Shown: positions 1-64,000 of the stretch, piece after piece
How the letters are laid out: each line of letters begins with the position of its first letter
Numbering within the stretch: position 1 is the stretch's first letter
DNA from: a virus
Lineage: Duplodnaviria > Heunggongvirae > Uroviricota > Caudoviricetes
Virus record (IMG/VR): IMGVR_UViG_3300006217_002764
Reading direction: 5' to 3' (one strand)
DNA length: 64,000 nt
The notes under the pieces: generated by a model
Databases searched by the model: none
Seen by the model: the letters and a program-made list of their open reading frames with translations, nothing else
What the model was told of the DNA's origin: nothing
Translations under genes and position numbers: made by a program

Positions 1-647
1 ATGACCGCGAACATGGCGAACCGTGGCCGGCTGCGATGCGCTTCGACGGCGCTGATCAACGGGAACAACGCTTTTCCGGTCTGTTGTGCGAGACGTGCAC
101 TATTGTCTTTCGGCATGCACCCCACACTGACGCGGGCACACATCGTGTTCGAAGACACCAACTCACTGTCGTTCTCGGTCGTCGCGTATTCAGACGCCAC
201 CCAATCGCGTACACGGTCATCCTCAACGGTTTTGCCCTTGAGCCGTAGATGTATGGAGACGTACGAGTTCGGGGGCATGTTCGCTTCGATGCTTTTGCGC
301 ATCCCCGACCAGTCGCTGCGCATGTCTTTCATGATACTGCGCGCGTTGAGTTTCGCATTGCTGGGGATGATGGGGTGGCTGATATTGCGCGCATCCTCAG
401 GCAGTTCGGGATCCCGCCCGCCCGGCAATGGTTCGCATCCGAACCCCGCGAGTTTGCCTGCCGCCTCAAGTTCGGAAGGTAGGCCGTACAGGTATTCGTG
501 TACGGGGTCGTCGCCGGATTTGACCAATAACAGTATCGCCCCGTCAAGGTTCGGGGGAACGTTGTCGGTGATCACACGGTGTTCGTCATCATTGTGTTGC
601 GCGAGGGTGCGGATGATGTGCATCCACTGAGGAGTTTCACGTCCCAT
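1..647 (-). CDS. hypothetical protein, 3' end beyond window edge
   Basis: My own reverse translation from ATG at 647 (RBS aaaaggaacc upstream) gives over 215 codons with no stop to position 1. The ORF track missed it because it runs off the edge. No recognisable motif. Confidence 0.5.
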   Translation of the reverse strand, partial: MGRETPQWMHIIRTLAQHNDDEHRVITDNVPPNLDGAILLLVKSGDDPVHEYLYGLPSELEAAGKLAGFGCEPLPGGRDPELPEDARNISHPIIPSNAKLNARSIMKDMRSDWSGMRKSIEANMPPNSYVSIHLRLKGKTVEDDRVRDWVASEYATTENDSELVSSNTMCARVSVGCMPKDNSARLAQQTGKALFPLISAVEAHRSRPRFAMFAV

Positions 648-749
648 GGTGGTTCCTTTTCTGACATTCCTATGGTTTCATGGTTTTGTGGATATTGGGC
701 GGGAACAATTGAACGGCTGGTATCGCACGTTTGAGTCAGCTATGGCGGT

Positions 750-1190
750 TTATGACACGTCCCCTCCCCCATGATCGAACAACGCGCCATAGGGGAAGTC
801 CTCGGGGCGTTCCGGTTTGCACAGATGTTCACGGAGCAGCAGTTCATACAACCATGCGGCCATACGCACACTTGACTCGCGTGATTCCAACGCCCAAGCC
901 AGACTCGTGTACCCGTCCGGCATCGTGCTCGTATCCCCGATAAGCTCACGGGTCTTACGAATCCACCGTATCGCACGGTCACGTGTCGTACCGAACATCA
1001 CCGCATCCAACTGCCAGAGCCTGATCTTGCCCAGCTCAGGGTGCCTGCGCATGTTCTCCAACAGGAACGGCATCACCTTATGCCGTTGCCCCGTCTCGCA
1101 CAGTTCACGCACCTTCGCCAACGCCATGGCACGCATATGCTGTGCACGTTCCAACGCCGCGACCGCACGGGGGAAATCCTCCTTTGTCAT
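750..1190 (-). CDS. hypothetical protein, last gene of parA-like operon
   Basis: 146-aa ORF. ATGA start/stop overlap with the upstream gene at 1187-1190 suggests translational coupling. Confidence 0.5.
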   Translation of the reverse strand: MTKEDFPRAVAALERAQHMRAMALAKVRELCETGQRHKVMPFLLENMRRHPELGKIRLWQLDAVMFGTTRDRAIRWIRKTRELIGDTSTMPDGYTSLAWALESRESSVRMAAWLYELLLREHLCKPERPEDFPYGALFDHGGGDVS

Positions 1191-2509
1191 GCGTCCACCT
1201 CCTCGAAATGTGATTCGCCTTCACCAGGGAGCGACAACGGGTTAGGGTACAGGTCGGCGTGTGTCTGATCCCCGAACCTGCGCCGATGCGCCCTGTTGTT
1301 GCAAGTGAACCCGGTGAACCCTCCCCGCCACTGTTCAGGCAACACCCATTGCGACGGGTCAACACCCCATTCAGCGGATAGTTGGCGCCGCACATTCTCC
1401 CACCCCCAATCACGTACCACCCGGGGGTCACGCACCACTGGGGTAACGGAACGCCAATGTTCATCAAACAGACTGCGCGCCGCCCCAAGCATATCCGTAT
1501 ATGAACCGAACCCCTCAACCGGCTGCCCGGTCTGCTCGTCGAACCAATCCTCCCAACGTGCCCATCCAAGGCGGGCCGCCACGGACGGTTCGCCCATCAT
1601 CATCTCCGCCATGCCACCCACATGCTCCACGGCGGTGGACACCGCCGGGTAAGCACCGCGCTGCGTGTCCTTCACGAACAGGAACACGCACACCAATCCA
1701 CGGCGCTGCATCGGTGAATGCGCGAGGAACCGCGCCCAGTTGCGCATCTTCTGCTCCGTGCCGTCCGCGTGCACCTGCACTTCAATGCCAGCAAACACAT
1801 TGTTGTCGCACATGGCCAACACGTCCGTGCACGACATGCGTTCCATGCCGGACTCGTCCAAAGCAAGACGGTCAATGTACCGGAAACCACCGTACCCATC
1901 ACCATTCGTGAACTGGACACGTGGATCACGGGACAACATCAACCCGACATGGGAAGCAATGGTGTTGTGCCTCGCATGTGGACGGGACAACACCACACGG
2001 TTCTCCGCGTACATCTTATGCTGCCATTGGTCAGCGCTCACCAGCTTGAGCAGGTCCTTCACCAGTTTCGCCCTGTTGCCCAACGTCACCCATGTCTCAG
2101 GGCACTGCTCCCCGGTCACACGCTCATACCGCGCGAACCCTACGTTCAAAGCCCCCAACCGCACCAACGCCCCATAAAGGTTCGGTACATCACGGGTGAA
2201 CGTGGGCACCTCCCCCACAGCCAAACCACCCTGCAATTGCGAGACCGTGCACGTCTGCCAACTGATCAACGCATCCACGATGTTGAGTACATGCGCACGG
2301 TTCGCGCGTACCATCGCCTCCGCAAACACCCGGTTCGCCACATACCACGGGTGCAGTTGCGCAATCGAACGTTGATGATCGGACCTGTACACTTCGTCAC
2401 CACGAATCCAATCCACATCCGACGACCCCCGCCACAGGTCAGGCACCACAGGGTTGACGGGGACACGGTTCAACCATTTCGAACGATCCGCTATCTCCTG
2501 TGGAACCAT
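1187..2509 (-). CDS. hypothetical 440-aa protein in operon with ParA-like ATPase
   Basis: Long uninterrupted ORF that overlaps the 3' end of the ParA-like gene. No motif I can name. Confidence 0.55.
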   Translation of the reverse strand: MVPQEIADRSKWLNRVPVNPVVPDLWRGSSDVDWIRGDEVYRSDHQRSIAQLHPWYVANRVFAEAMVRANRAHVLNIVDALISWQTCTVSQLQGGLAVGEVPTFTRDVPNLYGALVRLGALNVGFARYERVTGEQCPETWVTLGNRAKLVKDLLKLVSADQWQHKMYAENRVVLSRPHARHNTIASHVGLMLSRDPRVQFTNGDGYGGFRYIDRLALDESGMERMSCTDVLAMCDNNVFAGIEVQVHADGTEQKMRNWARFLAHSPMQRRGLVCVFLFVKDTQRGAYPAVSTAVEHVGGMAEMMMGEPSVAARLGWARWEDWFDEQTGQPVEGFGSYTDMLGAARSLFDEHWRSVTPVVRDPRVVRDWGWENVRRQLSAEWGVDPSQWVLPEQWRGGFTGFTCNNRAHRRRFGDQTHADLYPNPLSLPGEGESHFEEVDA

Positions 2510-3666
2510 GACCTCTTCTCCTTCCGCTGTTTGACTTCATACTTCATTGGGTCGAACCCGACTTCGGGCATCAACCATGACAGGACACGTTCACGCGCCA
2601 TGTCCGCACAAGGGTCAGCCCACCCCATCTCACCATTGTTCAGATGGTTGGCCGCTTCGACACTCATATGCTCCACACCAAGGAACGTGCCATACTCCTC
2701 ATAATCGAACTGGCGGTAATCCTTCAACCCGATCGGCACCGTATCCTTGATGCCGACAAGTTCCCGAGGGATTTCCTCAGCACGCAACGCGCCCAACAGG
2801 TTCGCTGCATCCGCCTGCGTCTGGCGTCCAGCACGCACAATCAGCAGAAAAGGGTCACCGGCCATCACGTTGGGAATAAGCAGATCGCCGGCTGCCGTAC
2901 CATGCGTGTACAGGTCATCCGCATTGATGCGGTCAAGGTCAATGATGACCAACTGCCATAGGCGTCGCGCCTGCCTGACATACCTTCGGTAGGTCTCCCA
3001 TGTGACAGGCACTCCCGCTGGTGGCGCGAACACGACATCGTACCCCACACCCAGATGCTTGCCCGCGGTCGCGGCCACCTGCGGCCGCATCCCTCCCCTC
3101 CATGTGGCTATGGTGGGCACCTCCAAGCGCATACCCGGGTCAAAGAAACTGCGTTGCGACGACTGGGCCATGTTCCCGTCCACCAGCAGTGTGCGAACCC
3201 CCATCTGTGTGGCACGTTCTGCAAGCCTGCGGCATGATGTGGTTTTGCCGACGCCACCCGTGTTCGATGTGACAGGAAGCAGCACGCCAACTGCGCTCAC
3301 CTTCCCCGCAAGCACATCGGATACAAGCCTTCGATCGACAACATGCACCCCCCAATATTCCTTGGCTATGTCACCAACCGTCCAAGCCTCATGCCGTTCC
3401 AAGACCCCTGTGGTACCGTACGGTGGATTGTTTTCACCGCACCACAGGATTTCCCAACCTGATTTGGAGACCGGGAGCCAATTCGCCGCACTGTTCGTGA
3501 ACACCACGCCACGCTGACCGGATGGCACAGGATGCTCCACCAGGAACCGTGCCTGCTCCTCGACCTGTATACCCACCGGCACGGTGTACACCGATGCGGG
3601 AATCGATTTGAGACGTGTCCTCAATGCATCAAGAAGCGGCGATTCCCCGATAATAAGGCTACGCAT
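2491..3666 (-). CDS. ParA/MinD-family P-loop ATPase (CpaE/partition-like)
   Basis: Deviant Walker A SNTGGVGKTT typical of the ParA/MinD/CpaE family. It has an N-terminal extension of about 130 aa before the ATPase domain. Confidence 0.75.
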   Translation of the reverse strand: MRSLIIGESPLLDALRTRLKSIPASVYTVPVGIQVEEQARFLVEHPVPSGQRGVVFTNSAANWLPVSKSGWEILWCGENNPPYGTTGVLERHEAWTVGDIAKEYWGVHVVDRRLVSDVLAGKVSAVGVLLPVTSNTGGVGKTTSCRRLAERATQMGVRTLLVDGNMAQSSQRSFFDPGMRLEVPTIATWRGGMRPQVAATAGKHLGVGYDVVFAPPAGVPVTWETYRRYVRQARRLWQLVIIDLDRINADDLYTHGTAAGDLLIPNVMAGDPFLLIVRAGRQTQADAANLLGALRAEEIPRELVGIKDTVPIGLKDYRQFDYEEYGTFLGVEHMSVEAANHLNNGEMGWADPCADMARERVLSWLMPEVGFDPMKYEVKQRKEKRSWFHRR

Positions 3667-4365
3667 AACATCAGCTCCTTTCTTTTTCGTTCCAAGAATA
3701 GGGTATGTTCCGGCTTTTCGTGACGGAACATGGGTATTTCACGGAAAGCGGCGGTCACTTTCCCTAGTCTTCGTTATCTGATTCCATCCATTACACGGCA
3801 TTACGTTCCGCTACACGATATTCAATTGGCATTGCATACCGTTGCCCTTCACTAGATCCCATTCCATTCCCATCATCAGATACTCAGACTGTCGCCCCTA
3901 CCATGCGCCCTGCGGCTTATGGAGTACGTGGAAAAGTCCCAAGCCTCTTTCAGGAGCGCATGCTCTTCGTGCATGCTTGGTTCATGACTGGACGTCATGC
4001 CCCATCCTTTCAGTCAGCTTTCCTGATCGTCTTGTTTCTTTTGCTGTTGCCTTTTCTTTGGTTTTCTTGGATTTTCCGGTTCTGTGTTTCGTGTTCCTGT
4101 GTGCTCCTTTTTGTTGATTCGTCGTCTGGTTTTCTGTGATCAGCGCTTCGCTGGTTTTGGGTTCGTCTTTTGTCCGGGGAACAATTCCCCGAACCTCTTT
4201 TTGTGTTCCCTGCTGCTCTTGATGAGATGGGGGCGGGGCGCGATTCCTTTATCAGTATATGCTAGACTGAACTTGTTGGCTAACCGCCGTCGGCGGCACA
4301 TCGTTCCGTTCGTTGAACGCTGTCGGTGGATGCCATATCCATCCACAAACCATAGGAGGAGCCAC

Positions 4366-5040
4366 ATGGCCGCATGGGACTACACCAACAATTGGGGCAA
4401 TGACATTGCCGCAGACAATACTCAGGAACCAGCCGTACCGGAAGACGCAATTGAACAAGACACCGCCTCGGGGGAGGAAGCGGAACCGGAAACACCGAAC
4501 GCGTTCCCAGGGGAATCCGATAAGACGACATCCAGTGAACCAGCCGAAGAATCCACTGTCGCACCTTCCACGGCCTCCACGAAACGGAAGGCGGTGAAAA
4601 AGAAGAAAGACACGATCGCGAACGTTGACGCCAAGGATGTGCGCAAGCTTTATGATGTCGTTGAATATCTCAAGTCGGATGAGCATGCGGTCGCCGTCGC
4701 CAAGCTGATGACCAATTCGAACAAGTCTGATGTGTTCGAGCTGGCTGCTGAATTGACCAATGGCCGTAACGCTGTCCGTATCCGCAAGTTTGTGGATATG
4801 GCGCAAAAGCTTGGTGGCGCGACCAGTGCGACGGTCATGGCATTGGTCATCATTGAGTTCACCTCCCACCGTGATGGCGTGAAGGATGTGTTTGGCCTGC
4901 TGAACGCGGTTGCGCCGGATCGTGAGTTCGGGCGTGTGAACAAGCCGGAACCGGAGAAGTATTTCGATTACGCGTCGCAAATCGCCTCGAAGTGGGGCGA
5001 TGGCGTGGATATGGGTATCGTGCCGTTGCTGCGAATCTGA
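4366..5040 (+). CDS. hypothetical acidic protein
   Basis: ATG at 4366 preceded by RBS AGGAGG. Acidic N-terminal half and Lys-rich linker. Confidence 0.55.
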   Translation: MAAWDYTNNWGNDIAADNTQEPAVPEDAIEQDTASGEEAEPETPNAFPGESDKTTSSEPAEESTVAPSTASTKRKAVKKKKDTIANVDAKDVRKLYDVVEYLKSDEHAVAVAKLMTNSNKSDVFELAAELTNGRNAVRIRKFVDMAQKLGGATSATVMALVIIEFTSHRDGVKDVFGLLNAVAPDREFGRVNKPEPEKYFDYASQIASKWGDGVDMGIVPLLRI

Positions 5041-5198
5041 ATTGGTGTGTCGGTATCCGATATTGGCGGGTGGCCTCTGGGTCATCCGCTTTTTGCATTT
5101 GACGGCATGAATAACGTTCATATGTGCTATACTGGTTTTGTCCACAAAAACATGGGCGGCGATCCTGCCGCGCACCACAAAAAAGGAGCCACGTCAGC

Positions 5199-5579
5199 AT
5201 GCAAACCCATAGGGTCATCACTGCGAAACTCCATCCGATGTATTGGGGTCTGATTCACTCGTGTGAGAAGACCATCGAAGTTCGTGACAATCAGGACACA
5301 GACGTATGCGCGGGTGATGTGTTCCAATTCATCCATCCGACCACTCGTGAGATTCTCGGGTACGCGCGCATCAAGGCCATGGTCGAACTCCCGGACGGGT
5401 GGACGTTGGGGATGGTCGCGAGCATCGCCCGCATCAGCATGACGGATGCGGAACGTCTGTTCGGTTATCTGACCGTGGAGGGCCGGGGTGAAGCGTATCT
5501 GAACCTGTATGAAATCGAGCCGGTGGATACGACCGCCATGTTGGAACAGTTCGCAAAGGAGAACAAGAACCATGAGTGA
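5199..5579 (+). CDS. ASCH (PUA-like) domain protein
   Basis: ATG at 5199 after RBS AAGGAG. Sequence LHPMYWGLIHSCEKTIEVR...GDVFQF resembles the ASCH fold. Promoter motif lies 60 nt upstream. Confidence 0.55.
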   Translation: MQTHRVITAKLHPMYWGLIHSCEKTIEVRDNQDTDVCAGDVFQFIHPTTREILGYARIKAMVELPDGWTLGMVASIARISMTDAERLFGYLTVEGRGEAYLNLYEIEPVDTTAMLEQFAKENKNHE

Positions 5580-5871
5580 GACGACAGTGAAGGAAGACGT
5601 GACGCGCATTCCTGATAGCAAGGGCCTGTACTTGGACAAAAAAGGCGACCTATGGGGTGTGAGCAAGGAGCTCATAGCATTGCAACTCACAGACGAAGAA
5701 GGATTCTGTGAATTCTACTATGACGATTCCTGCTATACCTTCGACTCCCGAAATGATAGCCCCATATTGGAATACACGGATTTCCTTGATCTGACTAACT
5801 CTCGTGATGCCCGTCAAGCCGCTGAATTGTATGCGCCCTTTACCCGCGTCACGGGTTTCGTCACTGAATAA
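5572..5871 (+). CDS. hypothetical protein
   Basis: ATGA overlap with the ASCH gene stop. 99 aa. Confidence 0.45.
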   Translation: MSETTVKEDVTRIPDSKGLYLDKKGDLWGVSKELIALQLTDEEGFCEFYYDDSCYTFDSRNDSPILEYTDFLDLTNSRDARQAAELYAPFTRVTGFVTE

Positions 5872-5895
5872 CGATCGTAGAGTTGGGAGGTTCTG

Positions 5896-6288
5896 ATGCT
5901 TGACGCTCGAATGCAACAAGCGTATCTGGCGTCGTTCCAATACGACGACATCGACCATGAGGCCTTGCCCGGTGATGATGATTACACGCCGCGTGTGGGA
6001 GACGAGGGCGTGTTGTACATGGATTATCCGGATGGGTCAGGTGACGCGGAGGAACTGATGTTCCGTGTCGGGGCTATGGGTTCAGGCCTGCCGGTCATCG
6101 AGACGCGCACATCCACCGATACTGATTGGGATGAGGAGCCGCTGCTGTTCTTCGATCTGGTCGATCCCAGCGGCGGCATGATCCTTGTGTTGCAATCCCG
6201 TGCACATGTGGGCGAACCGCCCCAATACCCGTACGACATGACGGAAACCGATCCGAAACTCTTCGACCTCGACAAGGAGAACCTATGA
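5896..6288 (+). CDS. hypothetical acidic protein
   Basis: 130-aa ORF. Stop overlaps the RNA ligase start (ATGA). Confidence 0.5.
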   Translation: MLDARMQQAYLASFQYDDIDHEALPGDDDYTPRVGDEGVLYMDYPDGSGDAEELMFRVGAMGSGLPVIETRTSTDTDWDEEPLLFFDLVDPSGGMILVLQSRAHVGEPPQYPYDMTETDPKLFDLDKENL

Positions 6289-7394
6289 GCCGCAAACTCG
6301 TCAGCGTCCAGACCATCAGCCGGATCGAACCAATCCCGGGAGCCGACCGTATCGTGCTCGCGCACGTGCTGGGTTGGAAGGTCATCATCAGCAAGGACAT
6401 GCACCTATCCGTGGGCGACAAGGTTGCGTATTTCGAAACGGACAGCCTGCTGCCCGAATCGGATCCACGCTACACGCAGTTCATGCCGCGTGGCATACGC
6501 CACGTGCGGTTGGAGGACGGCGCCATGGTCACGGGGCATGTGCTGCGCACCATGAAGATGCGCGGCGTGTACTCACAAGGCTTGGTCATGCGATTGGATG
6601 ATCTGGGGTTGTCGGACACGCTGCCGGTGGGTACGGACATCACTGAAGCATGCAATGTCATCAAATACGAGCCGCCCGTGTTCACCGGCCGTGGCGCCAA
6701 CCGTCAGGACAAGGCATTGCAGCGCGCCATGCAGGGCATCATCGGCGAGTTCAACGCGCCATGCTCCAAGTCGGATGCCCCACGTGCCCAGACCCTCACC
6801 GGCATCTGGCATGAACTATGCAAACTGGAGGCGGTGCCTACGGTGAAAGTAGACGGGATGAGCCTGACGTTCTTCTTCGACGGCAGCGAGTTGCACATGT
6901 TCACCCGCAACTATGAGGTCGATCCCACACACCCGGATTGGCGGGACGCATGCGAGCTCGCGCACCGTTATTTCACCTCACGTATCGGCGGGTTGAGCGT
7001 GTTCGACATCGGCATGGGCATGTGTGTGCAGACCGAATACGCCGGACCCGGCATCAACGGCAACCGGCAGAAGCTAGCCAAGCGTGACCTGTTTGTGTTC
7101 GCCGTCTGGCAGGACGGAGAGAAACTGCCGCGTGACGAATGGGAGGATTCGTTCCTTGCGCGCGCGGCCCCTGAAGTCAACCCGTGGGAGTACCCGCTCG
7201 CCGACAGCATGGACACGTTGATCAGTGCCGTGGACGGCATGCGCGGCCACATCACCCCCGACGCGTTGGACGAAGGCATCGTCTGGCATCTCGACCCGAA
7301 CCAGCCCATTCCCGACACGGTACGCGGCGAGTTGGGAGACAACCTGTGTTTCAAGATCATCAACAACTCGTACCTGACCAAACACCACCTGTAA
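6285..7394 (+). CDS. ATP-dependent RNA ligase (N-terminal OB/tRNA-binding-like domain plus nucleotidyltransferase)
   Basis: Ligase motif I KxDG (VKVDGMSLTF) with a downstream covalent nucleotidyltransferase-like region. The N-terminal VSVQTISRIEPIPGADRIVLAHVLGWKVIISK resembles the OB fold seen in DRB0094-type RNA ligases. Confidence 0.65.
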   Translation: MSRKLVSVQTISRIEPIPGADRIVLAHVLGWKVIISKDMHLSVGDKVAYFETDSLLPESDPRYTQFMPRGIRHVRLEDGAMVTGHVLRTMKMRGVYSQGLVMRLDDLGLSDTLPVGTDITEACNVIKYEPPVFTGRGANRQDKALQRAMQGIIGEFNAPCSKSDAPRAQTLTGIWHELCKLEAVPTVKVDGMSLTFFFDGSELHMFTRNYEVDPTHPDWRDACELAHRYFTSRIGGLSVFDIGMGMCVQTEYAGPGINGNRQKLAKRDLFVFAVWQDGEKLPRDEWEDSFLARAAPEVNPWEYPLADSMDTLISAVDGMRGHITPDALDEGIVWHLDPNQPIPDTVRGELGDNLCFKIINNSYLTKHHL

Positions 7395-7407
7395 GGAGCA
7401 GTGACTT

Positions 7408-7842
7408 ATGGAACAATTGGAACTCTTCACTCTTGGAAACAATCTCGTCACAGCCGGGCACTGCCTGGACGCCTTGGCAAAGGCGAACGACATGATGCAA
7501 GCCCTGTTGAACGCCACCCGCGTCAGCGACGTCCATGACATGCACGACGACTACCCGACCCTGCCCGCCATCGTGTTGCCGTCCGAAACAACACCGGTGC
7601 AAGCATACGCGTTTCGCACCCGGTTGGCTGACTGCGAGGTCTACACCTGCGTGACAGTGAACCCGGATGATGTGGCCTGTGGCGTATTCAGCCCGGACGA
7701 CAACACATGGACACCCTACGAATTGGCCCAATCACTGACTGAGGACGCCGGTTACGGCGCGGACAACGACCTGTTCGACCTGACCTACAGCACACTGTTC
7801 GACCGTCTCGACCTCAAGCACATGGACACCATCGAAATCTAA
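7408..7842 (+). CDS. hypothetical protein
   Basis: 144-aa ORF in a co-directional gene string. Confidence 0.45.
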   Translation: MEQLELFTLGNNLVTAGHCLDALAKANDMMQALLNATRVSDVHDMHDDYPTLPAIVLPSETTPVQAYAFRTRLADCEVYTCVTVNPDDVACGVFSPDDNTWTPYELAQSLTEDAGYGADNDLFDLTYSTLFDRLDLKHMDTIEI

Positions 7843-7851
7843 GAGCGAACA

Positions 7852-8559
7852 ATGACTGGGAAAGAACCGACGAAACTCACCCTCATCGACACACCACTAG
7901 GGCACACCGCCTGGAACATGGACGATAACAACCTACTGCTGGTGTCCAGTGAAAACGAGCAGGAGACCACTGGGCTGTTGACGCGAATGGCCCAACAGGT
8001 GCGAAAGATGGGAGGGCGCGCGGTGTGCGCGGACACGGAACACGATTGGCCCACCCCGGGCCAGGGTGTCGATTCCGTCAAACCACGACAGTATGAATTG
8101 CTTCGCGCATACTGCGCACTGGCCCATGCCGTAGCACAGGTACGTGCCGAACAAGCTTCTCTCGCATATCCACCCTTCGTCATATTCATCGACCATTTCG
8201 ATCTGATGATGATGCGGGTCAACGAGCAGCCAACCCCCCACAAGACGGCCGGCATCCTACACGACATGCAACAACAGCTGGCCTCGATCATGTCCCATAC
8301 GGGAGTTGGGGTCGGTGTCGTGTTGTGCGCACAGAAGTTCGACACAGGTGTTCAGGCTGCCACGAAATGGGTTTTCCCGGAATGGTTGGATTCCGCCGAC
8401 CGTGTGCATGTCGATAAGCAGGGGCACATCCGTATCGAGCAGGGGGATGTGGACCTTTCCCTCACAATTCAGGATGAGGGGGCGGCATACGACCTGCTGA
8501 TGGAAGCCTTGATGGACGCCTTGCAACGGTTGAAACACACAGGAACAGAGGAGGAATAA
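7852..8559 (+). CDS. hypothetical protein
   Basis: 235-aa ORF. Weak Walker-B-like FVIFIDHFD. No clear family. Confidence 0.5.
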   Translation: MTGKEPTKLTLIDTPLGHTAWNMDDNNLLLVSSENEQETTGLLTRMAQQVRKMGGRAVCADTEHDWPTPGQGVDSVKPRQYELLRAYCALAHAVAQVRAEQASLAYPPFVIFIDHFDLMMMRVNEQPTPHKTAGILHDMQQQLASIMSHTGVGVGVVLCAQKFDTGVQAATKWVFPEWLDSADRVHVDKQGHIRIEQGDVDLSLTIQDEGAAYDLLMEALMDALQRLKHTGTEEE

Positions 8560-9174
8560 ATGTCGTACCAGTCTTGGCTTGACGCATGGAACGCGTATAA
8601 GGATTCAAAACAACCTGTCTGGCAGTACATCAGCGAACACGGGTGGGATGCCAAAACATGGTCATGGCTCGTCCCCTCGGCCGCCATGGCCCTGCTCATC
8701 CTCGCTGTCGTCGTATGTCTTGCCGGTGGCGCTATCCACAAGTTGCGAGTGAAGCGCGCCCCGGTCGAACAGCATGCGGACGTCGCCCTCAAGACGAAGA
8801 TCGACAACATTCCTTGGCTGCTGTGGGCTGTCGCGTCATTCATCCCTCTAGGTTTGACCATGATCGCGCTCCCCGACATAGGTTTCAATCCGGTTTCCAT
8901 CCAGACCGTCCAAGAACCCGTGTCGTTCACGCAATATGTCGAACAAGCCACGGGCACCCGTGACCTGACCTGCACCAAGGGAACCGGTGAGGAAACCTCC
9001 ACAATCGGCCCCTATGAGGATGCTGTGCCTGCCACGGGGTTCTACCAGTGCAACGCGATCCTCAAGGACGGTTCCATCCCAAACCTGACCCTGCACGTAG
9101 ATCAGGAGGCCCGTGAGTTCACTCTGGCGGATGCGGCCGCCGGGCAACCAGTGACAGAGAAAGCCTATCGATGA
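8560..9174 (+). CDS. membrane protein
   Basis: Two predicted TM helices (LVPSAAMALLILAVVVCLAGGAI and ASFIPLGLTMIAL). Confidence 0.5.
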   Translation: MSYQSWLDAWNAYKDSKQPVWQYISEHGWDAKTWSWLVPSAAMALLILAVVVCLAGGAIHKLRVKRAPVEQHADVALKTKIDNIPWLLWAVASFIPLGLTMIALPDIGFNPVSIQTVQEPVSFTQYVEQATGTRDLTCTKGTGEETSTIGPYEDAVPATGFYQCNAILKDGSIPNLTLHVDQEAREFTLADAAAGQPVTEKAYR

Positions 9175-9367
9175 TCGGTACGGAACAGGTGGAGCGTGCC
9201 GCGTTTGCGCTCATGTGCACGATGACGAATTGGGCGGATGGTGATAGGACGCCGCAAACGGTGAAGCGTGAGTATTGGATGCGGATGAACCCGGACGTCA
9301 AGGAACAGTATTACGGGTGGGCGCGCACCGTATTGGACGCTGCCACCCAAGGCGACGAGGAGGAAGC

Positions 9368-10579
9368 ATGAAGGACTGCAAACACGGACAGGTGCGTGAG
9401 AATAAGCGATATCTCACGCTCGGTTCCACCAAGCGGGGTAAACCATGCTTATGGGATCCGGTCAAAGAAAGCGGTATGTTGCTGGTCACAGGACCGACAG
9501 GTTCGGGGAAAACCTGCCTATTGGCAATGCTGGCCACGCAGACGCTGACCAATGGAGGGCGCGTGTTCTACACGTCCTTGGCAAAAGACTCCGATTTCCC
9601 TGATGCAGTGCTCCGGCATTGCGATTCCGTCACGGGCATAGGTGACTTCGCTGGTGTGGTCGATCATCTCGAACGCCTATGTGACGAGTTGGAGCAGCGG
9701 GCTGCTCTTGTGGTGGAACACCATACGGACTCCATCTACAAGATCGACGAAAGCATGGTATCCGCTGGTGAACAGCATCTGATTGCACCCGTGACTGTGA
9801 TCATCGATGATTTCGATTACCTGTTCCAATGGTGGCACACACACCCGGAGGAATATGCCCGAAAATTGGATGTCTACAGGCTTATGGGCAGCCTTGCCGC
9901 ACTGGTGGGACGGGGACGTCTGCTCGGAATACGGTTGGCCATGGCTGCACAGCACTTCACCATCGATGATATGGTGTCGGTTCCCCCTATCGGTCATGCC
10001 CTGCGGTTCGGCGTCGAAGTGCAGACACTTCTTTCGCCACGCTGGCACGCGGACTACTTCTCCCGCTATGCCAAACAGTCAGGCATCCTCCAGCTCGCCT
10101 GTTTCGACGGCGAACAACTGGCGGATACGCACGCCGGCCTCCCACAAAAACCACGGGCGGACACAAGTGGCAAACGCGACCTGCGGTTCACCGGCGATAG
10201 TGACGACATGCATGTTCTCGTCCCGTTGAGCAATAACACGTTCGCCTGCCGGCCGGACGAATGCCCAGTGGTGTTGACCAACCACAGTACCGAGGATGAC
10301 ATCATCCTCGAATGCGCACGCTTGTTGGACATGTTGGAACCAATGCGCGACCACAGTGACCGGTTACTGCCCAGCGCGTATTGGAACACATGCAGTGCAC
10401 TGCACCAGCTGGTTGCAGCATTCACGGATTGCGATCCAAAAACCACAATCGCCCAATCATACGGGGGTCTGCCACGTGTCACCTGCCTGCATGGGGAATT
10501 CGACTCATGGGAAGCGTACGCGCAACATGCAATCCACTACACGCCTGAACCGGATAATGGGAAAGGAGTGGAATCATGA
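9368..10579 (+). CDS. FtsK/SpoIIIE- or VirD4-like P-loop ATPase (putative conjugative coupling/translocase protein)
   Basis: Walker A LVTGPTGSGKTCLL and Walker B-like VTVIIDDFD. ATG at 9368 overlaps the stop of the upstream small ORF. Confidence 0.55.
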   Translation: MKDCKHGQVRENKRYLTLGSTKRGKPCLWDPVKESGMLLVTGPTGSGKTCLLAMLATQTLTNGGRVFYTSLAKDSDFPDAVLRHCDSVTGIGDFAGVVDHLERLCDELEQRAALVVEHHTDSIYKIDESMVSAGEQHLIAPVTVIIDDFDYLFQWWHTHPEEYARKLDVYRLMGSLAALVGRGRLLGIRLAMAAQHFTIDDMVSVPPIGHALRFGVEVQTLLSPRWHADYFSRYAKQSGILQLACFDGEQLADTHAGLPQKPRADTSGKRDLRFTGDSDDMHVLVPLSNNTFACRPDECPVVLTNHSTEDDIILECARLLDMLEPMRDHSDRLLPSAYWNTCSALHQLVAAFTDCDPKTTIAQSYGGLPRVTCLHGEFDSWEAYAQHAIHYTPEPDNGKGVES

Positions 10580-11154
10580 CGTTCGATTTGACGGATTGGT
10601 GGCCTGTGCGGATGGTAGGTGGCCTTGACTGGAGGGTGGAGTTGGCACTCATAGTTTTTCTTGGTGCCGCTATCGCCGTGACGTTTCACCTCGTGAAGGC
10701 CGTCAGAAACAGTGGTATCGCATGGGTCCGGAATCATCATGTGGTTGTTTCCGTACTGATTTTCGTGTGGTGCGGTATGACAGTTTTTACGCTTGGCAGG
10801 ATGATACTGGACTATCCCGCAGCCACACGGCAGACAACCACCTTGGGCACCTACATCACCGAACAGGCGGAGGCGTACACGCCGGCGCTGACTAACGTGG
10901 AGTGCGAAACACCCGCGACGGACAACAAGAACACGCTCCTTGAACAGGAGGGACGCTACCTGCGAACATGGCGGTTTGACGGCAAACCCGTCAAAGGCAG
11001 TGTGAGTATCGCTACTTCCAAGGCAACCGGATGGTTCTCCAGTACCCCACCCACCGCAACCCTTGTCGATTCGCATGGTGGTGTGTGGTGCCCCGTGGAA
11101 TGGAAAACGTCAAACGGATGCGAACCGGTTTCCAAGCCGCCGGAGGCATCATGA
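10576..11154 (+). CDS. membrane protein
   Basis: Hydrophobic N-terminal helices. ATGA overlap with the upstream ATPase. Confidence 0.45.
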   Translation: MTFDLTDWWPVRMVGGLDWRVELALIVFLGAAIAVTFHLVKAVRNSGIAWVRNHHVVVSVLIFVWCGMTVFTLGRMILDYPAATRQTTTLGTYITEQAEAYTPALTNVECETPATDNKNTLLEQEGRYLRTWRFDGKPVKGSVSIATSKATGWFSSTPPTATLVDSHGGVWCPVEWKTSNGCEPVSKPPEAS

Positions 11155-11732
11155 TGATGGGTTTGGAACCGTACCTTGACCAATACCGGCAGTGGGTGGA
11201 CACATTGCATACGCCGCATGGTGGTGAACTGTTTCCCGCATGGTGGCAAGCGAAGACCGTTAATCTTGCCCATGTTGTTCTTGCGCTGCTCGTCATGATG
11301 ATGGCACTGGCCGCGGTGTGGGTCGTGGTGAAAGGTTCGGTGAACGCCATCCTCCTCATCAGGGGGAGGCAACCACATTCAGCAAGGCATTGCATGGGGT
11401 GGTTCCTCCAAGCCGGACTCTGCGTATGCGCGGCGGTAACCCTGTTCTTCACAGGGGTTCCGAAATGGTACACAGCCATCCCGCAGCCGACACAGACCAT
11501 CGCCAACTACGTCGAACGGCAGGCCGGTGTCTCGCATATGGCATGCAAACGGCTCCCAAAAACGCCCATAGACACCTATGACCCTAAGAACCTGCTGGAT
11601 TTGACCGGCTACTATCCGTGCACCGTCACCCTGCCGGATGGGGCCGCCGTGAACGCCACGTTGAACATCCGCGGCACTCAGTTCTCCCTTACGCAAACCT
11701 CGAACGGCAAACTATTGACGAAAGGATCCTAA
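11151..11732 (+). CDS. membrane protein
   Basis: ATG (MMMGLEPY) overlaps the previous stop. Several TM segments. Confidence 0.45.
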   Translation: MMMGLEPYLDQYRQWVDTLHTPHGGELFPAWWQAKTVNLAHVVLALLVMMMALAAVWVVVKGSVNAILLIRGRQPHSARHCMGWFLQAGLCVCAAVTLFFTGVPKWYTAIPQPTQTIANYVERQAGVSHMACKRLPKTPIDTYDPKNLLDLTGYYPCTVTLPDGAAVNATLNIRGTQFSLTQTSNGKLLTKGS

Positions 11733-11734
11733 TC

Positions 11735-11989
11735 ATGGCTTCGATGACCGGACCGCTACGACGCATATGGGCGCACTTGGCCTGCCATGGCTGGCCGCTC
11801 ATGGTGGGCGGTTTTTTGAGCGGGTTCGCATTCCGTTTTTCCTTATATGACAACCTGTGGTTCATCCTCCCCGCATTGGCCGGCATCCTACTGGTCATCC
11901 CCCTCATCACCGCCACCATAACGGACACGATCACAACAGTGAAACATTGGCGAGAGGAACCGCCAAGCACGAAAGGAAGCAAACAATAA
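11735..11989 (+). CDS. small membrane protein
   Basis: 84 aa, two TM helices. Confidence 0.4.
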   Translation: MASMTGPLRRIWAHLACHGWPLMVGGFLSGFAFRFSLYDNLWFILPALAGILLVIPLITATITDTITTVKHWREEPPSTKGSKQ

Positions 11990-12156
11990 TGCGACGAATC
12001 TGGTCATGGCTGGACAACAGCATAGTGGCCCTGCTGATCACATTCCCGTTCAGTCTTGGCGTGGTCCTCGCTGACAACATATCCCCTTGGTTCCTCATGC
12101 TGTCCGCATTGTCGGCATTGTTGTGGATCCCATACGTCACGGGTGTGGCACAGTAG
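11989..12156 (+). CDS. small membrane protein
   Basis: 55 aa, two TM helices. Stop overlaps the previous gene. Confidence 0.35.
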   Translation: MRRIWSWLDNSIVALLITFPFSLGVVLADNISPWFLMLSALSALLWIPYVTGVAQ

Positions 12157-13728
12157 CTAGTTTTGTACTAAGTCATGGTACTTACTAGTTCCGGCCAGTT
12201 TCCCGTTGGCTGGTGCGGGTCGCTGTCCACCCGGAGCGCCTGTAACGTCCGGGACCGCGCCGTCTATCGGCTGGTTCCAGCGTTGCCGGAATCGCCAGTC
12301 GAGTAGTTGGCGGGTGTTCTTGCGCGCCTTGGGGCCCGTGTTGTCCGGATGTTGCCACGAACGTCGTGACTGGATGACACGGGCCGCGTTGATGTCGGCG
12401 TGCATGGTTTTGCCGCAGAAACGGCAAGTGAATCTGGCTCGGCTGGCACGGTTCTTTTTGTCCGTGTATCCGCAGCCGGAGCATTCCTGTGACGTGTATT
12501 GTGCGGGTACCTGTTCAACCGTGATGCCCGCGGTTTCCTGTATGGCTTCGAGTTTGCGTTTCAGTGCGGCGCGGCCGGTGCGGGTGATGAGACGGTTCAT
12601 GCGTTTGCTCATGCCGCCTCCCCGGAAGTCGAGGCGTTCGACCACGAGCGTCTTGACTTGTTCGGGGTCGTGTTTCAGGGCGAGCTGGTTGATGATGCGC
12701 CCCACCTCGTTCTTCACGGTTTCGCGGATGCGTCGGTTGAGGCGTTCGTGTTCCCGGTCGCCTTTTCTTTTCAGGCTGCGTTTGGCGAGCCACTGGTCAT
12801 GCTCGATCAGCTGTTCATCCAACACGCGCAGTCGTTCGAGCATTTTTCTGCCGAACAGGTGTCCGTCGCTGGTGGCGAGGAGTGCGTCGGCCATACCGAA
12901 ATCGAGGCCCACGGTGCGTCCGGTGTCGCGTTGTGCACTGTCGGGGATGTCGAGCACGAGACTCATCGAGAAATCCTTCGTGCCCTTGACGCGATGCAAC
13001 TGGACCACGCCGCACATGCCACCACCCCGTGCTACGGCATCCTCATAGGCGTGCTCGAAATGCGTGTTGGCCAGCAAGCCGACTTCGACAGGCTTTCCCT
13101 TGGTGAGGGTACTGGTCTTGACCCACCATGAGACGCGTGGATGGTCTGTGTTGTCTGGACGTTCCGGCTTGGCGACGATACGGTCCAGCACCAACGTATT
13201 CACGCGCCCCATATCGGGAAACCTGTTGCTCTTGGTGGCTTGTTTGACCAAGAGGCGCGCCAGTTTCAACAGGCGTGGCTCCACGTCCACCATGACCTTG
13301 TTCCTGACCTTCATGCCACACGGTACGAGCACACCGTCCTTGTCGGGTTTCCATGGCAGTTGGAACTCGGGTTTCCACCACGCATGCCACTTGTTGACCC
13401 GCAGCAGCACCAGCTTGTCGTCATCCGTCAGGGACGAATCCGTGACGAGATGGCGTACGCGCAGTTCCAGCAACGCCTGCCATGATAGGAGCTGGGTGCG
13501 TACCATGTTGCCCACGCTTTTCATCTGCCGCGCCGACAAGCCCCCAACGCTTGTCTTGTCCGGCAACGCCACATACAAGGGCAGGTCGGCGCCCTGCTGC
13601 AACCGGACATGCCAGTACGCCATCGTTTTCTTCAACGCGTCCCTGAACGGCGCGAACAGCGCGTTAAGCGCGTTAAGCTTACCTGCGTTTAAGTCGAGGA
13701 TTCCATGCAGATACGCGCGCTTCATCAC
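12157..13728 (-). CDS. tnpB: TnpB-like RuvC/zinc-finger protein (IS607-type OrfB)
   Basis: RuvC motifs GLDFG and VVERLDF, C-terminal zinc finger CSGCG...CRFCG, and DINAARVI. Confidence 0.8.
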   Translation of the reverse strand: MMKRAYLHGILDLNAGKLNALNALFAPFRDALKKTMAYWHVRLQQGADLPLYVALPDKTSVGGLSARQMKSVGNMVRTQLLSWQALLELRVRHLVTDSSLTDDDKLVLLRVNKWHAWWKPEFQLPWKPDKDGVLVPCGMKVRNKVMVDVEPRLLKLARLLVKQATKSNRFPDMGRVNTLVLDRIVAKPERPDNTDHPRVSWWVKTSTLTKGKPVEVGLLANTHFEHAYEDAVARGGGMCGVVQLHRVKGTKDFSMSLVLDIPDSAQRDTGRTVGLDFGMADALLATSDGHLFGRKMLERLRVLDEQLIEHDQWLAKRSLKRKGDREHERLNRRIRETVKNEVGRIINQLALKHDPEQVKTLVVERLDFRGGGMSKRMNRLITRTGRAALKRKLEAIQETAGITVEQVPAQYTSQECSGCGYTDKKNRASRARFTCRFCGKTMHADINAARVIQSRRSWQHPDNTGPKARKNTRQLLDWRFRQRWNQPIDGAVPDVTGAPGGQRPAPANGKLAGTSKYHDLVQN

Positions 13729-14309
13729 GCACCGTCCTCATCAGCTGGTGCCTGTAATGCCTTGACCGCATGCCTCACGCGACGCTTTGACCCGCGCAAC
13801 CCGTACAGGCGCGCCGTGAACGAATACAGGACACTGGTCATGTCGGCCATCAGGTCGCTCGTATCATCCTGTGCCTCGTTGGCCACGACCACGCTGCGCC
13901 CCTGCCTGCCCAGCAGCACGCGGAACCATTCGAACCCGACCCGTGTCAGACGGTCTTTGTGCTCCACGACCAGAGTGCCCCACTCGTCGGATTCCAACAG
14001 GCGCGTCAGCTTGACTCTATGGTCGTTGACGCCGGAACCGACTTCCTTGACAACCTTGACGACCCGGTATCCGGCAGCGTTGGCGAACGCGACCATGCGC
14101 TGCGCCTGACGTTCCAAGTCATCCCGCTGCCGGTTCGTGGACACGCGCGCATACACTGCCGCGTTCCTCAAATTCTCGACCTTCGGATCGGGCACGACCA
14201 CATGACCTGCCTCGTCCAAGTATGCGCCGGGGATACGCCCTTTCTTCCACCGCAGGTACGCACCCTTGTAGGTGATACCCTCATTCTTCGCATACTGGGA
14301 CAATTTCAT
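13725..14309 (-). CDS. tnpA: IS607-family serine recombinase transposase
   Basis: N-terminal MerR-like HTH plus the resolvase catalytic motif AVYARVSTNRQRDDLERQ. Confidence 0.8.
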   Translation of the reverse strand: MKLSQYAKNEGITYKGAYLRWKKGRIPGAYLDEAGHVVVPDPKVENLRNAAVYARVSTNRQRDDLERQAQRMVAFANAAGYRVVKVVKEVGSGVNDHRVKLTRLLESDEWGTLVVEHKDRLTRVGFEWFRVLLGRQGRSVVVANEAQDDTSDLMADMTSVLYSFTARLYGLRGSKRRVRHAVKALQAPADEDGA

Positions 14310-14360
14310 GGCATCCAGTATACCACAAATGGGGCGGAATGTGATAGAATCAGAAAATAG

Positions 14361-14933
14361 TTACAACACCATGCGGTCGAGGTCACGGATCATGAACTGC
14401 CGGTCCACCATGTCGGGTTTGAAGCCCAACTGTTTGAGTTCGGCTGCCGTGTATCCCCGTTTCATCAGGTCTTTGAACACGTATTCCTGGCCGAGCGGGG
14501 TGAGCCGCACATACCCTGTTGCCGGCTTCCATGACCATCCGTTCTTGAAGTATTCGATGGCGGTATGCTCGTCGGGCATGGGTTGCAATGTCTGCATCGG
14601 GCATTTCTGGTTTAAGCATGTGGCGTGCATGAAGAAATCGACCGGCCTGTCCGTGAACTCCCGCACGTTCGAATACGGCGGGAAACATGTCGCAACCACG
14701 TTCGCATACCCGGTGTTGCACATGGGGCAACCACGCTCCATGCGGATCGCAGCCAATTCCACTTGCCGTTCCGCCTTCCGGACGGCACGTTCCGCTTGCT
14801 TGATGGCCTGCTGCTTCTCCATATCCACGGCCATACGCTCCACAAGCACACGAGGAAACCCCGTACGCTTGCACACCTCATCCACCGGACGGCGCTGCTC
14901 CAGCAACAACCACGCGAGCTCACTGTAATTCAT
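14361..14933 (-). CDS. hypothetical Cys-containing protein
   Basis: ORF with CPMCNTG...C motif. Unknown family. Confidence 0.45.
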   Translation of the reverse strand: MNYSELAWLLLEQRRPVDEVCKRTGFPRVLVERMAVDMEKQQAIKQAERAVRKAERQVELAAIRMERGCPMCNTGYANVVATCFPPYSNVREFTDRPVDFFMHATCLNQKCPMQTLQPMPDEHTAIEYFKNGWSWKPATGYVRLTPLGQEYVFKDLMKRGYTAAELKQLGFKPDMVDRQFMIRDLDRMVL

Positions 14934-14970
14934 GCAACGCCCCAATACGATTGATCACACCAATGAGGGC

Positions 14971-15513
14971 CTAGTTCGGGAACACGGTTTCGACTCCTGT
15001 GCCGGTACGGCGCAAGCGGTCGAGGTCATGTCGGATGGAGGCGTCATCGTGTCCGCGTTCCTTGAGGGTGATGGAACGTAGATCAAAATCCGGAGAGAGC
15101 GTGCTGTCGCCCATAGGAAGAAAATCGCATGGGTCCCCTGCGTTGAATTTGAACACTGCGAGTTTTGTCCTCAACTGGTTGAGTTGCGCGTCCACTCCCT
15201 TGATCCATTCGGGGATGTTCGTGGAATCATCGTAATGGACATGGTATTTGTCGCCGGGTTGCAGCACATTGCTTTTGAGGTTCATGGCGACGAGTTGGGT
15301 GCGCAGGTCTTCGTATGCGGCAATGGTGCGGTTGAGTTTGCGGATGGTGTGTTCGCAGATCTGCAATGGTGTGCGCTGGTATTCCGTGATGGGAGGGATA
15401 TGCATCGTGATCGGCTCGGCCTGGGACTGTGATTGTTCAGCGTTGGTCTTGATACGATCGAGGACGGGCTGTCGGTGCGGTGCGGTCATGGGCGTGGTTC
15501 CTTCTCGGTCCAT
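14971..15513 (-). CDS. hypothetical protein
   Basis: 180-aa ORF. A conserved promoter motif lies immediately upstream at 15515-15548. Confidence 0.55.
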   Translation of the reverse strand: MDREGTTPMTAPHRQPVLDRIKTNAEQSQSQAEPITMHIPPITEYQRTPLQICEHTIRKLNRTIAAYEDLRTQLVAMNLKSNVLQPGDKYHVHYDDSTNIPEWIKGVDAQLNQLRTKLAVFKFNAGDPCDFLPMGDSTLSPDFDLRSITLKERGHDDASIRHDLDRLRRTGTGVETVFPN

Positions 15514-15514
15514 A

Positions 15515-15548
15515 AGGTTGTTTTGTGGATAATGTCAGTATAGCATAT
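15515..15548 (-). promoter_or_regulatory. element-wide conserved promoter motif (extended -10 TGCTATACTG plus TCCACAAA)
   Basis: Minus-strand reading gives cagacatatatgcTATACTgacattatccacaaaac. Same motif upstream of at least 14 genes. Confidence 0.55.
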
Positions 15549-15674
15549 ATGTCTGTCGTCGCAGACGCATATAAGCACAGAAACCGAACCAGGGCCTTGC
15601 GCGGAAAACCGTCTCGCTATTGGACGCGACACGCGGTGCTATACTGAACTCGTGCAAAAAGATACAATTGAGGC

Positions 15675-16235
15675 ATGACCACGACACACAACACTCCACA
15701 GACCACACCCCTACGCGGGGACACCCTGCTCGTCGTCCTCAGCCCGGCGATAAGGCCAGGGAAGGCATACATACCCCCCGAGCCATTGATGCGCGAGTTC
15801 CTGCATGTAGCCAACGAGAATGATGGCAGACTCCTATGGGTGTCGAACCGTGGCATGAAGGCGGCAACCAAAAAGAACCGGAGCATCGTCTTCGCAAGCA
15901 GTGCGACACCACTTATGGTATGCGCAGATATCGTCGGCAGCGGTACTCCATACAATCCAAAGACTTGGAAACGATCCGACCCCTACCAGCCGATCAGCAC
16001 CGAAATGGAACCGAGGCGCAGTTGGATCAAACTCGACAATGTTCGGGAACTCCAAGGCTTCGACCCGTCGGATTACATGGTGCATACACCCGATGGCGTC
16101 ATGGGCCTCGAAGAATTCCTGAACAAGCGGATAACGGGGTCGGTGATCAAAGATGGTCAACGTCGGTACTTCGAGACCGGACGACATGCAAGCCTGCTCT
16201 CCATCACAGACAAAACCGATTGCCCGAAGGCATAG
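15675..16235 (+). CDS. hypothetical protein
   Basis: 186-aa ORF. Confidence 0.45.
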   Translation: MTTTHNTPQTTPLRGDTLLVVLSPAIRPGKAYIPPEPLMREFLHVANENDGRLLWVSNRGMKAATKKNRSIVFASSATPLMVCADIVGSGTPYNPKTWKRSDPYQPISTEMEPRRSWIKLDNVRELQGFDPSDYMVHTPDGVMGLEEFLNKRITGSVIKDGQRRYFETGRHASLLSITDKTDCPKA

Positions 16236-16247
16236 ACAGCCGTGCGG

Positions 16248-16583
16248 CTACGACTGCTTTTCTAACGTGGCCTCATGGGCACGCACATCCTGATCGACCT
16301 GCGCCACAATCTCCTCGACGATGCGCCGCAATTCCGGATTCTGCTCCAGGTCGAAACCATACGCCCGGTTGAACGGTCCCTTGACGTTCATGTATTTGGA
16401 TGAGGACATGTCCACACGGCTCACTCGCCAACCATCATCGCCGCGGTCAAGGATGGCGAACACTGTCCTCCCCAATCCGAAGATGCCATCGGGTCGCGTG
16501 ACCTCGATGGGCTGGTGAAGTCTTCGTGTCACCTCGACATGGACTCGACGGCTTTCCATGACTCCACGTGACATGCTAATCAT
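16248..16583 (-). CDS. hypothetical protein
   Basis: 111-aa ORF overlapping the next gene by 8 nt. Confidence 0.4.
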   Translation of the reverse strand: MISMSRGVMESRRVHVEVTRRLHQPIEVTRPDGIFGLGRTVFAILDRGDDGWRVSRVDMSSSKYMNVKGPFNRAYGFDLEQNPELRRIVEEIVAQVDQDVRAHEATLEKQS

Positions 16584-17112
16584 CCTTTCTCATCGCGAAA
16601 ATGACGGACATCTTGCTGTTCTCCAGACACTCCGTCAAAGGCATTGACACCACTTCGACATCAGAGGACCTGTAGGTGTCCTTCATGTAATCGTCGAACG
16701 GGAAGTTTCGCCCCTGCTTCAGATTGAATAATTTCACCCACCGGGTCGCCTTCGGGGCCAGGAACTCAGGGGGTGCTGTGTATTTGTCTCCATCATCCAT
16801 GCCTCTCAGGTAGCCTTTGCCCGCATCATAGATTGATCCGCTGATGTATTCATCGCCGTCCGGGAGCTTTCTCCACATGACGAAATAAGTGCACAATTTG
16901 ATATTGCGGGCTGATGCGATGCTGTTGAAGGGGACCAGGACTTTACCATTATTCTGCCGTGCGTGTTTCATAATTGCGTCAAAATAGGTTGGGCCGCCTT
17001 CCCAGTTGTACCGGGCGATGGTGTCCTTGTCCAAGCGTACTGAGTCTTTTCCCAGCCGGTCTTCTCCGACGCGCATGAATACGGTGCGTCTCTCCATGAG
17101 CGAGGTTGCCAT
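16576..17112 (-). CDS. hypothetical protein
   Basis: Start chosen at MATSLMERR. The longer ORF would run into the promoter region. Confidence 0.45.
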   Translation of the reverse strand: MATSLMERRTVFMRVGEDRLGKDSVRLDKDTIARYNWEGGPTYFDAIMKHARQNNGKVLVPFNSIASARNIKLCTYFVMWRKLPDGDEYISGSIYDAGKGYLRGMDDGDKYTAPPEFLAPKATRWVKLFNLKQGRNFPFDDYMKDTYRSSDVEVVSMPLTECLENSKMSVIFAMRKDD

Positions 17113-17237
17113 GATGCTCCTTTCCACGGCCGGAACCGTCGGTTTGCAGACAGGTTCAGTATACCACGGGACTGAACATGCCCACAAAAACACCATATAT
17201 GCTAAATTGAACATATCCACAAAACCAAGGGCCCTAT

Positions 17238-19874
17238 ATGGTGAAATCTCAACTCATACCAGAAAGCTACATCGCTCCATCCAGCCGATACGGCATGCTA
17301 CGCAGCGCCACCCCGACAGGGGATGTCTGGCTGTACGCTGCCATCCCCCAAATCGAAAATCTGATGGGGGGCACGGACAACCAGCACAGAATCGACGCCA
17401 AACAACAGCTTCAACACTTCTTCGAGGGATTGGCGGCCTTGGTCCCCCACGCGGCGATGCAACGTCGCGACATGCTCAAACGCTACTACCGTGAAATCCA
17501 CTTGCTTACCAGCTCCATGAGCGTGCGATACCGTCCTCCCCGAAGCGAACGTGGCACCCTGATCGGCGAGGAACAGTCCTATGCGTACGGTGACTATTTC
17601 ACCCGCAAACAATTCGCCGTCATCGGGGTCAAGCTCATCCCGTCTGGACGCGCCACCAAACACGACCGACATAAATCCTTGCTGACCCGAATAATGGATT
17701 GGTTCGATTCCGTCGCGTTCTCCATTGCAAACGGCTGCCAACCCTTCGAGGACTACCTAGAAGACAAAGACATCATTGAAAGCATCATGAGCGAAGCCGG
17801 GCTGCGCCCGTTCAGCCGTATGGACGCCACGGAATTCGAACACATTCGTAACCAGATGGAAACATGGTGGGTGAGCCGCCCCACTTCCAACGGGCTGCCC
17901 ATCATCGCCGAATACGATCACGTGCATTTCTTCCCCAATGAAGGACGGTGCCAAGACGCAAAAAACAAATACAACCGTGACGTGGATTGCGTGGATTGGA
18001 ACATCGACGGAGAATACCCCGCCACTGTTTGCGCTCTTAAATCAACCAGTTTCAACCACACCCCCATCGAAAATCCAAGCAGCCTATGGATTGCGAACCT
18101 CATGGCATCCGCGCGTGGGGGTGGTGCAAGCGCCATGGCGGTAAGCGTCCGTGGGATTGTGGAACCGGCGAAAGTGACCGCTCAAGAGATTCGAAGAAAC
18201 AAACGAACATTGGATGAAACAGTCGGCGCCAGGGAGGAAAAAGGCCATGATGCGACCGGCGACATGTTGGACGCCCAAGAAAACCTGCACGAAGGCAATG
18301 ACCTATACCGGTTGCGTAGTGTGCCTCCCACATTGACCGAGACAAGCGTGTTCGCATGCGTCGCAGGGCGAGCTGACAGGGCTGCCCGCAACCTCGAGTA
18401 TGTCCCCTACGTGGATTTTGTCGCATTGAACTCTGCGAACCAGCAGCTCATGGCGTTCAAAAGCATGCAGGCATGTTCGGATGTGCGGCTCATCCCCTAC
18501 GAACGGCATTTGTCTAGCACCTGCTTGTCAGGAGGTGGGGCGGGATCTCTCGCCGTGGCAGGTGATGACGATGGAGCGTTGGTCGGATTCACCGAAGCGA
18601 ACCGTCAACCCGTCTACGTAGGCCCCTCTATCGCATCCGTCAAGGATAAGAGGCCTGCCATGCTCATCATCGGCGACACTGCTTCCGGCAAGTCCATGCT
18701 TATGACGAAACTCTGCTACGAATGGTCTCTCATTAATACGCCAGATGGCAAACGGACTCCCGTCATCCTGTTCAACCCTAAGAAAGGCAATGATTTCGAG
18801 GATGCGGTAACCGCGGTCGGAGGCACTGTGGTCAGATTGGATTCCGAGGTGGCGAACGGCACGTTTGATCCGTTTAATGTCATCCCCAATCAAGATGAGG
18901 CGTTGCAGACCGCGACAACGATGATCGCCGACATCCTCAAAATGTCCAACGACAGTGTGGAGGACGAGCTCGCCGTTTCATGCATGCTTAAATACGGTTT
19001 GAGCCGTGGCATGCAATGCTGTGGCACAATGGTCGCTTGCGCAGCACGGGATTATCTTGAATATCAACGTAAAGGAGTTGATCCAGAGCATCTACCGGAC
19101 GGCAACATCCTCCCGGCAAACACATTGGCCATGGCGGACAAGATTCGCCGCGCATTGAGCACCAACCAGTTCCTGCGGTTGATCTTCGGGACAGAGGACG
19201 GCACGAAACCGTTGCGCGTGTCCGAAGGATGGACGTTGGTGAACGCCGGCAACCGCAACATCATGCCTGAACCAAATTCCCGAGCCAGTATGACCGGACG
19301 CATCCAACAATGGGCGATGTTCATGATCGTCATGGGTTCTTTCAGCGCGGTTGAGGAACGTGATGGCGTTGTAGCTGTAGATGAGGCGTGGTCCATCCTT
19401 GACCCTGATTCGCCGACGTGCGCATTGATTGATCAGAAGCTGCGCACAGCACGTTCCATGCGTGTCACTCCAGTGTTCGCCAGCCAAAAGGTCAAAGAAT
19501 TCATTGGTGCGAACATGGTGGGCGGGTTCAGCCGTGCGTTCTTGCTGTCCATGTCCGACACGTCGGACGAGAAGGCCTCCCCTGCCCGCCTTGCGTTGAA
19601 ACTGCTCGATATTCGTGATGAGAACGACGTCATCCTCAACCGTATGCGCGCTGATGCCGAAAAGGACAACGGTGATCCGAACTGGTCAAGCCTCAAAGCA
19701 TTGTATAATTCAGGCACTCGAGACAATATCCGCGGCTCGGTAGCCTATTTCATTGACGGGGAGAAACAACCGACCCCGATCGAAATCGTCATACCGCCAG
19801 ACCTGTTGCGCAAGATATCAACGAACGCGATAGACAAACGCAACCGTCTCGCCACCCACCAACAAGTGGCATAA
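17238..19874 (+). CDS. VirB4-like conjugative transfer ATPase (large P-loop NTPase)
   Basis: 878 aa. Walker A IIGDTASGKS about 480 aa in, and Walker B VAVDEAWSIL (the DEAW motif typical of the VirB4/TraC family). Two promoter-motif copies upstream at 17165-17232. Confidence 0.55.
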   Translation: MVKSQLIPESYIAPSSRYGMLRSATPTGDVWLYAAIPQIENLMGGTDNQHRIDAKQQLQHFFEGLAALVPHAAMQRRDMLKRYYREIHLLTSSMSVRYRPPRSERGTLIGEEQSYAYGDYFTRKQFAVIGVKLIPSGRATKHDRHKSLLTRIMDWFDSVAFSIANGCQPFEDYLEDKDIIESIMSEAGLRPFSRMDATEFEHIRNQMETWWVSRPTSNGLPIIAEYDHVHFFPNEGRCQDAKNKYNRDVDCVDWNIDGEYPATVCALKSTSFNHTPIENPSSLWIANLMASARGGGASAMAVSVRGIVEPAKVTAQEIRRNKRTLDETVGAREEKGHDATGDMLDAQENLHEGNDLYRLRSVPPTLTETSVFACVAGRADRAARNLEYVPYVDFVALNSANQQLMAFKSMQACSDVRLIPYERHLSSTCLSGGGAGSLAVAGDDDGALVGFTEANRQPVYVGPSIASVKDKRPAMLIIGDTASGKSMLMTKLCYEWSLINTPDGKRTPVILFNPKKGNDFEDAVTAVGGTVVRLDSEVANGTFDPFNVIPNQDEALQTATTMIADILKMSNDSVEDELAVSCMLKYGLSRGMQCCGTMVACAARDYLEYQRKGVDPEHLPDGNILPANTLAMADKIRRALSTNQFLRLIFGTEDGTKPLRVSEGWTLVNAGNRNIMPEPNSRASMTGRIQQWAMFMIVMGSFSAVEERDGVVAVDEAWSILDPDSPTCALIDQKLRTARSMRVTPVFASQKVKEFIGANMVGGFSRAFLLSMSDTSDEKASPARLALKLLDIRDENDVILNRMRADAEKDNGDPNWSSLKALYNSGTRDNIRGSVAYFIDGEKQPTPIEIVIPPDLLRKISTNAIDKRNRLATHQQVA

Positions 19875-19890
19875 AGAGAAAGGCACCACC

Positions 19891-20733
19891 ATGACAAGCA
19901 CGAACCCCAACGCGGAACCGTACGATTACGAAATCACCTCAACTCCACACGCAGACACCTCGTTAGACGAGTACAACACCAACAGCAGTGAACCAACGCT
20001 ATGGGATTTCGAAGGGTTCACATCCGGTACACCGTTCCTGTTGGAGCGCCCCAGCCGGTATATCACGCGCATGCGCCGCAGCATGAATTCTCTACTGGCC
20101 CTCCCTGAGCGGGACACACAGGAAAGCATCGACTCCCGTATCCTGTGGTCCCCCATCGTGGAACTCCCCATCCCACTTGCGCAAAAAGACGACACCGCCC
20201 GCACCATGGCCGCCGTCTCATACCCCTTCATGTATGTACCGCAGAACCAGCCCCTCACCGGCAACATGGACCCTGAACGGTATGCGTTGACATTGCATGT
20301 GTACCTCGCCGCCACACAGGCCATCGTCTACGACACGCAGCATATCCATGACTTGTATACGTATGGCGTGGATGCTAGTTCATTCCTCGTTGATGATGCC
20401 ACATGGGAGCGGGCTGGAATGGTCGCGGATTATTACGCTGGTGCTTTGCGTGATTTGAACATTGGACGGTTGACCCAGTTTATGCTCGCCGACATGGACA
20501 ATGAATATGATGCATGGGATCGGCTCATGCTGACATGGGGTATCGATGTGGAGGACAAGCAGCATCCGGGCGAGGTATCCGAATCCATTGTTGGCCAATT
20601 GTTGGATCGTGGTGCCCAAGCCAGTACGCGGATGGCATCCATGTACGATAAGGTCTTCGACTTGTCAGATACGGAAAGTGGCACTGTGCTCCCATACAAT
20701 GCTTTCCACGAGAATGACACTGACGGTCTCTGA
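19891..20733 (+). CDS. hypothetical acidic protein
   Basis: 280-aa ORF 16 nt downstream of the ATPase. Confidence 0.5.
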   Translation: MTSTNPNAEPYDYEITSTPHADTSLDEYNTNSSEPTLWDFEGFTSGTPFLLERPSRYITRMRRSMNSLLALPERDTQESIDSRILWSPIVELPIPLAQKDDTARTMAAVSYPFMYVPQNQPLTGNMDPERYALTLHVYLAATQAIVYDTQHIHDLYTYGVDASSFLVDDATWERAGMVADYYAGALRDLNIGRLTQFMLADMDNEYDAWDRLMLTWGIDVEDKQHPGEVSESIVGQLLDRGAQASTRMASMYDKVFDLSDTESGTVLPYNAFHENDTDGL

Positions 20734-20821
20734 CGCCCTATTGGCAGACGCAATGAGGAAGGTTTCCTCGTGCATGAGATAGGCGAGGACGGTATATGAG
20801 GTATACCGTACAGCCAGTACA

Positions 20822-20971
20822 GGAGTTTCCATGCCTGTACGGGGATGCCCAGGTCGAACCGCCCCTCCCACTCACGCAGGTAGGAGTGTCCTCGCTTGTA
20901 CGGGGCATCCGCAGACCGTCCACCAGACGAATCTCACCAGTCTGGAGTGTCCTCGCTTGTACGGGGCATCC
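20822..20971 (-). CRISPR. mini CRISPR-like array (3 repeats of 28 nt, 2 spacers of 32-33 nt)
   Basis: Identical repeats GGAGTGTCCTCGCTTGTACGGGGCATCC at 20883-20910 and 20944-20971 (plus strand). A degenerate copy GGAGTTTCCATGCCTGTACGGGGATGCCC sits at 20822-20850. Spacers are unique. The degenerate repeat is distal to a conserved promoter motif at 21236-21266 on the minus strand, which gives a leader of about 270 nt. Confidence 0.4.
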
Positions 20972-21235
20972 CCTATCCAAACCGTTGCAAAACCAAGGTT
21001 CTGCAACATTAGGGAACCCGAAAAACTTCAGCTTGCCCCACACGCGTGGACATGACCACCTTGCGGCGGTCAGCTTCAAGTCTCACACCACCAGTTCGAC
21101 GGCTGCTTGATAGGCGTTTCATCGAACCTGTCCAGCAAACCCGAAGGTGGCTGGCACTGGGTTCTCCACGCCCGTTGTCCGTATCCGCCACACTCTCGAA
21201 AAGTGTGGTTCGTGTCCTGCACAAGCCTCTTATGC

Positions 21236-21266
21236 AGCTGTCTTCAGTATAGCACATACATGTTTA
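21236..21266 (-). promoter_or_regulatory. conserved promoter motif upstream of the CRISPR-like array
   Basis: Minus-strand reading gives catgtatgtgcTATACTgaagacagc. Partial match to the element-wide motif. Confidence 0.4.
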
Positions 21267-21482
21267 TGAAGCGGGCCGTCGCGTCAACATCACCCCGTCC
21301 ACGTATTGTTCGACCATCATCGGCTCGTGTATGTACGCTGGCGCCCGTGTTCGCCGTTGTGCATGCCAGTTGGCGCCATATCTTGCGGTGCCATGATGCG
21401 GCTCGCCGTACATACAGTGTGATTTGCACCAGACATGGGAGCCGTGAAATACTGAAACCGTACACAAAACGGGAAGACAACG

Positions 21483-21932
21483 GTGGGAATCATGGCTGAC
21501 GTGTTCGATGTCGCGGCGTACATCCTGAACAAACAGGGACGCATGACGACGATGAAATTGCAGAAACTCTGCTACTACGCGCAGGCATGGCATCTGGTAT
21601 GGGCGGAGAAACCACTGTTCGACGAACCCATTCAAGCGTGGGCGAATGGCCCGGTATGCCCAGAACTGTACCAAGCACATAAAGGGAAGTTCGACATCGA
21701 TGCCCGTGAGCTTCCACAGGGCAACCCGCAGGCATTGACGGATCGAGAACGCAGGGACATCGACGAGGTTCTACGTTTCTATGCGCCCATGGGAGCCTAT
21801 CACCTCAGTGAACTCACCCATCATGAGGATCCCTGGAAGGATGCCCGCGGGGACCTACCGGTAGGGGCCAGATGCAATACGGTCATAACCTTGGCCGCAA
21901 TGGCCGAATATTACGGTTCTATCACTGACTGA
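21483..21932 (+). CDS. Panacea-domain (SocA/GepA-like, DUF4065) protein, putative antitoxin
   Basis: Hallmark KLQKLCYYAQAWHLVW plus downstream conserved aromatic and Pro residues. Confidence 0.65.
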   Translation: MGIMADVFDVAAYILNKQGRMTTMKLQKLCYYAQAWHLVWAEKPLFDEPIQAWANGPVCPELYQAHKGKFDIDARELPQGNPQALTDRERRDIDEVLRFYAPMGAYHLSELTHHEDPWKDARGDLPVGARCNTVITLAAMAEYYGSITD

Positions 21933-22438
21933 TGTCACGCAGACGATCATTGCGGAACCGTGCAAGGCCACAAGCCTCGGCGGAGAGGGTTCCGCAGGCG
22001 GCGCTGAACAGACACGGCGCGTATCGGGTACCCAAGAACGCTGACAGTTTCGACGGTCTGCCGGACAAGCATCATATCGTGTTCCGTTTCGACTGTGTGG
22101 ATATAGAAGCCGATTGCCCGTGGTCGTTGGCGGACATCACCCAGACCGATCACGTGACGTTGCTGCGCAAACTCCGAGAGTTCGAATGCTGCACCCTCAG
22201 TGAAATACTCAGTCCAAGCTATAAGGCTTTCCACCTGTATACGAATTTCAGTGATTGTCCGAACAGGAAGGCGGTGAGGCGTCTGGGTGAGCGCTACGAG
22301 TGCGACAGTGATGCCATCGCACGGTTCCGTCTTGGCGGGACGGAACGGTTGTATGGTTTTCTTGTCGGCCATGAGTTTCATATTCTGTGGTGGGACAAGG
22401 ATCATGAGATCTGGCCGAGCAGGAAGAAGAATACCTGA
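21932..22438 (+). CDS. hypothetical protein translationally coupled to the Panacea gene (candidate toxin)
   Basis: TGATG overlap with the Panacea gene. 168 aa. No recognisable fold. Confidence 0.45.
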   Translation: MSRRRSLRNRARPQASAERVPQAALNRHGAYRVPKNADSFDGLPDKHHIVFRFDCVDIEADCPWSLADITQTDHVTLLRKLREFECCTLSEILSPSYKAFHLYTNFSDCPNRKAVRRLGERYECDSDAIARFRLGGTERLYGFLVGHEFHILWWDKDHEIWPSRKKNT

Positions 22439-22492
22439 AGACCGTTGGGCGTCCACATGGGATGCACTTGCCTCGGCGGTAGAACGCCAAGC

Positions 22493-23521
22493 TCACGCTC
22501 GCATTTTATCGTCGATGCTGATTGGGTCGAGTATGTGCACGACGCTTCCGGTGTTCAGGCTTTTGTAGGTCAGTTGGCGGGTGAATTCGGCGAATGCCGC
22601 GTCCGTGAGGCTTTGCGCGAGCATGTGGTGTCGCATGCCGCGTTTGATGTTGACTTTCTGTATGTTGATGACGGCGTATTGGTCCACAAGCCGGCGGGTC
22701 AATTCGTGCAGCATCGTGTCACGCAACGCTTTGATGCGCTTGTGGATGCGGTTGACCTTGCGGCGTTGCTCCTCGTAGCGGACGCTTCCACGGGCTTTGC
22801 GTGACAGGTCACGGGACGCCTTGCGCAACCCCTCCAACGCCTGCCGGTATGGTCGCGGCAGATCGATCCGGGTACCGTCCGACAGGATGATGTGTTCCAA
22901 GGTGAACACGCACCAGATGTCGGGTTTTGTGTTCACGGGTGGCGCCGGTTCGGGGGTTTCGCACAATAGGCTCGCGTACCATGTGTCGTGTTCGCAACGG
23001 ATGGTGGTGGTTTTCACCTTGCGGCCGGCCACGAGCCGGTGGATGTTGCGCAAGGTGTGCACGCGTCCGATGCGGGGCAGTCTGATGCCATGGTCGTCGG
23101 GGATGGTGATGGCGCTGAATGCGAACGATTTGACCGCGCTACGGGGTTTGAACTTGGGGAAGCCGACGGGGGATCCTTTGCGTTTGCCTGACAGGCTTTT
23201 GAGGAAATTGCTGGATGCTTTGCCGAGGTTGTCGAACGCGCAGTTATAAACCTGTGAGGCGACCTCATCCCACCATGGGGCCAACCGGTCGCGGTTGGCG
23301 CGCCACCAGTAGCCGAGTTTGATGACATTGTTGTCGATTTTGATGAGGTCTTTCTTGCCGACGCCTGATTCGACCTGCGCCTTGCGCTCCTCCAACTGTT
23401 CCTTCATATGTTGCAACGCGGCGTTGTACGCGAAACGTGCCGCGCCCGCGTACATGCGGAACATGCGCTCTTGTACGGGGGTGGGGTCGAGCGGGACTTT
23501 CACCGCCTCATACGTGGTCAT
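22493..23521 (-). pseudogene. tnpB: TnpB-like gene truncated before the zinc finger
   Basis: N-terminal TnpB signature VKVPLDPTPVQERMFRMYAGAARFAYNAAL and RuvC-II region INIQKVNIKRGM...LTDAAFAEF. The ORF stops right after ILDP, where the YTSQ..C..CG zinc finger should follow. Confidence 0.55.
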
Positions 23522-24072
23522 GACCGGTTCTCATTGTTGGTTGTGGTGCTTTGCACCAATGCGGTTTTGAGCGACACATATCCCATTAGTGGATGTGGAC
23601 GCGGACCGCCGTAGGTGCGGATGGACATGTCCCCGTCCGTGTCGAACATGGCGACCAGTTCTCCGGCTTCCCCGAGCGCGAGTAGCGCCGACTGCCAGAG
23701 CAATGCCGACCGCAACGCACCATCCGGGTTCGCGCCACCGTAGGCATCCATGTTGCCGCATCGTTGCCGGAGCGCATCCAACGCGACGGCCGCACGATTG
23801 TCGTATTCCGACGCCCAACCTTCGTAGAACACCCGACCGTCAGGCGCTACGACGAGCCATGCGGCGCTGTCGTAATCGTCAAAGCGCCTGCGCATACGGT
23901 ACGCCTGTTCGTGGCTCAGCAGTCCGTGTTTCTCCAGCTCGACATAGATGTCCCCATGTGGGCGGATGAGATTATGGGGAACATCAGGCAAGGGCGTCAG
24001 GTCGTCGATCAGCGCACTGGTCTTCGGTTCGAGAATATCCGGTATCATGACGGTTCCCTCCCTTGGGATCAA
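23518..24072 (-). CDS. hypothetical protein
   Basis: 184-aa ORF in the minus-strand operon. Confidence 0.45.
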   Translation of the reverse strand: MIPREGTVMIPDILEPKTSALIDDLTPLPDVPHNLIRPHGDIYVELEKHGLLSHEQAYRMRRRFDDYDSAAWLVVAPDGRVFYEGWASEYDNRAAVALDALRQRCGNMDAYGGANPDGALRSALLWQSALLALGEAGELVAMFDTDGDMSIRTYGGPRPHPLMGYVSLKTALVQSTTTNNENRS

Positions 24073-24479
24073 CAGTATTGGAGCAGGTCTCGCACGGTCA
24101 GTCCGTGCAGGCCGGTGGCGTGGTCGGTCAGGTACTGTTCGACCTCATGGTTCATATCGTCATCGGGTATGCCTTGTTTCAGTGCTTGGAATTGCATGTC
24201 AATGATGGTGTCATGCAGCTCGTTGTGTCTGTCCCACCATGCGCGGGCGCGTTGCTTCACGTTCTTCGCGCTTGTTTTGCGTGCGCGCATCGTGCGCTTA
24301 TACCCGTGCGCACGATGCGCGGCTTGCGCGGTTTTGTATCCATGGCCTTGCGCGTCATCGACAATCCGGCCCGTGGACTCGTCCACGAGCCGCCAACGGG
24401 TCTCTGTACGGTCAAAATCGTATTCATCCCCGGCGGGAACCATGACCGGGTACGGGACGGCTTTAATCTGGCTGGTCAT
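24069..24479 (-). CDS. hypothetical protein
   Basis: 136-aa ORF with overlapping start and stop codons. Confidence 0.45.
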   Translation of the reverse strand: MTSQIKAVPYPVMVPAGDEYDFDRTETRWRLVDESTGRIVDDAQGHGYKTAQAAHRAHGYKRTMRARKTSAKNVKQRARAWWDRHNELHDTIIDMQFQALKQGIPDDDMNHEVEQYLTDHATGLHGLTVRDLLQYC

Positions 24480-25075
24480 GATGCCTCCTTACTGGCGTGG
24501 TCGTACAAATACAATGCGTCCCGTTTGACCTCCACCCGTTCCAGCATGTCGCCCAATTGGCGGGTGTCGAACCCGTGCGAGCAGACCAGGTGGTAGCCGT
24601 TGATAGTGGCGATGACGGTGACCGCGCCCGGCGCCTCACTCTCCTCGTAGATGCGTTCGATGCGCCGGCGCAACGCTTCGGCACGGATCCAGCTTGGATC
24701 GTCCACGTCGAGCAGCCAGTGGCGTTCGGCGCGTTGTTCGGGTTGCATGGCGACGCTCAGGGCCATCTGATCGAGGGTGGCCATGTCCATGTCCGTCGTG
24801 TCGATGAGCACATGCATGAGCGCGGTGCGAGTCTTCGCGTTGTCGCGTGCGTTGACAGACACGTAGAAGCGGCTCACCTCGCCCGGTTTGCCTTGGTTCA
24901 CGAACCGGGTGAACCGGTCGCGCAGTTCGAAGGGTCTCTTGCGGGTCAGGAACGACTCGCACCGTTCTACGAACCCGTCCACCTGTTGGTTGTCCTTGCG
25001 GCGGGAACGGAACAGGACACCATGCAACGGACGGCTGTCGGCGGTGATGCGTTTGGGATGGTAATGGTTGCTCAT
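24476..25075 (-). CDS. hypothetical protein
   Basis: 199-aa ORF. ATGA overlap with the kinase-ligase gene. Confidence 0.45.
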   Translation of the reverse strand: MSNHYHPKRITADSRPLHGVLFRSRRKDNQQVDGFVERCESFLTRKRPFELRDRFTRFVNQGKPGEVSRFYVSVNARDNAKTRTALMHVLIDTTDMDMATLDQMALSVAMQPEQRAERHWLLDVDDPSWIRAEALRRRIERIYEESEAPGAVTVIATINGYHLVCSHGFDTRQLGDMLERVEVKRDALYLYDHASKEAS

Positions 25076-26805
25076 GATGCGGTCTCCTTGTCATGGTGGG
25101 CCAGCCAGTCGGTGACTTGGGTCATGTCCACCGCATCCCGGTCGAATGCGCTTTGATGGTAGACGAGTTGTTCGCGTGGGATCGCAGCCAACACGGCCCG
25201 CACCAACCGCGAGCGTTCCGAATCGTCCTGCGGGACGGGCTTGCCGCGCAGCAGGATGTTCTCCAGTACGGGGCGCAAACGTTTCGACTGGAGGTACAGG
25301 TCGGATTTGACTTTCACCATGTACCCGTCCGCACCGTAGATGACCACGCCCTCGCGTGATGATAGGGCCGCATCATGCAAGGCTTGGCGCAGTCCGGTCT
25401 CGTCCTGAATCATGTACCAGTCTGGACGGTACGGAAACAACGTGTTCAACAGGCTGTCCGCCTGCATGTCGATGGCGAATTCCACATGGTTGTGGATTGC
25501 ATGCAGGTAATACAGGCGTGACTTGTCGTAGTGGATGATGTGCTGGTCGGATTCCGCGTCCACGATCTCACAGGCCACGGTGACATCATGCGCACGCATG
25601 GTCTGCCATATCTCATGCCGCGTGTATGGGTCGGGCAGGTCACGGAGGAACGCTTTCTCAATCAGCGGCGAATAGTCGGTCTGGCCGCTCTTCGAATAGA
25701 AACGGAACACGCCCTCCTGTTCGGTTGCGCCGATCAATCCGAGGAAACCGTTCTCCTTCATCTCCACGCGCGCCGGGTACGTCATATGTTCCAGCACGTT
25801 GTCAAGACTGGTCTGCTTGTTCTCCCCGAGGTTGAAGAACTTGTCGAACCCACGCATCACCACGTCACCGGCGCTGTTGAGGAACAGGCCGCGGGCCTTC
25901 GACGAGTATTCGTCCCATGCGTGGTTGCGGAACGCGTCCCGGGTGAAATTGCACGCCCATAGATCTTCCTCGCCACGTACCGGCATGACGCGCACATTCG
26001 GGTTGTCGCGCATCTGGTCCAACAGGGTCGGTTCCGGTTCGGGGCAGGGCAGGTCGTCCGTGTTGCTCATCCGCCAGTCCAACCACTGTTGCGATGCACC
26101 GTGGCACAGCCAAGTGCAGTACACGTCGGACGGCATGAGTGGATTGTTCACCGCGGGCACACACAGCATGTCAGCGGTGTGGTTGCGGCCGTGCTGGGAG
26201 GGGAGAAACGCTTTGACCATGCGGAACGTGTCCACGCTCAACGGTTTGCATGCCATCCGGTACGCGCCCATCGCGTCGACCAACGCGAATGTGTGGCTGT
26301 GTTCGCTGGGACGCCACATGTGGCGTCCGGCGGGTTCGACGGGCACATGCACCCACTGCATGGGTGTGGAGATACTGTCCGTATACCGTTCGTACTGGGC
26401 CCGCAAATACTCCTCGGGCACCTGGTCGTCCTCGGCGCGATGGCGGTTGCGTTCCAGCAACGTGTCCAACGGTACGGGGAATGCCACGGTTTGCACGTCC
26501 GCGTTGCAGTCGGCGGCCAACCCTACCAGTTCATGCACGCGTTCCATGTTGGCGTTCTGTGCGTCCATGATCACGTTCAGGCCTTTGCGCAACGCGTCGC
26601 AGACCATGGCGTGCGCCGTACGCACAATCAGTTTCTCTGTTGTCGCAGTGCGATGCGCATGGTAGGCGGCCAGACTTCCCGCCGTCATACGTCGCAACCC
26701 ATCCAAGGACACGATGATCGTATCTGGATGGTTCGTCACGCACTTGCGCGCCCATGTGCTTTTGCCGCTCGCGGGCAGCCCGCGCAGGATGACCAACGTC
26801 GCCAT
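25072..26805 (-). CDS. polynucleotide kinase (P-loop) fused to RNA ligase (nucleotidyltransferase)
   Basis: N-terminal Walker A VILRGLPASGKSTWARK (T4 Pnk/AAA_33-like kinase). C-terminal ligase motif I KENG (RVEMKENGFLGLIG). Confidence 0.6.
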   Translation of the reverse strand: MATLVILRGLPASGKSTWARKCVTNHPDTIIVSLDGLRRMTAGSLAAYHAHRTATTEKLIVRTAHAMVCDALRKGLNVIMDAQNANMERVHELVGLAADCNADVQTVAFPVPLDTLLERNRHRAEDDQVPEEYLRAQYERYTDSISTPMQWVHVPVEPAGRHMWRPSEHSHTFALVDAMGAYRMACKPLSVDTFRMVKAFLPSQHGRNHTADMLCVPAVNNPLMPSDVYCTWLCHGASQQWLDWRMSNTDDLPCPEPEPTLLDQMRDNPNVRVMPVRGEEDLWACNFTRDAFRNHAWDEYSSKARGLFLNSAGDVVMRGFDKFFNLGENKQTSLDNVLEHMTYPARVEMKENGFLGLIGATEQEGVFRFYSKSGQTDYSPLIEKAFLRDLPDPYTRHEIWQTMRAHDVTVACEIVDAESDQHIIHYDKSRLYYLHAIHNHVEFAIDMQADSLLNTLFPYRPDWYMIQDETGLRQALHDAALSSREGVVIYGADGYMVKVKSDLYLQSKRLRPVLENILLRGKPVPQDDSERSRLVRAVLAAIPREQLVYHQSAFDRDAVDMTQVTDWLAHHDKETAS

Positions 26806-26832
26806 CGTTCGATTCCTTTCCGTAAGTCGTGT

Positions 26833-27570
26833 TCAGCGGTGCCGTTTCAGCGTGGGATGCGGCTCCGGCGGGAAGGAGATCAACCGTTCCGCGTCGACGA
26901 AATGCCACAGCACCTGTTCCTCGCTCACCGGCCGCATGTTCCATGCGTCCACACCGATGTTGAGCTCACGCGGGTTGGCGAACTCGAACGGGTCCGTGGA
27001 GTGTGTATGCCCGTGCAGCAGCCAGCTGAAGCCGTTGTCCACGAACGCATACTGGGCGTATTGCGGGTCGCATGCGTTCGTGCTCAACCCGCTGGGCGTG
27101 GGCTGTTCGAAATGGTGGCGGAATTGGAAGTGCGACAAGAGCACGTTGAGTTTGCCGATGGTGGTCGCACCCCCGGTATCGACGGTGACGAACACGTCCA
27201 ACAGTTGCCGCATCTGCGAGTATCCGCAGCGCAGGTCCTCATGGTTACCGAGGATCAGGTGCCGCCTGCCGCGTGGCACGCGCAGCCCTTCGAGGGTTTG
27301 CAACGCGCCGGTCAGGCTTGCCCGTCCGCCGGTGCTCAAGTCCCCCAGCACGTAGAGTTCGTCTTCCTCCCCGACCCGTTCGTTGATGTTGTCGATGATG
27401 GTGTGGTCGTGGCGCTGCCAGTCCACCATGTCAGCGAGTTTCCAACGGTTCGTGCGCGCGTATTCGCGTAGGTCGGCGGCGGCCAGATGCGCGTATTCAG
27501 GTTTTGCGTATCCACGCAACGCGGCCACGAACGGGTGGTGCAAATGCAAATCGGAAGTGAAATACTTCAT
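26833..27570 (-). CDS. calcineurin-like metallophosphoesterase
   Basis: Motifs SDLHLHH, YVLGDLS, GNHE and GHTH. Start MKYFTSDLH at 27570. Confidence 0.7.
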   Translation of the reverse strand: MKYFTSDLHLHHPFVAALRGYAKPEYAHLAAADLREYARTNRWKLADMVDWQRHDHTIIDNINERVGEEDELYVLGDLSTGGRASLTGALQTLEGLRVPRGRRHLILGNHEDLRCGYSQMRQLLDVFVTVDTGGATTIGKLNVLLSHFQFRHHFEQPTPSGLSTNACDPQYAQYAFVDNGFSWLLHGHTHSTDPFEFANPRELNIGVDAWNMRPVSEEQVLWHFVDAERLISFPPEPHPTLKRHR

Positions 27571-27583
27571 GGCTTGTTCTCCC

Positions 27584-28030
27584 TTAGTCTTTGCTGATGG
27601 ACTCGTCGATGGGGGCCCAACCAGTGTTCTCGTCGTACAGGTCGCGCACGGACCATGCATCATTGACGAACAGGTACACGTATTCGGCCCACATGCCACG
27701 TGCGGCCTCCACGAATGCGTCACGGTCCACATATACGGCGGCCTGCATGGCATCATTCTTGCCGTAGGTGCTGGCGGCCGCTGTTTTCGAAGGCGGATAG
27801 CCGTTCTTGTCGATGTCGCGGCGTTTCTCCGCATCGTCCATGAATGCGGCAGGCGTCTGCCCGAGCACGTCGATCTCACCCAACGCCATGAGCTCCTCCA
27901 CTTGCACCCCATCTGTGTAATGGTCGCGCAACACTTTCCCGTTGTATGACGGGTACCCGTCGCACTGGCAGTAGATGGCCGTGATGGAACCGTCCCCATG
28001 CTGCATGCCGATCAAGCTACGAGTAGTCAT
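27584..28030 (-). CDS. hypothetical protein
   Basis: ORF immediately upstream of the phosphoesterase. Confidence 0.4.
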   Translation of the reverse strand: MTTRSLIGMQHGDGSITAIYCQCDGYPSYNGKVLRDHYTDGVQVEELMALGEIDVLGQTPAAFMDDAEKRRDIDKNGYPPSKTAAASTYGKNDAMQAAVYVDRDAFVEAARGMWAEYVYLFVNDAWSVRDLYDENTGWAPIDESISKD

Positions 28031-28179
28031 CCTTTTCTCCTTTGTGTCGATGTCTTTTGTGAATACGGATTCAGGCTTTCCCGCACTTGGATATCTTGCC
28101 CACCCCGCCATTGATCGTGACGTGTTCGCTTCTCATGATTACTCCTTGTCTCGGTCTCTGATTTCGAACTCGTTGAGGA

Positions 28180-28506
28180 TTACTTTTCGCTGTGGAGCTC
28201 CTTGGGGATTTGCCTGATGACCGCGCTCATCATCTCCAGCCAGTCGGCGAGGATGTCAGCGTGTGCGGCATCGCAGTGGATTTCCAACACGGGCGGTTTG
28301 CCGTTGTGGGGTGCGCGGAAGCTCACGACCTGTGTGGTGTGGGTGCGCGCGCCCTGTTGCGTGGTCATGGTCAGGTCGATGCTGTTGGGGCGCGTCCCCT
28401 CGTCGTCGTATCGCCTCATGTTGAGCGAGTCTGCCATAAAATCCCAGTACGATTCGTCTTCCGGGTCCGGGTGTTCCGGGGTCAGATTGTTGACGAACAC
28501 TCGCAT
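28180..28506 (-). CDS. hypothetical protein
   Basis: Start MRVFVNN. The overlapping 247-aa ORF in another frame was judged an artifact. Confidence 0.4.
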   Translation of the reverse strand: MRVFVNNLTPEHPDPEDESYWDFMADSLNMRRYDDEGTRPNSIDLTMTTQQGARTHTTQVVSFRAPHNGKPPVLEIHCDAAHADILADWLEMMSAVIRQIPKELHSEK

Positions 28507-28547
28507 TTCGTCTCCTTGCAATGGTTGGTGATGTGTGTCTTGGTGCT

Positions 28548-28943
28548 TCAGGCAGCCAATGGCAGACGGTTCGCATGACGCGCGCGGCGGATAGTCTCCG
28601 CGAGGGTCTCCCCGCTGCATTCCAGCCCTGAAATCTGCTCGTACAGGTCGCTGGTCGGACAGGTGTGGCTGCCGTCGTCCCAATAGGGGTAGAGGTCGTC
28701 ATGCAGGTCGCTACGGTCGAGCAGTGTGCCGGCCCGTGAGGAAACCTCAAGTGCGGCGTCCTGCAAGGCGGCGGCGTACCCGTCGAACAGGTCCTCCCCC
28801 AGTCGCATACGGTTGCTTTCCACGAGCTTCCACTGTGCGGCCACCTCGTCGTACCCTGTTTCCAGATCGTCGATGGTGCCCGTCGGGTCGACAAGGCCCG
28901 CGACCTCATCAAGGGGGTACAGGCCGTTGATGCCATACGCCAT
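28548..28943 (-). CDS. hypothetical acidic protein
   Basis: 131-aa ORF with the promoter motif immediately upstream at 28955-28986. Confidence 0.5.
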   Translation of the reverse strand: MAYGINGLYPLDEVAGLVDPTGTIDDLETGYDEVAAQWKLVESNRMRLGEDLFDGYAAALQDAALEVSSRAGTLLDRSDLHDDLYPYWDDGSHTCPTSDLYEQISGLECSGETLAETIRRARHANRLPLAA

Positions 28944-28954
28944 GATGTGCTTCC

Positions 28955-29030
28955 TCCTGTGGTTTTGTGGATAATCTCAGTATAGCACATATATCGCATG
29001 TTCTCCCCCGGCGTGTTCTCCTATACTGGA
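28955..29030. promoter_or_regulatory. divergent conserved promoter motifs
   Basis: ttgtggataatctcagtatagcacatat (minus promoter) and cctatactggaaccatccacaaaa (plus promoter for the hydrolase). Confidence 0.5.
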
Positions 29031-29072
29031 ACCATCCACAAAACCACCCCGAACCCATACAAGGAACGCCCC

Positions 29073-30362
29073 ATGTCCTCCAAAACCGGCAGCATGATCG
29101 CAGCAGGCGCCGCAGCAGCGATCGCACCAATCCTCATAATGACCACCATGACCACCAGCATGCTCTCCGGCATGGGCACCATCATCGCCACCGAAGCAGG
29201 GAACGCCGCAATCAACGCCAGTGCCGCCGATTGCGAAGAGACCACGGAAACCACCGTTGCGACGATAAGTATCGGCAAGCTGGAAGGCGACAGCACTGCC
29301 GCCCGTCTCGCGAACGCGTTCTCCAAGGCCGGGTTCTCCAAGGAAGCAACTGCGGGAATGATGGGCAATGTGCAATGGGAGTCGGGGTTCCGCGCCGATT
29401 CCATCAATGAGATCGGCGCCACGGGAATCATGCAATGGTATCCAGGCAGCAAGATCACCGACTGGTTCAACACGCAGGACGACCTCAAGGGCCGGCCGGC
29501 CACTGACGAGGAAGGCCAGATCCGCATGGCGGTGTGGGTCGGACAGGACACCAGCTCGTGGAACAATGTGTTTCTATCCAAGGCCAAGGCCGAGGGGATG
29601 CGCGCCATCGGCGACGATCTCTACCGGTCGTGGCGGGAGGCGTCCAGTCCGGAGGATGCGGCCCTCGCTTGGCATTGGGGGTTCGAACGTGCCGACGATT
29701 CGACCGGGCCACGACGGCAGACCGCCGCACGCGGTTTCTACGACAAGGGGCTGGAAGGGCTTTCATTCACTGGGAAACCCAACAGTGACAACACCGCCGA
29801 GACAACCTCAACGCGGTGCAGCACAACCAACGGAGGATCCAGTGGGAACGTCAAAGCAGGATCCGCGGGCGGTGCGCCGGATGATACCGACAATTATGCG
29901 TGGATGTGTTCCGCGATCGGCGTATGCAAGGACGGCGACGGGTTCGAAGGCAGCCCGAAAGTCAAGTATCCGCACAACGTGTCAAGGTACCAGTGCGTGT
30001 GGTATGCGTGGAACCGTCTCGGTATGATCCACGGCAACGACGGATGGGATACGGTCATGGGCAACGGTGGCGTCATCGCCTCCAATCTGCAAGGAAAACC
30101 CGGATGGACCGTGGACGGCTCTCCCCACCCCGGGGACGGAGTGAGCCAATTGGGTGGCGCATTGGGCGGGGACACGTCGGTCGGGCACGTCGCCGTCGTC
30201 GAGGATGTGAAGACGGAAGGCGGCAAATGGAAGATACGCATCAGCGAGGGCAACTGCGACGGTACCGGTGCTGGCAACTGGACCGGATACCGGACCCGTT
30301 GGCTCACACAGGACCAGTTCGCGGGCGCCCAGGTGTTCTTCCGCAACGGCGCATGGAAATAG
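29073..30362 (+). CDS. secreted/membrane cell-wall hydrolase (lysozyme-like domain plus CHAP amidase/peptidase domain)
   Basis: N-terminal hydrophobic segment and a muramidase-like region (MGNVQWESGF...IMQW). C-terminal CHAP-type Cys...His signature (QCVWYAWNRLG ... GHVAVVEDV). Confidence 0.65.
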   Translation: MSSKTGSMIAAGAAAAIAPILIMTTMTTSMLSGMGTIIATEAGNAAINASAADCEETTETTVATISIGKLEGDSTAARLANAFSKAGFSKEATAGMMGNVQWESGFRADSINEIGATGIMQWYPGSKITDWFNTQDDLKGRPATDEEGQIRMAVWVGQDTSSWNNVFLSKAKAEGMRAIGDDLYRSWREASSPEDAALAWHWGFERADDSTGPRRQTAARGFYDKGLEGLSFTGKPNSDNTAETTSTRCSTTNGGSSGNVKAGSAGGAPDDTDNYAWMCSAIGVCKDGDGFEGSPKVKYPHNVSRYQCVWYAWNRLGMIHGNDGWDTVMGNGGVIASNLQGKPGWTVDGSPHPGDGVSQLGGALGGDTSVGHVAVVEDVKTEGGKWKIRISEGNCDGTGAGNWTGYRTRWLTQDQFAGAQVFFRNGAWK

Positions 30363-30368
30363 GCGCCG

Positions 30369-31307
30369 CTAACTGGCGCATGACGCGATGCAGATGCCCA
30401 TTTTCCCAGCGTCCCACAGCGTCCAATCCACGTTGTCCATCTCGCCCATGTTCTCCACGCCGCGCAACCACCGTCCGGCCGGCAGATGAGCGAGGCCCAT
30501 GCGCGGCCGTCCTTTGACAGGGATGACTTGGCGGTGTCCGTCGCCGAGGTTGGCAGGCATGTCCTCGTCCCATTCGTTCAGATAGGGGTTGATCCACCAA
30601 TAATCAGACTTGTGGTGCTGGATCGATGTCACACGTCCGTCAGCATCGAAGGTCAGGGTGTCTTTGACCGGGTAGGTGCGCCATGCGGGGGTGATCGCAT
30701 ACCAGTCGCCGTAATGGTAGCTGTCCCCATCCTGCAACAGGATGGCGCGCACATCGCCGGTGACCTCCACTGTTCCGTCGTCAAGCACACGTGCTTGTGG
30801 CTCGCCGCTCCAACGGCTTCCGTAGGACCATGCTTCATGCGCCCACCATTGGCCCATGGAGGGTGATTGAGTGCAAGCGCCGTTCATATCCAAAGTGCAG
30901 GGGACGCTGGACGTGTCGGGGCCCCATGTGTCCTTGATGTCGAGTGAGGTGAGGCTTTTCAACGGGTTGCCGCTGATTGGGGTAGCGTGCAGTTGGTTGA
31001 GTGCTTCATCTACGTTCTTGTACGCGTATGTGGCTGCTGGCTGGTTGGCGTCCGCACCCCAATCGCGCATGGCATGTTCGACCTGCACCGCCATATTGGC
31101 ACGGGCCTGTCGTTCCTCCTCGGTCAATGAGGGTTGCTGGGGTGTGCTTTTCGCCTGCGATGGCGCCACGGTTGACACAGAGGGTGACGCAGACGAGGAC
31201 GGGTTCTCTCGGGTGGCGGTGCTCAGGATCACCCCCACAATGATGGCCGTCAAGGCGATGATCGCGATGACGGCCGAGGTTTTCTTTCCGTTACCCATAC
31301 ACGTCAT
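30369..31307 (-). CDS. membrane-anchored hypothetical protein
   Basis: N-terminal TM helix AVIAIIALTAIIVGVIL followed by a Ser/Pro-rich linker. Confidence 0.5.
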   Translation of the reverse strand: MTCMGNGKKTSAVIAIIALTAIIVGVILSTATRENPSSSASPSVSTVAPSQAKSTPQQPSLTEEERQARANMAVQVEHAMRDWGADANQPAATYAYKNVDEALNQLHATPISGNPLKSLTSLDIKDTWGPDTSSVPCTLDMNGACTQSPSMGQWWAHEAWSYGSRWSGEPQARVLDDGTVEVTGDVRAILLQDGDSYHYGDWYAITPAWRTYPVKDTLTFDADGRVTSIQHHKSDYWWINPYLNEWDEDMPANLGDGHRQVIPVKGRPRMGLAHLPAGRWLRGVENMGEMDNVDWTLWDAGKMGICIASCAS

Positions 31308-31717
31308 CCCTTGGCGGGGCGAACAATGTGTTTGATGGCGCTCGATGGGATGTAGACGTCTGAACCGTTGACGGCGCGGACATGGGTGAGCTTGGAGGCT
31401 TCGAAGTCAACCGGTTCATCGACGGTGACCGATGCGCCATCGTCAAGGATGACGCGCGTCATACCCTGTGTCTGCTCAACCGGGATGATGCTTACTGTAT
31501 CGAGAACAGCTTGTGTGGGGACAACGCGCAGTCCGGGGGTGAACATGTCATGGCCAAAGAAGGGTGGGCGTAGGCAATCAGGTTCCTCATTCCAGCGGAT
31601 GTCCCCGGCTTCGTTGATGCCCGTGACGTTGATGACGGTCTCTATGTAGCCTTTGAGGGGATTGACCCAAGCAACCAGATAGGCGCCGGTGTGGTCGATG
31701 GTTTTGCTGTCGATCAT
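31304..31717 (-). CDS. hypothetical protein
   Basis: 137 aa. Promoter motif at 31738-31768 immediately upstream. Confidence 0.5.
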   Translation of the reverse strand: MIDSKTIDHTGAYLVAWVNPLKGYIETVINVTGINEAGDIRWNEEPDCLRPPFFGHDMFTPGLRVVPTQAVLDTVSIIPVEQTQGMTRVILDDGASVTVDEPVDFEASKLTHVRAVNGSDVYIPSSAIKHIVRPAKG

Positions 31718-31830
31718 ATGTGTGACCCTTTCCGTGGTTTGTGGACAAGTTCAGTGTAGCATATTATGGATGTAATGCCGGTATAGGCCAGTACAATAAA
31801 CAACCAACGCAACCCGATGGGAGGGCGGAC

Positions 31831-32802
31831 GTGACTACAAAGAAAACCGATGGGAAACACAGCGGCAAACCACCGATCCCGATGACCATGCGGCAACTCG
31901 AACTCGCCGCCGACATCGACACGCATACCCCCACACCGCAACAGGTCGGCTACGGTCATTCGATTCTCACCGCGACCCTTTACCCCGCCGTCCCCCCGGC
32001 GCCCGGCACTGACTTCGTCTCCAAACGCAACGGCAGTTTCGAATACATGCTCGAGGCGGGCGTGGATGAAGAGACCCATGAACGAGATTTCCCATATGGC
32101 AAATACCCGAGGCTCATCATGGCGTGGATGGCGAAACAGATACGTTCCGCTCATGGCCATAGGACGGACACGGTGGACCCCGAGACGAGGACCATCACCA
32201 TCCCCACCATCAACCGCCTATGTGACGAGATGGGTGTGGGACATGGCGGCAAGACCGCAGAAGCGGTGCAGGAGCAGTTGAGGCGATTGCTTGCGGCGCG
32301 CATCAGCGTCCGCCGTCGTGGGGGCTTCTCCGAGCGGAAGGGCAACAAGGTCAGCCAGATCCTCTACCTGCCGTTCGCCCGCGCCATCGAGTATACGGAC
32401 GATGAGCGGGGGCGTGCCTATTCGGGTGCGAGGTTCATATTGACGGAGGACGCGTATGAACGGCTTAAATTGGAGAGTGCCCCGTTTGACACGAGGGTCA
32501 GCGAGTATCTGTTGGCAGGACGTTCTGTGATGCCGTATGACCTGTATCTGTGGCTCAACGGGTCGATGGCGGGGTTGACCCATCCGGTCACGGTGTCATG
32601 GGAATGGCTGTATGAGCAGTTCGGTGATGGGATTGCGAGTATGAGCCGGTTCAAGGCGACGTTCAAGCGTGCGTTGGCGAAGGTGCTGGAGGTGTATCCG
32701 GCTGCGAATGTGTCGGTTCCCCCGCGGGGCGAGGGTGTGGTGCTCAAGCCGTCGTTGACAAGTGTGGAGATGCGTGATCCGAAACATGGTTTGTCGCGAT
32801 AG
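31831..32802 (+). CDS. putative replication initiator (Rep-like DNA-binding protein)
   Basis: GTG start after RBS GGGAGGG. The gene ends inside the first iteron copy and is followed by a tandem iteron array and an AT-rich stretch. No catalytic motif. Confidence 0.45.
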   Translation: MTTKKTDGKHSGKPPIPMTMRQLELAADIDTHTPTPQQVGYGHSILTATLYPAVPPAPGTDFVSKRNGSFEYMLEAGVDEETHERDFPYGKYPRLIMAWMAKQIRSAHGHRTDTVDPETRTITIPTINRLCDEMGVGHGGKTAEAVQEQLRRLLAARISVRRRGGFSERKGNKVSQILYLPFARAIEYTDDERGRAYSGARFILTEDAYERLKLESAPFDTRVSEYLLAGRSVMPYDLYLWLNGSMAGLTHPVTVSWEWLYEQFGDGIASMSRFKATFKRALAKVLEVYPAANVSVPPRGEGVVLKPSLTSVEMRDPKHGLSR

Positions 32803-33020
32803 TCCCCACGTTGAGCAGAGATTCTTGTTGCAATACCGTCCAGCTTGCTTTCTGGGGCCAGTGAACTGGGTTATTTAGTGGAGCAGCTGCTTGATGGACA
32901 CAAGATACGGGAGCACAAGGGGACTATCGCGATAAAAACAAACACGGAAAGACCGTCACGCACAGCTCCATAGCAATATTTCATGCCCTGCCGCAAGATT
33001 GAGGGGACTATCGCGACAGG
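32797..33020. repeat. iteron copies (one direct, two inverted) flanking the rep gene 3' end
   Basis: TTTGTCGCGATAGTCCCCAC at 32797, with inverted copies GGGGACTATCGCGA at about 32911 and 33003. Confidence 0.6.
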
Positions 33021-33028
33021 ACGCCCAT

Positions 33029-33541
33029 TCAGGACGCGGCAACACCGTAGTCATCGATATCCTCGACATCAGCCTCGCTGCGCCCTTCGGAAGCATTCGA
33101 CTCCCCGATCTCAGGACGACTGCCGTCAGAACCCTCAAAAACGCCCTCCTGAGCCCCTTTCCCGGCAAATACGGTAAACAACACCAAGAGCAGAAGAAAA
33201 ACGATTCCAGAAGCGATTACAGCAAGAACAAGCCCTGAAGACCACGACGACGAGAACAACCAATCAACAAACGAACCATCCACCACCTCCGAAGCCGATT
33301 CAGGATCATCCTCAAGCAACGAAGAGCGAACCGACGACACATCTGCCAAATGAGACAACCACCCCACCATCGGAGCCCCCACCGTGGCCCCAACGCTTCC
33401 AATCCAACACAGAAGCCTATAACGGGCAACCCAACGTGAACACACTGAGAACATACGACGCATGGAAACCACCTCGATACCGTTGCCGTCAAGACGTAGG
33501 ATTCGAAACCAGGAAACGAACCACCACAGCATCCACGCCAT
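33029..33541 (-). CDS. hypothetical membrane protein
   Basis: ORF with a strong TM helix GIVFLLLLVLFTVFAG. The call is uncertain because the region is repeat-rich. Confidence 0.35.
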   Translation of the reverse strand: MAWMLWWFVSWFRILRLDGNGIEVVSMRRMFSVCSRWVARYRLLCWIGSVGATVGAPMVGWLSHLADVSSVRSSLLEDDPESASEVVDGSFVDWLFSSSWSSGLVLAVIASGIVFLLLLVLFTVFAGKGAQEGVFEGSDGSRPEIGESNASEGRSEADVEDIDDYGVAAS

Positions 33542-33659
33542 CCCCGCTCACGCCGAAGGCGGATCAAGCGAACAGGGGTTCGAGGGGCGCTTCCGATAGG
33601 TTTGACATGAACGATATCGGGTGCGCGCTGAGCATGGTCTACGGCACTCGGTTTTTCGA

Positions 33660-33720
33660 ATTTCTCGCCAACTATTATATATATTACTATATTACACTAT
33701 TAGGGGGTGCCCTGAGGTCA
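33660..33720. other. AT-rich stretch (candidate DNA-unwinding element of oriV)
   Basis: tttcgaatttctcgccaactattatatatattactatattacactatta in an otherwise 60% GC background, directly before the iterons. Confidence 0.45.
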
Positions 33721-33736
33721 ATCGGCAGTAGGGCTG

Positions 33737-33897
33737 AGGTGGAATCGTTTGTCGCGATAGTCCCCATGTTTTGTCGCGATAGTCCCCATTTTCATTCGCG
33801 ATAGTCCCCATTTTCATTCGCGATAGTCCCCACGGTTTTGGCCCCTAACCCCCTGTTTGTCGCGATGGTCCCCATAGTTTTGTCGCGATAGTCCCCA
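33737..33897 (+). repeat. iteron array, 6 direct copies of TTTGTCGCGATAGTCCCCAT at 22-24 bp spacing
   Basis: Copies at about 33740, 33762, 33786, 33809, 33852 and 33876, with minor variants (TTCATTCGCGATAGTCCCCA, GCGATGGTCCCCA). Confidence 0.7.
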
Positions 33898-34096
33898 TAA
33901 TTCAAAAGTTATCCACATTGGTGCAAAGAATGATGCAGCAGTAAGCGTAAGCCTGTGGATAAAGGACGCATGTCCGCGGCGGCAGCGATCTTCCTCAAAA
34001 CTCGGGGCGTGCTGCAAAACACTATATGCTATACTGAACGTATCCACAAAACCCATGGCCTCCACAGGCCCATACCGAAAAGGAACCCATGCAACC

Positions 34097-34438
34097 ATGG
34101 ACACCGCATCCGACCTCATCCGACAATTGCACATCACCATCGCACCGGAAAACAACCTAACCACAATGGGTCTGCTCCACCACGCCCAACTCCGGCGCCA
34201 ACGCGAACACATCACCTGCCCCGAGCACAACGTGGACAACCACACGCGAGAACGCTGGGCTGTCGATTACATCCGCCACAAACTCACCAACTACGACGAA
34301 ATCGTAGCCAGATCCGACAGCCAACGAACCGCCAGCCGGATCAAGAACGCCGTGCTTGAACTCATCGCACGCACCTACCCCACCTACCGGAACGCATGCC
34401 AGATGCAACGCGTCCCCATCCCTGGCGTCGCCGCCTAA
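34097..34438 (+). CDS. hypothetical protein
   Basis: Start MDTASD chosen downstream of the promoter motif at 34023-34052. Confidence 0.4.
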   Translation: MDTASDLIRQLHITIAPENNLTTMGLLHHAQLRRQREHITCPEHNVDNHTRERWAVDYIRHKLTNYDEIVARSDSQRTASRIKNAVLELIARTYPTYRNACQMQRVPIPGVAA

Positions 34439-34465
34439 ACACCATCCATAAAAGCAAGGACACAT

Positions 34466-34936
34466 ATGCCACACTTGGGAACACTCGATTACTCCACCAT
34501 CTCCGTCTCTGCATACGGGCGGGCCACGCCGCGCAAACAAGACACCAACAGGCTGCGCGGCGCACTCTTCCACACTTCATACGAACCCCAATACGACACA
34601 GATGGGAAACAGCTCCCCCTCTACGCTTGCGTCAACCGACTCCTCATGTTCTTCGGACACGAACCTATCGACATCGACAGGATCGAACGCGAATACTACA
34701 AGGTATGCAACATGATGCACATTGACCTACCGGAAGACCCTGTACCCTATCAGAAATGCGAAGATTGCGCGTACACACAGGTCGCGGCTATCACCTTCGC
34801 CAACCGGATCATTCACGCCATGCCCGACGACAAGATCACTCCACGGCGCGAGCACAGCATGGCCATCAACTTCATCGACATGGACAAGCCGTACACGGAG
34901 CGTGCAGCCCGCCGACACCTCAAGGAAGCCAATTGA
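34466..34936 (+). CDS. hypothetical Cys-containing protein
   Basis: 156-aa ORF. Confidence 0.45.
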   Translation: MPHLGTLDYSTISVSAYGRATPRKQDTNRLRGALFHTSYEPQYDTDGKQLPLYACVNRLLMFFGHEPIDIDRIEREYYKVCNMMHIDLPEDPVPYQKCEDCAYTQVAAITFANRIIHAMPDDKITPRREHSMAINFIDMDKPYTERAARRHLKEAN

Positions 34937-35688
34937 CACCGGAACACGAAGCGAGGCGGACCATTGAATCCGCAAGACGGCAAAGCCGAGCCATCGCCAG
35001 CCGTTCCACCCCACTCAGGGCGATTGAATGGCTTCTTGAAATGGAGTCCAACATCGCACGATTGATGGGGACGCTCGTCGCACATGCCATCAGTGACGGG
35101 TGTGATGTGCGGATGGTGGCCGCCGCGCTCCGCGTGTCGGAAAACACCGTGCGCAACAAGTGGGGAAGCCAGATCGAACAAGCACGAGACGGACGCCTAG
35201 CGTCTCTAAGCCAAGCGCACTATCCGTCCCTGTGGGAACAGCGGTTGGTGGAACAAGCCAAACGCATCAACACCGAAGACCCGAATCAGGCTCTCGAATG
35301 GATCCGCAGTGTATTCGCGCAATGGTTGGTACTGCTCGACAACTGGGTTCAGACAGCATTCGAACACGGGTATGGCGTCAAGGACATCGCCGGCATCATG
35401 GGTATTGAGCCGGCCACCGTGTCTCGAAAATACAAGACGGCCATCGCGCGTGCGAACTTGGCGCGAACCCGTGCCGAGGCATTCCCCGTACCCATCCTCC
35501 CCCATTGGCGCGCCTTCCAGCATGATTGCTACCAGCAAGGGGTCAAGGCAACCATTGCTGCGTTTGCCTCCAAATACCCACAGGCGAATTATTCAGCGGT
35601 ATGGCGCGCGATCCATCGAGAGCTCTGCGCTTCCGTCGACGACCCATGCCAAGCTGTGGGCGACCGAAAGGATCCTCCGCGAACATGA
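34933..35688 (+). CDS. DNA-binding regulator with two sigma-70 region-4-like HTH segments
   Basis: TTG start overlapping the previous stop. HTH-like segments VSENTVRNKW and IMGIEPATVSRKYKTAI. Confidence 0.45.
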   Translation: MTPEHEARRTIESARRQSRAIASRSTPLRAIEWLLEMESNIARLMGTLVAHAISDGCDVRMVAAALRVSENTVRNKWGSQIEQARDGRLASLSQAHYPSLWEQRLVEQAKRINTEDPNQALEWIRSVFAQWLVLLDNWVQTAFEHGYGVKDIAGIMGIEPATVSRKYKTAIARANLARTRAEAFPVPILPHWRAFQHDCYQQGVKATIAAFASKYPQANYSAVWRAIHRELCASVDDPCQAVGDRKDPPRT

Positions 35689-35909
35689 ACCGTGACCCCC
35701 GCAGCCTCGACCCGTTGGCACTCCCCCTGCACCAATATGTCATGCTCGACACCGAAACCACCGGATTGGATCCGAGGACGGGGGCAAGACTGCTGGAGAT
35801 CGGCATCCTACAAGGTGAATCCCCAGCCGTGGTAGAAGACGTCTCCGATGTGTGGTGTGCGGGTGGTGGTGTTCATGGCGTCGCTCCTTGGTGCATGGGT
35901 TTTCGTTGA
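35688..35909 (+). pseudogene. N-terminal fragment of a DEDD (DnaQ-like) 3'-5' exonuclease
   Basis: Exo I motif VMLDTETTGLDPRTGARLLEIGIL, then the ORF ends after 74 aa. The truncation point coincides with a copy of the second conserved promoter/5'UTR motif. Confidence 0.45.
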
Positions 35910-35950
35910 CAAAACTAACTATAGTCCAATCAGTTTATTCAAGCAAGTTT
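35884..35950 (-). promoter_or_regulatory. conserved promoter/5'UTR palindrome motif (type 2), minus-strand copy
   Basis: Minus-strand reading gives ctgattggacTATAGTtagttttgtcaacgaaaaccc...AAGGAG and an ATG opening a 22-codon micro-ORF. Confidence 0.45.
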
Positions 35951-36061
35951 CGGAGCGTCGCGGTGGCACAAGGGCACGATAAATGTGAACCATATATATT
36001 ACATGTGTATATGGAGAGCAGCGCGTTTCCGTGCGACATGCCGAATCTTGTATATGTATAC

Positions 36062-36114
36062 TGATTGGGCTATAGTAGTGTTTGTCAACGAAAACACCAC
36101 ACAAGGAGAAGCGC
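36062..36114 (+). promoter_or_regulatory. conserved promoter/5'UTR palindrome motif (type 2)
   Basis: ctgattgggcTATAGTagtGTGTTTgtcaacgAAAACACcacaCAAGGAGaagcgcATG. Confidence 0.5.
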
Positions 36115-36636
36115 ATGAACCCCGCGACCAACCCCAACAACACCGCCGGCACCGAGTTCGCCCGCGTGCATGACTACCTGCACGGCCGCCGCCCCTTAGA
36201 TGCTAGCCTCGCTTCTGTCGCGGCGTCCATGCTGTCCATGCGGCTGGCCGTGCGCGACGCGCTCATTCTCGCGGCCATACGCCCCGACGCGGTGGACGCG
36301 GACACGATGTACGCATTCGCATTCACCCCGCACGAGCCGCACACCGCGACGCTCATGAGCCGCCTGCTCACCAATGCATTCGACACCGGCGACGGCTACG
36401 AGCCACAGGTCATCGAACGGTTCGACGAACTCGTAAAGGCCGCGTCAAACGAACAGGACGCGCCGGCCGCGCAATGCCTCGCCGTGCGCGCCTACCTCGC
36501 ATGGTGGCAGCGCGACAGGGACACCGCGATGCGCTACGCAGTCGAAGCGTTGGACATCAGCGAGGATTGCACGCTCGCGGCCATCGTGCTCGCCGCCTTC
36601 TCCCGCGGTATCCTGCCGCGCGGTCAGGAGCGATGA
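36115..36636 (+). CDS. hypothetical protein
   Basis: ATG 7 nt after the conserved AAGGAG. Confidence 0.5.
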   Translation: MNPATNPNNTAGTEFARVHDYLHGRRPLDASLASVAASMLSMRLAVRDALILAAIRPDAVDADTMYAFAFTPHEPHTATLMSRLLTNAFDTGDGYEPQVIERFDELVKAASNEQDAPAAQCLAVRAYLAWWQRDRDTAMRYAVEALDISEDCTLAAIVLAAFSRGILPRGQER

Positions 36637-36885
36637 CATAGATCGGCCCTGTTTCGGCGGAGTGCGACCCGGCCCCCTCTTGTCGCGAAAGACAGGGAGG
36701 GGCCGGTCGCGTTTCCTGCTGCCTGGGTAGTGTTCGCCAACGGATTCGACTGTAGCGTTGTCGGGATATTCGTTCGGGTTCGCGAAAGATGCCATGTCAC
36801 TTGTGTTCGCGGGGTTCTTCGTTGATATGATTGCTGTGGGCGTGGATTACTGGAGGCGTGAGCGACGCGCCAAGACTTGAGTTAA

Positions 36886-36944
36886 TACTCTGATTGAGCT
36901 ATAGTGGTGTTTGTCAACGAAAACACCGCCCAAGGAGCAACACC
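36886..36944 (+). promoter_or_regulatory. conserved promoter/5'UTR palindrome motif (type 2)
   Basis: ctgattgagcTATAGTggtGTGTTTgtcaacgAAAACACcgccCAAGGAG. Confidence 0.5.
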
Positions 36945-37274
36945 ATGAAGACCCTCACCTACCATGCCGACACCCACACCACCATCATCAACGAATGCGA
37001 CGAAGATAATGCCCTCGCCCACCTTCAGCACGAGGTCGGCGGATACGTCGAACACGTGGACGCCTCCCCGTTGGGTGTCGACGGACTCGACATCTGGATC
37101 AACGACATGGGCGCCGCCGACGGACTGCCGTACGCTTTCAGCCTGCCCCACCCTGGCGGTCGCGTGGACCTGTTCGGCAATGTCGTGTTCACCCGCTGCG
37201 ACGAATATGGCGACACCATCGGCCTGACCGACGGCGACATCAAGGCGCTTGAGGCCAAGCTGCACGCGGCGTAA
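36945..37274 (+). CDS. hypothetical protein
   Basis: 109-aa ORF driven by the type-2 motif. Confidence 0.5.
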   Translation: MKTLTYHADTHTTIINECDEDNALAHLQHEVGGYVEHVDASPLGVDGLDIWINDMGAADGLPYAFSLPHPGGRVDLFGNVVFTRCDEYGDTIGLTDGDIKALEAKLHAA

Positions 37275-37392
37275 GCCCATAGGATGACTGTGCCGGATAC
37301 GGGAAAGGGGCGCCGCGGCGCCCCCAGTGAACTTTTTCCGCGGACTTGGCGGATAAGCTGTATACCATTGTACCCGGAAAGGAAGGTGGCGC

Positions 37393-37785
37393 ATGGTTGC
37401 CGACCCACAGATCACAGTGGAACACACCGAAGACGGCGTGCTGCTCACGATCACTGACGCCGCGAGGCTCTCGCTGCCATTGTCCGCCTCCATGGCACAC
37501 ACCTTGGCGACGATGATCGACACATGCATGAAGACAGGCGAACGGCAGACTACTGGTTCGGTGGACGTGTGGCGCGCCCGCCCCGGCGCCTACGGGCTGC
37601 ACCTTGTGGTCAACAGGGTATCGTGGACGTGCCCGGCAATGGAATCATGGGCGATCGAGGAGATCGCCGACGGCTTGGAGGCGGTGCCGTTGGAGGACGG
37701 GAAGCGGGGTCGCACCTTGCTTGACGAGCTCTCCGCAGAAGTGAACCCGGAGGACATGCTTGACAATCCGTTGAGGCGCGAGTAG
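37393..37785 (+). CDS. hypothetical protein
   Basis: 130-aa ORF. Confidence 0.45.
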   Translation: MVADPQITVEHTEDGVLLTITDAARLSLPLSASMAHTLATMIDTCMKTGERQTTGSVDVWRARPGAYGLHLVVNRVSWTCPAMESWAIEEIADGLEAVPLEDGKRGRTLLDELSAEVNPEDMLDNPLRRE

Positions 37786-37869
37786 GGCGCCAGACCTCGC
37801 TGCCGGCGGGTGGCTCCCGGTGGGCTTCGAGCGCTGTATATAATGTGATAGGAAAGGACAACGTGGAGC

Positions 37870-38853
37870 ATGGATCGACTTGACGACGAGAACATCGCGC
37901 TGCTCACGCTGCTCTACTCCTGCAAACGACCCGACAGTTGGAAGAGCCTGACTAACCAGTGTCTGGTCGAGGGAAGCGCGCGGCGGGTGTTGATGAACCG
38001 GCTGGACGCGCAAAGCAACCCGTTGCGCGAATTCGACGAGGTAGAACCCGAAGATTTCGCCTTGTTCCCCGAACCGTTGAGCGACGCGCGCCAGCGAGAA
38101 TACGACGCCGCGGCTAGGGAAGCAGAGCGAGACTACGACGAGTGGATGCGCGCCGAGTTGAGGTTCGTCAGCATCTTCGATTCCGACTATCCGCATCTGC
38201 TGCTTGATAGCGTGGACGCCCCGCCGTTCATGTTCTCCAAAGGCCTGCTTCTGTCTGACGATCGTGGTGTCAGTGTCGTAGGGTCGCGCCATGCCAGTCC
38301 GCAAGGTCTGGAGTTCGCGCAGGAAGTCGCAGCGATGCTCGCGAAGCGGAGTTTGACCGTTGTCGCAGGATTGGCCGAAGGTGTGGATACCGCGGCGCAT
38401 CAGGCTGCATTGGATGCCGGTGCGAGGACCGTCGCGTTCATCGGCACCGGCATCAACCGCGCCTACCCCGCATCCAACCGTGCTTTGCAGGAACGCATAG
38501 CGCATGAAGGATTGGTGTTGTCCCAGTTCAAGCCGGACGCGCCACCGACTCGCCAGACGTTCCCTATGCGCAACGCGGTCATGTCATCCTACGGGTTGGC
38601 GTCCGTCATCTGCGACGCCGGGGAACATTCCGGCACGCGCATCCAAGCAAGGCAGGCCATGCAGCACGGCCGGCCGATCATCTTCCGTCAGCAGGTCGTT
38701 GAGCAGACGCGATGGGCGCATAGCTATCTGGACAAGCCCAACGTGTACGTTGCTCGCACCGTAAACGATGTGGCGCGGTTCATTGACGCCATCTTCCACA
38801 CGGCGCTTGTGCAGGTGGACGACGACTATCTGCGTATACCGTTGGGAGTGTGA
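37870..38853 (+). CDS. dprA: DprA/Smf-like DNA-processing protein (Rossmann/SLOG fold)
   Basis: VVGSRHASPQG...VVAGLAEGVDTAAHQAALDAG...FIGTGINRAYP...FPMRNAVMS...VICDAGEHSGTRIQARQAMQHGRPI matches the DprA core. TATAAT at about 37832. Confidence 0.7.
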   Translation: MDRLDDENIALLTLLYSCKRPDSWKSLTNQCLVEGSARRVLMNRLDAQSNPLREFDEVEPEDFALFPEPLSDARQREYDAAAREAERDYDEWMRAELRFVSIFDSDYPHLLLDSVDAPPFMFSKGLLLSDDRGVSVVGSRHASPQGLEFAQEVAAMLAKRSLTVVAGLAEGVDTAAHQAALDAGARTVAFIGTGINRAYPASNRALQERIAHEGLVLSQFKPDAPPTRQTFPMRNAVMSSYGLASVICDAGEHSGTRIQARQAMQHGRPIIFRQQVVEQTRWAHSYLDKPNVYVARTVNDVARFIDAIFHTALVQVDDDYLRIPLGV

Positions 38854-39668
38854 TGATGGACGGGGCCAGTGAAATCCGCAGACGGCATGAGGCGTCATTG
38901 GCGGCCACGGTGGGCAGTTTCGCACAGAGCGTCGTCTACCGCAGTACCAGAGATCACGTCTGCCCTATCTGTGGCGGGGCAAAGAAAGATGGATACGCGT
39001 GGTGTGTCTCATGTAGCGCCCATCATCATTCGCCATACAAGGCGCAGCTGGCGGATATGGTTCGCATCTTCGCGTATGCGCCGATGGAATGCTCCAGCGA
39101 TGTATCCAATCAGATGACACGGTACATGTACCGATACAAGGAAGACCGGGCCGGTTCCGAACTGGCGCAGGCGGCGGTCACAGAGATTCTGGTCACGGAG
39201 CTGGTGTTGCGTTGGGGCTGCATAAAAGAGGTCTCGGGAGGCGTAGCGCCTACCGCGTGGTCAACCATCCCCTCGACCACGAACAGCCCGAGGGCCGGTA
39301 TCGAGCATCCTTTGCATCGCATTGTCCGTCAGGTTTTGCCCCGTGTCCCGGAGGTCAAGCTGAGGGCGGTAGGCGCGAAAGGCAGGAGCTTGTCGCCTGA
39401 TCTGTTCCAGATGGAGTGCGAGTGTGCGCCTGACACGCTTCGGCATGTGTTGCTGATCGATGACACGTGGGCCACCGGGGGCAATGTGCAGTCGGCCGCG
39501 GTCTCGTTGAAGCGCGCCGGCGCGCAACGGGTCACGGTGTTCTGTGTGGCGCGTGTTGTGAACTATGCGTTTTGCGCCTCGATAGGCGAGGGGGTGGCGG
39601 ACGGTTTCCGTTCGCTGTCTTTCCGCGGCGGTCAGTGGTGCCCGTGGCATTGCATGGTCGAACCGTAA
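38850..39668 (+). CDS. ComF-like phosphoribosyltransferase-fold protein with N-terminal Cys4 zinc finger
   Basis: CPICGG...CVSCS finger, then the PRPP-binding signature HVLLIDDTWATGGNVQSAAVSLKRAGAQRVTVFCVAR. Start overlaps the dprA stop. Confidence 0.6.
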   Translation: MMMDGASEIRRRHEASLAATVGSFAQSVVYRSTRDHVCPICGGAKKDGYAWCVSCSAHHHSPYKAQLADMVRIFAYAPMECSSDVSNQMTRYMYRYKEDRAGSELAQAAVTEILVTELVLRWGCIKEVSGGVAPTAWSTIPSTTNSPRAGIEHPLHRIVRQVLPRVPEVKLRAVGAKGRSLSPDLFQMECECAPDTLRHVLLIDDTWATGGNVQSAAVSLKRAGAQRVTVFCVARVVNYAFCASIGEGVADGFRSLSFRGGQWCPWHCMVEP

Positions 39669-39710
39669 CGTGCTTTGTTGTGGCGTATGTTTTGCGGCGG
39701 CTTGCAATAA

Positions 39711-39768
39711 TAATCTGATTGGGCTATAGTTGTGGTTGTCAACGAAAACACACCACAAGGAGACCATC
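39711..39768 (+). promoter_or_regulatory. conserved promoter/5'UTR palindrome motif (type 2)
   Basis: ctgattgggcTATAGTtgtggttgtcaacgAAAACACaccaCAAGGAGaccatcATG. Confidence 0.5.
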
Positions 39769-40563
39769 ATGGACACCAAGCAAAGCGCCACCCTGTTGTG
39801 CGCCGCTATCGACAAGGACGGCGAACCATACACCACACAGATTGTCGCCTTCATCTCCCCCGGCCTGCCGTACTTCTCGATCATCGGCATGCCCGACACC
39901 TTTTTGGGAGGCGTACGCGAACGCATCCACACCGCCATGGGTGCACAAGGGTTCACATGGCCCGCCACGCGCGTCACGGCCAACATCATGCCCGCCAGCA
40001 GGCACAAGGACGGGCGCGCGCACGAACTCGCCGTCGCCGCCAGCATCCTGTGCGCCAACGGTGTCCTGGACAAAGCGCTGTTCGACCATGCGGCCCTGAT
40101 CGGCCGCCTCGACGACGATGGAGACTGGCATAGCGGCGGGCGCATCCAGCGCGTCGAACACCTGCCCGAACTCGTACGCCATCTCGCTACGCAGGATGTG
40201 CGCACCATCATCATTCCCGCAGCAAACACGGATGTCGAACCCATCGACGGCGTACGGTTCATCCGCGTATCCACGTTGGCGGACCTGACCACCATCAATG
40301 AAGGCACCCGGCCAGTGTGCGACCGTATCGACCGGTTGGTGAATGAGGCGCGCGGCGTCATGGACACCCGGCAGGAAGAACTATTGGACGCGCGCATCCG
40401 GGAACTCGAAGACGCAGTGGACACGCTCAACAGCGTCATCGAACAAGAAGAACGCGACCCCAACGCACGGGAATCGGCCGACATCGCCGAAGCCGAACAA
40501 ACCATCGACGAACTACAGGACCAGCTCGACACACTGAACGACAAGGAAAGGGAAGAATATTGA
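39769..40563 (+). CDS. ComM/YifB N-terminal-domain protein lacking the AAA+ ATPase module
   Basis: ISPGLPYFSIIGMPDTFLGGVRERIHTAMGAQGFTWPATRVTANIMPASRHKDGRAHELAVAASIL aligns to the ComM N-terminal (Lon-like) domain. The C-terminal half is an acidic coiled-coil. No Walker motifs. Confidence 0.55.
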   Translation: MDTKQSATLLCAAIDKDGEPYTTQIVAFISPGLPYFSIIGMPDTFLGGVRERIHTAMGAQGFTWPATRVTANIMPASRHKDGRAHELAVAASILCANGVLDKALFDHAALIGRLDDDGDWHSGGRIQRVEHLPELVRHLATQDVRTIIIPAANTDVEPIDGVRFIRVSTLADLTTINEGTRPVCDRIDRLVNEARGVMDTRQEELLDARIRELEDAVDTLNSVIEQEERDPNARESADIAEAEQTIDELQDQLDTLNDKEREEY

Positions 40564-41027
40564 AAGCACCCGACACCGACCAAGCGACCCGCTTGGCCCG
40601 CGGCCAACGGTTAAAAACCATGCGCACGGCCGCAGGCCTGTCGCAAAGCCAACTCGCCGCATCCATGAGCGCACGCTACAGCGTCAGCCGCTACGAGACC
40701 GGCAGCCGCGACGCGGGCAACATGACCCTGGGAATGGCAAGCAAACTCGCCACCGCCCTAGGCATGGACGTGGACACCTTCACCCAAACCCTATTGGACA
40801 TCCCCGCGTGGCCCACCCTGCCCGCACGCCGCTACGAAACCCTCAAACGCCGCCTACGCCGCCTCGACCACACCCAAGCATGGCTCGCCGAACAGACCGG
40901 ACTCACCCCGTTGCAGGTCAGCCGGTACGCGACCGGCAATACGTACCTGACCCAGTTGAGCCTGGAACGCGCCACCCGGATCGCGCAGGCCCTGCAAGCG
41001 GACCTCGCGGACTTGTCGCAATGGTGA
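40560..41027 (+). CDS. tandem XRE-family HTH transcriptional regulator
   Basis: TTG start overlapping the upstream stop. Two Cro/C1-type HTH units (LKTMRTAAGLSQSQLA and AWLAEQTGLTPLQVSRYATG). Confidence 0.55.
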   Translation: MKAPDTDQATRLARGQRLKTMRTAAGLSQSQLAASMSARYSVSRYETGSRDAGNMTLGMASKLATALGMDVDTFTQTLLDIPAWPTLPARRYETLKRRLRRLDHTQAWLAEQTGLTPLQVSRYATGNTYLTQLSLERATRIAQALQADLADLSQW

Positions 41028-41078
41028 TCGAGGCTGCCGCGACTTGCACAAGTGTATCCCTTGAGATACAATCATGGT

Positions 41079-41390
41079 ATGAGGATACTAACCACCAGAG
41101 AGTACGAGCGCTGGCTCTCGAAACTCAAAGACAAACAAGCGAAAGCGCGAATCATCCTCAAAACAAACCAGATCCAGCAAAGCGGCATCAAGACCGCCGA
41201 CTTCAAACACGTGGGACGGGAGGTTCTGGAACTGCGGTTCCACTTCGGAGCCGGATACCGCGTATATTGCGCCACCAAGCAAGACACCCTGCTCCTGCTG
41301 CTCACAGGCGGAGACAAAAGCTCCCAGCGCAAGGACATCGAAACCGCTCAACGGCTTCTGGATGAAGCCAGAAAGGAACATCAATGGTGA
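41079..41390 (+). CDS. HigB/RelE-superfamily addiction-module killer protein
   Basis: REYERWLSKLKDKQAKARI...VGREVLELRFHFGAGYRVYCATKQDTLLLLLTGGDKSSQ matches the addiction-module killer family. Confidence 0.6.
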   Translation: MRILTTREYERWLSKLKDKQAKARIILKTNQIQQSGIKTADFKHVGREVLELRFHFGAGYRVYCATKQDTLLLLLTGGDKSSQRKDIETAQRLLDEARKEHQW

Positions 41391-41671
41391 ACATCAGCGA
41401 ATGGGACGCCAGCGAATACCTCGACGACGAGGAAACCATCCTCGAATACCTCAACGCCGCCGCCCAGGCAGGCGACCCCCGGCTGCTCCAAACCGCACTT
41501 GGGGACGTCGCCAAAGCACGTGGCATGGCACAGGTCGCCAAAGACGCCGGAGTCGGCCGTGAAAGCCTGTACAAGAGCCTCAGCCCAAGTGGCAACCCAT
41601 CGTTCGGCACGATCATGAAAGTCGTACGTTCTTTGGGCGGGCGCATCACCATCGAACCCGCCGCCGTCTAA
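41384..41671 (+). CDS. HigA-type HTH antidote protein
   Basis: ATGGTGA overlap with the toxin gene. DPRLLQTALGDVAKARGMAQVAKDAGVGRESLYKSLS matches the addiction-module antidote family. Confidence 0.6.
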   Translation: MVNISEWDASEYLDDEETILEYLNAAAQAGDPRLLQTALGDVAKARGMAQVAKDAGVGRESLYKSLSPSGNPSFGTIMKVVRSLGGRITIEPAAV

Positions 41672-42021
41672 CCCGGAAAACTGCGGCTGCCCCGTCCGAA
41701 CATGTGTCGGACGGGGCAGCCGTGGTAGAGAAAATGCCGGCACGACAAAACATGCCGGACGACACAAGTTAGCGTACCACAATCCGGCACCAGCACCGGC
41801 GGGCAGCTGCGCGATCAGCGCCGTATGCAACGGCAGACAGGAACGGATACGGCTGGCGGTTCGACAGTTGAGCACAACAAAAGGGTGTGATAGCCGAAAC
41901 TTCCAGCCATCACACCCTGAAATACCCTTTGGTTGTTTAATGTCAACGAAAACACCCAAGGAGCACAAACCAGTATAACACGTTTAGATACTAACAGCAG
42001 CCCAAATCCCGCCCATGCTGG

Positions 42022-43299
42022 TCACCACTCGTCGCGCAGGCGGTCCAGTTCGTCGAACGGTGCCGCCAGTTGCATCATGTAATCCGCCTGCCTGCTCTCA
42101 TCGGCCTCGTTGAACACGTCCATGCCATGCTCATCCCTCGTCGGAAGGTACACATGGAACCGGTCGAGCATTCCCTCATGTTCCATGTATACGTGCAATG
42201 CGTCAAGGAAATACGGCGAATGCGTCGTGACCAGCACCTTGACATCCATGCGTTGCGCCATCATCACCAGTATCTTCGCATAGCTGAGCTGCCATTTGGG
42301 ATGCAGATGGATTTCCGGCTCGTCCAATATCAGCACCGTGCCCGCCCTGACCACGCCAGTGGATAGCAGCCGGTGCAGCATCAGGAGGGATTTGACACCC
42401 ATGGACGCGTTGTGCAGTTTCAACGCCTCACCATCACGCACATCCAACGTCCGATCGCGGAACTGCCGCCCCTGCATATCTGGGCGCCTGTCCAACGAAA
42501 CTGGTGTGATGTGTTCGATCGCGCGCATCACCTCCAGCACCCTGTCGTCCGGCTGCCACTCCTCCACGATCGCATTGTGGGTGGCGTCCGTGATCGCCCG
42601 CAACGCCACATGACGATCGTCCTCGCGGGGACGGCCGTACAATACATGACCGTACAAGCCGGTCAGGTTCTCGATCAACGCCGGGGTGTCCACCCACACC
42701 GCGTTCGGTCCCGCGAACGAGTCCCCGTCGAAAACATGGTCATCCGGCATGTCCCATGACATCGATGTCACCGCCCCGTCATCGGTATGCAACGCCAGAC
42801 GATGCCCCTTCCCATAGCCATCCACACGGGACAACGCATCCTCGTCGAACAGCGAGGACAAGCGCAGGTCGATCTGGGATGCCGCGTACTCCGTCAACCG
42901 CATGTTCACTGCGGCTTCGATCTGCGCGCGGACGGCATTGACGTCTTGCATCCGGATGCCTTCACTGTGCAAGGCAGTGATGAAATCCTCCACATCCATG
43001 TCTGTCGATTCCATAAACCGATCGGTCTGCTCATGCACCTGAAGGACCGTCTGCCGCCGCTGAGCCCATGTCTCGTCCTCATCCGACGGGACCATCCCGC
43101 TTTGCACGGCCTGTCGTATGGCCCGGCGTGTGGCATCCGTCATGCGCCGATCCAAGTCGAACCGTCCGTCGATCAACGCCAACGCCGCCTTGCCTATAGT
43201 GGACTTGCCCGTGTTGTTCTCACCGGCGATGACCGTGACCCCATCAAGCCTGATATGCGCTTCAGCGATACGACCGATTCCCATGACCTCAAGTTCCAT
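42022..43299 (-). CDS. AAA_21/ABC-like ATPase of the OLD/Gabija/PARIS ATPase class
   Basis: Walker A GENNTGKST, Walker B/D-loop LILDEPEIHLHP, and H-loop VTTHSPYFL. Confidence 0.6.
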   Translation of the reverse strand: MELEVMGIGRIAEAHIRLDGVTVIAGENNTGKSTIGKAALALIDGRFDLDRRMTDATRRAIRQAVQSGMVPSDEDETWAQRRQTVLQVHEQTDRFMESTDMDVEDFITALHSEGIRMQDVNAVRAQIEAAVNMRLTEYAASQIDLRLSSLFDEDALSRVDGYGKGHRLALHTDDGAVTSMSWDMPDDHVFDGDSFAGPNAVWVDTPALIENLTGLYGHVLYGRPREDDRHVALRAITDATHNAIVEEWQPDDRVLEVMRAIEHITPVSLDRRPDMQGRQFRDRTLDVRDGEALKLHNASMGVKSLLMLHRLLSTGVVRAGTVLILDEPEIHLHPKWQLSYAKILVMMAQRMDVKVLVTTHSPYFLDALHVYMEHEGMLDRFHVYLPTRDEHGMDVFNEADESRQADYMMQLAAPFDELDRLRDEW

Positions 43300-43364
43300 G
43301 CCGACCATTCAGCCGTCTCCCGTCGATAACTTCCATGCCGCCAAACGGATTGCCTACAAGCCGT

Positions 43365-43529
43365 TCACTCCACCTGTAATCTGCGCCGGCGTTCATGTTC
43401 TTTCTTGGCCGCCTCAATGAAATCCTTGGTGAAGGAACGCTCGAGGCTGTCCCAGTACTGTCTTGCGTTCAAATTGCGTCCGGTGGGCGCGGTCGGCTTC
43501 CGGGGCGTGTTCGACATGCTTCCGATCAT
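43365..43529 (-). CDS. small basic protein, tandem paralog A
   Basis: 54 codons ending ...FTKDFIEAAKKEHERRRRLQVE. About 70% identical at the DNA level to the adjacent copy. Confidence 0.3.
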   Translation of the reverse strand: MIGSMSNTPRKPTAPTGRNLNARQYWDSLERSFTKDFIEAAKKEHERRRRLQVE

Positions 43530-43720
43530 TGCGTTGACCTTTCTTTCACCGCTGCCGATGGGATTGGGCAAGGGCCACCGGCCTGCATTCGCCGTCGCCG
43601 CTCGTATTCCTTCTTGGCCTTTCGAAGGAAATCCTGGTTGAACGATCGTCGCAGACTCTCCCCGTACTCTTTCGGGGTCAGGCCGCGTCCGGTGGGCGCG
43701 CTCGGCTTGTCGGGTGTGGG
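43526..43720 (-). CDS. small basic protein, tandem paralog B
   Basis: MSGTMPPTPDKPSAPTGRGLTPKEYGESLRRSFNQDFLRKAKKEYERRRRMQ... paralog of A. Confidence 0.3.
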   Translation of the reverse strand, partial: PTPDKPSAPTGRGLTPKEYGESLRRSFNQDFLRKAKKEYERRRRMQAGGPCPIPSAAVKERSTQ

Positions 43721-43759
43721 CGGCATGGTTCCGGACATTTGAGGCACTCCTTGCTGGCG

Positions 43760-43855
43760 GGATTGTTCCTTGTAGGACGGCCCGGAATCGAACCGGCGCC
43801 ACCACCCGAGCACGAATGGTGACGAACCTGCTGTACCGCCCTGGATACCGACCGG
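43760..43855 (-). other. tRNA-like fragment (T-arm plus acceptor present, no clean cloverleaf)
   Basis: GGTTCGATTCC T-loop and a pairing acceptor (agggcgg/ccgtcct). The internal region has direct rather than inverted repeats. Confidence 0.3.
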
Positions 43856-44042
43856 CGTCTAGAATCCGGTCGGAGAACCCGGTCCCAGTCATCCTCCCTT
43901 GCCGCCATTGTCTCCTCCGCAACAGAGGGGGCCGCCGGGTCGAGAGGCTCCCGTTCTCCCACGTTCGCAGCCAATACTCCTCCCCGTCTTCAATCGGGGG
44001 AACAGCTACCCGTTCGGTGAGATCCCGGACGGAACCGGATTC

Positions 44043-44115
44043 GTGGGCTGGCGGGATTCGAACCCGCGACCTCCGGATTAAACGTCCGGTGCTCTGTCCT
44101 CTGAGCTACAGCCCC
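44043..44115 (-). tRNA. tRNA-Lys(TTT)-like with unusual G33 (anticodon loop cgTTTaa)
   Basis: Hand-folded. D-stem gctc/gagc, anticodon stem ccgga/tccgg, T-arm gcggg-TTCGAAT-cccgc. 1:72 is G:A. Confidence 0.45.
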
Positions 44116-44256
44116 GCGCATGCCCACCGTCATGATCGGCCGGATATGCGGGATGCGTTCACCATCGCCTTATGGTGTTGCCGAAGATGGCGTGTCTTCG
44201 ACCGTTCCGATCTTTAATAGGATCGTAGACGAGCCTGCACCAAGGCCCGACCTGCG

Positions 44257-44325
44257 TGGGGCGGCCGGATTCGAACCAGCATCCGCTAGCGCTCTGCCAT
44301 TTGAGCTACGCCCCCGGTGGGATGG
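44257..44325 (-). other. truncated tRNA-like element (acceptor, D-arm and T-arm but no anticodon arm)
   Basis: About 64 nt. gggggcg-ta-gctcaaatggcagagc...gctgg-TTCGAAT-ccggc-cgcccc. Confidence 0.35.
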
Positions 44326-44413
44326 CGATCAACCCATCCCCTCCACCTGCACCGATACCGGTGGGGCCCCGTATTGGCGGGGCCATCGGCTCGGGGATAC
44401 CGGTCCGATCGGA

Positions 44414-44484
44414 ACCGGAATCGCACACCGGGATGGAATCGAACCACCGCCTGCGGTTTTGGAGACCGCCGTCCTACCATTGGA
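44414..44484 (-). tRNA. tRNA-Trp(CCA)
   Basis: Hand-folded. Anticodon loop ctCCAaa on stem gcggt/accgc, D-stem gtcc/ggac, T-loop TTCGATT, acceptor with two G-U pairs. Confidence 0.55.
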
Positions 44485-44659
44485 CCACCGGCATATATGG
44501 TGCGCGTCCCTCATGGGCAACGCACCACCGTCCCATGCGTCCGCCTACCATCACGACCTATAGCCACGCCCCTTGATGGGCACAACAACGCCGCTCGGCA
44601 AGCCGACCACACGGGCCCGCATCCAAAACCGTCAACTGGCGTTCCGGTTGGATGCCTCG

Positions 44660-44732
44660 CAGGCGAGGCAGGATTCGAACCTGCAACCCACGGTTCCAAA
44701 GACCGTCGTGCTGCCAATTGCACCACTCGCCT
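44660..44732 (-). tRNA. tRNA-Gln(TTG)
   Basis: Acceptor aggcgag/ctcgcct perfect, D-stem gtgc/gcac, anticodon loop ctTTGga, T-arm gcagg-TTCGAAT-cctgc. Confidence 0.6.
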
Positions 44733-44947
44733 ATACCATGCGGCCTATGCGGCCGCGATGGTCACGGTTTGCGCGCCCAATCACCCGCTGGGCACCCTCC
44801 GCCGGTGCCGGAGGAGACGGACATTGCCCGCCTGTACGCCACCATGCTCTGCTTGGTCTGCCACGACAAGGTGGATGCCGCGGGAAGCCCGTATCATGGA
44901 CCCCTATGCCTGCCCATTGGACGCCGGGCAGGTGGCGTATCCTTTCG

Positions 44948-45020
44948 TGCTTTCGGCGGGATTCGAACCCGCGGCCTTCCGCTCCGGAGGCGGACGCCCT
45001 ATCCACTGGGCCACGAAAGC
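44948..45020 (-). tRNA. tRNA-Arg(CCG)
   Basis: Acceptor gctttcg/cgaaagc perfect, D-arm gccc-agtggata-gggc, anticodon loop ctCCGga, T-arm gcggg-TTCGAAT-cccgc. Confidence 0.65.
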
Positions 45021-45059
45021 GTAGTGTCCAGCGCCGTGCCAACGGCTGTGCACGTGCCT

Positions 45060-45110
45060 GATACGCACCGTGCGTGGAATCGAACCACGATCGGGATCGC
45101 CACCATAACC
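45060..45110 (-). other. tRNA fragment (isolated T-arm hairpin)
   Basis: cgtgg-TTCGATT-ccacg without matching acceptor or D-arm. Confidence 0.3.
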
Positions 45111-45233
45111 CGGTCGCCGCCCCCGCACCCCATACCGGGAGGGGCCGCACCACCAACCACACCGCTTTCATATCAGTACTCACGGCCAGCCGCGTGCGCA
45201 ACCGGTTCACAGCGCTTTCCAGCTCTGGACTCG

Positions 45234-45307
45234 TGCCCCCGGCAGGATTCGAACCTGCGACCGGACGGGTAGAAACCGTCTGCTCTGATCCACTGAGCTA
45301 CAAAGGC
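45234..45307 (-). tRNA. tRNA-Arg(TCT)
   Basis: D-arm gctc-agtggat-cagagc, anticodon loop ttTCTac on stem gacgg/ccgtc, T-arm gcagg-TTCGAAT-cctgc, acceptor with three G-U pairs. Confidence 0.55.
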
Positions 45308-45538
45308 AATCTCTTTCCCCCCGAGCGTATGAGTACGACCACCCGAGGGGAAAGAGCTGGAATGCCGGATTCGTTTTCACCAGCAGCGCCAAGGTACGGT
45401 GCGTGAGCTCCGTTTTAAGCGTACCGTCCGTTAGGTTACTAGCCTGACTGTGAAGCCCGAACGTGCCTTGCCCTCCATACCGTAGGGCGTTTCAGCCAAT
45501 TCCATGGACACCGAGTGATGGCCGTCACCCGGTGCCTG

Positions 45539-45613
45539 TGCTTCCCACGGGATTCGAACCCGTACTGAACTGGGTTTGAGCCAGTCACCTCTACCGGATT
45601 GGGTTAGAGAAGC
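45539..45613 (-). tRNA. tRNA-like with anticodon CAA (Leu codon UUG) but short variable arm
   Basis: Anticodon stem actgg/ccagt perfect with loop ctCAAac. T-arm acggg-TTCGAAT-cccgt. D-stem has one mismatch. Class-I architecture is atypical for Leu. Confidence 0.4.
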
Positions 45614-45712
45614 GTGACCACCTACCCCGCCTGACACGGAGCCGGCCAGCCGTCAGGAAACCAGCCTTCCATAATCGTGGCATCACAGCCGATGATCGAA
45701 CTGCTTCTTTCG

Positions 45713-45785
45713 TGCTCCCCGTGGGACTCGAACCCACAACCCAAGGCTTAAAAGGCCCCTGCTCTACCAATTGAGCTAGAAAAGC
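45713..45785 (-). tRNA. tRNA-Lys(TTT)
   Basis: D-arm gctc-aattggta-gagc, anticodon loop ctTTTaa, T-arm gtggg-TTCGAGT-cccac, acceptor with G-U pairs. Confidence 0.55.
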
Positions 45786-45817
45786 AATGGTGCACAAAAT
45801 AACCTAATCAGATTTTG

Positions 45818-45848
45818 CGAACATGTTCAGTTTAGCACATATAGACGA
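45818..45848 (-). promoter_or_regulatory. conserved promoter motif at head of tRNA array
   Basis: Minus-strand reading gives atatgtgcTAAACTgaacatgttcgc, 30 nt upstream of the first tRNA 5' end. Confidence 0.45.
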
Positions 45849-45898
45849 CCTCTGCAAATCTATGTACATCTCCTTGTTTTGGATCATCGGTATGCGGA

Positions 45899-46309
45899 TC
45901 AATCGACGCGAATACGTGTGTATGGTGCGAGCTCCGGCAAGGCATGGGTGGTAAAACCTTGGGCTGCCACAGCAGTGGTGTATGCCTGCATGTGTTTGTC
46001 GATGATCCATGTGCGGCCTTCCCTGTCCTTCCATAGTCCGGGGGTGTCGGGCATGCCGGGCTCCGGTGTTGGTGTGGCGGTTGTGGAGCGTTTGATTTTG
46101 ACAATGTGGTAGAGGGCGTCCGCTATGGGGTAGATGCGCCTGTCGGAAGCTCCGAGCATGTCCTGCACTCCCAGGGGGAAGAACAGGACGGTGAACCGGA
46201 TGCGTTTGTGTCGCCACCGTAGGGTCACTTTGTCCCCGGTGCGCACCATGGCGAACAGGTCATGTTGCGAGGCGTGTTCGGGCAGGGGGATGGTCGTCCA
46301 TCGGGTCAT
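45899..46309 (-). CDS. hypothetical protein (paralog family with 46584..47075, shared GLWxDxxGxxWxxD motif)
   Basis: 136-aa ORF with motif PGLWKDREGRTWIID. Confidence 0.5.
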   Translation of the reverse strand: MTRWTTIPLPEHASQHDLFAMVRTGDKVTLRWRHKRIRFTVLFFPLGVQDMLGASDRRIYPIADALYHIVKIKRSTTATPTPEPGMPDTPGLWKDREGRTWIIDKHMQAYTTAVAAQGFTTHALPELAPYTRIRVD

Positions 46310-46587
46310 GGCTGTACCTCATTGTTCGGGATTGGCGTGTATACGGCTAGCAGATCGTACGCCATGATGTCGTTTTCGTTGAAGTCCACGGCGCAACGCA
46401 CGCCTTCATGGTCGCGACCGGTGAAGGACCATGTGCCGGCTCCGGAGTATGTGCGGCGGACTTCGAACGCTTGGATGTCAGTTGGGTCGTAGTGATCGCA
46501 TGTAACGATCAGATCGTTCACGTTGATCGTCCCGTAGTCGAATCCTTCGGATAGGTCGAGGCTTTCGTATCCTCGTGGTGCTCTCAT
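46306..46587 (-). CDS. hypothetical protein
   Basis: 93-aa ORF with an overlapping start. Confidence 0.4.
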   Translation of the reverse strand: MRAPRGYESLDLSEGFDYGTINVNDLIVTCDHYDPTDIQAFEVRRTYSGAGTWSFTGRDHEGVRCAVDFNENDIMAYDLLAVYTPIPNNEVQP

Positions 46588-47075
46588 GCTTCCTCCTTGC
46601 TGGTGGTGTCTAGGATTGTGGTGAGTTTCGTAAACGGCGCGTACGGGGCGTAGTCAGGGCAAAGGGCAACCAATCCGAGATATGTCCACGCGCCGCAACC
46701 CCACACGATTCGCGCTGCGAGAGTTGGGTCGACGACCCAAATATTTCCCTTGGAGTCCTCCCACAGACCCTGCGAGTCGGGGAGCATGTTCTCCACCGGG
46801 CGTTTGATGGACGTGATCTCATAGAGGTACGGCGGTTTGCCATTTGGTGTTTTGATGAGGTAGTCCCTCTCATCGCCCATCACGTTGACGGTCACGATGT
46901 TCCTGCCAAGCCAACGGACTGTGCCGGTTATTTTGACGCTTTCCGACTTGTCCCCGTTCTGCCGCAGTAGTGTCACGATGTCACCGACGTTGAGCATGGC
47001 GCGCAGTTCCTTGTGCGCACCCGAGTATTTCACGCACTTCCTGTTGCCGATATAACTGTGCTTGCTGGTAATCAT
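46584..47075 (-). CDS. hypothetical protein (paralog of 45899..46309)
   Basis: QGLWEDSKGNIWVVD motif shared with the paralog. Confidence 0.5.
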   Translation of the reverse strand: MITSKHSYIGNRKCVKYSGAHKELRAMLNVGDIVTLLRQNGDKSESVKITGTVRWLGRNIVTVNVMGDERDYLIKTPNGKPPYLYEITSIKRPVENMLPDSQGLWEDSKGNIWVVDPTLAARIVWGCGAWTYLGLVALCPDYAPYAPFTKLTTILDTTSKEEA

Positions 47076-47473
47076 GATTCCTCCTGCGATGAATGAGGCT
47101 CGCTATCACTGATCGGCGTGAGTTCCCTGCCGGTGGCGTTGTATACAAGGCGCCAATGTTCGGTTGTGCAACAGTCCGGCAAGGGTTGGAATCTGCCGAT
47201 ATGGCAGTCTTTGCGAAATTGGTTCAAATAGAATCGTTGTGTGACGGTGATGCTGTGCCCCGGCAGCAGGGTCGCTTGCAACAGGTCCGGCAGGCCTTCC
47301 GGGACCGTGGCGCCGCAGATGCGCAAGGTGAACCCGCTCACGGGGTAGATCTCTATGGCTTCGGTTGAATCGTTGTGGACGCGGTAGCGTAATTCCATCA
47401 TGCCGCCCGACCATCCGTCCAAACGGATATGGTCAATCCGCGCCTTATCGGTCTGGATGGGTGGGAACGCCAA
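47072..47473 (-). CDS. hypothetical protein
   Basis: 133-aa ORF. Confidence 0.45.
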   Translation of the reverse strand: MAFPPIQTDKARIDHIRLDGWSGGMMELRYRVHNDSTEAIEIYPVSGFTLRICGATVPEGLPDLLQATLLPGHSITVTQRFYLNQFRKDCHIGRFQPLPDCCTTEHWRLVYNATGRELTPISDSEPHSSQEES

Positions 47474-47599
47474 AGGCAGGCCGAGTTTTGTGACATGCTC
47501 TCCCCGCTTATAGAAGCGGGGGCTTCCTGCTCAAGAACCCTGACGGATTCAGTGTCAACAGGCTATCCCCGTATGCCCTACGGTTCATGATGTGTTCGG

Positions 47600-48790
47600 T
47601 TATGAGTCGTGCGGATCGCTAACGATACGTTCGGCTTCGTTTCGTATGTTCAGCGCGGCGTTCACATCCCGATCGTGGAGAGTACCGCACTGCGGGCATG
47701 CCCATTCACGTATGGACAGGTCCTTTACCGCACGATTGCGGTATCCGCACGTATGGCATAGTTGGCTGGACGGGTACCATGCGTCCACTCGGATGAATTG
47801 TTTTCCGGCGTGTTCGAGCTTGTAGCGCAACAGGTCGCAGAACATGCCATACCCGTTGTCGAGCGTGCTTTTCGCCAGCCCGCTTTTCGCTGTGCGCCCG
47901 TTCGGTAGATACCTGTTCGGGTCGTGCGGGTCGGTTTTGGGTTTCGGCCTGCGCGTCATACCTTGCAGATTCAAGCTCTCCACGGCGATGGCGTCACAGC
48001 TCGCGACGAGTTTGTTCGCGGTCTTGTGTTGGAAGTCCCGACGACGATTCGCTGTCTTTTCGAACAGGCGGGCGACTCGTATGCGTTGTTTCCTCCAATT
48101 GGCCGAGCCTTTCACCATATGTGCCAGGCGACGTTGCTCGCGCGCCAAGCGTGGTTCCATGTCACGGTAGTATCCGGGGTATTGGGCGTGTTCGCCTTCG
48201 CTGGACACATACAGGCCGTGGGATGCGTAGTCCAGTCCGATGATGTGCGCGGGCGGTGTCGGGTCAGGCATTTGGTTCTCATGCTCGAACAGCACCGTCA
48301 CGATGTACCTGTCGGATCGGGTGTGTTCCACGGTCGCTGATTTGAGTTTCCAGTCGGCGGGAATGTGTTTGTGTTGACGGACGGTGACCCATCCCAGTTT
48401 CGGTAGTCGTAGCCTCCTTGCGTTGTCGGACAGGCGGATGCTGTTGTTGATCGAGTTGGTGGTGTATGCGGCTTTCGAGTGATGCTTCGACTTGTATTTC
48501 GGGAACCCCGCGTGCTTATGGTCGAAGAAGTTCCGGTATGCCTTTTGCAGGGCGAGTTGCGCGTTGCACAACGCCATGCTGTCCACTTCGCGCAGGAACG
48601 GGTATGCGTCCTTGTACATGGCGGGTGTGGGATTGCATGATTCCCACGTGGTCTGATAGTGCGCGATGCGGGTTTCGAGCATGAGGTTGTACACGAACCG
48701 GGTGCAGCCGATGGTGCGGTCGATCATGGCCGCCTGTTCCCGGGTGGGGTATGCGCGGAACCTGACGGCGGTGTGCTGTGTGATGTTCAT
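47600..48790 (-). CDS. tnpB: TnpB (IS605 OrfB, RuvC-like plus zinc finger)
   Basis: N-terminus AVRFRAYPTREQAAMIDRTIGCTRFVYNLML. RuvC motifs IGLDYA, AVESLNLQGM and DVNAALNI. Zinc finger CHTCGY...CPQCG. Confidence 0.8.
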   Translation of the reverse strand: MNITQHTAVRFRAYPTREQAAMIDRTIGCTRFVYNLMLETRIAHYQTTWESCNPTPAMYKDAYPFLREVDSMALCNAQLALQKAYRNFFDHKHAGFPKYKSKHHSKAAYTTNSINNSIRLSDNARRLRLPKLGWVTVRQHKHIPADWKLKSATVEHTRSDRYIVTVLFEHENQMPDPTPPAHIIGLDYASHGLYVSSEGEHAQYPGYYRDMEPRLAREQRRLAHMVKGSANWRKQRIRVARLFEKTANRRRDFQHKTANKLVASCDAIAVESLNLQGMTRRPKPKTDPHDPNRYLPNGRTAKSGLAKSTLDNGYGMFCDLLRYKLEHAGKQFIRVDAWYPSSQLCHTCGYRNRAVKDLSIREWACPQCGTLHDRDVNAALNIRNEAERIVSDPHDS

Positions 48791-49218
48791 ACGTCGCGTT
48801 CCTTGCCTTGGTTTTCGATGTAGCGGCGTATCACTTCGATGGGTGCGCCTCCCGTGGTGAGCAGGCAGAAGCTGCGGCTCCAGAAGTATTCGCGCCACAG
48901 TTTCTTGCGTATTTGCGGATACTCCTGTTTAAGCAGGCGTGAGCTGGCGCTTTTGTACGCGTTGATGAACTTCGACAACTCGCTCTTGGGTTGGGCGCGG
49001 AACAGGACGTGCACGTGGTCGAGGTCATGGTTCCATTCCTCGACGGTTATCCCGTACTTGGGTGCGATGTACTCGAAGATTTCCCGCGCGCGAGCGGAGA
49101 TTTCGTCGTCGAACACTTTGCGCCGGTATTTCGTGACGAGCACGAGATGATAATGCATGAGGAACACCGAATGATGATTCGACTCCAGTTTCACTACTAT
49201 CACCTCGCTTTCAAGCAT
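48787..49218 (-). CDS. tnpA: IS200-type Y1 HUH transposase
   Basis: HUH motifs HYHLVLV and HVHVLF, plus the catalytic Tyr region. ATGA overlap with tnpB. Confidence 0.8.
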   Translation of the reverse strand: MLESEVIVVKLESNHHSVFLMHYHLVLVTKYRRKVFDDEISARAREIFEYIAPKYGITVEEWNHDLDHVHVLFRAQPKSELSKFINAYKSASSRLLKQEYPQIRKKLWREYFWSRSFCLLTTGGAPIEVIRRYIENQGKERDV

Positions 49219-49463
49219 GTACGACTGATAATGATTCTACCATATGTCGCACGCCGATTCATCCCCCGCCTACGCTCCCGCTAAGAGGCGGGGGAATCCT
49301 CGGCGCCACCGTTGAAGGATTTCGCACCATTCCATCCGGTCAACGTGCAATACCGTCCACTGGGCGACACCACTGCCGAATGGCAGGACGCGACCGAGGA
49401 CATGGCAATGAGATGGTGACTGACCAATAACCGACCACAAACACTACCAGAAAGAATCCGGCC

Positions 49464-50192
49464 ATGAAAACATGGGAAGCCCCGATGGAAGACGAGAACG
49501 GAACCATTCTCAACCGGTACATCATCACTGAATGCGAGAGCGTGGACGATGTCCTCAGCCTTGACGCAACCGTGGAGGGACAGCGGTTGCAACGTGCGTT
49601 GACGGCACCTCATATCAGTGACATCGATGAATGGTTATGGGATTTGGAAGACAATCAGGATCCCGACGCCCTCCGCCCGGATGAGGTCGTGTTCCTCGAC
49701 GACGAGCATACGTGGTACCACGTCAAGGGATCCGGCCTATGCCTCGCGAACGGTTGCTCAGCGGAATATTGGCTGCCATACATGTTCACGGACGAGAATC
49801 GTTGGGAAACGTTCTACCTCGACCGTGACCACAGTAAACTGTTTCATTCCGGGATGCCGAGACTGTGGACAATGAACCCGTCCGCATTCATGCCCTGCAA
49901 CGATTGGCAGGAAGGATACACCGTCGCCAATCCAGAAAGACCCGCTTCCGTCTACGGTCAGCAAGACCCGTTTATCCAAGGACGCACCCCTGATGACGCG
50001 TTAATCTTCCATCAGGGCGATTCCGCCTCACCTGAAGATTGTTGTCGGGACGATTCTGTGTCAGTGTCCCTCGCGCAATACCAGAAAATATTGCGCGAGT
50101 ACGCGCCGTTCGAAGCGGTGGAGCTACGCTACCACCCCAAGAACAACACGGATGCCGGATGGACGGACATGGAACCCGCCAAGGAGGAATGA
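49464..50192 (+). CDS. hypothetical protein (paralog of 50958..51607)
   Basis: Shared blocks VDDVLSLDATVEG, VVFLDDEHTWYHVKGSGLC and SLAQYQKILREYAPF. Confidence 0.5.
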   Translation: MKTWEAPMEDENGTILNRYIITECESVDDVLSLDATVEGQRLQRALTAPHISDIDEWLWDLEDNQDPDALRPDEVVFLDDEHTWYHVKGSGLCLANGCSAEYWLPYMFTDENRWETFYLDRDHSKLFHSGMPRLWTMNPSAFMPCNDWQEGYTVANPERPASVYGQQDPFIQGRTPDDALIFHQGDSASPEDCCRDDSVSVSLAQYQKILREYAPFEAVELRYHPKNNTDAGWTDMEPAKEE

Positions 50193-50665
50193 TGAGCGCA
50201 AGAAACAAGCCAGACAACCTTGAGCAACCCGTCGTTTACAAGTGTGAGGATTGCAGCAAGCCCACGCACACCTGTGCCTGCGGGCACTGCCACAACCACA
50301 TATGGCGGTGCCTACGATGTGGTAGGAAACTCTGCGCGGAATGCGATTTCACCTTCGACGGCCTTTGCGGGGAATGCTACCGCAAGCCGGAACAAGAACT
50401 CACCTACCGGCAGCTCGCCTTCGATTCCTACCATGCCAACCACCGACTGCTCAGAAACCTCATAGAGATCCGGGAACGACACGGCATCAGCCAGGCGGAA
50501 CTCGCCGAACGCATGAACATACCCGTGCAAACCATCATCGGCATCGAGAACGGCTCACTGGAATTCCTGCCATACCTGACCGATTACGCGTTGGAAGTCG
50601 GCGCGCTCGTCGAATACAAGATCACACCATACGACATCACCATAACGGAAGGAGAACGGGAATGA
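50191..50665 (+). CDS. Cys-rich zinc-ribbon plus XRE-type HTH regulator
   Basis: CEDCS...CACGHC...CLRCGRKLCAEC...CGEC, then the HTH RERHGISQAELAERMNIPVQTIIGIENG. Confidence 0.55.
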
Positions 50666-50957
50666 GCGGAGTGGACACGTTCGATGATGCGAAAGCCTGC
50701 GGCTACTACGCCGGATATAGAGGTTGCGAACAGGAGAAGCACCATGACCCGCAGCGTTACGCGTGGGGCAGGGACGATTTCGAACACCAACGCAACACCG
50801 TCCACCATGTCACATGTTCCCCATATACGAACAATCTGGACGTGTATTCGCGTATGCGGCTGTTCTTCCCACCGGTCATCGAGACCAGATTGCTCTGACA
50901 TCGCATATTCCCCAGCGTGCGACCCGCCACCGCCAACCAACAGAAAGGAAACCATTA

Positions 50958-51607
50958 TGAAAACAGTGCAGCAAGAATATTGTGTTTATGTGGGCGATGA
51001 AGAGGAAGAGACCACTCTACCCATCACCATGTGCGAAACCGTTGAGGATGTGCTGAGCCTTGACGCAACCGTGGACAAGGAACGACTACGGCGCGCAATC
51101 GCTCACCCACTCGATGACACAACGATCGAAGCTGACTGGGCCGACGATCTTGCCAATGACCCGGAAGGTGAGGGGATATTGCGACCGGATGAGATGGTGT
51201 TCCTCGACAAGGGCCTGAACTCCTGGTTCGTGAAGGGATCCGGCATGTGCTACGGCTACGACGGCTGCTGCATGGAGGATCTCATCCCCTACTTGTATAA
51301 CAAGCCACGGCGTGAGAACGGTCTGTTGTACACAGACAGGAACAACGACCTTTGGGTAATGGAAAGACCAGTCCTCACGCCGGTCGCGGATCGGGAATGC
51401 TGCCTTGCTGTCGCGGATCCGTTCATTGACATCAACAAAACATGTGATGGAATGTTTTTCCACCGTAAAGATAAAACGTCACCAGACTTTTATCTTTTCG
51501 GCTTCTCCCTTGCGCAATACCAGCATGTGCTGCGCTGTCATGCGCCACTTACCCAAATCGAAGTGGAAGCCCACCCCATGTCATACGACGAATGGCTAAA
51601 CTCCTGA
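50958..51607 (+). CDS. hypothetical protein (paralog of 49464..50192)
   Basis: VEDVLSLDATVDK, MVFLDKGLNSWFVKGSGMC and SLAQYQHVLRCHAPL. Confidence 0.5.
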
Positions 51608-51620
51608 AAGGAAAATCATC

Positions 51621-53087
51621 ATGATTACCGGCACCATCATCGCAGCGGTCGCTGTATTGCTGCTCATCATCCTTCTCTGCATGGGGTACGTGTCCGCGCC
51701 CCCGAACAAGGCGATCATCATCACCGGGTTGGGCAAGCAACGCACCCTGATCGGACGGGCGGGGTGGATGATCCCGTTCTTGGAGAAGAAATCCTATCTG
51801 GACATCGAACAGTTCAACGTGGATGTCGTCACTTCTGATTTCGTACCCACGCTCGATTTTATCAATGTGAAAGCCGACGCCGTGGTGAAAGCCAAGATCG
51901 GCACCACGCCGGACATGATCGCCGCGGCAGCACAGAATTTCCTCGGCTGGAAGACCAAAGACATCGCCGACTCCGTGCGTGACGTGCTGGAAGGCAACCT
52001 ACGTGAGATCATTGGCAAAATGGATTTGAAAGCCATGGTCAACGACCGGCAGCAGTTCGCCGAACAGGTGCAGGACAACGCGGCGCCGGACTTGGCGAAG
52101 ATGGGTTTGCAGATCATCGCGTTCACCGTGCAATCATTCAAGGACGATTCGGACGCGATCAGGAACCTCGGCATCGACAACATCGTCACTATCCAGAAGG
52201 ACGCGGCCAACGCGAAAGCGAAAGCGGAACGGGAGATGGCCGAGGTCAAAGCCGCGCAACAGCAGGCCGCGAACGAAGCACAGGTGGCGTCCGACTTGGA
52301 GATCGCGCAGAAGCAGAACGATCTCGCCATCCGCAAGGCCGAGCTCAAAAAGCAATCCGACGTGGAACAGGCACGCGCCGACGCCGCCTACGACATCGAA
52401 CAACAGAACCAGCGCAAGGAGATCGAACGCACCACGGCGGAAGCTGAAATCGTCAAACAGACGAAACAGGCCGAAGTCAAGGAACGCGAGGTGAGCGTCA
52501 AGGAGCAGGAGCTCAACGCGACCGTGCGCAAACAGGCCGAGGCCGACAAGTACGCCGCCCAACAGAAGGCCGAAGCCCAGCTGATCGAACGGCAACGCCA
52601 AGCGGACGCGGAACTTTACGAAGCCCAGCAGAACGCCGAGAAGCAGAAGGCGGAAGCCGAGGCGGCCCGCTACGCCGCCGAGCAGGAAGCGGCAGGCGTC
52701 GCGGCGAAGGGTGAAGCCGAAGCGTCCGCGATCCAAGCGCGCCTCAACGCGGAAGCCGAAGGTCTGTCCAAGAAAGCGGATGCGATGAAGAAATACGGCG
52801 AAGCCGCCATCATGCAGATGCTTGTCGAAGCATTGCCTGAGGTCGCTAAGAACGTTGCCGCCCCATTGGCGAATGTGGACACGATCACCATGTACGGCGA
52901 AGGCAACGGCGCGCAGATGGTTAGCGACATCATGACCACCATGAGCAAAGTCAGTGAGGGCATGGGGTTGAACATCCCCGAACTGTTGCAAGCCACTCTC
53001 ACCGGACGTGCAGCAGGCAACGCGATCGGTCAGGAACTCACGGACACAAAAACCACGCCCACGCCGACAGGGAATCTGGCGAACTGA
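51621..53087 (+). CDS. flotillin-like SPFH/band-7 membrane protein
   Basis: N-terminal TM helix, SPFH domain, then a long Ala/Glu/Lys-rich coiled-coil (flotillin EA repeats). Confidence 0.7.
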   Translation: MITGTIIAAVAVLLLIILLCMGYVSAPPNKAIIITGLGKQRTLIGRAGWMIPFLEKKSYLDIEQFNVDVVTSDFVPTLDFINVKADAVVKAKIGTTPDMIAAAAQNFLGWKTKDIADSVRDVLEGNLREIIGKMDLKAMVNDRQQFAEQVQDNAAPDLAKMGLQIIAFTVQSFKDDSDAIRNLGIDNIVTIQKDAANAKAKAEREMAEVKAAQQQAANEAQVASDLEIAQKQNDLAIRKAELKKQSDVEQARADAAYDIEQQNQRKEIERTTAEAEIVKQTKQAEVKEREVSVKEQELNATVRKQAEADKYAAQQKAEAQLIERQRQADAELYEAQQNAEKQKAEAEAARYAAEQEAAGVAAKGEAEASAIQARLNAEAEGLSKKADAMKKYGEAAIMQMLVEALPEVAKNVAAPLANVDTITMYGEGNGAQMVSDIMTTMSKVSEGMGLNIPELLQATLTGRAAGNAIGQELTDTKTTPTPTGNLAN

Positions 53088-53232
53088 TACCCTTCCCCAT
53101 TGAGCTGATTGGGGGCATGCCTTTTCGGTATGCCCCCAATCTTATTTGGCATGTTACTCAACCGATGCTGAGATGCACCGTTGGTCCATGCAGATAACGG
53201 TCTTATTGCCATTCCGGCATGCCAGACTGTCG

Positions 53233-53442
53233 TCATTGGCTTGTCACCCCAATGCCTAATGCGACTATAGCGGTGATGAAACAGCTGGTCGCAAGCACAC
53301 CTGCAACCGTTGCAATGATGCGATAGGGCCGGTCATCACTGATTGACATATTCGACCGGTGTATACAAACCATGCTGAACACGGTCAATCCGATGGCGAA
53401 TACGAGCAGGATGATCGCATACCAAATCCAGCCGTTCACTGT
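53233..53442 (-). CDS. small two-TM membrane protein
   Basis: Probable GTG start. Helices WIWYAIILLVFAIGLTVF and IIATVAGVLATSCFITAIVALGI. Confidence 0.3.
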   Translation of the reverse strand, partial: TVNGWIWYAIILLVFAIGLTVFSMVCIHRSNMSISDDRPYRIIATVAGVLATSCFITAIVALGIGVTSQ

Positions 53443-54116
53443 TCGTCCTCCCGGTGCATGTGGGTGCGCAGGCCTTCGTCGAACATGCCACGCTTCATGT
53501 TCTTGAGGGTGCATTCGGTGTTGGCCAATCCCAGTTCGGCCGTGGTGATGCCGAATGCGGCGCACAAGTTGGTGGTGGTTTGCAACAAGTCGGCGATCTC
53601 ATCGACGAGATCAGCACGGTTGACAAGGGTTTGTCCGTCCATGACTGTGACGGTTCGGATGGTTTCCTTCGTGGCGTCCACGACCTCGGCCGCCTCCTCC
53701 AGCACTTTCAATGCCTGCCATTTGTCCATGCGTTGGTGGGACGGATGGAAGATGGGCCATGTGCCCAACTCCAATGTAGGCAGTGTGTCTATACGCGCCA
53801 AACATTGGTCGCATACGCCCACGCGCATGTCATCATCATCGCGGTCGAACAGCCACCCGGTGAACTCGCTCCGGTCAGCCTGCTCCACATGCCGGCCACA
53901 GGTTTCGCAACTGGCCGTCCAATGCTCGAAGCACCGGCAGTCCCAGTCGGTGTGATACAAATCCGGCCATGCCTGCCAACCGTCGTTGACCGCATCGGCC
54001 GCGGCCTGCTCTTTGTCCGCATACAACCCATACTCGTCGTACCGCAAGCCGCACACCTCGCATTGCGGCATGTAGTATGGTTTGCCATCCTGTTGTTCGA
54101 TATGCCAGCTCGTCAT
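53436..54116 (-). CDS. zinc-ribbon plus MazG-like nucleotide pyrophosphohydrolase
   Basis: N-terminal CEVCG...CETCGRH...CDQC. C-terminal MazG-like helices KWQALKVLEEAAEVVDA ... LVDEIADLLQTTTNLCAAFGIT. Confidence 0.55.
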   Translation of the reverse strand: MTSWHIEQQDGKPYYMPQCEVCGLRYDEYGLYADKEQAAADAVNDGWQAWPDLYHTDWDCRCFEHWTASCETCGRHVEQADRSEFTGWLFDRDDDDMRVGVCDQCLARIDTLPTLELGTWPIFHPSHQRMDKWQALKVLEEAAEVVDATKETIRTVTVMDGQTLVNRADLVDEIADLLQTTTNLCAAFGITTAELGLANTECTLKNMKRGMFDEGLRTHMHREDEQ

Positions 54117-54469
54117 CGGCCACCATCCTTTCCTACTGCCGTGCATTCATCGTCGTGCGCGCATTGCGGACACAGGCCTTCGGGGGTATCGTCCAGAAGC
54201 CATTCGTTGAACAATGTGACAGCGCCTTCCTCGTGCTTGCCGCATTTTGCGCAGTCTGCGATCCAATGGTCATCGCACCGGTGACGTATGATTCCCGTAC
54301 TTTCGTTCAGCCAGACTTGCCAACCGTTGCCTGTCGCCGTTTCATCGGCTTCATCCGCGTCGGGGAACAGGCACGTGTTCTCAATCACATTCCCCGCTGT
54401 TTTGCCGCATACTTCACACCGTGCCCGGTAGTAGAGCGTCTCCGCCCGTAGCTCCATGTCATAGCTCAT
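54113..54469 (-). CDS. Cys-rich zinc-ribbon protein (paralogous to the N-terminus of the MazG-like gene)
   Basis: CEVCGK...CAKCGKH...CPQC repeats. Confidence 0.45.
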   Translation of the reverse strand: MSYDMELRAETLYYRARCEVCGKTAGNVIENTCLFPDADEADETATGNGWQVWLNESTGIIRHRCDDHWIADCAKCGKHEEGAVTLFNEWLLDDTPEGLCPQCAHDDECTAVGKDGGR

Positions 54470-54486
54470 TATTCGCCTTTCCCTCT

Positions 54487-55056
54487 TCACCCGTGGATCG
54501 CATGCCTGGTGAAGTCTCTCCAGCACGTCCATGTGCGGTGTGCGCATTCGATCTGTGGCGTATGTTCCATCAACACATTGGCATGTTCGATGGTTCGCAA
54601 GCGCATAGCCGTGACAGGGCACGCGTACGCATAGTCGTCGAGCAGGAAACGGTACGTGTCCACCAGCCGCCCGTAGGCCGTGTCGATGTTCTCATCGCCT
54701 TGGTGCACGAGGGAGGCGACGCTGTCCAACAGGTCGGCGTAGGCGAACATGACCGCGTCCACCTGCCCGTACTCGTTGAGATCATAATAGGTTTCATCCA
54801 CCCGACATCCAGCTAAAACGTGCACGTCGCCGGTGTCCAAACCGTGTGCGGCCAACATGATCGCCTCCATGACGTCCATGTTCGCTTCCGTCTCGCGCAC
54901 AGTGCCGTCCGCTTCCCGTGACGCGATCTTCACGCCTAGCCAGGAAGGTGTTGCATACCGTTCTTCGCGTATGCTGTCCACCATGATTTCGTGTCCTTTC
55001 TGTGTAGAGTCTGATTGATGGTCGTCGCCAACGTAATCAGTGTGAATCCGATTCAT
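54487..55056 (-). CDS. hypothetical protein
   Basis: Acidic ORF. Start uncertain (MNRIHTD or MVDSIRE). Confidence 0.4.
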   Translation of the reverse strand: MNRIHTDYVGDDHQSDSTQKGHEIMVDSIREERYATPSWLGVKIASREADGTVRETEANMDVMEAIMLAAHGLDTGDVHVLAGCRVDETYYDLNEYGQVDAVMFAYADLLDSVASLVHQGDENIDTAYGRLVDTYRFLLDDYAYACPVTAMRLRTIEHANVLMEHTPQIECAHRTWTCWRDFTRHAIHG

Positions 55057-55237
55057 TTGCCAGTTCCTTGTTGTCTTCTGCCGGATTGTTCTGCAACGCG
55101 TTGATGCGGATGCGAATGCTGTTGATATCCTCGGCGCCACCGTTGAATTGGCGGCGGTCGAGCAGCGCGCATATGACGAATACGGCGATGATCGCTGCTA
55201 GGACAAACCAGCAGCCCATGATGAATGCATTATCCAT
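55037..55237 (-). CDS. small membrane protein
   Basis: 66 aa with one TM helix CWFVLAAIIAVFVICALL. Confidence 0.35.
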   Translation of the reverse strand: MDNAFIMGCWFVLAAIIAVFVICALLDRRQFNGGAEDINSIRIRINALQNNPAEDNKELANESDSH

Positions 55238-55247
55238 GAACGTCTCC

Positions 55248-55475
55248 CTACCGCACCGATGCCAGTAGGATGAGCGTCCATGCCACCCACCATGCGAGCC
55301 CGGTCAATGTGTATGCGCGTCCGCTCAACGTGTCCTTGCCTTGGCGGGTACACCACTGGTCGACGAGGATGCCGGTGGGCAGGGCGCACGCCATGCCGAG
55401 ACCGGACGCGAACCATGCGCACACCACGAATGCCAACATGCGCCCAATGGCGATGAATTCGGGTGTCAGTGTCAT
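55248..55475 (-). CDS. small membrane protein
   Basis: 75 aa with two TM helices. Confidence 0.35.
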   Translation of the reverse strand: MTLTPEFIAIGRMLAFVVCAWFASGLGMACALPTGILVDQWCTRQGKDTLSGRAYTLTGLAWWVAWTLILLASVR

Positions 55476-55864
55476 GCTGTCTCCTTGACGGTTGTCGTCG
55501 TGTGTGCTTCGCATCCGTTGCCGCAGCATTCGGAACACATGGGCGTGCCGCATTCGTCGCATTTGTCCACGCACCATCCGCACAGCGTGGCCCCGCATTT
55601 GGCACATTCAGGCAGGGATTCGCCGGTCTTGCATGTGGGGCACAGGCGCGCCCCGCAATGGCCGCATAGGGTGATGCACTCGTTGCAGCACGCGGTGTCG
55701 CAGGTCTCACATGCACGTGTCACTACACAATGGCTGCACATGGGTGTGCCGCATTCCTCGCAGATGGCCGTGTTCTTGGGGCTATAGTAGATCCGCTTCC
55801 CGCATGCGCAGTACGTGGTAGGGGCGTGTGTGCAGGTAATGGGTTCATGCAGTGTGCGAAGCAT
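55472..55864 (-). CDS. Cys-rich protein with about 12 CxxC pairs (repeated zinc-ribbon modules)
   Basis: CACGK..CEECG..CSHC..CETC..CNEC..CGHCG..CPTC..CAKCG..CGWC..CDECG..CSEC. Confidence 0.5.
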   Translation of the reverse strand: MLRTLHEPITCTHAPTTYCACGKRIYYSPKNTAICEECGTPMCSHCVVTRACETCDTACCNECITLCGHCGARLCPTCKTGESLPECAKCGATLCGWCVDKCDECGTPMCSECCGNGCEAHTTTTVKETA

Positions 55865-55880
55865 GGTGTGTTTCCTTCTT

Positions 55881-56108
55881 TCAACGCATGTTCATGCGGC
55901 ATTCGATGATGTCTGTGATGACTGCGCCGATTGGTATGGCGCTTGCGATTAGTAGGGCGAACATGCTGAGTGCAAGCAGGGGGTGTTCGCATGCATTGTT
56001 CCCAAGAAGGATGATGACCGATGCGATTAAGGCTGGCATGGCGAGTGTGGCATGGATGAGGTGCTGTCGCCTTGATTGGATGATCTGTGCATATTTCTTG
56101 GGTGTCAT
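55881..56108 (-). CDS. small membrane protein
   Basis: Two TM helices. Conserved promoter motif at 56123-56155 immediately upstream. Confidence 0.4.
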   Translation of the reverse strand: MTPKKYAQIIQSRRQHLIHATLAMPALIASVIILLGNNACEHPLLALSMFALLIASAIPIGAVITDIIECRMNMR

Positions 56109-56122
56109 GGTCGGACTCCTTG

Positions 56123-56155
56123 GTTTGTGGATAATCTCAGTATAGCACATATGGA
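56123..56155 (-). promoter_or_regulatory. conserved promoter motif
   Basis: ttgtggataatctcagtatagcacatat on the plus strand, a near-identical copy of the 28955 instance. Confidence 0.5.
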
Positions 56156-56244
56156 TTGATGTCATCCACATCGCATGTCGCGCTCTATAAGAATGCCGCC
56201 CCACCTTACAAGAGGCAGATCGGCATTCCCGTCAACTCACCAAA

Positions 56245-59040
56245 TCAGCCATCCAGCGAATCCGAAACGGATTGCGACGAACCGTCACCACCCGTATCAG
56301 TCGCATCTCTCCCAGCATTCTTGTCAGACTGATCGTCATTGACATTCTTGCGATTGCGGCGCAAGCGCAACACGCACGCATACAACACCGCGCCAATCGC
56401 CACCAACGCCCCTGCGAGAGCCGCGACCATACCAGTGTTCACGCCCGTGTTGGCAAGCTGGCCATCCAAAGCCACACCAGAGGATCCCGCGCCCTTGGCC
56501 CCAGCCACCGCATGCACCTTGTACACGGTCTTCACCAGCCCGTCACCACTGGTCACGGTCAACACCGCATCAGCGCCATGCTTGTCCACAGCCACGCTCA
56601 TGCCACTCGCCTTGTCGTACTGGGCGACAACCGTCCACTCGTCCGGGTCGGCGACCTTGACCTCATACTCCAGCTTCTTCGGGTCGAAACCCTCAACGGC
56701 TTTACCGTCCACGCTGATACCATCCAACACAGCCTTGTTCGTAGCCGGTGTCAGATACGTCGCCTTGTAGACGTGCTGCGCGAACGCCTGACCGTTCGGC
56801 GCGAGCACATTGACCGTATACGTGAACGTCATCCCATCACGCGCCACGGTCACCGTGGATGATTGGCCAACCTTCGCCTCATACGAGAACACACCGCCTT
56901 CGGGAATCCGGAACTCAGCTGAGTTCTGCGGCACATACTTACCCGAGGCGTCCACGTATCCCACGGAGGCAAGGTTCGTGTCCGCATCCGAATCCGCTTC
57001 GACGCTTGCTGTCTGCACGATCGGCGTCTTGGGTTGGAAATCGGTCACCGCGGTATGCACCGGACGTGTGACAGTCACCGAATACGTGCGAGACGTCCCA
57101 GAAGCAGTGTCCGTCACAATCCATTCCTGCCGTGTGGATTGTGCGGACTGCACCACATTGCCCGCCTTGACGTTCACCCCATCCGGGGCGATGGGAAGCA
57201 GATACGGTGACTGGTTCGCGTCCTTGAGGGCGATGGTGTAGTCCAGACGGTTCGGATTCCAATCATCGATCAGATCCCCTTTGACGTCCTTGCCGGAATA
57301 GTCCACGTAGATGCCTTCAAGTTTGGCGGGGCTGTCGGCCACAATATCCGCCTTGGCGAAGTTGACACGCACCGTGTACGGGATGCCATTGACTTCGACT
57401 TTGAGGATACGGCTGGCGCCGTCCAACGTGACCGTCGGAGTGCCTACAGTGGCATCCACACCCGCTTGCGTCGCCAATGCGAACGAATCCCCCACCGCCG
57501 ATGCGGGCAGTGTGATCGCGTAATCATGCTTGGCGGGGTTGAAATCCGTGAGCGTGATGGTCTTGGATTCACCCTTCGCGTTTGTCTGGGTGATGGTGAA
57601 CGCGGTGATCGCGTCATTGTAGGCGCGGTCTGCGACCGTCTGCACCCTATAGGATTGTTCACCGATTTTCCCCTCGGCTGTGCCATTCATGCGCAGGAAT
57701 TTGACATCGGCGCCATCAATGGTTTGGGTGATGGTTTCAACCTTGCCGTCCCATGTGATCGGAGCTGTATCGCCGTTGGAGAGTATCACCTTGTCCGTAT
57801 TGGGCTTGTTAGCGGAATCCAGCGTATAGTTCGTGTCCGTCGCTGTGAAGAGCCCATCGTCCCCCTTCGTGAAAGAAGAACCGTCCTTGATGGTGATGGG
57901 AGTCCCGGTGGTGGAGCCTTCCTTGATGTTGCCGAAGATCTGGAACGCGGGATGCTCGCCGTTCGCTTCGGCGGTGTAGCGGATTGTGCCGGTGATGGTA
58001 TCCACACCGAGCTGGTCGCCGGGCTTGGTGGTGACGTACCAGTCATTGCGGTCCAAGGTGACGGTCATGCCGTCGCTGTTGGTCGCGGTCAGGGTCTTCG
58101 GCATCCTGTCGTAGGCGGCGGTGAAGTTTGAGCTCATCGCGCCGCCCTTATACAGGAGGTTCGTTTTTACGCCGTCTGCATCGACGAACGTCCACGTGCC
58201 ATTGGTGTCCTCGGCTTCGGGGTCGTCCGCGGCGGCGTGCAGGATGATTTCGACCTTCTGTCCCGCGATCTCGCCTTTGGCTGTACCGACGGATTTGAGC
58301 AGGTGGCGTCCGTTCTCCACGGCTTTCTGTGGTTCACCCCATGTGACCAGCAGGCTTGGCAGGGTGTCGTAGTGGCCGTTGAATCCTTCACGGTCGGGGT
58401 TGTAGAAGATGACCTTTTCGCAGCTGCCTTGCCACCCGTCGCCGTTCTGGTTTTTGAACATTTCGAATGTGTGCTGGTAGTCGAAGCGGTAGGTGTCGTC
58501 ACCGGCCTTGCGCGTCGCATAGGAAGCACGGTCGAGATTCCAGAATCCGATAGGTTCGGCGTCGTAGGTGGCGTAGGTGATCCTGATGGGCATGCCGTCC
58601 ACGACGCCGGAGAACTGCCGCGAGTTCGCCTTGGTGGTGCCCAGCGGCACAGGGGTGTCCGCGTTGAAGCCACTGGCGGCGAGTTGCACGCGTTTGCTTT
58701 TGGTGCCGTCCTTGTAGGTGACGCTTGCTGTCATGGTGAGATCGTTTTCTCCGAGGATGGGGGTCCGGTAGGCGCGGCCGACCCATGCGCCGTCCTCCCA
58801 TGCCATGTTGTCGCTGGTGCCGATGGCGAAGCTGGTGCCGAAGTTGACGGTGTCGATGTCGATCCGTTTGACGTTCGCGGCCTTGGCGTCCAGTGAACCC
58901 GCATTCGAGGTTGTGGATACGGTCGGCGCCGATGATGGTGCATCCTGTGCGGTGGCGGGCAGCGTCATGCCGCCGGAGAGTGTCGCGGCCGCAATCAGGG
59001 ACGCAATCGTCGTCGTGGTTGTCTTCAATGGTTTGTTCAT
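56245..59040 (-). CDS. giant LAXTG-anchored cell-surface protein (putative adhesin)
   Basis: Signal peptide MNKPLKTTTTTIASLIAAATLSGGMTLPATAQD. C-terminal sorting signal LANTG plus hydrophobic helix plus RLRRNRKN (class-E sortase-type LAxTG). Repetitive beta-rich body. Confidence 0.7.
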   Translation of the reverse strand: MNKPLKTTTTTIASLIAAATLSGGMTLPATAQDAPSSAPTVSTTSNAGSLDAKAANVKRIDIDTVNFGTSFAIGTSDNMAWEDGAWVGRAYRTPILGENDLTMTASVTYKDGTKSKRVQLAASGFNADTPVPLGTTKANSRQFSGVVDGMPIRITYATYDAEPIGFWNLDRASYATRKAGDDTYRFDYQHTFEMFKNQNGDGWQGSCEKVIFYNPDREGFNGHYDTLPSLLVTWGEPQKAVENGRHLLKSVGTAKGEIAGQKVEIILHAAADDPEAEDTNGTWTFVDADGVKTNLLYKGGAMSSNFTAAYDRMPKTLTATNSDGMTVTLDRNDWYVTTKPGDQLGVDTITGTIRYTAEANGEHPAFQIFGNIKEGSTTGTPITIKDGSSFTKGDDGLFTATDTNYTLDSANKPNTDKVILSNGDTAPITWDGKVETITQTIDGADVKFLRMNGTAEGKIGEQSYRVQTVADRAYNDAITAFTITQTNAKGESKTITLTDFNPAKHDYAITLPASAVGDSFALATQAGVDATVGTPTVTLDGASRILKVEVNGIPYTVRVNFAKADIVADSPAKLEGIYVDYSGKDVKGDLIDDWNPNRLDYTIALKDANQSPYLLPIAPDGVNVKAGNVVQSAQSTRQEWIVTDTASGTSRTYSVTVTRPVHTAVTDFQPKTPIVQTASVEADSDADTNLASVGYVDASGKYVPQNSAEFRIPEGGVFSYEAKVGQSSTVTVARDGMTFTYTVNVLAPNGQAFAQHVYKATYLTPATNKAVLDGISVDGKAVEGFDPKKLEYEVKVADPDEWTVVAQYDKASGMSVAVDKHGADAVLTVTSGDGLVKTVYKVHAVAGAKGAGSSGVALDGQLANTGVNTGMVAALAGALVAIGAVLYACVLRLRRNRKNVNDDQSDKNAGRDATDTGGDGSSQSVSDSLDG

Positions 59041-59089
59041 GCTGGGCCTTTCGAATGAGGGCACGCGGATTGTGCGTGCCCTCATCTCT

Positions 59090-59125
59090 CATGGTTTGTG
59101 GACTATTTCAGAATAGCATATATGG
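59090..59125 (-). promoter_or_regulatory. conserved promoter motif
   Basis: ttgtggactatttcagaatagcatatatgggg. Minus-strand promoter for the surface-protein gene. Confidence 0.45.
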
Positions 59126-59136
59126 GGTTAACGGAA

Positions 59137-60522
59137 TCAACGAAGGTCGTGATGTTCGATGATCGCGGCAGCGACATCATCTGCCGTACGCCAAACGTTA
59201 TCATTGTTGTGGTGTTTGGCGGCTTCGCGTACCTGTTCGGCCGTGCGTCGCGCTTGGTCCTTGTTGCCGGTGCGGTAGTCGGCGAACGCCCCTAGGGATG
59301 TGGCGAGCCATCCCGCCCCATGTGTGTCGTCCGCGTTGTTGGCGACACAATCCATGATGGTGGACATCTTCTCAGCATCCTGTTGGCTCCATGTGTCGGT
59401 CTCCGAAGACAGTCGGTGTCGCAACCTTTGCGCCAGACCGGGTTCGTCGCCGCTTCGTGTGGATGTCATGGCGGTGACGACATCCACGGTTTCGGCGGGG
59501 TCATGGTTCAATCCCAATGCGATCGTGGACATGGTGTCCATGTCGGCGGTCGGGTTGGGTGCATCGAGGATCCTGTGTGTGGCGTCCCTCACGTTGGCGG
59601 TGAGTGTGCCGTCATTGCCCGTATAGGCGGATTCGCGCATGCAGATGACATCGTTCAGGTCACGGCCCGCGTATTGCGCGTTGCGTTCGTTCTGCCGGTA
59701 CATGTCAGCAGTGGCCCGGTCCTGTTCGCTCAACAGGGTGTCGGATTCACGCAGATGGTGGTTGCCTCCATCCTCGTAGATATATTGCTCGTATGCGTCT
59801 TCGTTGTTGTTCATGGTGATGATTTGCTTGGGCGACAGGGATTCCACGTTGAGGCCGGGATGACGGCAGGACAGTTCGTATGCGGCCCGCGCGTACACGG
59901 GTTTGCCCGCCCATGCCTGTTCCCATTCGGCATCGCTGACGAACCCGTCGGGTGTGGCGTGCACGTGTTCGCCTGGTTCGAAGTCCATGGATTCGCGGGA
60001 TTGTCCGGCTAATTGTTCGCCGGTCCGTCGGATGTCGGATGCCATGCCTTCGCCGATGGGTTCGTCGAGATCATAGTCGTCTTCTTCGTACTTTTCCGTA
60101 TAGTACGCATAGGTGGGATGCTGGTCGTACGTGTCGGTGTAGATGTCCCCCTCATCGTAGGCGGCTTCGATCTCGTCCGGGGACATTTTCGCCACGTCAT
60201 CGCTGGTGTATCTGCCGTTGTCGGCGAGCATCCACGCCTTCTCCTCCAACGGGTGACCGTCCCATACTTCATCCCAATCCTCTTCGGTGACGTAATCGCC
60301 GAAATCGTTGATCCGGTAGCAACCGCCGATGGGAAGGTCATCCCAGTCCTGTTTGCGTTCGAACAATCCTTCGGCGATGGTGTTCGCATTGTCGATGAAC
60401 TGTTCACCCACAGGCAGACTGTTGGTTGTTGGCGTGGGTACACGCAGTTTGCTGTCCTTGTTCATGTCGATGAACCGTCCGTCCAATCCGCGTGCATGCT
60501 CGTTGGGTTTGAAGTTGCTCAT
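59137..60522 (-). CDS. acidic hypothetical protein (paralog of 60547..61575)
   Basis: Shared N-terminus MSNFKPNEHARGLDGRFID and block KQDWDDLPIGGCYRINDFGDYVTEEDWDEVW. Confidence 0.55.
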   Translation of the reverse strand: MSNFKPNEHARGLDGRFIDMNKDSKLRVPTPTTNSLPVGEQFIDNANTIAEGLFERKQDWDDLPIGGCYRINDFGDYVTEEDWDEVWDGHPLEEKAWMLADNGRYTSDDVAKMSPDEIEAAYDEGDIYTDTYDQHPTYAYYTEKYEEDDYDLDEPIGEGMASDIRRTGEQLAGQSRESMDFEPGEHVHATPDGFVSDAEWEQAWAGKPVYARAAYELSCRHPGLNVESLSPKQIITMNNNEDAYEQYIYEDGGNHHLRESDTLLSEQDRATADMYRQNERNAQYAGRDLNDVICMRESAYTGNDGTLTANVRDATHRILDAPNPTADMDTMSTIALGLNHDPAETVDVVTAMTSTRSGDEPGLAQRLRHRLSSETDTWSQQDAEKMSTIMDCVANNADDTHGAGWLATSLGAFADYRTGNKDQARRTAEQVREAAKHHNNDNVWRTADDVAAAIIEHHDLR

Positions 60523-60546
60523 GGTAGTGTCCTTCCTTGAATGGTG

Positions 60547-61575
60547 TTATTGTTTGTCGTTCAATCGATCCAGCACGGATTGCACGATGTGGCGTGTCTT
60601 CGCGGTGTATGTGTCAGATCGCTTGTCCACGTAATCCAACGCTTCACGTGCTTCCCGCACAGCACGGTGCCTCTCCCCCAATGCGAGATGGCCGACCGCG
60701 GCTTGTGCCATGGCGAGGGATGCTTGATTGTCGTCGTTGTGGCAGTGGTCAGCGACTTGGTTCAATACGGTGATCATGCGTTGCGTGTGCTCACGGTTGA
60801 CACCACGTCCGGATGCTGCACGCTGTACGAGAGTGTCTATGCTGGCTTCCCAATGGTCGGGATAGTGGTCCACGTCCATAGCGGGGATCATCGTGTTCAG
60901 GTTGCGCAGGGATTCGTATTGCGGACTGTAGTCCATGGCTACGCTGAGGGTGCCGATGGCGTCTTTGTCGTCTGTTGGCATAGTTTCCGCCATGAGCCGG
61001 TTGCGGGCCGAGTCGGAAGTGGCGCCACCGCCGAAACCGTTGCGATGCTTGTGTTCGATGACCTGCTCCATGTCCATGCCGGCATAGGCGCGGTTGGCTT
61101 CCTGCATGGCTTTGTCGGCGTCCAGACTCTTGGCGTCCTCAAGGTCGTTCTCATGCTTCTCCGTATAGAATGAGACATCAGGGTTTAAATCATCGTCGTC
61201 GTAGGCGGCTTCGATTTCCCGTGGTGTCATATTCGGCAGGTCTTCAGAGTCGAACCATTCATTTGTCACACCCATCCATGCTTTCATTTCCAGTTCATGA
61301 TCCAGCCACATGCGATCCCAATCGTCTTCGGTGACATAATCACCCCATTCGTTAAGCCGATAGCAGCCGCCAGCCGGCAACTCATCCCAATCCCGTTTAT
61401 GGTCGAACAGTTCTTCAGCGATGCCGTACATGTCCTGCGAGAACCGGTCGCCGACTGGTAGGTCCTGTGGGCGTGGGGGGAAGTGGGACGTTCATCCTAG
61501 GTGTACCGTTTTTGTCAATGAACTGGCCGCCGATTCCCCTTGGGTGATCGCTTGGTTTGAAGCTATTCATGGTGA
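60547..61575 (-). pseudogene. paralog of 59137..60522 interrupted by a frameshift in a G6/C6 homopolymer
   Basis: ATG at 61575 gives MNSFKPSDHPRGIGGQFIDKNGTPRMNVPLP, then a stop. Removing one C from the C6 run (plus-strand gggggg at 61473-61478) restores ...PPRPQDLPVGDRFSQDMYGIAEELF in frame with the 60547..61431 ORF. Confidence 0.5.
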
Positions 61576-61590
61576 TCTTCTTGCCCTTTC

Positions 61591-61893
61591 TTATTGTCTG
61601 GCGTAGCGGCAGTGGGCTCCTTTTCCTCCTCCGTTGGCACAAGATGGACGCTTTCGGGCCCGGGCGGCGTGCAACTGGTTTATTAGGTGGCGAATCCCTT
61701 CACGACCCCAATGTGCCGGAATGGATAGCAGCAATCCACTTGAGACAATCAGACCGGTGACGGTGAGCAATGCTTCGCGCCAATCGACGACCCCATCTTG
61801 GGGCACGACCGCTCCAGCATAGGCGATGGTCAGCAATGCGACCCCGATACTGGTTCCGACGCGCAGAAGGACGGTCCGCCAATTGAGCCGCAT
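61591..61893 (-). CDS. small membrane protein
   Basis: Start MRLNWRTVLL with two TM helices. Palindromic promoter motif upstream at 61908-61960. Confidence 0.4.
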   Translation of the reverse strand: MRLNWRTVLLRVGTSIGVALLTIAYAGAVVPQDGVVDWREALLTVTGLIVSSGLLLSIPAHWGREGIRHLINQLHAARARKRPSCANGGGKGAHCRYARQ

Positions 61894-61981
61894 CTCGTCT
61901 CCATCTATATATGATAATCTGAGGCTATCCACAAATATATGGATAGCCTCAGTATACACATGGAAAAGTCGATTTGGGCCG

Positions 61982-62890
61982 TCAGGCGCTGGCGCCGACC
62001 GCGAACCGTTCCGCCCGATACAGGTCCCCGGCGTCGAACTCGATTTCGGTTGGTTGCTTCGGGTACCCGTGGCGGACCGCATAGCGTGCAGCGGCGTCCA
62101 CCCCTTCACCAAGTCCTTCACGCTCACCTTTTTCACGCATGGCGGCGATCCCGTTGAGTGCTTGACGCAAAGCGTTTTTCGCCATGTCCTCGATGGGGTT
62201 GTCGCGGCTGATGGTGAACGGCTGCCAATCGCATGCACCGGTCTTCTCGAACACCCAGAACTGGCATGCCTTCGGCATGCGGGCTGTGCGTTCGAACAGG
62301 TTGGGGTCGGTCATGGCGACGGCCTGCCGGTAGAACAGCGCTTGGATGTGGTACCCGTATTTGATGGCTTCCCGGTGGAAGTCGTCGGCCGATGCGGATT
62401 GAGCGGTTTTGAAGTCCACGATGTAGTCGGTTCCGCGTGGAATGAGGTCGGGTTTGGCTTTGAGGCGCAGCCCGGTCTTGCGGTCGGTCCAGAAGATTGT
62501 GTTCTCGCACCATCCGTCCGCGATCAGGTCGTAGAGTTCGGGGGTGTCGTCGATGAGGTTCTGTTTCATGCGTTCGAGTTTTTGCATGTCGTCCCAGCTG
62601 ACGATGATTGCGCCGGATTCGAGTTGTTCATCTCTCCATTCCCGGTTGGCTTTCTTGGTGAAGGTCTCACCTTCGGGGAGGGCTACTACGGGGGCGGTGC
62701 CCATGATGTAGGCGTGGAAGGCGGTCCCGAAGCGCATGGCGGACGTGTCCGTATGGGTGCCGGGGTTGAGTCGGCCGTATCCCCATTCGGCGGGGTTGCG
62801 TAGGAATTGTTTGAGTTGGCTTTGGTCTATGGCGGGGTCGGCGAAGTACGTTTCGTCGTCCATGTCTTCATAGTGGGTGGCGTTGGTCAT
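61982..62890 (-). CDS. PD-(D/E)xK nuclease of the Cas4/RecB/YqaJ-like (phage exonuclease) family
   Basis: Motifs DLIPRGTDYIVDFKT (D...(D/E)xK) and YGYHIQALFY (QxxxY). ATG at 62890. The upstream part of the listed 661-aa ORF is antisense to the next gene. Confidence 0.6.
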   Translation of the reverse strand: MTNATHYEDMDDETYFADPAIDQSQLKQFLRNPAEWGYGRLNPGTHTDTSAMRFGTAFHAYIMGTAPVVALPEGETFTKKANREWRDEQLESGAIIVSWDDMQKLERMKQNLIDDTPELYDLIADGWCENTIFWTDRKTGLRLKAKPDLIPRGTDYIVDFKTAQSASADDFHREAIKYGYHIQALFYRQAVAMTDPNLFERTARMPKACQFWVFEKTGACDWQPFTISRDNPIEDMAKNALRQALNGIAAMREKGEREGLGEGVDAAARYAVRHGYPKQPTEIEFDAGDLYRAERFAVGASA

Positions 62891-62907
62891 TATGTTCCTT
62901 ACAGTGG

Positions 62908-62997
62908 TGTTTGTGGACATGTTCAGTATAGCAGTGTTGTGGCGACACGCCCAAATGTCAAAAACGCCAATAAGTGCTATACTGAACATGTCCACAA
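62908..62997. promoter_or_regulatory. divergent pair of conserved promoter motifs forming an inverted repeat
   Basis: ttgtggacatgttcagtatagca ... tgctatactgaacatgtccacaaa, facing the nuclease (minus) and SSB-like (plus) genes. Confidence 0.55.
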
Positions 62998-63019
62998 ACG
63001 CCAAGCCAAGGAGACCAAC

Positions 63020-63907
63020 ATGGAGAGACTCAAGGAAACATTCATCAAAACAGGCATCGCACAACTCGGATATTCCCACCTCTACCAGCCCGGCGTCTAC
63101 AAAGGCAAGGACGACGACAAAAAGAAAGAGGACGACAAGGAGACAACCCCCAAATACGAGGCCACCATGATCCTCGACAAGGTGGAGGACGCCGACACCA
63201 TCGCCCGCCTCAAGAGTGCGCAGGACGAAATCGTCGCAATGCTCAAAAAAGCGAAGAAATGGAGCAAAGAGAAAGCCGTCTATCTGCCATTGGTAGACTG
63301 TGACGAGGCTGAAGCCACACTTGAGGACGGCACCATCGGCACCAAAGCCGACAAGAACCCTCGCCTCAAAGGCAAATGCATGCTCCGTGCCAAAACCCGC
63401 AACCGCGCCCCCGTCTACTATCTGGGCGACGACGAGGTGACCCGTGAACTTCCTACACCGATCATCAACCCCGACGAATCGGACGAGCAGGAAGTCGAAC
63501 GCAGCGAGGAAATCGCACAGCAATGGCGTGACAAGGTGTTCGCCGGACAGAACGCCATCTTGTCGGTCACCCTCTACGACTTCCCCACTAAACTGCCAAG
63601 CGGTCAAGGCGTAGGCGCGGAATTGAACAGTGTGTACATCGTCGGAGGCGGCACTCCATTGGGCACGCTTCGATTCGAGGAGATGTTCACAGACGAGGAC
63701 ATCGCCGACATCGCCGCATGGGTGCGCAAGAACGTGCGTGGCGCCACGCTCAAGGCAGCGGCGAAACACGCCGACAAGGAAGATGTGGCCGTGGACGACG
63801 AGACCGGGGAGATTGAGGAGAAGCCCCACAAGCGTCGTGTGCGCAAGCCTGAACCGGAACCAGAGCCGGAAGAGGATGTGGACGAAGACGACATCGACGC
63901 GTTCTAG
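63020..63907 (+). CDS. phage-type single-strand DNA-binding-like protein with acidic C-terminal tail
   Basis: Acidic C-terminal tail ending EEDVDEDDIDAF (SSB-like aromatic terminus). Lys/Asp-rich flexible segment. Paired with the Cas4-like nuclease, as in phage DUF2800/DUF2815 pairs. Confidence 0.45.
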   Translation: MERLKETFIKTGIAQLGYSHLYQPGVYKGKDDDKKKEDDKETTPKYEATMILDKVEDADTIARLKSAQDEIVAMLKKAKKWSKEKAVYLPLVDCDEAEATLEDGTIGTKADKNPRLKGKCMLRAKTRNRAPVYYLGDDEVTRELPTPIINPDESDEQEVERSEEIAQQWRDKVFAGQNAILSVTLYDFPTKLPSGQGVGAELNSVYIVGGGTPLGTLRFEEMFTDEDIADIAAWVRKNVRGATLKAAAKHADKEDVAVDDETGEIEEKPHKRRVRKPEPEPEPEEDVDEDDIDAF

Positions 63908-63912
63908 TCTAG

Positions 63913-63995
63913 CCTCCCGCTGAACATGCAGAAGGGGAGGGTCTCCCCCCAGGGGGGGAACAGCCACCTTCCCAATTGGTTTTTCGGGTTTTTTG
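63913..63995 (+). terminator. Rho-independent terminator candidates
   Basis: GC hairpin cctccc...ggggagg followed by cccccc-agg-ggggg and a T-rich tail ttggtttttcgggttttttgggg. Confidence 0.45.
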
Positions 63996-64000
63996 GGGTG

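Follow-up and report, generated by a model that had tools for sequence, protein, structure and literature searches.

Several operons on a plasmid from Bifidobacterium pseudolongum open with the same short promoter and leader segment, which raises the question whether these copies place the genes behind them under common control and by which element. The DNA analysed here (the window, 64,000 nucleotides) is a segment of a ~135-kb megaplasmid from mouse gut and is distantly related to pMP7017; the VirB4-like ATPases of window and pMP7017 are 49% identical. Besides this ATPase the plasmid carries a RepA_C replicase and iterons; neither an oriT nor a relaxase was located. Scans of the GTDB representative genomes for the cassette motif returned no hits. 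A sequence-only reading had described the repeat as a promoter with an inverted repeat and a ribosome binding site, coordinating a regulon.

Anatomy of the cassettes and their genes

The repeats in the window are real and comprise four full cassettes (A to D) and one copy of the box plus Shine-Dalgarno (SD) sequence (Table 1). Shuffles predict 0 occurrences of the 20-mer GTGTTTGTCAACGAAAACAC, which is present at 36078, 36907 and 39732 (one mismatch), and CTGATTGGGCTATAGT was found at 36061(+), 36890(+), 39715(+) and 35918–35933(−) with at most one mismatch. In a repeat search the plus-strand copies were grouped as direct repeats of 76 nt (family D8), and the minus-strand copy paired with them as inverted repeats (I1–I3). 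All four full copies consist of a −35 element TTGnnn, a spacer of exactly 17 nt with CTGATTGRGC at its end, the −10 element TATAGT, 7 nt, the box GTCAACGAAAAC(A/C)C, a variable linker, CAAGGAG and ATG. The distance from SD to ATG is 6–7 nt, and the box starts 31–34 nt before the ATG, i.e. within ~60 bp upstream of the start codon. Just 5′ of the −35 lies a GC-rich element, GCGACAYGCC, which is conserved as GCGACnnnCC directly upstream of the −35 in cassettes A, B and C and extends the cassette. In relatives at 54–57% protein identity the variable parts have diverged and four blocks are kept: the −35, CTGATTGRGC plus −10, the box, and the SD.

These features support the view that the cassette is a repeated sigma-70-type promoter with a short 5′ leader and ribosome binding site, and it would be a strong promoter for the housekeeping sigma factor. 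The box begins at a fixed 7 nt past the −10 (6 in one copy), which is where +1 is expected. The probable first transcribed base is the G of GTCAAC, so that the mRNA would open with an unstructured leader of 25–35 nt, 5′-GUCAACGAAAACACC-(3–14 nt)-CAAGGAG-N6–7-AUG. Indeed, leaders folded from this predicted +1 were unstructured.

Table 1 Features of the cassette region; positions refer to the window
Feature	Position	Strand	Details
Cassette A	35884..35961	−	−35 TTGCTT 35946–35941; −10 TATAGT 35923–35918; predicted +1 and box GTCAACGAAAACCC 35910–35897; SD CAAGGAG 35890–35884; ATG 35876
Cassette B	36033..36117	+	−35 TTGTAT 36048–36053; −10 36071–36076; predicted +1 and box 36084–36098; SD 36102–36108; ATG 36115
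Cassette C	36862..36947	+	−35 TTGAGT 36877–36882; −10 36900–36905; predicted +1 and box 36913–36927; SD 36931–36937; ATG 36945
Cassette D	39687..39771	+	−35 TTGCAA 39702–39707; −10 39725–39730; predicted +1 and box 39738–39751; SD 39756–39762; ATG 39769
Fifth copy	41942–41964		box plus SD only
Predicted ~90-nt anti-leader sRNA	41874..41964	−	anti-leader, possible stem-loop 1, terminator hairpin
sRNA promoter	41972..41985	−	extended −10 TGTTATACT; TG 41980–41979, TATACT 41977–41972
sRNA anti-leader, first 23 nt GCUCCUUGGGUGUUUUCGUUGAC	41964–41942	−	exact reverse complement of box plus SD
sRNA terminator hairpin	41918–41882	−	followed by UUUUGUUG
RNase_T-type exonuclease remnant	35685–35909	+	truncated by 1.2-kb deletion
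22-codon micro-ORF	35808–35876	−	first 20 codons of 117-aa gene (translation)
Hypothetical gene, 173 aa	36115–36636	+	driven by cassette B
DUF3846 gene	36945–37274	+	driven by cassette C
130-aa gene	37393–37785	+	cassette C operon
DprA	37870–38853	+	cassette C operon
PRTase-like gene	38850–39668	+	cassette C operon
ChlI/ComM-N	39769–40563	+	driven by cassette D
Two-HTH XRE protein	40560–41027	+	cassette D operon
Gp49/HigB-like gene	41079–41390	+	cassette D operon
HigA-like gene	41384–41671	+	cassette D operon
Second XRE gene	~50191–50665

Coordinated control of the four operons, as already suggested from the sequence alone, is retained as the most sensible and a supported reading. The earlier list of downstream genes (ChlI/ComM-N, hypotheticals and a truncated exonuclease) stands, with the correction that cassette C heads the DUF3846 gene and then DprA. 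The micro-ORF, previously placed at 35818–35883 and counted as a regulon member, lies at the position given in Table 1 and is a deletion remnant. Comparison with the relatives L064 and L068 revealed a 1.2-kb deletion in the window (L068 4850–6047 is missing), which shortened both a 117-aa gene and the RNase_T-type exonuclease gene. The product of the intact 117-aa gene in L064 contains MNTATRTPHIGDVFYHGWGF, and in sister plasmids cassette A heads this gene and a 141-aa gene.

The inverted repeat and the conserved box

The 6-bp arms GTGTTT and AAACAC had been taken for the operator of a dimeric repressor or for a hairpin at the SD; the first arm follows TATAGT after 1 nt, not about 3 nt. Pairing of the arms was compared with shuffles in 13 distinct cassette copies, including those of relatives at 54–57% protein identity. 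Of the arm cells 66.2% paired (shuffle mean 66.3%), and no covariation excess between the arms was found (score 0.085 vs 0.079 in shuffles, 225/500). The 5′ arm reads aatgcTT, aatccT, agtggTC or GTGGCC in relatives, the 3′ arm shows no changes that would compensate, and the arms are imperfect even within the window (copy A TAGTTTTGTCAACGAAAACCC, copy D GTGGTT). Conservation instead falls on the supposed loop GTCAAC, and the invariant columns of the alignment are GTCAAC and AA, not the arms. The alignment thus gives an outcome that had been named beforehand as refuting the operator and the hairpin alike, arms that are not co-conserved, and a palindromic operator for a dimeric HTH protein was rejected on the pairing values and the freely varying 5′ arm.

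It is also highly improbable that an RNA hairpin GUGUUU-N8-AAACAC in the 5′ UTR tunes translation or mRNA stability in cis. If transcripts began right past the −10, copies B, C and D could form a stem of 6–7 bp, and its loop GUCAACGA would complement the loop of the small RNA described below, so that a kissing contact is conceivable. However, the 5′ arm occupies positions −7 to −1 relative to the predicted start and is therefore probably not transcribed, and the SD lies outside the hairpin. Fold energies of the cassettes were no better than those of shuffles (z −1.2 to +1.4), and neither covariation nor folding gave a supported stem-loop in the cassette.

A predicted antisense RNA gene at the fifth copy

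The partial copy, which had been noted for its missing downstream ORF, is not a dead remnant but appears, from its sequence context, to encode an antisense RNA on the minus strand, the likely regulator. No plus-strand promoter or ORF was found at this site; on the minus strand the copy sits in a conserved promoter–terminator unit. The predicted sRNA is complementary to the leaders over ~15 nt of the box and 7 nt of the SD, and its first complementary base is the eighth position past the −10. Its promoter is of the class-2 or pMP7017-motif type but without the class-2 box and without a good −35; GTGCTATA(C/T)T or GTGCTATCCT is kept in all four lineages that carry the unit, even where the upstream context differs (L094, L100). 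A 17-bp hairpin and a T-run form a strong intrinsic terminator. The gene lies in an intergenic gap 2.2–6.1 kb from its four targets and is therefore trans-encoded.

Promoter, anti-leader and terminator occur together in four divergent lineages; the ComM-N proteins of those sharing the unit with the window are 90%, 87% and 57% identical. The terminator stems show no sequence relationship between lineages, with double compensatory changes at five terminator pairs, whereas a single base varies in the 21-nt anti-leader. Each sRNA variant folds well below its own shuffles (z −4.8 to −6.2). Every cassette-bearing locus of at least 12 kb (21 loci and the window) has exactly one such unit, which has remained intact in L094 and L100 despite replacement of the upstream context. 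The 54% lineage (L086–L089) has the cassette and no sRNA, on contigs of at most 4 kb, one of them interrupted by an IS.

When the whole window was scanned for duplexes with the sRNA 5′ end, the four cassettes were the four best non-self sites (−41.9, −38.3, −37.5 and −34.7 kcal/mol against a background of −16.6 ± 3.5 kcal/mol over 12,790 windows). In the 57% lineage the sRNA has a U opposite an A in three of five targets (GTCAACAAAAAC); the cognate sRNA gains ~4 kcal/mol over the non-cognate one, the two targets with G still form G–U pairs, and this co-variation rests on one nucleotide position. A possible stem-loop 1 of the sRNA, a candidate for the recognition hairpin typical of antisense RNAs, would present UCGUUGACAUU in its loop. 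In the folds of every variant the anti-SD is part of a stem, and the 11-nt loop contains UCGUUGAC. With a shuffled 3′ part, equally good folds were obtained in 5/1000 (L075), 18/1000 (L078) and 93/1000 cases (window variant), so that the fold reached significance in L075 and L078 but not in the window, where its support is weak.

The complementarity is partly circular, as a relic cassette copy would also match on its opposite strand. What carries the argument is therefore the pair of conserved minus-strand signals, promoter and terminator, together with the lack of a promoter on the plus strand. These bear directly on the improbable alternative that there is no dedicated regulation, that the cassettes are one good promoter–RBS module copied by recombination or gene conversion, and that the fifth copy, a relic in decay, lies by chance near an unrelated promoter and terminator. 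Cassettes do behave as recombination joints: L069, from which five genes have been lost, carries a hybrid with the upstream part of B and the downstream part of D, the gene after cassette B varies (173 aa or 109 aa), and cassette C is missing from L076 and L077. Against this alternative, four blocks of orthologous cassettes are kept although the variable parts have diverged, and the supposed relic is kept almost base for base with its flanks replaced, always with promoter and terminator.

On computational evidence we consider it rather likely that the ~90-nt RNA acts in trans and blocks translation of the cassette mRNAs. It would be made constitutively in plasmid-bearing cells and, by base-pairing to every cassette mRNA at its 5′ end and RBS, would keep ribosomes from binding; the duplex might also be cleaved. 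Both start sites on which this model draws, those of mRNA and sRNA, are predicted from the −10 spacing alone. The result would be one post-transcriptional regulon in which four operons are switched off together: the DUF3846/DprA/PRTase operon, the ComM-N/XRE/toxin–antitoxin operon and small genes of no assigned function. Since a newly entered plasmid would meet no sRNA in a fresh recipient cell, the cassette genes would show a burst of expression before repression sets in. Gene content alone suggests that they may be establishment genes. A protein probably adds further control through the conserved elements in the spacer and upstream of the −35; the XRE protein encoded in the operon itself is a possible candidate. 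Bifidobacteria are not known to have Hfq.

Relation to other repeated control elements

A 34-bp promoter motif, 5′-AWAYATGY TATACT GAATATGTCCACATAAAAWA-3′, marks highly expressed promoters of pMP7017 and was found only on such plasmids; it was read as a transcription-factor site and no antisense RNA was reported (PMC10832533, Microb Biotechnol 2024). A second, larger repeat family of the window (ATATGTGCTATACTGAAC..GTCCACAAAAC, at least 14 copies) corresponds to this motif, of which our scan counted 22 copies on pMP7017 itself. Like the cassette, it is a repeated promoter on the same plasmid family, conserved from the spacer over the −10 into the transcript start with the RBS next to it; it lies no more than ~60 bp 5′ of start codons and heads many operons. 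The cassette differs in the spacer (CTGATTGRGC vs AWAYATGY) and the −10 (TATAGT vs TATACT): (T)GATTGRGC TATAGT matches the motif at 4/8 upstream positions and 5/6 in the −10. AWAYATGY directly before TATACT is absent from the cassette and present in the second repeat family and in the sRNA promoter. The box GTCAACGAAAAC agrees with GTCCACATAAAA of pMP7017 at 8/12 positions and lies one base further from the −10, and a scan of pMP7017 found no GTCAACRRAAAC promoter copy of the studied cassette. Judged by sequence, the cassette box and the pMP7017 motif are related but distinct.

This relationship bears on a further reading, which we regard as unlikely yet the strongest competitor to the antisense RNA: a plasmid repressor, either the two-HTH XRE protein or the second XRE protein (Table 1), would bind GTCAACGAAAAC at +1 and block initiation at each promoter, the fifth copy being an extra operator on a small minus-strand transcription unit. 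The box does cover the predicted +1, with constant spacing to the −10, one cassette-headed operon contains an XRE gene in every lineage, CTGATTGRGC and GCGACAYGCC resemble protein sites, and the sister motif was interpreted in this way (PMC10832533). However, the box is asymmetric with no conserved dyad, and the sister box occurs once in pMP7017 between cistrons with no −10 upstream (60373+). An operator also leaves unexplained why the SD complement is fused directly to the box in the fifth copy, and why this copy lies between a conserved opposite-strand promoter and terminator in four lineages. A DNA-binding protein on the box could coexist with the sRNA.

A close parallel to the predicted antisense RNA is RNA-OUT of IS10, which blocks ribosome binding at the initiation region of RNA-IN and acts in trans on all copies (multicopy inhibition); its gene lies opposite the target, and the two RNAs are complementary over an uninterrupted 35 nt (PMC5006887). 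Both RNAs have their own promoter and terminator and complement the 5′ end or translation initiation region of the target. In contrast to RNA-OUT, the predicted sRNA gene is located 2–6 kb from its targets, which are four operons sharing only a leader, and its pairing is interrupted by the variable linker. Among the hallmarks of RNAs of the RNA-OUT, CopA and FinP type, own promoter and terminator and SD-covering complementarity were found in silico, but not cis encoding opposite the target gene. FinP/traJ, CopA/CopT, P1 c4 and P4 CI are short, structured, constitutive RNAs of mobile elements which pair at the RBS or close to it and thereby repress key genes; c4 and CI act on short repeated target sequences. 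Each controls one gene or transcript, whereas the proposed sRNA would address several promoters through a common leader tag.

The RK2 KorA/KorB system and the R388 ArdK leading-region regulon each place numerous promoters of a plasmid under a single repeated element, a palindromic DNA operator bound by a protein. The cassettes likewise have a repeated element in common and would resemble these regulons in coordinated, probably transfer-linked expression, but their element is asymmetric, predicted to be transcribed and accompanied by an RNA complement. PeSL cassettes of T4-type phages are ~70-nt repeats flanking small accessory genes; each joins an early promoter to a terminator stem-loop, and recombination takes place at them (PMC2839356, PMC4122927). 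No trans-acting RNA is known for PeSLs. Unlike PeSLs, the cassettes contain no supported stem-loop, and their repeat includes leader and SD. As with PeSLs, recombination shuffles or deletes modules, seen here in the L069 hybrid and in the variable gene after cassette B. The cassettes thus also serve as recombination joints between gene modules, and the crossover of the L069 hybrid lies inside the box.

Cassette architecture and conservation of the box

Among plasmid promoter motifs the cassettes are a new class, sister to the published 34-bp motif of the megaplasmid pMP7017 (referred to here as class 2), from which they differ by another spacer element and by TATAGT as −10 hexamer, while the boxes of the two classes are alike at 8/12 positions. 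The repeats noticed in the sequence-only reading were borne out by string matches and by a repeat search. Shuffled sequences never contained the 20-mer GTGTTTGTCAACGAAAACAC, for which the window has two sites (36078, 36907) and a third with one mismatch (39732). For CTGATTGGGCTATAGT there are three plus-strand sites (36061, 36890 and 39715) and one minus-strand site (35918-35933). In the repeat search the copies merge into a 76-nt direct family (D8), and the minus-strand copy gives three inverted pairs (I1-I3). Every full copy (A to D) consists of a −35 element that we read as cTTGnnn, a spacer of exactly 17 nt with CTGATTGRGC at its end, the −10 element TATAGT, 7 nt, the box GTCAACGAAAAC(A/C)C, a linker of 3-8 nt, CAAGGAG, and 6-7 nt preceding ATG. 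Copies A, B and C also have GCGACnnnCC directly 5′ of the −35 element in common. The fifth copy (41942-41964) is a box joined directly to CAAGGAG, with nothing else of the cassette. Coordinated control of the downstream operons, as suggested earlier, is kept as a reading. Between the divergent cassettes A and B an AT-rich stretch (35962-36032) harbors the 7-bp inverted repeat CCATATA-N11-TATATGG, which could be an operator common to both promoters.

The inverted repeat GTGTTT-N7-AAACAC had been proposed to be the control element, either as a palindromic operator or as an RNA hairpin. Homologues of the ComM-N protein gave loci at 90%, 87%, 57% and 54% identity for a comparison of cassettes. These relatives keep the −35 element, CTGATTGRGC with the −10 element, the SD sequence and the box GTCAAC(G/A)(A/G)AAAC(A/G)(C/T). 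The 5′ arm reads aatgcTT, aatccT, agtggTC or GTGGCC in the relatives, and the 3′ arm shows no matching change. When 13 distinct copies were aligned, the columns without any variation were GTCAAC and AA, the arms paired in 66.2% of the cells (shuffle mean 66.3%), and the covariation score of the arms (0.085 vs. 0.079) was equalled by 225 of 500 shuffles. The box starts 7 nt past the −10 element (6 nt in one copy), which is the expected +1 position, and the 5′ arm is thus probably not transcribed. Leaders beginning at the predicted +1 are unstructured (−1.3 to −2.7 kcal/mol, with shuffles equally good), and folds that include the 5′ arm are not unusual either. Since the arms are not co-conserved among the 13 copies and the fold energies are ordinary, both the operator and the hairpin were rejected. 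The element GTGGTTGTCAACG presumably resembles the stoperator GGTGGMTGTCAAG of mycobacteriophage L5; this likeness was dropped, because the conserved block runs in 3′ direction into AAAAC and the SD sequence, and has an RNA complement.

Positions of cassettes and other repeated features (window coordinates unless a related locus is named)
Feature	Position	Strand	Description
Cassette A	35884-35961	−	117-aa and 141-aa genes behind it in sister plasmids
Cassette B	36033-36117	+	173-aa hypothetical gene
Cassette C	36862-36947	+	DUF3846, 130-aa gene, DprA, PRTase-like gene
Cassette D	39687-39771	+	ChlI/ComM N-terminal domain protein, two-HTH XRE protein, Gp49/HigB-HigA-like pair
Two extra box promoters, 57% lineage	L078 7323 and 8589; L079 11659 and 12928		
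Class-2 boxes	5141, 17216, 29035, 34043, 61928, 62991	+	
Class-2 boxes	15529, 28971, 31745, 56131, 59102, 62917	−	
Weaker class-2 copies	21230-21260, 45813-45843		
Iterons	33730-33897, plus 32772-32830		seven or eight, 22 bp, TCGCGATAGTCCCCA core, 3′ of RepA_C gene
tRNA array	44043-45785	−	seven genes: Lys (2), Trp, Gln, Arg (2), Leu

A predicted RNA complementary to the cassette leaders

The fifth copy had been regarded as a partial cassette lacking a downstream ORF. We reinterpret it as belonging to a putative minus-strand gene, a unit that is kept in four lineages. The box-plus-SD copy is nearly unchanged in these lineages, and its plus-strand flanks are unrelated. On the minus strand an extended −10 element of the class-2 type (TGTTATACT, TGCTATACT, TGCTATATT or TGCTATCCT in the different lineages) is followed by 7 nt and GC(A)UCCUUGGGUGUUUU(C/U)GUUGAC; about 22 nt then separate this segment from a strong GC-rich hairpin with a T-run. 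No resemblance is left between the terminator stems of different lineages, and RNAalifold shows five pairs changed on both sides. A metagenome scan with the fused box-SD sequence revealed eight additional true units and three chance matches; in two of the eight (the related loci L094 and L100) the upstream context differs, the change starting just before the −10 element. Exactly one unit is present in every cassette-bearing locus of at least 12 kb (21 loci and the window), the contigs of the 54% lineage (L086-L089) being too short to judge the presence of the sRNA.

Over its first 23 nt the predicted RNA is exactly complementary to box and SD sequence. A duplex scan over both strands of the window ranked the four cassettes first after the self site (−41.9, −38.3, −37.5 and −34.7 kcal/mol; background −16.6 ± 3.5 kcal/mol, n = 12,790). 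In the 57% lineage the sRNA has a U opposite an A in three of five targets and pairs about 4 kcal/mol better than a non-cognate RNA; the remaining two targets carry a G, with which the U can form a wobble pair.

Each sRNA variant folds into two stem-loops (z-scores −4.8 to −6.2); the anti-SD is part of the first stem, and an 11-nt loop contains UCGUUGAC. Stem-loop 1 is suggestive only: with the 3′ part alone shuffled, its fold was significant in two related loci (5/1000 in L075, 18/1000 in L078) and not significant in the window (93/1000) or in L077 (146/1000). Its 5′ arm, which has to match the target, is therefore invariant, and its 3′ arm pairs in different registers between lineages. For this reason a single consensus structure of the sRNA would mislead. 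Rfam gave nothing at the cassettes or the sRNA, neither at the gathering threshold nor at E values up to 10.

On balance we favor the proposal, new and purely computational, that an anti-leader sRNA regulates the cassette operons. A constitutive RNA of about 90 nt, running from about 41964 to 41874 on the minus strand, would base-pair with every cassette mRNA at its 5′ end and RBS, thereby blocking translation. Such a block would be similar to that exerted by RNA-OUT of IS10 on RNA-IN (PMC5006887); unlike RNA-OUT, the predicted sRNA would be trans-encoded and have several operons as targets. Expression would occur as a burst when the plasmid enters an sRNA-free cell and would then be shut off, and DprA, ComM-N and the exonuclease hint at a possible role of the regulon in establishment. 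An extra protein layer, possibly the XRE protein, may act on CTGATTGRGC and GCGACAYGCC.

To our knowledge, hardly any work exists on small-RNA regulation in bifidobacteria or on how genes are controlled on their megaplasmids, and the only published reading of the repeated promoter motif of this plasmid family that we know of is an unidentified transcription factor. If true, one trans-acting RNA reaching several operons through a common leader would be a concrete mechanism, controlling functions of the incoming-DNA type (DprA, ComM-N, exonuclease, DUF3846) together with a toxin-antitoxin pair. Mouse-gut metagenomes contain the plasmid extremely often, so that the mechanism would matter for the timing of its genes. 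An additional benefit would be a compact orthogonal leader/anti-leader pair as a genetic tool for Bifidobacterium.

The class-2 promoters and a possible parallel

The second repeat family of the window, ATATGTGCTATACTGAAC..(G/A)TCCACAAAAC, is the pMP7017 motif AWAYATGY TATACT GAATATGTCCACATAAAAWA; both strands carry copies, at least 14 in total. On pMP7017, 19 copies located 5′ of about 56 genes were described as a likely transcription-factor site restricted to such plasmids (PMC10832533). Our scan of pMP7017 detected 22 copies of the motif and none of the cassette class, and the conserved block likewise continues via a short leader to the RBS. Some class-2 copies form back-to-back divergent pairs, e.g. 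28959/29021 and 62905/62964. At pMP7017 60373 (+) (10373 in L083) a class-2 box with SD lies between two cistrons without a −10 element upstream; the box is thus not always promoter-bound. A near-perfect palindrome made from a class-2 promoter is found at 61905-61960, with the box in a 12-bp hairpin stem (TGAGGCTATCCA / TGGATAGCCTCA). It was rejected as an anti-class-2 sRNA, as it has no terminator and represents a class-2 promoter and leader with a hairpin in front of a minus-strand gene (ATG at 61892).

Two other loci are a lead to a candidate anti-leader sRNA for the class-2 motif. At NZ_KM406416.1 147743-147900 (+) of pMP7017 (47743-47900 in L084) TTGAGA-17-TACAGT is followed by CUUUCCUUUUGAAGAUUUUUUUAUGUGGAC, a hairpin and T8. 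A syntenic B. longum locus (NZ_CP084013.1, about 80010-79860 on the minus strand; about 29860-30010 in L105) retains a promoter-like site and T(C/T)TATGTGGAC, and ends in a T-run after a terminator hairpin that is unrelated in sequence. Both sit just upstream of a class-2 promoter and carry T(C/T)TATGTGGAC, the complement of the class-2 box GUCCACAUA(A/G)A. In a duplex scan of pMP7017 with the candidate segment nearly all motif leaders came out on top (−24 to −34 kcal/mol, background −10.4 ± 3.0 kcal/mol). PGAP annotates a minus-strand CDS, probably spurious, over the pMP7017 locus, and the motif paper does not report such an RNA there (PMC10832533).

We put forward only tentatively, as the less probable outcome, a leader address code in which each promoter class would tag mRNA 5′ ends and its own anti-leader RNA would read the tag. 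Under such a code established hosts would keep whole operon sets silent, transfer would be followed by a burst of their expression, and the transcribed half of the pMP7017 motif would be an RNA target and not a transcription-factor site.

Recombination at the cassettes and the plasmid setting

The cassettes mark module boundaries and explain module swaps and deletions among the plasmid variants, a recombination behavior similar to that of the PeSL cassettes of T4-type phages (PMC2839356, PMC4122927). The related locus L069 carries a hybrid cassette (about 9920-10000), whose upstream part is that of B and whose downstream part is that of D, the crossover lying within the box; five genes have been lost from this locus. 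Variants also differ in the gene behind cassette B (L071 3440-3500), which encodes 173 aa or 109 aa, and cassette C is absent from L076 (7863) and L077 (7291), where DUF3846 is not preceded by it. Relative to L068 (4850-6047) the window has a 1.2-kb deletion, which cut short an RNase_T-type exonuclease; of the 117-aa gene only the first 20 codons survive. The micro-ORF counted as a regulon member in the sequence-only reading is instead this remnant (35808-35876). In the 57% lineage two more promoters have the box (GTCAACAAAAACA) behind another spacer element (GCATTACTGTAG); spacer element and box are thus separable modules. The DprA/PRTase-like/ComM-N cluster (37870-40563) echoes a chromosomal comM-dprA neighborhood (L092 1203-4035), and the plasmid ComM retains the N-terminal ChlI/Lon-like domain only.

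The window is plasmid DNA with a RepA_C replicase gene (31741-32802), and the iteron region beside it is the probable replication origin. Furthermore, ParA, an FtsK-like ATPase, a VirB4-like AAA_10 ATPase, a lysozyme/CHAP hydrolase, RNA-repair enzymes and three TnpB elements are encoded. The proteins of the window recur on contigs of 132-144 kb in very many mouse-gut metagenomes (1081 index blocks for the ComM-N protein), and NCBI isolates identify the host as Bifidobacterium pseudolongum. No close relative was found in PLSDB, INPHARED, IMG/VR or GTDB representative genomes. A 20-kb megablast against PLSDB and INPHARED gave IS605/TnpB and tRNA matches only, and the cassette alone gave chance matches only in these two databases. 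We also took as chance the IMG/VR matches to TGTCAACGAAAACN{3,12}CAAGGAG (two, inside one coding sequence in two contigs) and to CTGATTGRRCTATAGT (55, single and scattered), and GTDB genomes yielded 0 matches to either the promoter-plus-box or the sRNA pattern. The nearest described plasmids are B. breve pMP7017 and B. longum megaplasmids, with 48-49% identity of the VirB4-like ATPase.

Besides the tRNA array there is a weaker additional Rfam tRNA match at 44256-44315, and pMP7017 carries tRNA genes as well. Three 28-nt repeats (GGAGTGTCCTCGCTTGTACGGGGCATCC) with a 61-nt period at 20822-20971 have a mini-CRISPR-like look; they adjoin an Rfam Transposase-2 RNA match (21049-21120, minus strand) and a class-2 promoter.

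What the first reader, a model, noticed from the sequence alone, without database searches (positions are those of the whole stretch)
37870..40563. Co-regulated DprA-like, ComF-like PRTase and headless ComM (N-terminal domain only) module
Three consecutive genes are homologs of DprA (full Rossmann core), ComF (zinc finger plus PRPP-binding fold, start overlapping the dprA stop) and the N-terminal Lon-like domain of the ComM/YifB helicase with no ATPase. They sit under promoters carrying the same unusual palindromic 5'UTR element. Their chromosomal homologs act together on incoming ssDNA in natural transformation. A compact element-borne trio with a truncated ComM is not a described system. It could process transferred ssDNA in the recipient (RecA loading). 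It could instead be a nucleotide-centric conflict module, since SLOG/DprA-fold and PRTase-fold proteins recur in defense systems. The ComM-N protein could also act as a dominant-negative decoy of the host helicase.
Basis: partly seen in the sequence, partly recalled or inferred. Interest (0 to 1): 0.75.

Follow-up and report, generated by a model that had tools for sequence, protein, structure and literature searches.

The report
Plasmid ShosTA-like pair plus motorless ComM
The three genes are real, but they are not one module: the first two look like a divergent copy of a known toxin-antitoxin phage-defence pair (ShosTA) carried on a Bifidobacterium conjugative plasmid, and the third is a separate, uncharacterised plasmid gene made from the DNA-ring domain of the ComM helicase without its motor.

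Summary
All three ORFs exist as described: a DprA-like protein (37870-38853), a Zn-ribbon PRTase that overlaps its stop (38850/38856-39668), and a ComM N-terminal Lon-like domain without an ATPase (true start 39769, to 40563). The claim of a co-regulated trio fails. The shared promoter/operator element precedes only the third gene. A terminator-like hairpin and a separate promoter lie between genes 2 and 3.

In 65 of 80 actinobacterial genome loci, two Gordonia phages, a Bifidobacterium-type prophage and mycobacterial plasmids, the DprA-like and PRTase genes occur as an abutting pair. The ComM-N gene is never with them. The trio occurs only in one family of Bifidobacterium plasmid-like elements, relatives of pMP7017. 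There the PRTase has been deleted twice independently while the DprA-like gene stayed intact.

The DprA-like protein best matches PADLOC ShosA (1.5e-59). 15 of 17 PRTase family members match PADLOC's short ShosT model. The pair is therefore most likely a divergent ShosTA-type toxin-antitoxin/abortive-infection module, which is a known kind.

The ComM-N gene is translationally coupled to a double-HTH regulator. It encodes a non-catalytic Lon-like domain followed by an acidic coiled coil. Its function is unknown; a decoy of host ComM remains possible. Interest is moderate.

The parts
37839..37858 (+). Candidate own promoter -10 (TATAAT, 37839-37844) and RBS (GGAAAGGA, 37851-37858) of the DprA-like gene. 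The shared operator-like element is absent here.
   Evidence: Read directly from the sequence. The consensus scan did not call it because there is no -35. The pattern search finds no operator copy here.
37870..38853 (+). DprA-like protein of 327 aa: helical N-terminal region of about 93 aa plus a Rossmann core. Putative ShosA-type antitoxin.
   Evidence: Pfam DNA_processg_A 9.4e-54. PADLOC ShosA PDLC03961 1.5e-59 and PsyrA 1.1e-30. TIGR00732 dprA scores 154 bits, below its 191 cutoff. PDB matches: DprA 3uqz 2e-32, ShosA 9vzo 2.8e-21.
38856..39668 (+). Zn-ribbon plus class-I PRTase of 270 aa (alternative starts GTG 38850, ATG 38853, overlapping the upstream stop). Putative short-ShosT-type toxin with ComF-like architecture.
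39663..39693 (+). Weak terminator-like hairpin with a T-rich tail, directly after the PRTase stop.
   Evidence: Consensus scan.
39702..39749 (+). Sigma-70-type promoter (TTGCAA, 17 nt, TATAGT) with the plasmid-family operator-like element (39724-39749) overlapping the -10 and the transcript start of the ComM-N gene.
   Evidence: Conserved in related elements.
39769..40563 (+). ComM N-terminal Lon-like domain (residues 1 to about 180) plus an acidic three-helix tail (181-264). No AAA+ ATPase and no catalytic Ser.
   Evidence: Pfam ChlI 1.4e-17. 38-44% identity to the Bifidobacterium ComM N-terminus. AF2 pLDDT 89. Foldseek top hit is the ComM Lon domain. Tail pI 4.1.
40560..41027 (+). Double-HTH XRE-family regulator of 155 aa. 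Its TTG start overlaps the ComM-N stop (ATATTGA), so the two form one operon.
   Evidence: Two HTH_3/HTH_31/HTH_26 stretches. Overlap read from the sequence. Always follows the ComM-N gene in relatives.
35899..35924 (-). Copy of the operator-like element, divergent, before a minus-strand gene that is truncated in this window.
36070..36095 (+). Copy of the operator-like element before the 172-aa gene (ATG 36116 to 36636).
36899..36924 (+). Copy of the operator-like element with its promoter (36877-36905), before the DUF3846 gene (36946-37274).

Best explanation
The finding contains two independent units, both carried on a Bifidobacterium conjugative plasmid-type element related to pMP7017.

Unit 1 (37870-39668) is a translationally coupled two-gene operon. 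It encodes a DprA-like protein followed by a Zn-ribbon PRTase. I read it as a divergent member of the ShosTA/PsyrTA class of type IV toxin-antitoxin and abortive-infection defence systems.
- Inferred by analogy with E. coli ShosTA: the PRTase binds PRPP through its conserved DD loop and poisons nucleotide metabolism and replication.
- Inferred: the DprA-like dimer binds ssDNA and RecA and offsets that damage without touching the toxin.
- Inferred: when phage infection or plasmid loss depletes or titrates the DprA-like protein, the PRTase kills or arrests the cell. That would give phage defence and/or plasmid addiction.
- Shown here: the homologies, the conserved catalytic and Zn motifs, the pairing across Actinomycetota, and the asymmetry of gene loss.
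- Not shown: toxicity, neutralisation and phage defence.

Unit 2 (39702-41027) is a separate operon belonging to this plasmid family. It encodes a motor-less, non-proteolytic ComM Lon-like ring domain with an acidic coiled-coil tail, translationally coupled to a double-HTH regulator. It is driven by one of four promoters that share an operator-like site. The regulator probably binds that site, so these would be co-regulated early or establishment genes (inferred). The biochemical role of the ComM-N protein is unknown.
For: Separate transcription units:
- A terminator-like hairpin and a new promoter lie between the PRTase and ComM-N genes. The operator element precedes only ComM-N.

The pair is the conserved unit:
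- A DprA-like ORF lies directly upstream on the same strand in 65 of 80 genome loci across Actinomycetota. None of them has ComM-N or the HTH gene.
- The 15 loci without a DprA-like gene form a single clade.
- The pair without ComM-N occurs in a 73%-identical relative with a phage-like context (L010) and in a 41%-identical relative (L002).

Mobile and defence contexts:
- Gordonia phages Vasanti gp30/29 and Bosnia gp41/40 carry the pair between the tail genes and the integrase or immunity repressor.
- A Bifidobacterium-type prophage has the order integrase, pair, RNase T, cI-like repressor.
- The pair lies next to a KAP NTPase in another contig.
- A Mycolicibacterium plasmid carries it beside a methyltransferase and a helicase.
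- Single neighbours match DrmC, AbiLi, JetD, PD-T4-6 and mad6.

Family assignment:
- ShosA PDLC03961 scores 1.5e-59 on the window protein and 1e-54 to 1e-64 on the partner proteins of relatives.
- 15 of 17 PRTase family members hit short ShosT PDLC03962 (best 8e-10), and 15 of 17 hit PsyrT.
- D204-D205 are invariant. The equivalent D331A/D332A mutation abolishes ShosT toxicity (PMC11961720).
- The protein is 327 aa with an N-terminal helical region, like the 328-aa ShosA with its SAM domain (PMC12961424).

Asymmetry of loss:
- Two independent deletions removed the PRTase catalytic domain: 683 bp in the commonest variant, and an in-frame fusion to the ComM-N tail. The DprA-like gene stayed intact at 327 aa in both.
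- The one apparent DprA-like disruption is a run of N in the assembly.

Element identity:
- The VirB4-like ATPase is 49% identical to that of pMP7017-type megaplasmids. There is a tRNA array as in pMP7017 (PMC10832533).
- The downstream slot varies between an AAA_21 ATPase and an XhoI/Eco57I restriction-modification system.

Unit 2:
- See for the ComM-N domain, and for the stop/start overlap.
Against: - No experiment bears on this family.
- The window PRTase itself hits no ShosT model at E<=0.01.
- It lacks the HAD-like pyrophosphatase domain of the characterised ShosT and carries a ComF-type Zn ribbon instead.
- Its best structural and NCBIfam matches are to ComF. ComFC is known to work with DprA on ssDNA in natural transformation.
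- The ShosA HMM may not discriminate against true DprA. The Pfam DprA score is nearly as high.
- Most chromosomal neighbourhoods are metabolic genes, not defence islands.
- One locus has the PRTase without a DprA-like gene (L014).
- In two bee-gut Bifidobacterium species the pair sits between recA-recX and hpf-secA, a housekeeping-looking position.
- The loss asymmetry rests on only two events within a single element family.
Confidence: 0.6

Rival explanations
1. The three genes form one element-borne module that processes transferred ssDNA in the recipient during conjugation, through RecA loading and protection of the incoming strand.
For: - All three have homologues in the natural-transformation pathway.
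- ComF is the best structural match for gene 2.
- The genes lie among small genes typical of conjugative-element early regions, such as DUF3846, on a conjugative plasmid type.
- The DprA-like gene is kept in every variant of the element.
Against: - The trio is confined to one element family. The pair occurs without ComM-N in phages that inject dsDNA, in chromosomes and on other plasmids.
- The PRTase, and in one lineage also the ComM-N Lon domain, is deleted in circulating variants.
- Transcription signals are separate.
- Published Bifidobacterium megaplasmids have no homologue of the PRTase, and none appears among the listed ComM-N hits.
Confidence: 0.08
2. The DprA-like/PRTase pair is not a toxin-antitoxin. 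It is a cooperative DNA-handling duo modelled on DprA-ComFC, with ssDNA binding by both proteins. Mobile elements would use it for recombination, repair or establishment, and the DprA-like protein would be the essential partner.
For: - ComF-like architecture and the best fold match.
- TIGR00201 comF is the best NCBIfam hit, at 6.7e-8.
- The pair lies next to recA-recX in B. apis and B. mizhiense.
- PRTases of invasive elements share features with ComFC-like PRTases (PMC5512222).
- Neighbourhoods are mostly not defence-related.
- The DprA-like gene is retained when the PRTase is lost.
Against: - Family members hit ShosT and PsyrT toxin models.
- TIGR00201 and TIGR00732 scores are far below their cutoffs.
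- No comFA, comEC or other competence genes are adjacent in the neighbourhoods scanned.
- The position between integrase and repressor in temperate phages is typical of lysogen-expressed defence genes (the generalisation is from my own knowledge of actinobacteriophages).
- The distribution is patchy: 290 relatives found in a motif-seeded scan of 185,579 species genomes.
Confidence: 0.15
3. The ComM-N protein is a dominant-negative decoy or cap for the host ComM helicase, or for another Lon-ring helicase such as RadA. It would form or poison hexameric rings on DNA, so that the plasmid blocks branch migration, recombination or transformation in its host. This concerns gene 3 only and is compatible with the best explanation.
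For: - It is 38-44% identical to the Bifidobacterium ComM N-terminus through the whole Lon domain and linker.
- The ComM Lon domain drives oligomerisation and contacts DNA in the pore (PMC11612176).
- The equivalents of the pore residues K46 and K64 (R50, R68) and of the interface residue S26 (S30) are invariant.
- The motor is replaced by an acidic coiled coil.
- A genuine ATPase-less ChlI-domain protein sits among anti-restriction-type genes on a Streptomyces plasmid.
- Mobile elements are known to interfere with transformation (PMC11472951).
Against: - There is no interaction or phenotype data.
- One lineage of the element deleted the Lon domain and kept only the tail fused to the PRTase Zn ribbon, so the domain is dispensable for persistence.
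- The family is tiny, 17 clusters.
- The phage 'example' turned out to be a truncated comM gene.
Confidence: 0.2
4. The ComM-N protein is a partner of the double-HTH regulator, acting as co-repressor, anti-repressor or sensor. It would control the four operator-bearing promoters of the plasmid.
For: - Stop/start overlap with the HTH gene in all relatives.
- The operon's own promoter carries the operator-like site, which suggests autoregulation.
- In the fusion variant the coiled-coil tail and the HTH coupling are what is preserved.
Against: I know of no precedent for a Lon-like ComM domain acting in transcription control. Binding of the HTH protein to the operator is untested.
Confidence: 0.15
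5. Ordinary metabolism: gene 1 is a LOG/lysine-decarboxylase-like enzyme and gene 2 is a purine or pyrimidine salvage PRTase.
For: Weak sub-threshold hits to LDcluster4/TIGR00725 over the first ~57 residues of the Rossmann core (134-190), and to UPRTase, APRT and PRPP synthetase in the PRPP loop.
Against: - DprA models score 150-200 bits over the whole core.
- All salvage-enzyme hits are far below their cutoffs and cover only the PRPP loop.
- The Zn ribbon and the fixed pairing with a DprA-like gene are not features of salvage enzymes.
Confidence: 0.01

Closest known systems
ShosTA (E. coli APEC O1; also called DprA-PPRT/Rst_DprA-PPRT), a type IV toxin-antitoxin phage-defence system
   Same: - It is a two-gene unit of a DprA-like protein (about 328 aa, N-terminal helical/SAM region plus Rossmann core, no winged-helix domain) and a PRTase-domain protein with an essential DD PRPP loop.
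- It is carried on mobile elements.
   Different: - Characterised ShosT is 424 aa with an N-terminal HAD-like pyrophosphatase domain (PMC11961720). The window protein is 270 aa with an N-terminal four-Cys ribbon.
- There is no significant direct sequence match: ShosT in the PDB scores E 0.22, over the PRPP loop only.
- The host phylum is Actinomycetota, not Proteobacteria.
PADLOC short ShosTA subtype (ShosA PDLC03961 + ShosT PDLC03962, 237 model positions)
   Same: - It gives the best HMM match for the DprA-like protein (1.5e-59).
- 15 of 17 members of the PRTase family hit PDLC03962. For the B. apis member the match spans nearly the whole model.
- The toxin size class is similar.
   Different: - The window's own PRTase falls below detection, so PADLOC's HMMs detect ShosA but no ShosT here.
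- I found no published experiment on this subtype in the held library.
PsyrTA / RqlHI
   Same: DprA-like antitoxin: PsyrA scores 1.1e-30. The toxin ends in a PRTase domain: PsyrT positions 645-684 hit at 0.0088 for the window protein, and 15 of 17 family members hit PsyrT.
   Different: PsyrT is a protein of about 689 aa with a RecQ-like helicase fused in front of the PRTase. No helicase is present here.
ComFC and DprA of natural transformation
   Same: - The DprA Rossmann core has its usual motifs.
- ComFC and DprA act together on incoming ssDNA (own knowledge; PMC5512222 discusses ComFC-like PRTases).
   Different: - Scores are far below the curated cutoffs: comF 32.7 against 233.6, dprA 154 against 191.
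- The PPi-loop region differs: IPSTxxSPR...EHPL instead of the ComF motif (the ComF motif is from memory).
- No competence genes are nearby.
- The distribution is patchy and linked to mobile elements.
ComM/YifB branch-migration helicase (L. pneumophila structure 8rxd/8rxs)
   Same: The N-terminal Lon-like domain matches with rmsd 2.3-2.7 A. Ring-interface and pore residues are conserved. The Lon catalytic Ser is absent, as it is in ComM.
   Different: The AAA+ ATPase, zinc-finger insert and Mg-chelatase C-terminal domain are all missing. An 84-residue acidic coiled coil takes their place. The gene is coupled to an HTH regulator on a plasmid.
Bifidobacterium conjugative megaplasmid pMP7017 and B. 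longum relatives
   Same: The VirB4-like ATPase is 49% identical. There is a tRNA gene array. The GC content is about 58-60% (PMC10832533).
   Different: There is no DNA-level similarity in the module region. Those plasmids have no homologue of the PRTase, and none appears among the listed ComM-N hits.

Membership tests
ShosTA | DprA-like antitoxin component (ShosA: SAM-like N-terminal domain plus DprA Rossmann core, about 330 aa) | tested here: met
   PADLOC ShosA PDLC03961 1.5e-59 and PDLC02997 3.8e-21. PDB ShosA 9vzo 2.8e-21. 327 aa with the core at 94-281. Caveat: the HMM may also score true DprA.
ShosTA | Toxin with a PRTase domain and an intact PRPP-binding DD loop | tested here: met
   [not shown]
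ShosTA | Toxin recognised by a ShosT profile | tested here: inconclusive
   The window protein has no ShosT hit at E<=1. However, 15 of 17 aligned family members hit short ShosT PDLC03962 (best 8.3e-10) and 5 of 17 hit long ShosT PDLC03012.
ShosTA | N-terminal HAD-like pyrophosphatase domain of the characterised ShosT | tested here: not met
   The N-terminus is a four-Cys ribbon (C38, C41, C52, C55) and the whole protein is 270 aa. A separate HAD hydrolase gene precedes the pair only in five Pseudonocardiaceae loci.
ShosTA | Two adjacent co-oriented genes that are inherited together | tested here: met
   Stop/start overlap in the window. A DprA-like gene lies directly upstream in 65 of 80 genome loci, in phages and on plasmids.
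ShosTA | Toxicity of T, neutralisation by A, and protection from phage | not testable with these tools
   Only indirect evidence: two PRTase deletions with the DprA-like gene kept, and no genuine reverse case in this element family. L014 has a PRTase without a DprA-like gene.
ComF/ComFC | Zn finger plus PRTase architecture | tested here: met
   Best fold match is ComF 7p0h.
ComF/ComFC | Score above the curated family cutoff (TIGR00201) | tested here: not met
   32.7 bits against a cutoff of 233.55, and only the C-terminal 76 residues align. NCBI names a Bifidobacterium family member 'hypothetical protein'.
ComF/ComFC | Association with competence genes (comFA, comE) | tested here: not met
   No competence-gene family appears among the 25 most frequent Pfam families of the 102 neighbour proteins, nor among the neighbours scanned individually. 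Only two loci lie beside hpf-secA.
DprA (bona fide recombination mediator) | Equivalog-level score and the usual C-terminal winged-helix domain | tested here: not met
   TIGR00732 scores 154.1 against a cutoff of 191.15. NF008007 scores 128.8 against 495. No C-terminal domain hit in Pfam.
ComM/YifB | N-terminal Lon-like (ChlI) domain | tested here: met
ComM/YifB | AAA+ Mg-chelatase ATPase and C-terminal domain | tested here: not met
   No PF01078 hit. TIGR00368 scores 60 bits against a cutoff of 362.4, and only model positions 16-167 of 499 are matched. Residues 181-264 are three helices.
Lon protease | Catalytic Ser-Lys dyad | tested here: not met
   The position of the Lon Ser (PKDGPSAG) reads HKDGRAHE. 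The Lon motif itself is from my own knowledge.

The most novel reading that the evidence does not exclude
Motor-less ComM proteins, consisting of the Lon-like DNA-ring domain plus an acidic coiled coil, are a plasmid-encoded class of inhibitors or hijackers of the host's ComM/RadA-type branch-migration machinery. They would be expressed with the element's early, operator-controlled genes to stop the host from recombining or transforming DNA. Independently derived ATPase-less ChlI-domain proteins on Streptomyces plasmids would be a second instance.
Probability: 0.12. Interest if true: 0.75.

Novelty: new member of a known kind. Interest (0 to 1): 0.4.

Why it matters
If the pair behaves like ShosTA, three things follow.
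- ShosTA-type defence or addiction extends into Actinomycetota: Bifidobacterium plasmids and prophages, actinobacteriophages of Gordonia, and mycobacterial plasmids.
- The toxin can be a minimal ComF-like Zn-ribbon PRTase without the pyrophosphatase domain. That constrains models of how ShosT kills.
- PADLOC's ShosT models miss the toxin in this window, so a profile built from this family would improve defence-system annotation.

The link between ComF-like PRTases and DprA-like partners also bears on the long-unclear biochemical role of ComFC.

Separately, the ComM-N gene gives a concrete, testable candidate for a plasmid factor that acts on the host recombination helicase.

Tried and rejected
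- **DNA-level searches.** Searching the 6-kb region against PLSDB plasmids and INPHARED phages found nothing.
- **PHROGs.** No family for the PRTase or the ComM-N protein.
- **The palindrome as an RNA hairpin.** Rejected, because its energies are no better than those of shuffled sequences. No Rfam family matches there.
- **Apparent frameshift of the DprA-like gene in the 99%-identical MAG contig L001.** This would have argued against a toxin-antitoxin. It is a run of N in the assembly.
- **Neighbourhood enrichment.** Among 102 flanking proteins of 61 genome pairs, most are metabolic and only scattered ones are defence proteins. This decides nothing either way.
- **HAD hydrolase upstream of the pair as a split ShosT N-domain.** It is seen only in five related Pseudonocardiaceae, so it may be plain synteny.
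- **Is the family the housekeeping Bifidobacterium ComF?** The recA-recX-pair-hpf-secA arrangement in B. apis suggested this. I rejected it because the family has only about 25 clusters and NCBI labels a member 'hypothetical protein'.
- **Evtepia phage 'ChlI-only' protein.** It is a truncated ComM that still has half of the ATPase domain, so I dropped it as an example.
- **Literature on plasmid leading regions.** It mentions none of these genes.

Full report
**1. What is in the sequence**

The window has about 58-60% GC. Between 37.8 and 41.0 kb it carries four co-oriented ORFs.

- ORF 37870-38853 (327 aa) has a complete DprA Rossmann core. Pfam DNA_processg_A scores 9.4e-54 over residues 94-281, with only a weak SLOG/LDcluster4 overlap. 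The best solved relatives are S. pneumoniae DprA (2e-32) and E. coli ShosA (2.8e-21).
- ORF 38850-39668 starts inside or against the upstream stop (GTGATGATGG). Its homologues begin at the ATG at 38856, giving 270 aa.
  - It has an invariant CxxC...CxxC ribbon (C38, C41, C52, C55) and a PRPP loop, VLLIDDTW(A/T)TGGN.
  - All curated PRTase models, including comF TIGR00201 (32.7 bits against a 233.6 cutoff), touch only that loop region.
- The third ORF really starts at ATG 39769, 8 nt after AAGGAG, and encodes 264 aa.
  - Residues 1 to about 180 are the Lon-like N-terminal domain of ComM/YifB. Pfam ChlI scores 1.4e-17. TIGR00368 covers only model positions 16-167 of 499. The ComM structure 8rxd matches at 1.1e-7, or 9.9e-26 with a profile.
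  - The model (pLDDT 89) superposes on the L. pneumophila ComM Lon domain at 2.3-2.7 A.
  - There is no ATPase. Residues 181-264 form three helices with pI 4.1.
- The stop of the third ORF overlaps the TTG start of a 155-aa protein with two XRE-type HTH domains (40560-41027).

**2. The shared promoter claim**

- The motif CTATAGTnGTGnTTGTCAACGAAAAC occurs four times in the window, against none in 100 shuffles. The copies are at 35899(-), 36070(+), 36899(+) and 39724(+).
- Each copy lies in a sigma-70-like promoter, TTGnnn-17-TATAGT.
- The copies precede a truncated minus-strand gene, a 172-aa gene, the DUF3846 gene and the ComM-N gene. They do not precede the DprA-like gene, whose upstream region has a different TATAAT (37839-37844).
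- After the PRTase stop there is a weak terminator-like hairpin (39663-39683), followed by the ComM-N promoter.
- As RNA, the palindrome GTGTTT-N8-AAACAC folds no better than shuffled sequence. No Rfam family matches. In relatives the core TTGTCAACGAAA is conserved while the arms drift.
- I read it as a DNA operator, plausibly for the adjacent double-HTH protein. That is inference.
- Read-through from the 36899 promoter across DUF3846 and a 130-aa gene into the DprA-like gene cannot be excluded.

**3. What is conserved with what**

- The PRTase has only 13 close clusters among 5.8 billion proteins. A profile search of 1.84 billion representatives finds 284 clusters at E<=1e-30.
- Contexts of close relatives show the order DprA-like, PRTase, ComM-N, HTH only in syntenic copies of the same element (L001, L003-L009).
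- A 73%-identical PRTase in a phage-like context with Prim-Pol, HNH and VRR-NUC genes (L010), and a 41%-identical one (L002), have the DprA-like gene but no ComM-N.
- A motif-seeded scan of 185,579 species genomes gave 290 relatives. The best were Bifidobacterium species (36-44% identity) and the rest other Actinomycetota.
- Local phmmer on the 80 fetched loci found a DprA-like ORF abutting upstream on the same strand in 65. It found the ComM-N and HTH proteins in none. The 15 loci without a DprA-like gene form one clade on an NJ tree.
- The same pair is annotated in several mobile elements:
  - temperate Gordonia phages Vasanti (gp30/29) and Bosnia (gp41/40), between tail genes and the integrase or immunity repressor;
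  - a Mycolicibacterium plasmid, beside a methyltransferase and a helicase;
  - a Bifidobacterium-type prophage, in the order integrase, pair, RNase T, cI-like repressor, SSB;
  - a contig where it lies beside a KAP NTPase.
- The conserved, mobile unit is therefore the two-gene pair.

**4. Variation within the element family**

- The ComM-N protein's commonest cluster (132 members, listed in 62 collection blocks) comes from elements with a 683-bp internal deletion of the PRTase gene. A 54-aa remnant is left, and the DprA-like gene is intact.
- A second lineage has an in-frame deletion. It fuses the first 71 residues of the PRTase to the last ~100 residues of the ComM-N protein, again with an intact 327-aa DprA-like gene and the coupled HTH gene.
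- The only apparent DprA-like disruption, in the 99%-identical MAG contig, is a run of N.
- Thus the PRTase was lost twice and the DprA-like gene never. This is what a toxin and its antitoxin would show, but with only two events the argument is weak.
- Just downstream, the slot after a RelE/HigA-type pair alternates between an AAA_21 ATPase (in this window), an XhoI/Eco57I restriction-modification system, and an SMC-like ATPase. The pair therefore sits in the element's accessory, conflict-gene zone.

**5. Family assignment of the pair**

- The DprA-like protein's best profile anywhere is PADLOC ShosA PDLC03961 (1.5e-59, model positions 53-287 of 303), followed by PsyrA (1.1e-30). It fails the dprA equivalog cutoff (154 against 191 bits).
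- The window PRTase itself hits only PsyrT weakly (0.0088). However, 15 of 17 aligned family members hit PADLOC's short ShosT model PDLC03962 (237 positions; best 8.3e-10). 15 of 17 hit PsyrT, and 5 of 17 hit the long ShosT model. The DprA-like partners of the four relatives tested (two Gordonia phages, a mycobacterial plasmid, B. apis) hit ShosA at 1e-54 to 1e-64.
- The literature describes this class as follows.
  - DprA-like antitoxin plus PRTase toxin defines ShosTA and PsyrTA/RqlHI, and ShosTA protects against T7 and lambda (PMC9122126; bioRxiv 10.1101/2022.05.11.491447).
  - ShosT is a HAD-like pyrophosphatase plus a PRTase. Its DD loop is essential for toxicity.
  - ShosA is a SAM plus Rossmann dimer. 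It binds ssDNA and RecA and neutralises ShosT without contacting it (PMC11961720, PMC12961424).
- The window pair shares the DprA-like component, the PRTase with its DD loop, the two-gene layout and carriage on mobile elements. It differs in that the toxin is short and has a ComF-type Zn ribbon.
- I therefore file it as a divergent member of the ShosTA kind, short-ShosT subtype, with moderate confidence (0.6).
- The main rival is a cooperative DprA/ComFC-like DNA-handling pair. It keeps some weight for three reasons. ComF is the best fold and NCBIfam match. Most chromosomal neighbours are metabolic. In two bee-gut Bifidobacterium species the pair lies between recA-recX and hpf-secA.
- It is not the genus's housekeeping ComF. 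The family has about 25 clusters, and NCBI calls a member 'hypothetical protein'.

**6. The ComM-N gene**

- Its family is tiny, 17 clusters. The nearest outgroups are full-length Bifidobacterium ComM proteins, at 38-44% identity through the Lon domain and linker.
- The Lon catalytic serine position reads Ala (HKDGRAHE), as expected for the non-proteolytic ComM/RadA type.
- The equivalents of ComM pore residues K46 and K64 (R50, R68) and of interface residue S26 (S30) are invariant. In ComM this domain is required for hexamer formation and DNA translocation (PMC11612176).
- A ring-forming, DNA-contacting domain with its motor replaced by an acidic coiled coil is a reasonable candidate for a decoy or cap of the host helicase. 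Because it is co-expressed with a regulator from an operator-controlled promoter, a role in the element's own regulation is equally possible. Nothing here decides between these.
- A genuine ATPase-less ChlI-domain protein occurs on Streptomyces plasmid pSITFR-21c, among methyltransferase, PAPS-reductase-like and ParB-N genes.
- A phage 'example' proved to be a truncated comM.

**7. The element**

- The window matches a MAG contig at 99% identity (GCA_948813275.1).
- It encodes a VirB4-like ATPase 49% identical to those of the B. breve megaplasmid pMP7017 and B. longum megaplasmids. It also encodes a lysozyme/CHAP hydrolase and an FtsK-like ATPase.
- It carries an array of 7-8 tRNA genes. A tRNA array is also a hallmark of pMP7017 (PMC10832533).
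- Published megaplasmids have no homologue of the PRTase, and none appears among the listed ComM-N hits.

**8. Verdict**

- Genes 1 and 2 are a new, divergent member of a known defence/toxin-antitoxin kind. This subtype has no experiments that I could find, and PADLOC's HMMs detect only its ShosA half in this window.
- Gene 3 belongs to a different operon and is functionally open.
- Nothing supports a three-gene ssDNA-processing machine.

Noticed in passing
window 44043-45785 (-): An array of 7 tRNA genes (Lys-ttt twice, Trp, Gln, Arg-ccg, Arg-tct, Leu-caa) spaced about 280 bp apart. Rfam finds an eighth weak tRNA at 44256-44315. It resembles the tRNA array of the Bifidobacterium megaplasmid pMP7017.
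   Followed up: partly
window 41052-41671 (+): A RelE/ParE-family toxin (HI1419 type, TIGR02683 1.6e-28) with an overlapping HI1420-type antidote (1.6e-34), directly after the HTH gene. In some related elements the toxin is shortened or missing while the antidote stays.
   Followed up: partly
window 42022-43308 (-): An AAA_21/AAA_15 ATPase whose best PADLOC hit is PD-T4-4_A (1.6e-23). In related elements the same slot holds an XhoI-type endonuclease with an Eco57I-type methylase, or an SMC-like ATPase. It appears to be a variable defence-cargo hotspot.
   Followed up: partly
L015-L020 (e.g. L016 7775-7939) and L112-L114: There are two independent natural deletions of the PRTase gene. One is a 683-bp internal deletion in the commonest variant. 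The other is an in-frame fusion protein (P0013, 171 aa) that joins the PRTase Zn ribbon to the ComM-N coiled-coil tail at a shared VRI sequence.
   Followed up: yes
window 35816-35876 (-) and 47493-55143: Compared with the 99%-identical contig L001, the window lacks about 1.3 kb. As a result the 117-aa minus-strand gene behind the 35899 operator copy is cut to 22 codons. The window also has an extra 7.6-kb segment containing an IS605-type TnpB gene (47600-48898) and a flotillin/SPFH gene (51621-53087).
   Followed up: partly
window 25072-26805 (-): A 577-aa protein that combines a P-loop kinase (AAA_33/Zeta-toxin-like) with a T4-type RNA ligase domain. It looks like an RNA-repair (Pnkp/Rnl-like) enzyme, on the same element as the tRNA array.
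   Followed up: no
window 21049-21120 (-); 12157-13728 (-): An Rfam Transposase-2 RNA (57.9 bits), and a second TnpB/Cas12f-like ORF of 523 aa. IS605-family elements are also inserted at different places in related copies of the plasmid.
   Followed up: no
L027 2488-11251 and L028 (B. apis, B. mizhiense): In these bee-gut Bifidobacterium chromosomes the DprA-like/PRTase pair lies between recA-recX and hpf-secA. That places it beside the gene for RecA, the protein that ShosA is reported to bind.
   Followed up: partly
L051, L061, L063, L087, L097 (about 4300-5000, +): In five Pseudonocardiaceae genomes a HAD-family hydrolase gene of about 215 aa directly precedes the DprA-like/PRTase pair on the same strand. 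It could be a split counterpart of the HAD-like N-domain of ShosT, or it could be plain synteny.
   Followed up: partly
L104 3632-4582 (Streptomyces plasmid pSITFR-21c): A 316-aa ATPase-less ChlI-domain protein. It sits among a C5 methyltransferase, a phage DAM-like/GNAT protein, a PAPS-reductase-family protein and a ParB-N protein. It may be an independent case of a motor-less ComM-like domain on a plasmid.
   Followed up: partly
window 41940-41953 (+): A one-mismatch copy of the operator core (ATGTCAACGAAAAC) lies between the antidote gene and the AAA_21 ATPase gene. No promoter context is evident.
   Followed up: no

Follow-up and report, generated by a model that had tools for sequence, protein, structure and literature searches.

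What does a conjugative plasmid of a gut bacterium gain from carrying a handful of tRNA genes interspersed with tRNA-like elements? In the window, by which we mean the whole stretch of 64,000 nucleotides that was analysed, ARAGORN finds exactly seven tRNAs, all on the minus strand between 44043 and 45785, and all seven are matched by Rfam RF00005 with 53-72 bits (E 1e-8 to 7e-14). This is a density of seven tRNA genes per 1.74 kb, and CCA is encoded by none of the cluster's tRNAs, Lys copy 1 included. The seven are:

45712..45785, minus strand: tRNA-Lys(UUU) copy 1 (ARAGORN; Rfam 64.6 bits)
45538..45613, minus strand: short tRNA with anticodon CAA ('Leu') (ARAGORN; Rfam 53.1 bits)
45233..45307, minus strand: tRNA-Arg(UCU) (ARAGORN; Rfam 64.4 bits)
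44947..45020, minus strand: tRNA-Arg(CCG) (ARAGORN; Rfam 72.3 bits)
44659..44732, minus strand: tRNA-Gln(UUG) (ARAGORN; Rfam 68.3 bits)
44423..44494, minus strand: tRNA-Trp(CCA) (ARAGORN; Rfam 61.4 bits)
44043..44115, minus strand: Lys2, tRNA-Lys(UUU)-like (ARAGORN; Rfam 59.2 bits, 1:72 flagged)

The first-pass annotation had named these same seven (Lys-TTT twice, Trp-CCA, Gln-TTG, Arg-CCG, Arg-TCT and a CAA-anticodon tRNA) and had taken about four scoring tRNAs as the least that its reading needed; ARAGORN scored all seven. It had also described intact tRNAs mixed with at least three further T-arm elements, and this too is what we find. The T-loop motif G[GT]TC[GA]A[ATG]TC has ten minus-strand copies between 43793 and 45733, which are those of the seven tRNAs and three extras at 45085, 44276 and 43793. 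RF00005 gives an eighth match of 60 nt (44256-44315; 36.7 bits, gathering score 29), in which 13 anticodon-arm model positions are missing.

The locus is a tRNA operon on a conjugative megaplasmid of about 135 kb of the gut bacterium Bifidobacterium pseudolongum, and the megaplasmid is distantly related to pMP7017. Its RepA (31741-32802) shares 46-51% identity over 84-94% of its length with the RepA of six Bifidobacterium megaplasmids of the pMP7017 family, and the next best match beyond these six has 29% identity. Conjugation-type genes in the window encode an AAA_10 ATPase, an FtsK-like ATPase and a CHAP/lysozyme hydrolase. The same array, with an ATPase 88% identical to that of the window, lies on a separate contig of 133,675 bp (133.7 kb) in B. 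pseudolongum assembly GCA_003464845.1. The plasmid family was recovered on one B. pseudolongum isolate contig and on many mouse-gut contigs; it is seen in hundreds of samples, and the array is on every one of its long contigs.

The members of the cluster are not all alike in quality. Lys copy 1 has a canonical loop (C-U-UUU-A-A) and an acceptor stem, GCUUUUC/GGGGAGC, with three consecutive G-U pairs; it is identical in the loci L003 and L056 and has 1-2 nt changes in the L013, L028 and L059 variants. In other loci tRNA-Arg(UCU) shows changes of acceptor and T-stem pairs with pairing mostly kept. The tRNA-Arg(CCG) is 80% identical to the Arg-CCG of a B. longum megaplasmid array, and tRNA-Gln(UUG) is found in all array variants examined. 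The tRNA-Trp(CCA) has the pairs A1:U72, U2-G71 and G3-U70 and the discriminator G73; its slot holds only a degenerate remnant in L003 and L013, and other variants have a different Trp tRNA with G3:C70. The CAA-anticodon tRNA is present as first annotated, but it is a class I tRNA of 76 nt with A73, a 5-nt variable region and one non-standard D-stem pair, and lacks the long class II variable arm of bacterial tRNA-Leu. It is most similar (74-81% identity) to short 'Leu' tRNAs, AAG and UAA, in the arrays of the pMP7017 family. In L003 and L013 an Arg-UCU tRNA occupies this slot instead, flanked by near-identical spacers.

The claim that Lys-TTT is duplicated does not stand, as Lys2 is not a true duplicate. 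A canonical elongator tRNA has U33 and a paired 1:72, whereas the loop of Lys2 is C-G33-UUU-A-A and its G1 lies opposite A72, which is followed by C. Position 1:72 is unpaired in 12 of 12 variants. None of these shows a compensatory change; G->A changes at position 2, 3 or 4 of the acceptor stay uncompensated, and both the anticodon loop and the T stem have indels. Lys2 is probably a decaying or non-decoding copy. Such decay of one Lys copy, seen in many relatives, speaks against strong selection on the dosage of Lys-UUU.

Two sites suggest how the cluster may be expressed:

45829..45857, minus strand: promoter-like site (-35 TTGCAG at 45857-45852, 17-nt spacer, TG-extended -10 TGC-TAAACT at 45837-45829)
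41882..41918, minus strand: terminator-like 17-bp hairpin plus T run (on this strand no such site comes earlier after the promoter)

The promoter-like site lies 43 nt upstream of the first tRNA, and the array does, as previously noted, follow a copy of a recurring promoter motif: ATA-TGTGCTA[TA]ACT-GA has five copies in the window, and a one-mismatch search gives 7 matches against 0.38 expected. A generic sigma-70 scan leaves the site unscored because its -35 matches at only 3 of 6 positions. L013 has unrelated upstream DNA, yet the same TATGCTATACTGA box precedes its first tRNA. No terminator-like site was found on the minus strand between the promoter and 41918, which argues for one transcription unit. 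The region would then be transcribed as one precursor, from which host RNase P and 3'-end processing enzymes may release the tRNAs; since none of these encodes CCA, the host CCA-adding enzyme would complete their 3' ends. The last tRNA-like element may mark the cut that frees the downstream mRNA with its small ORFs and ATPase. The spacers between the tRNAs are strongly structured and fold better than shuffles (z = -3.75, -2.76 and -5.27).

Across 25 loci there are at least six arrangements of one small repertoire: Lys-UUU, short Leu-CAA, Arg-UCU, Arg-CCG, Gln-UUG/CUG and Trp. Arg-UCU is in most array variants and Gln-CUG in several. Because this repertoire recurs, the promoter box is kept in a different context, stem pairing is preserved and the spacers fold better than shuffles, the cluster appears to be maintained and not junk.

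A possible purpose is suggested by three other genes of the window:

26833..27999, minus strand: metallophosphoesterase, candidate end-healing enzyme (weak match to Pfam Metallophos, 1e-5)
25072..26805, minus strand: polynucleotide-kinase domain fused to an Rnl1-type RNA ligase, 577 aa (Pfam AAA_33 2e-25, RNA_lig_T4_1 3.5e-29)
6285..7394, plus strand: second RNA ligase, Rnl5-like (Naegleria RNA ligase type) (Pfam; PDB 5cot 7e-28)

The window is thus predicted to encode a T4-like heal-and-seal RNA repair set of phosphoesterase, kinase-Rnl1 ligase and Rnl5-like ligase; the components of the T4 type, a 5'-kinase, an Rnl1-family ligase and a phosphoesterase, all have candidate genes, the last with its weak Metallophos match. 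The PDB matches of the kinase-ligase are T4 Pnk, Pnkp1 and the fungal tRNA ligase Trl1, and its homologs are in 715 phage records and one B. longum megaplasmid. On the B. longum plasmid NZ_CP084013.1 a metallophosphoesterase gene lies directly upstream of the kinase-ligase homolog, and the B. longum megaplasmid with this conserved phosphoesterase/ligase pair also carries tRNAs. The second ligase has an N-terminal OB domain and a nucleotidyltransferase domain, and shares 52% identity with an 'RNA ligase family protein' whose gene on pMP7017 is 1 kb away from the tRNA array there. In the window 16-38 kb separate the repair genes from the array, so that their link to it is one of co-residence. 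That T4 Pnkp and Rnl1 repair tRNA-Lys cut by PrrC is established (cited in PMC10264068). Like that pair, the plasmid combines a kinase P-loop domain with a ligase domain of the Rnl1 family; a phosphoesterase gene lies next to them, and a tRNA-Lys(UUU) is on the same mobile element. Unlike in T4, kinase and ligase are fused in one protein of 577 aa and the predicted phosphatase is a separate metallophosphoesterase.

We tentatively suggest, giving it somewhat less than an even chance, that the tRNA operon insures translation against anticodon nucleases alongside plasmid RNA repair, with codon capacity as a compatible second benefit. A few tRNAs, each of them a single point of failure in translation, would be supplied by the plasmid itself, and this may insure translation against their loss to anticodon nucleases of hosts, phages or competitors. 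The phosphoesterase and kinase-Rnl1 pair and the second RNA ligase could reseal cut tRNAs, and the second benefit would be extra capacity for the AAA, CAA and UUG codons that the plasmid uses heavily. The anticodon-nuclease part is what we infer, and it is strengthened by the presence in the same window of this T4-type set, with its kinase-Rnl1 ligase, adjacent phosphoesterase and Rnl5-type ligase. Also in its favour are the conservation of the phosphoesterase/ligase pair in the tRNA-bearing B. longum megaplasmid, the location of the second ligase's relative 1 kb from the pMP7017 array, the frequency of Rnl1 homologs in phages, the T4 precedent on PrrC-cut tRNA-Lys, and the published replacement tRNAs together with the variable defence hotspot at the array's 3' flank, both described below. 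Against it, no tRNA-cleaving nuclease, and no PrrC/RloC-type match, was found within the window, and the published analysis of the pMP7017 array, which does not mention nucleases or RNA ligases, favours codon adaptation (PMC10832533).

The Lys, Gln and Leu members are accounted for just as well by codon supplementation, a live rival that is possible but rather unlikely as the whole explanation. On this account the plasmid is less G+C-rich than its host, A-ending and rare codons are commoner in it, and the array raises the level of low-abundance matching tRNAs with no role for nucleases. B. pseudolongum has a G+C content of about 63% and should prefer AAG and CAG, and that of the window is 53-62%. 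In 49 ORFs of the window the share of AAA among Lys codons is 46%, that of CAA among Gln codons 41%, that of TTG among Leu codons 27% and that of CGG among Arg codons 20%, and these four codons are exactly those read by the Lys-UUU, Gln-UUG, CAA and Arg-CCG tRNAs. It is also the published reading of the transcribed pMP7017 array (PMC10832533). However, although only 4% of Arg codons in the same ORFs are AGA, most variants carry Arg-UCU. With its single codon, Trp offers no bias that a tRNA could correct; GAA makes up 57% of Glu codons, but the cluster has no Glu tRNA; and Gln-CUG, the reader of the common codon, is in several variants. The co-resident RNA repair genes are left unexplained. Given the rarity of AGA, the presence of Arg-UCU is explained neither by strong codon demand nor by any nuclease known from Bifidobacterium.

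Comparison with known systems bears on both readings. The closest are pMP7017 and its B. longum relatives, which share with this plasmid the genus, a related RepA and a unidirectional tRNA cluster on a conjugative megaplasmid; short 'Leu' tRNAs, weak tRNA-like matches and the 52%-identical RNA ligase are found on both sides. The pMP7017 array is transcribed, in three units (PMC10832533). Arrays of that family have 18-23 tRNAs for about 12 amino acids and a tmRNA and lie next to repA, whereas in the cluster described here 5-7 tRNAs serve five amino acids and the distance to repA is 11 kb. Neither ARAGORN nor Rfam finds a tmRNA in the window; L001 and L002 have one. The tRNAs are at best 67-81% identical between the two, often with another specificity, and their order is not shared. 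The anticodon-less conserved RNAs and the combinatorial variants of this cluster are not described for pMP7017. Mycobacterium plasmid and phage tRNA arrays, for which an anti-defence role has been proposed, are likewise dense clusters on actinobacterial mobile elements; they are redundant and differ from the chromosomal copies (PMC5966550, PMC12803027), and with 20-40 tRNAs for nearly all amino acids they are far larger than this cluster of seven. A formal tRNA array unit has at least 20 tRNA genes at a density of at least 2 per kb (PMC4758250); the cluster reaches this density but, with seven genes by ARAGORN and eight by Rfam, is too small to count as one. Among replacement tRNAs, T5 tRNA-Lys/Thr/Asn defeat PARIS, T5 tRNA-Tyr defeats retron Ec78 and a phage tRNA-Thr defeats P2 Old (PMC12409363, PMC11555353, PMC12445682, PMC10264068). 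The resemblance is that of a mobile element with its own few specific tRNAs including Lys-UUU, although the carrier there is a lytic phage and here a plasmid in a Gram-positive actinobacterium. In the phage cases the nuclease is known, the cleavage site is mapped and rescue experiments were done, whereas our cluster is known from sequence. Compared with the E. coli AriB site U36-A-A-U-C-A, Lys copy 1 differs at position 39 (G, not U).

The three extra T-arm elements raise a further possibility:

44256..44315, minus strand: frag8, 60-nt tRNA-like RNA (Rfam 36.7 bits)
43773..43842, minus strand: element (c), 70-nt tRNA-like RNA (T-loop motif; fold -36.2 kcal/mol)
45073..45089, minus strand: T-arm remnant (b), CGTGG-TTCGATT-CCACG (T-loop motif; 5/5 T-stem pairs)

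Frag8 has an acceptor stem, a D arm and a T arm, and in place of the anticodon arm of a canonical tRNA, of which 13 model positions are absent, a stem of 2-3 bp capped by CUAG. Its 11 distinct variants, from 15 loci, have all stem cells paired and the CUAG-capped mini-stem in 11 of 11, and in every variant base 1 is unpaired with base 72. Two of its 4 variable pairs show compensatory changes (G:C<->A:U; C:G/U-G/U:A), and the observed score was reached by 2 of 500 shuffles. Element (c) is built from an acceptor-type stem of 8 bp, a hairpin of 12 bp and a T arm of 4 bp whose loop is UUCGAUU, and it ends 35 nt ahead of the next gene's start codon. All 120 stem cells of its five distinct variants are paired, with 9 pairs that change on one side only, via G-U; the element is missing from L003 and L010, and its best Rfam match is a weak one, to tRNA-Sec (16.6 bits). 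Remnant (b), which is also in L028, has no convincing acceptor partner (the best candidates are no better than background) and no Rfam tRNA match at E<=10. The word fragments therefore suits remnant (b) but not frag8 and element (c), which keep all stem pairs across 5-11 variants through compensatory or G-U-mediated changes and which we take to be conserved structured RNAs and not debris.

Processing signals and small RNAs that resemble tRNAs include mascRNA, which is cut from MALAT1, the E. coli tufB tRNA-mRNA co-transcript and, in T4, small stable RNAs from its tRNA cluster. RNase P and 3'-end enzymes recognise the acceptor/T-arm helix. Such a helix is present in frag8 and element (c), and element (c) lies exactly at the tRNA/mRNA boundary. 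The two elements have no sequence relationship to these RNAs, and their processing is predicted; the Rfam mascRNA model gave only 18.7 bits, and on a true tRNA. They may be functional operon products, either as RNase P/RNase Z punctuation that frees the downstream mRNA or as decoys, and would then form with the replacement tRNAs and repair enzymes a counter-measure that replaces, repairs and decoys, a proposal that we consider unlikely but worth stating. As decoys, frag8 and element (c) could occupy toxins or nucleases that recognise the acceptor, T-arm or elbow.

The opposite view is that the cluster is the decaying remnant of a larger pMP7017-like array of about 20 tRNAs that is drifting to loss, its tRNA-like pieces being functionless pseudogenes. 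The uncompensated stem mutations and indels of Lys2, the degenerate Trp slot in L003 and L013, the lack of an acceptor in remnant (b), an IS21 element within the array of L007 and the 18-23 tRNAs and tmRNA of the pMP7017 relatives are what would be expected of such a remnant. It is nevertheless improbable, as six tRNAs have full cloverleaves (53-72 bits), all stem pairs are kept in frag8 (4 variable pairs) and element (c) (9 variable pairs), the promoter box persists where the upstream DNA is different, and no long contig of this plasmid family, which occurs in hundreds of samples, lacks the array.

Downstream of the array on the same strand are three genes:

43526..43738, minus strand: small basic ORF, 70 aa (gene calls on identical contigs; AAGGAG ribosome-binding site)
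43365..43529, minus strand: small basic ORF, 54 aa, tandem paralog of the 70-aa ORF
42022..43308, minus strand: orphan ABC-type ATPase (AAA_21/AAA_15; Pfam)

The 70-aa ORF matches nothing in Pfam or PADLOC, and a homolog of it comes after the array in L028, L033, L038, L055, L056, L059 and L064. The array had been placed upstream of an orphan defense-type AAA ATPase, and we agree with this: the ATPase has no adjacent effector gene. It is an orphan because its partner gene (189-241 aa), present in the relatives L013, L016 and L020, is deleted in the window. The idea that array and ATPase are one system, for example a defence that attacks tRNAs, with resistant tRNAs from the array as self-immunity, would explain why they share a strand with no terminator between them and why the adjacency is kept in L013, L033 and L038, and the fold family is that of AriA, PtuA and Old, whose systems cut tRNAs (PMC12409363, PMC11555353, PMC12445682). 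This is very unlikely, and the gene contexts of relatives largely refute it. The effector-sized partner is deleted here; ATPase and partner occur without any tRNA in B. animalis and human-gut contigs; and L055 and L063 have restriction-modification or methylase genes in the ATPase position. The PADLOC matches of the ATPase are generic (PD-T4-4_A, AriA, PtuA) and cover only the C-terminal ~80 residues of the models, the 241-aa partner of L013 has no Pfam or PADLOC match, and the adjacent or fused nuclease effector of PARIS/Septu/Gabija/Old-type systems is lacking. We therefore give the adjacency no functional weight; the ATPase is possibly co-transcribed with the array and functionally independent of it, and the array's 3' flank is a variable defence hotspot.

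That the window is ordinary chromosome and the tRNAs the host's own operon, a condition under which the first-pass reading was to fall, is extremely improbable in view of the plasmid replication and transfer genes, the confinement of the ATPase protein (930 collection blocks, none on a contig >200 kb) and likewise of TnpB to contigs <=200 kb, the lack among 185,579 species-representative genomes of any exact match to the frag8 60-mer or any relative of the ATPase, and the non-canonical members of the cluster. The mobile element proposed at the outset is thus upheld. We found no evidence in favour of a chromosomal tRNA operon.

Plasmid tRNA clusters as such were already known. Compared with earlier knowledge, the new points are the combinations, at least six in number, the anticodon-less conserved RNAs, the decay of Lys2, the loss of the ATPase partner and the RNA repair set. 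The anticodon-less members and the plasmid's own predicted tRNA-repair enzymes set this cluster apart and make it worth experiments. If the proposal that replacement tRNAs, repair enzymes and decoys act together is true, the plasmid would carry a three-part counter-measure to tRNA-targeting immunity in gut bifidobacteria.

The minus-strand cluster is a promoter-preceded plasmid tRNA operon that comprises six canonical-looking tRNAs, two conserved tRNA mimics and some decaying copies. ARAGORN identified seven tRNA genes in the 64 kb window. All lie within 44043-45785 of the minus strand, and their anticodons match without exception those of the seven tRNAs named in the first-pass annotation. 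The same seven genes score 53-72 bits with the Rfam tRNA model, for which the threshold is 29. On the minus strand, 43793-45733 contains ten copies of the T-loop pattern, seven in the tRNAs and three at extra sites (45085, 44276 and 43793), in agreement with the earlier count of at least three further T-arm elements. The features of the cluster discussed here are:

45857-45829, minus strand: array promoter copy (TTGCAG, 17 nt, TG-extended TAAACT)
45538-45613, minus strand: CAA tRNA, 76 nt, with a 5-nt variable region and A73
45308-45537, 44495-44658 and 44116-44255, minus strand: inter-tRNA spacers made of hairpin chains
45073-45089, minus strand: remnant (b), a perfect T arm with no detectable acceptor
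44423-44494, minus strand: Trp-CCA tRNA with a G3-U70 wobble, U2-G71 and G73
44256-44315, minus strand: frag8, a tRNA-like RNA
44043-44115, minus strand: Lys2, the second tRNA-Lys(UUU)-like gene, with G at position 33 and its first base opposite A
43773-43842, minus strand: element (c), with an 8-bp acceptor-type stem, a 12-bp hairpin and a T arm
43365-43738, minus strand: small basic protein, tandem paralogs of 70 and 54 aa

Six of the genes have a full cloverleaf, G18G19, a GGUUCGAxUCC T arm and normal anticodon loops, and from these features they look like working tRNAs. None of the tRNAs encodes CCA; here, and equally in the pMP7017-family arrays, a C comes after the discriminator base and unrelated sequence after that. 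We regarded long plus-strand ORFs over the array (one example is 44652-45272, a gene call on some of the contigs) as spurious, since they cross tRNA genes in antisense direction and the DNA is G+C-rich. The usual bacterial tRNA-Leu belongs to class II, a shape that the CAA tRNA does not share. It is most closely related to short tRNAs of pMP7017-family arrays whose anticodons, AAG and UAA, are those of Leu, and a further short CAA tRNA type is present in other array variants. Short class I tRNAs (74-77 nt, A73, without a long variable arm) with the Leu anticodons CAA, AAG or UAA recur in Bifidobacterium megaplasmid arrays: besides the CAA tRNA of the window, they are found in the pMP7017-family array L001 (5022-5098 and 8926-8999), in pMP7017 itself (L002; 7187-7263 and 8926-8999) and in the related locus L031 (1808-1882). 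That one short scaffold carries three Leu anticodons suggests a real Leu identity, since LeuRS does not use the anticodon for recognition. The G3-U70 pair seen in the Trp-CCA tRNA is the chief identity determinant for AlaRS (alanyl-tRNA synthetase); a second Trp type, in related arrays, has G3:C70.

The first-pass annotation also reported tRNA-like fragments. Three exist, but only remnant (b) is a bare T arm, while frag8 and element (c) are conserved structured RNAs. The eighth Rfam tRNA match (36.7 bits) is frag8, which at 60 nt has an acceptor stem, a D arm and a T arm, the anticodon arm being replaced by a CUAG-capped stem of 2-3 bp. The 15 loci examined give 11 distinct variants, in all of which the stems are fully paired, with a switch from G:C to A:U in the mini-stem and a T-stem pair that is C:G, U-G or U:A and never C-A. 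The pairing/covariation score was reached by just 2 of 500 column shuffles, in an alignment of related sequences that is biased by the search pattern, which fixed TAGCTCAA, CTAG and GGTTCGA. As the mini-stem is palindromic, a symmetric change in it could also arise by template switching at the DNA level. No variant pairs base 1 (G or A) with base 72 (A or G). Element (c), which stops 35 nt short of the start codon of the following gene, is paired in 120 of 120 stem cells over five distinct variants. All nine of its variable pairs are altered on one side only, via G-U, and these changes are neutral solely on the tRNA-bearing strand. The element is absent from loci of the L003/L010 type. Remnant (b) was rejected as a full tRNA-like element because no acceptor pairing rises above background.

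The duplicated Lys-TTT noted earlier is present as two genes, but the second of them, Lys2, is decaying. It shows no compensatory change in 12 variants, uncompensated G to A changes are seen in different lineages at each of the acceptor positions 2, 3 and 4, and indels in the anticodon loop or T stem occur in 9 of 15 loci. Lys2 thus behaves, in these alignments, like a gene under relaxed constraint. We considered that G33 might make it a nuclease-resistant variant, but the uncompensated decay in the family alignment leads us to read it as a defective copy; it may serve as a decoy. A weak Rfam tRNA match of 68 nt (34.5 bits), missed by ARAGORN, lies in pMP7017 (L002 6859-6926), and degenerate or non-canonical tRNA-like elements may be general in pMP7017-type arrays.

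Related loci were collected through ATPase look-ups and one metagenome pattern scan, and 25 of them carry versions of the cluster. Their common repertoire (Lys-UUU, short CAA, Arg-UCU, Arg-CCG, Gln-UUG, Gln-CUG and Trp-CCA) appears in at least six different combinations. The second slot holds the CAA tRNA in the window but Arg-UCU in the related loci L003 and L013 (the latter from B. pseudolongum), between flanking spacers that are about 97-99% identical. The tRNAs are thus exchanged cassette-like between conserved spacers. A 12-bp hairpin right after this slot remains paired where a G:C has become A:U, and a hairpin precedes most tRNAs, ending 2-4 nt upstream. The spacers fold more stably than shuffled controls (z = -3.75, -2.76 and -5.27). 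Spacer conservation equals that of the tRNAs, and in the frag8-Lys2 spacer one hairpin is swapped for a different sequence with a similar-sized hairpin (GATCCTATTAAAGATC versus AACCCGGAAACGGGTT). In another related locus an IS21-family element (transposase and IstB) lies within the array, between Arg-CCG and Gln-UUG, on one contig (L007 6047-8292). The Trp slot is a degenerate remnant in L003 and L013. Because the decay of Lys2 and of this slot contrasts with the paired frag8 and element (c), the family appears to show birth-and-death of tRNA genes together with two kept non-decoding tRNA-like RNAs. The related loci are all close relatives, so conservation by itself weighs little; the argument for constraint rests on the contrast between pairing kept, in frag8, element (c) and the six tRNAs, and pairing lost, in Lys2.

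The element-wide promoter motif of the first-pass annotation is real. A direct pattern search finds ATA-TGTGCTA[TA]ACT-GA in five copies in the window, one of them before the array. The array promoter was recovered solely by this search, a generic sigma-70 scan having missed it; the bifidobacterial promoter consensus is reported as TTGACA-17-TATAAT (PMC10832533). The other TGTGCTATACT extended -10 boxes lie at 5123-5133 on the plus strand and at 21246-21256, 28979-28989 and 56139-56149 on the minus strand. The copies at 28989 and 56149 have a common downstream box, GAGATTATCCACAAA, followed by a ribosome-binding site, with a looser version at 5123, which suggests a common operator or 5' leader.

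Several lines of evidence place the cluster on a plasmid. The RepA of the window (31741-32802) has 46-51% identity to the RepA of six pMP7017-family Bifidobacterium megaplasmids and at most 29% to all others, and the window encodes conjugation-type ATPases and a CHAP/lysozyme hydrolase. The gene downstream of the array (42022-43308, minus strand), an ATPase, is found in identical form in 930 assembly-collection blocks, of which many come from mouse gut and none is on a contig above 200 kb. A 134,775-bp JGI contig matches the window at 100% identity across 5.5 kb, and in the Bifidobacterium pseudolongum isolate assembly GCA_003464845.1 an 88%-identical ATPase directly follows an array variant on a 133,675-bp contig. 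A search of 185,579 species-representative genomes gave no exact match to the 60-nt element and no relative of the ATPase. The G+C content of the window is 53-62%, and its sole close match in PLSDB is an IS200/IS605 element. RepA, the conjugation genes and the contigs of at most 200 kb thus point to a plasmid and not to a chromosomal tRNA operon, the alternative that the first-pass annotation had named. A viral origin was dropped, as the genes of the window are plasmid-type and a pattern search of IMG/VR for frag8 and Lys2 gave no match.

The window also holds several TnpB genes of IS200/IS605 type, one with TnpA (48787-49218), and an Rfam Transposase-2 RNA match that is probably a TnpB guide-RNA region; a related locus has a RAGATH-18 match. 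These IS200/IS605 and RNA matches are at 21049-21120 (minus strand), 12157-13728, 22493-23521 and 47600-49218 in the window and at 16282-16364 in L003. A Panacea-domain (SocA-like) antitoxin with unannotated neighbours lies at 21483-21932 (plus strand), and a Gp49/HI1420 (HigBA-like) toxin-antitoxin pair just past the ATPase at 41079-41671 (plus strand). Three further loci (L075-L077; 35-111 kb; wolf, bovine and other gut) carry a secE-secG-secY cluster and an intein-containing anaerobic ribonucleotide reductase, with secA in two. They may be other large Bifidobacterium-like plasmids with translocon genes, as pMP7017 relatives have.

The ATPase, of 428 aa, is an ABC-type AAA_21/AAA_15 protein. 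Its PADLOC matches are generic, to ATPase subunits of PD-T4-4, PARIS, Septu, Gabija and Old, and an AAA_13/PrrC signature was found with neither PADLOC nor Pfam; assignment to PARIS, Septu or PrrC was rejected on these grounds. L013, a B. animalis chromosome and human-gut contigs each have, 3' of the ATPase, a partner gene of 189-241 aa with no known domain, unmatched in Pfam and PADLOC. This gene is cleanly missing from the window. The orphan state of the ATPase therefore stands, but a functional tie to the array does not: the pair is also found without tRNAs, and in other array variants the position is taken by a restriction-modification system or orphan methylases. For these reasons the ATPase is, as far as gene order tells, a broken passenger in a variable defence hotspot rather than a partner of the array. 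The two may still share a transcript, since the first terminator-like hairpin on that strand is at 41918-41882. Beside the array, the plasmid variants L055 (9277-11624) and L063 (3788-8299 and 12324-13196) have genes for an Eco57I-like methylase plus an XhoI-family endonuclease, or for orphan methylases of EcoRI-like and C5 type. A variable defence/anti-restriction hotspot adjoins the array. Most variants (L028, L033, L038, L055, L056, L059 and L064 as well as the window) encode a small basic protein of about 55-70 aa after the array, regardless of what comes further downstream; it is unmatched in the two libraries searched, Pfam and PADLOC.

The same replicon carries a predicted RNA heal-and-seal gene set:

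25072-26805, minus strand: fusion of a polynucleotide-kinase domain and an Rnl1-family RNA ligase, 577 aa, with PDB matches to T4 Pnk, Pnkp1 and fungal tRNA ligase
26833-27999, minus strand: metallophosphoesterase, adjoining the kinase-ligase
6285-7394, plus strand: second RNA ligase, Naegleria/Deinococcus type, with an N-terminal OB domain

The phosphoesterase and ligase are also neighbours in a B. longum megaplasmid that carries tRNAs, and the second ligase has 52% identity to a gene 1 kb from the pMP7017 array. Both the repair pair and the second ligase are conserved in pMP7017-family megaplasmids. Rnl1 homologs are found in 715 phage records. In phage T4 a kinase-phosphatase and Rnl1 undo the cleavage of tRNA-Lys(UUU) by PrrC, and the plasmid encodes similar predicted enzymes. 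Plasmid and phage tRNA clusters are increasingly seen as counter-measures to tRNA-cutting immune systems. We favour, at somewhat less than even confidence, the reading that the array is insurance against the loss of tRNAs to anticodon nucleases, alongside the repair enzymes. The array would be transcribed as one precursor and cut by host RNase P and 3'-end enzymes, a CCA-adding enzyme would complete its tRNAs, and element (c) would be the cut site that frees the downstream mRNA. Codon supply is the main rival, rather unlikely in our judgement, and would also be compatible as a second benefit. In the plasmid AAA makes up 46% of Lys codons, CAA 41% of Gln and TTG 27% of Leu, but AGA is just 4% of Arg codons. 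A cluster of this kind is already known from pMP7017, where 17 of 20 array tRNAs are highly transcribed and were read as codon adaptation (PMC10832533). That transcriptome paper mentions neither ligases nor anticodon nucleases (PMC10832533). The anti-defence idea is not new either, having been proposed for phage tRNAs (PMC10264068) and for mycobacterial plasmid arrays (PMC12803027). The observation of the first-pass annotation is thus confirmed, and its interpretation, which invoked anticodon nucleases, is partly supported.

The interest of the locus lies chiefly in its conserved anticodon-less tRNA mimics and co-resident repair genes. To our knowledge, the evidence for a counter-measure role comes almost entirely from E. 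coli phages, and the sole Bifidobacterium array studied has been interpreted as codon adaptation. The plasmid family is widespread in mouse-gut samples and its host is culturable. The array is a compact test case, with few tRNAs shuffled among variants, a decaying copy as internal neutral control, two structurally conserved tRNA mimics and a phage-type repair set on the same replicon. If protection against nucleases is false, this would be one more plasmid tRNA cluster for codon supply. If it is true, the replace-and-repair logic of T4 and T5 would reach conjugative plasmids of a beneficial gut genus, and if it is true for the mimics too, they would represent a new class of small tRNA-like RNAs.
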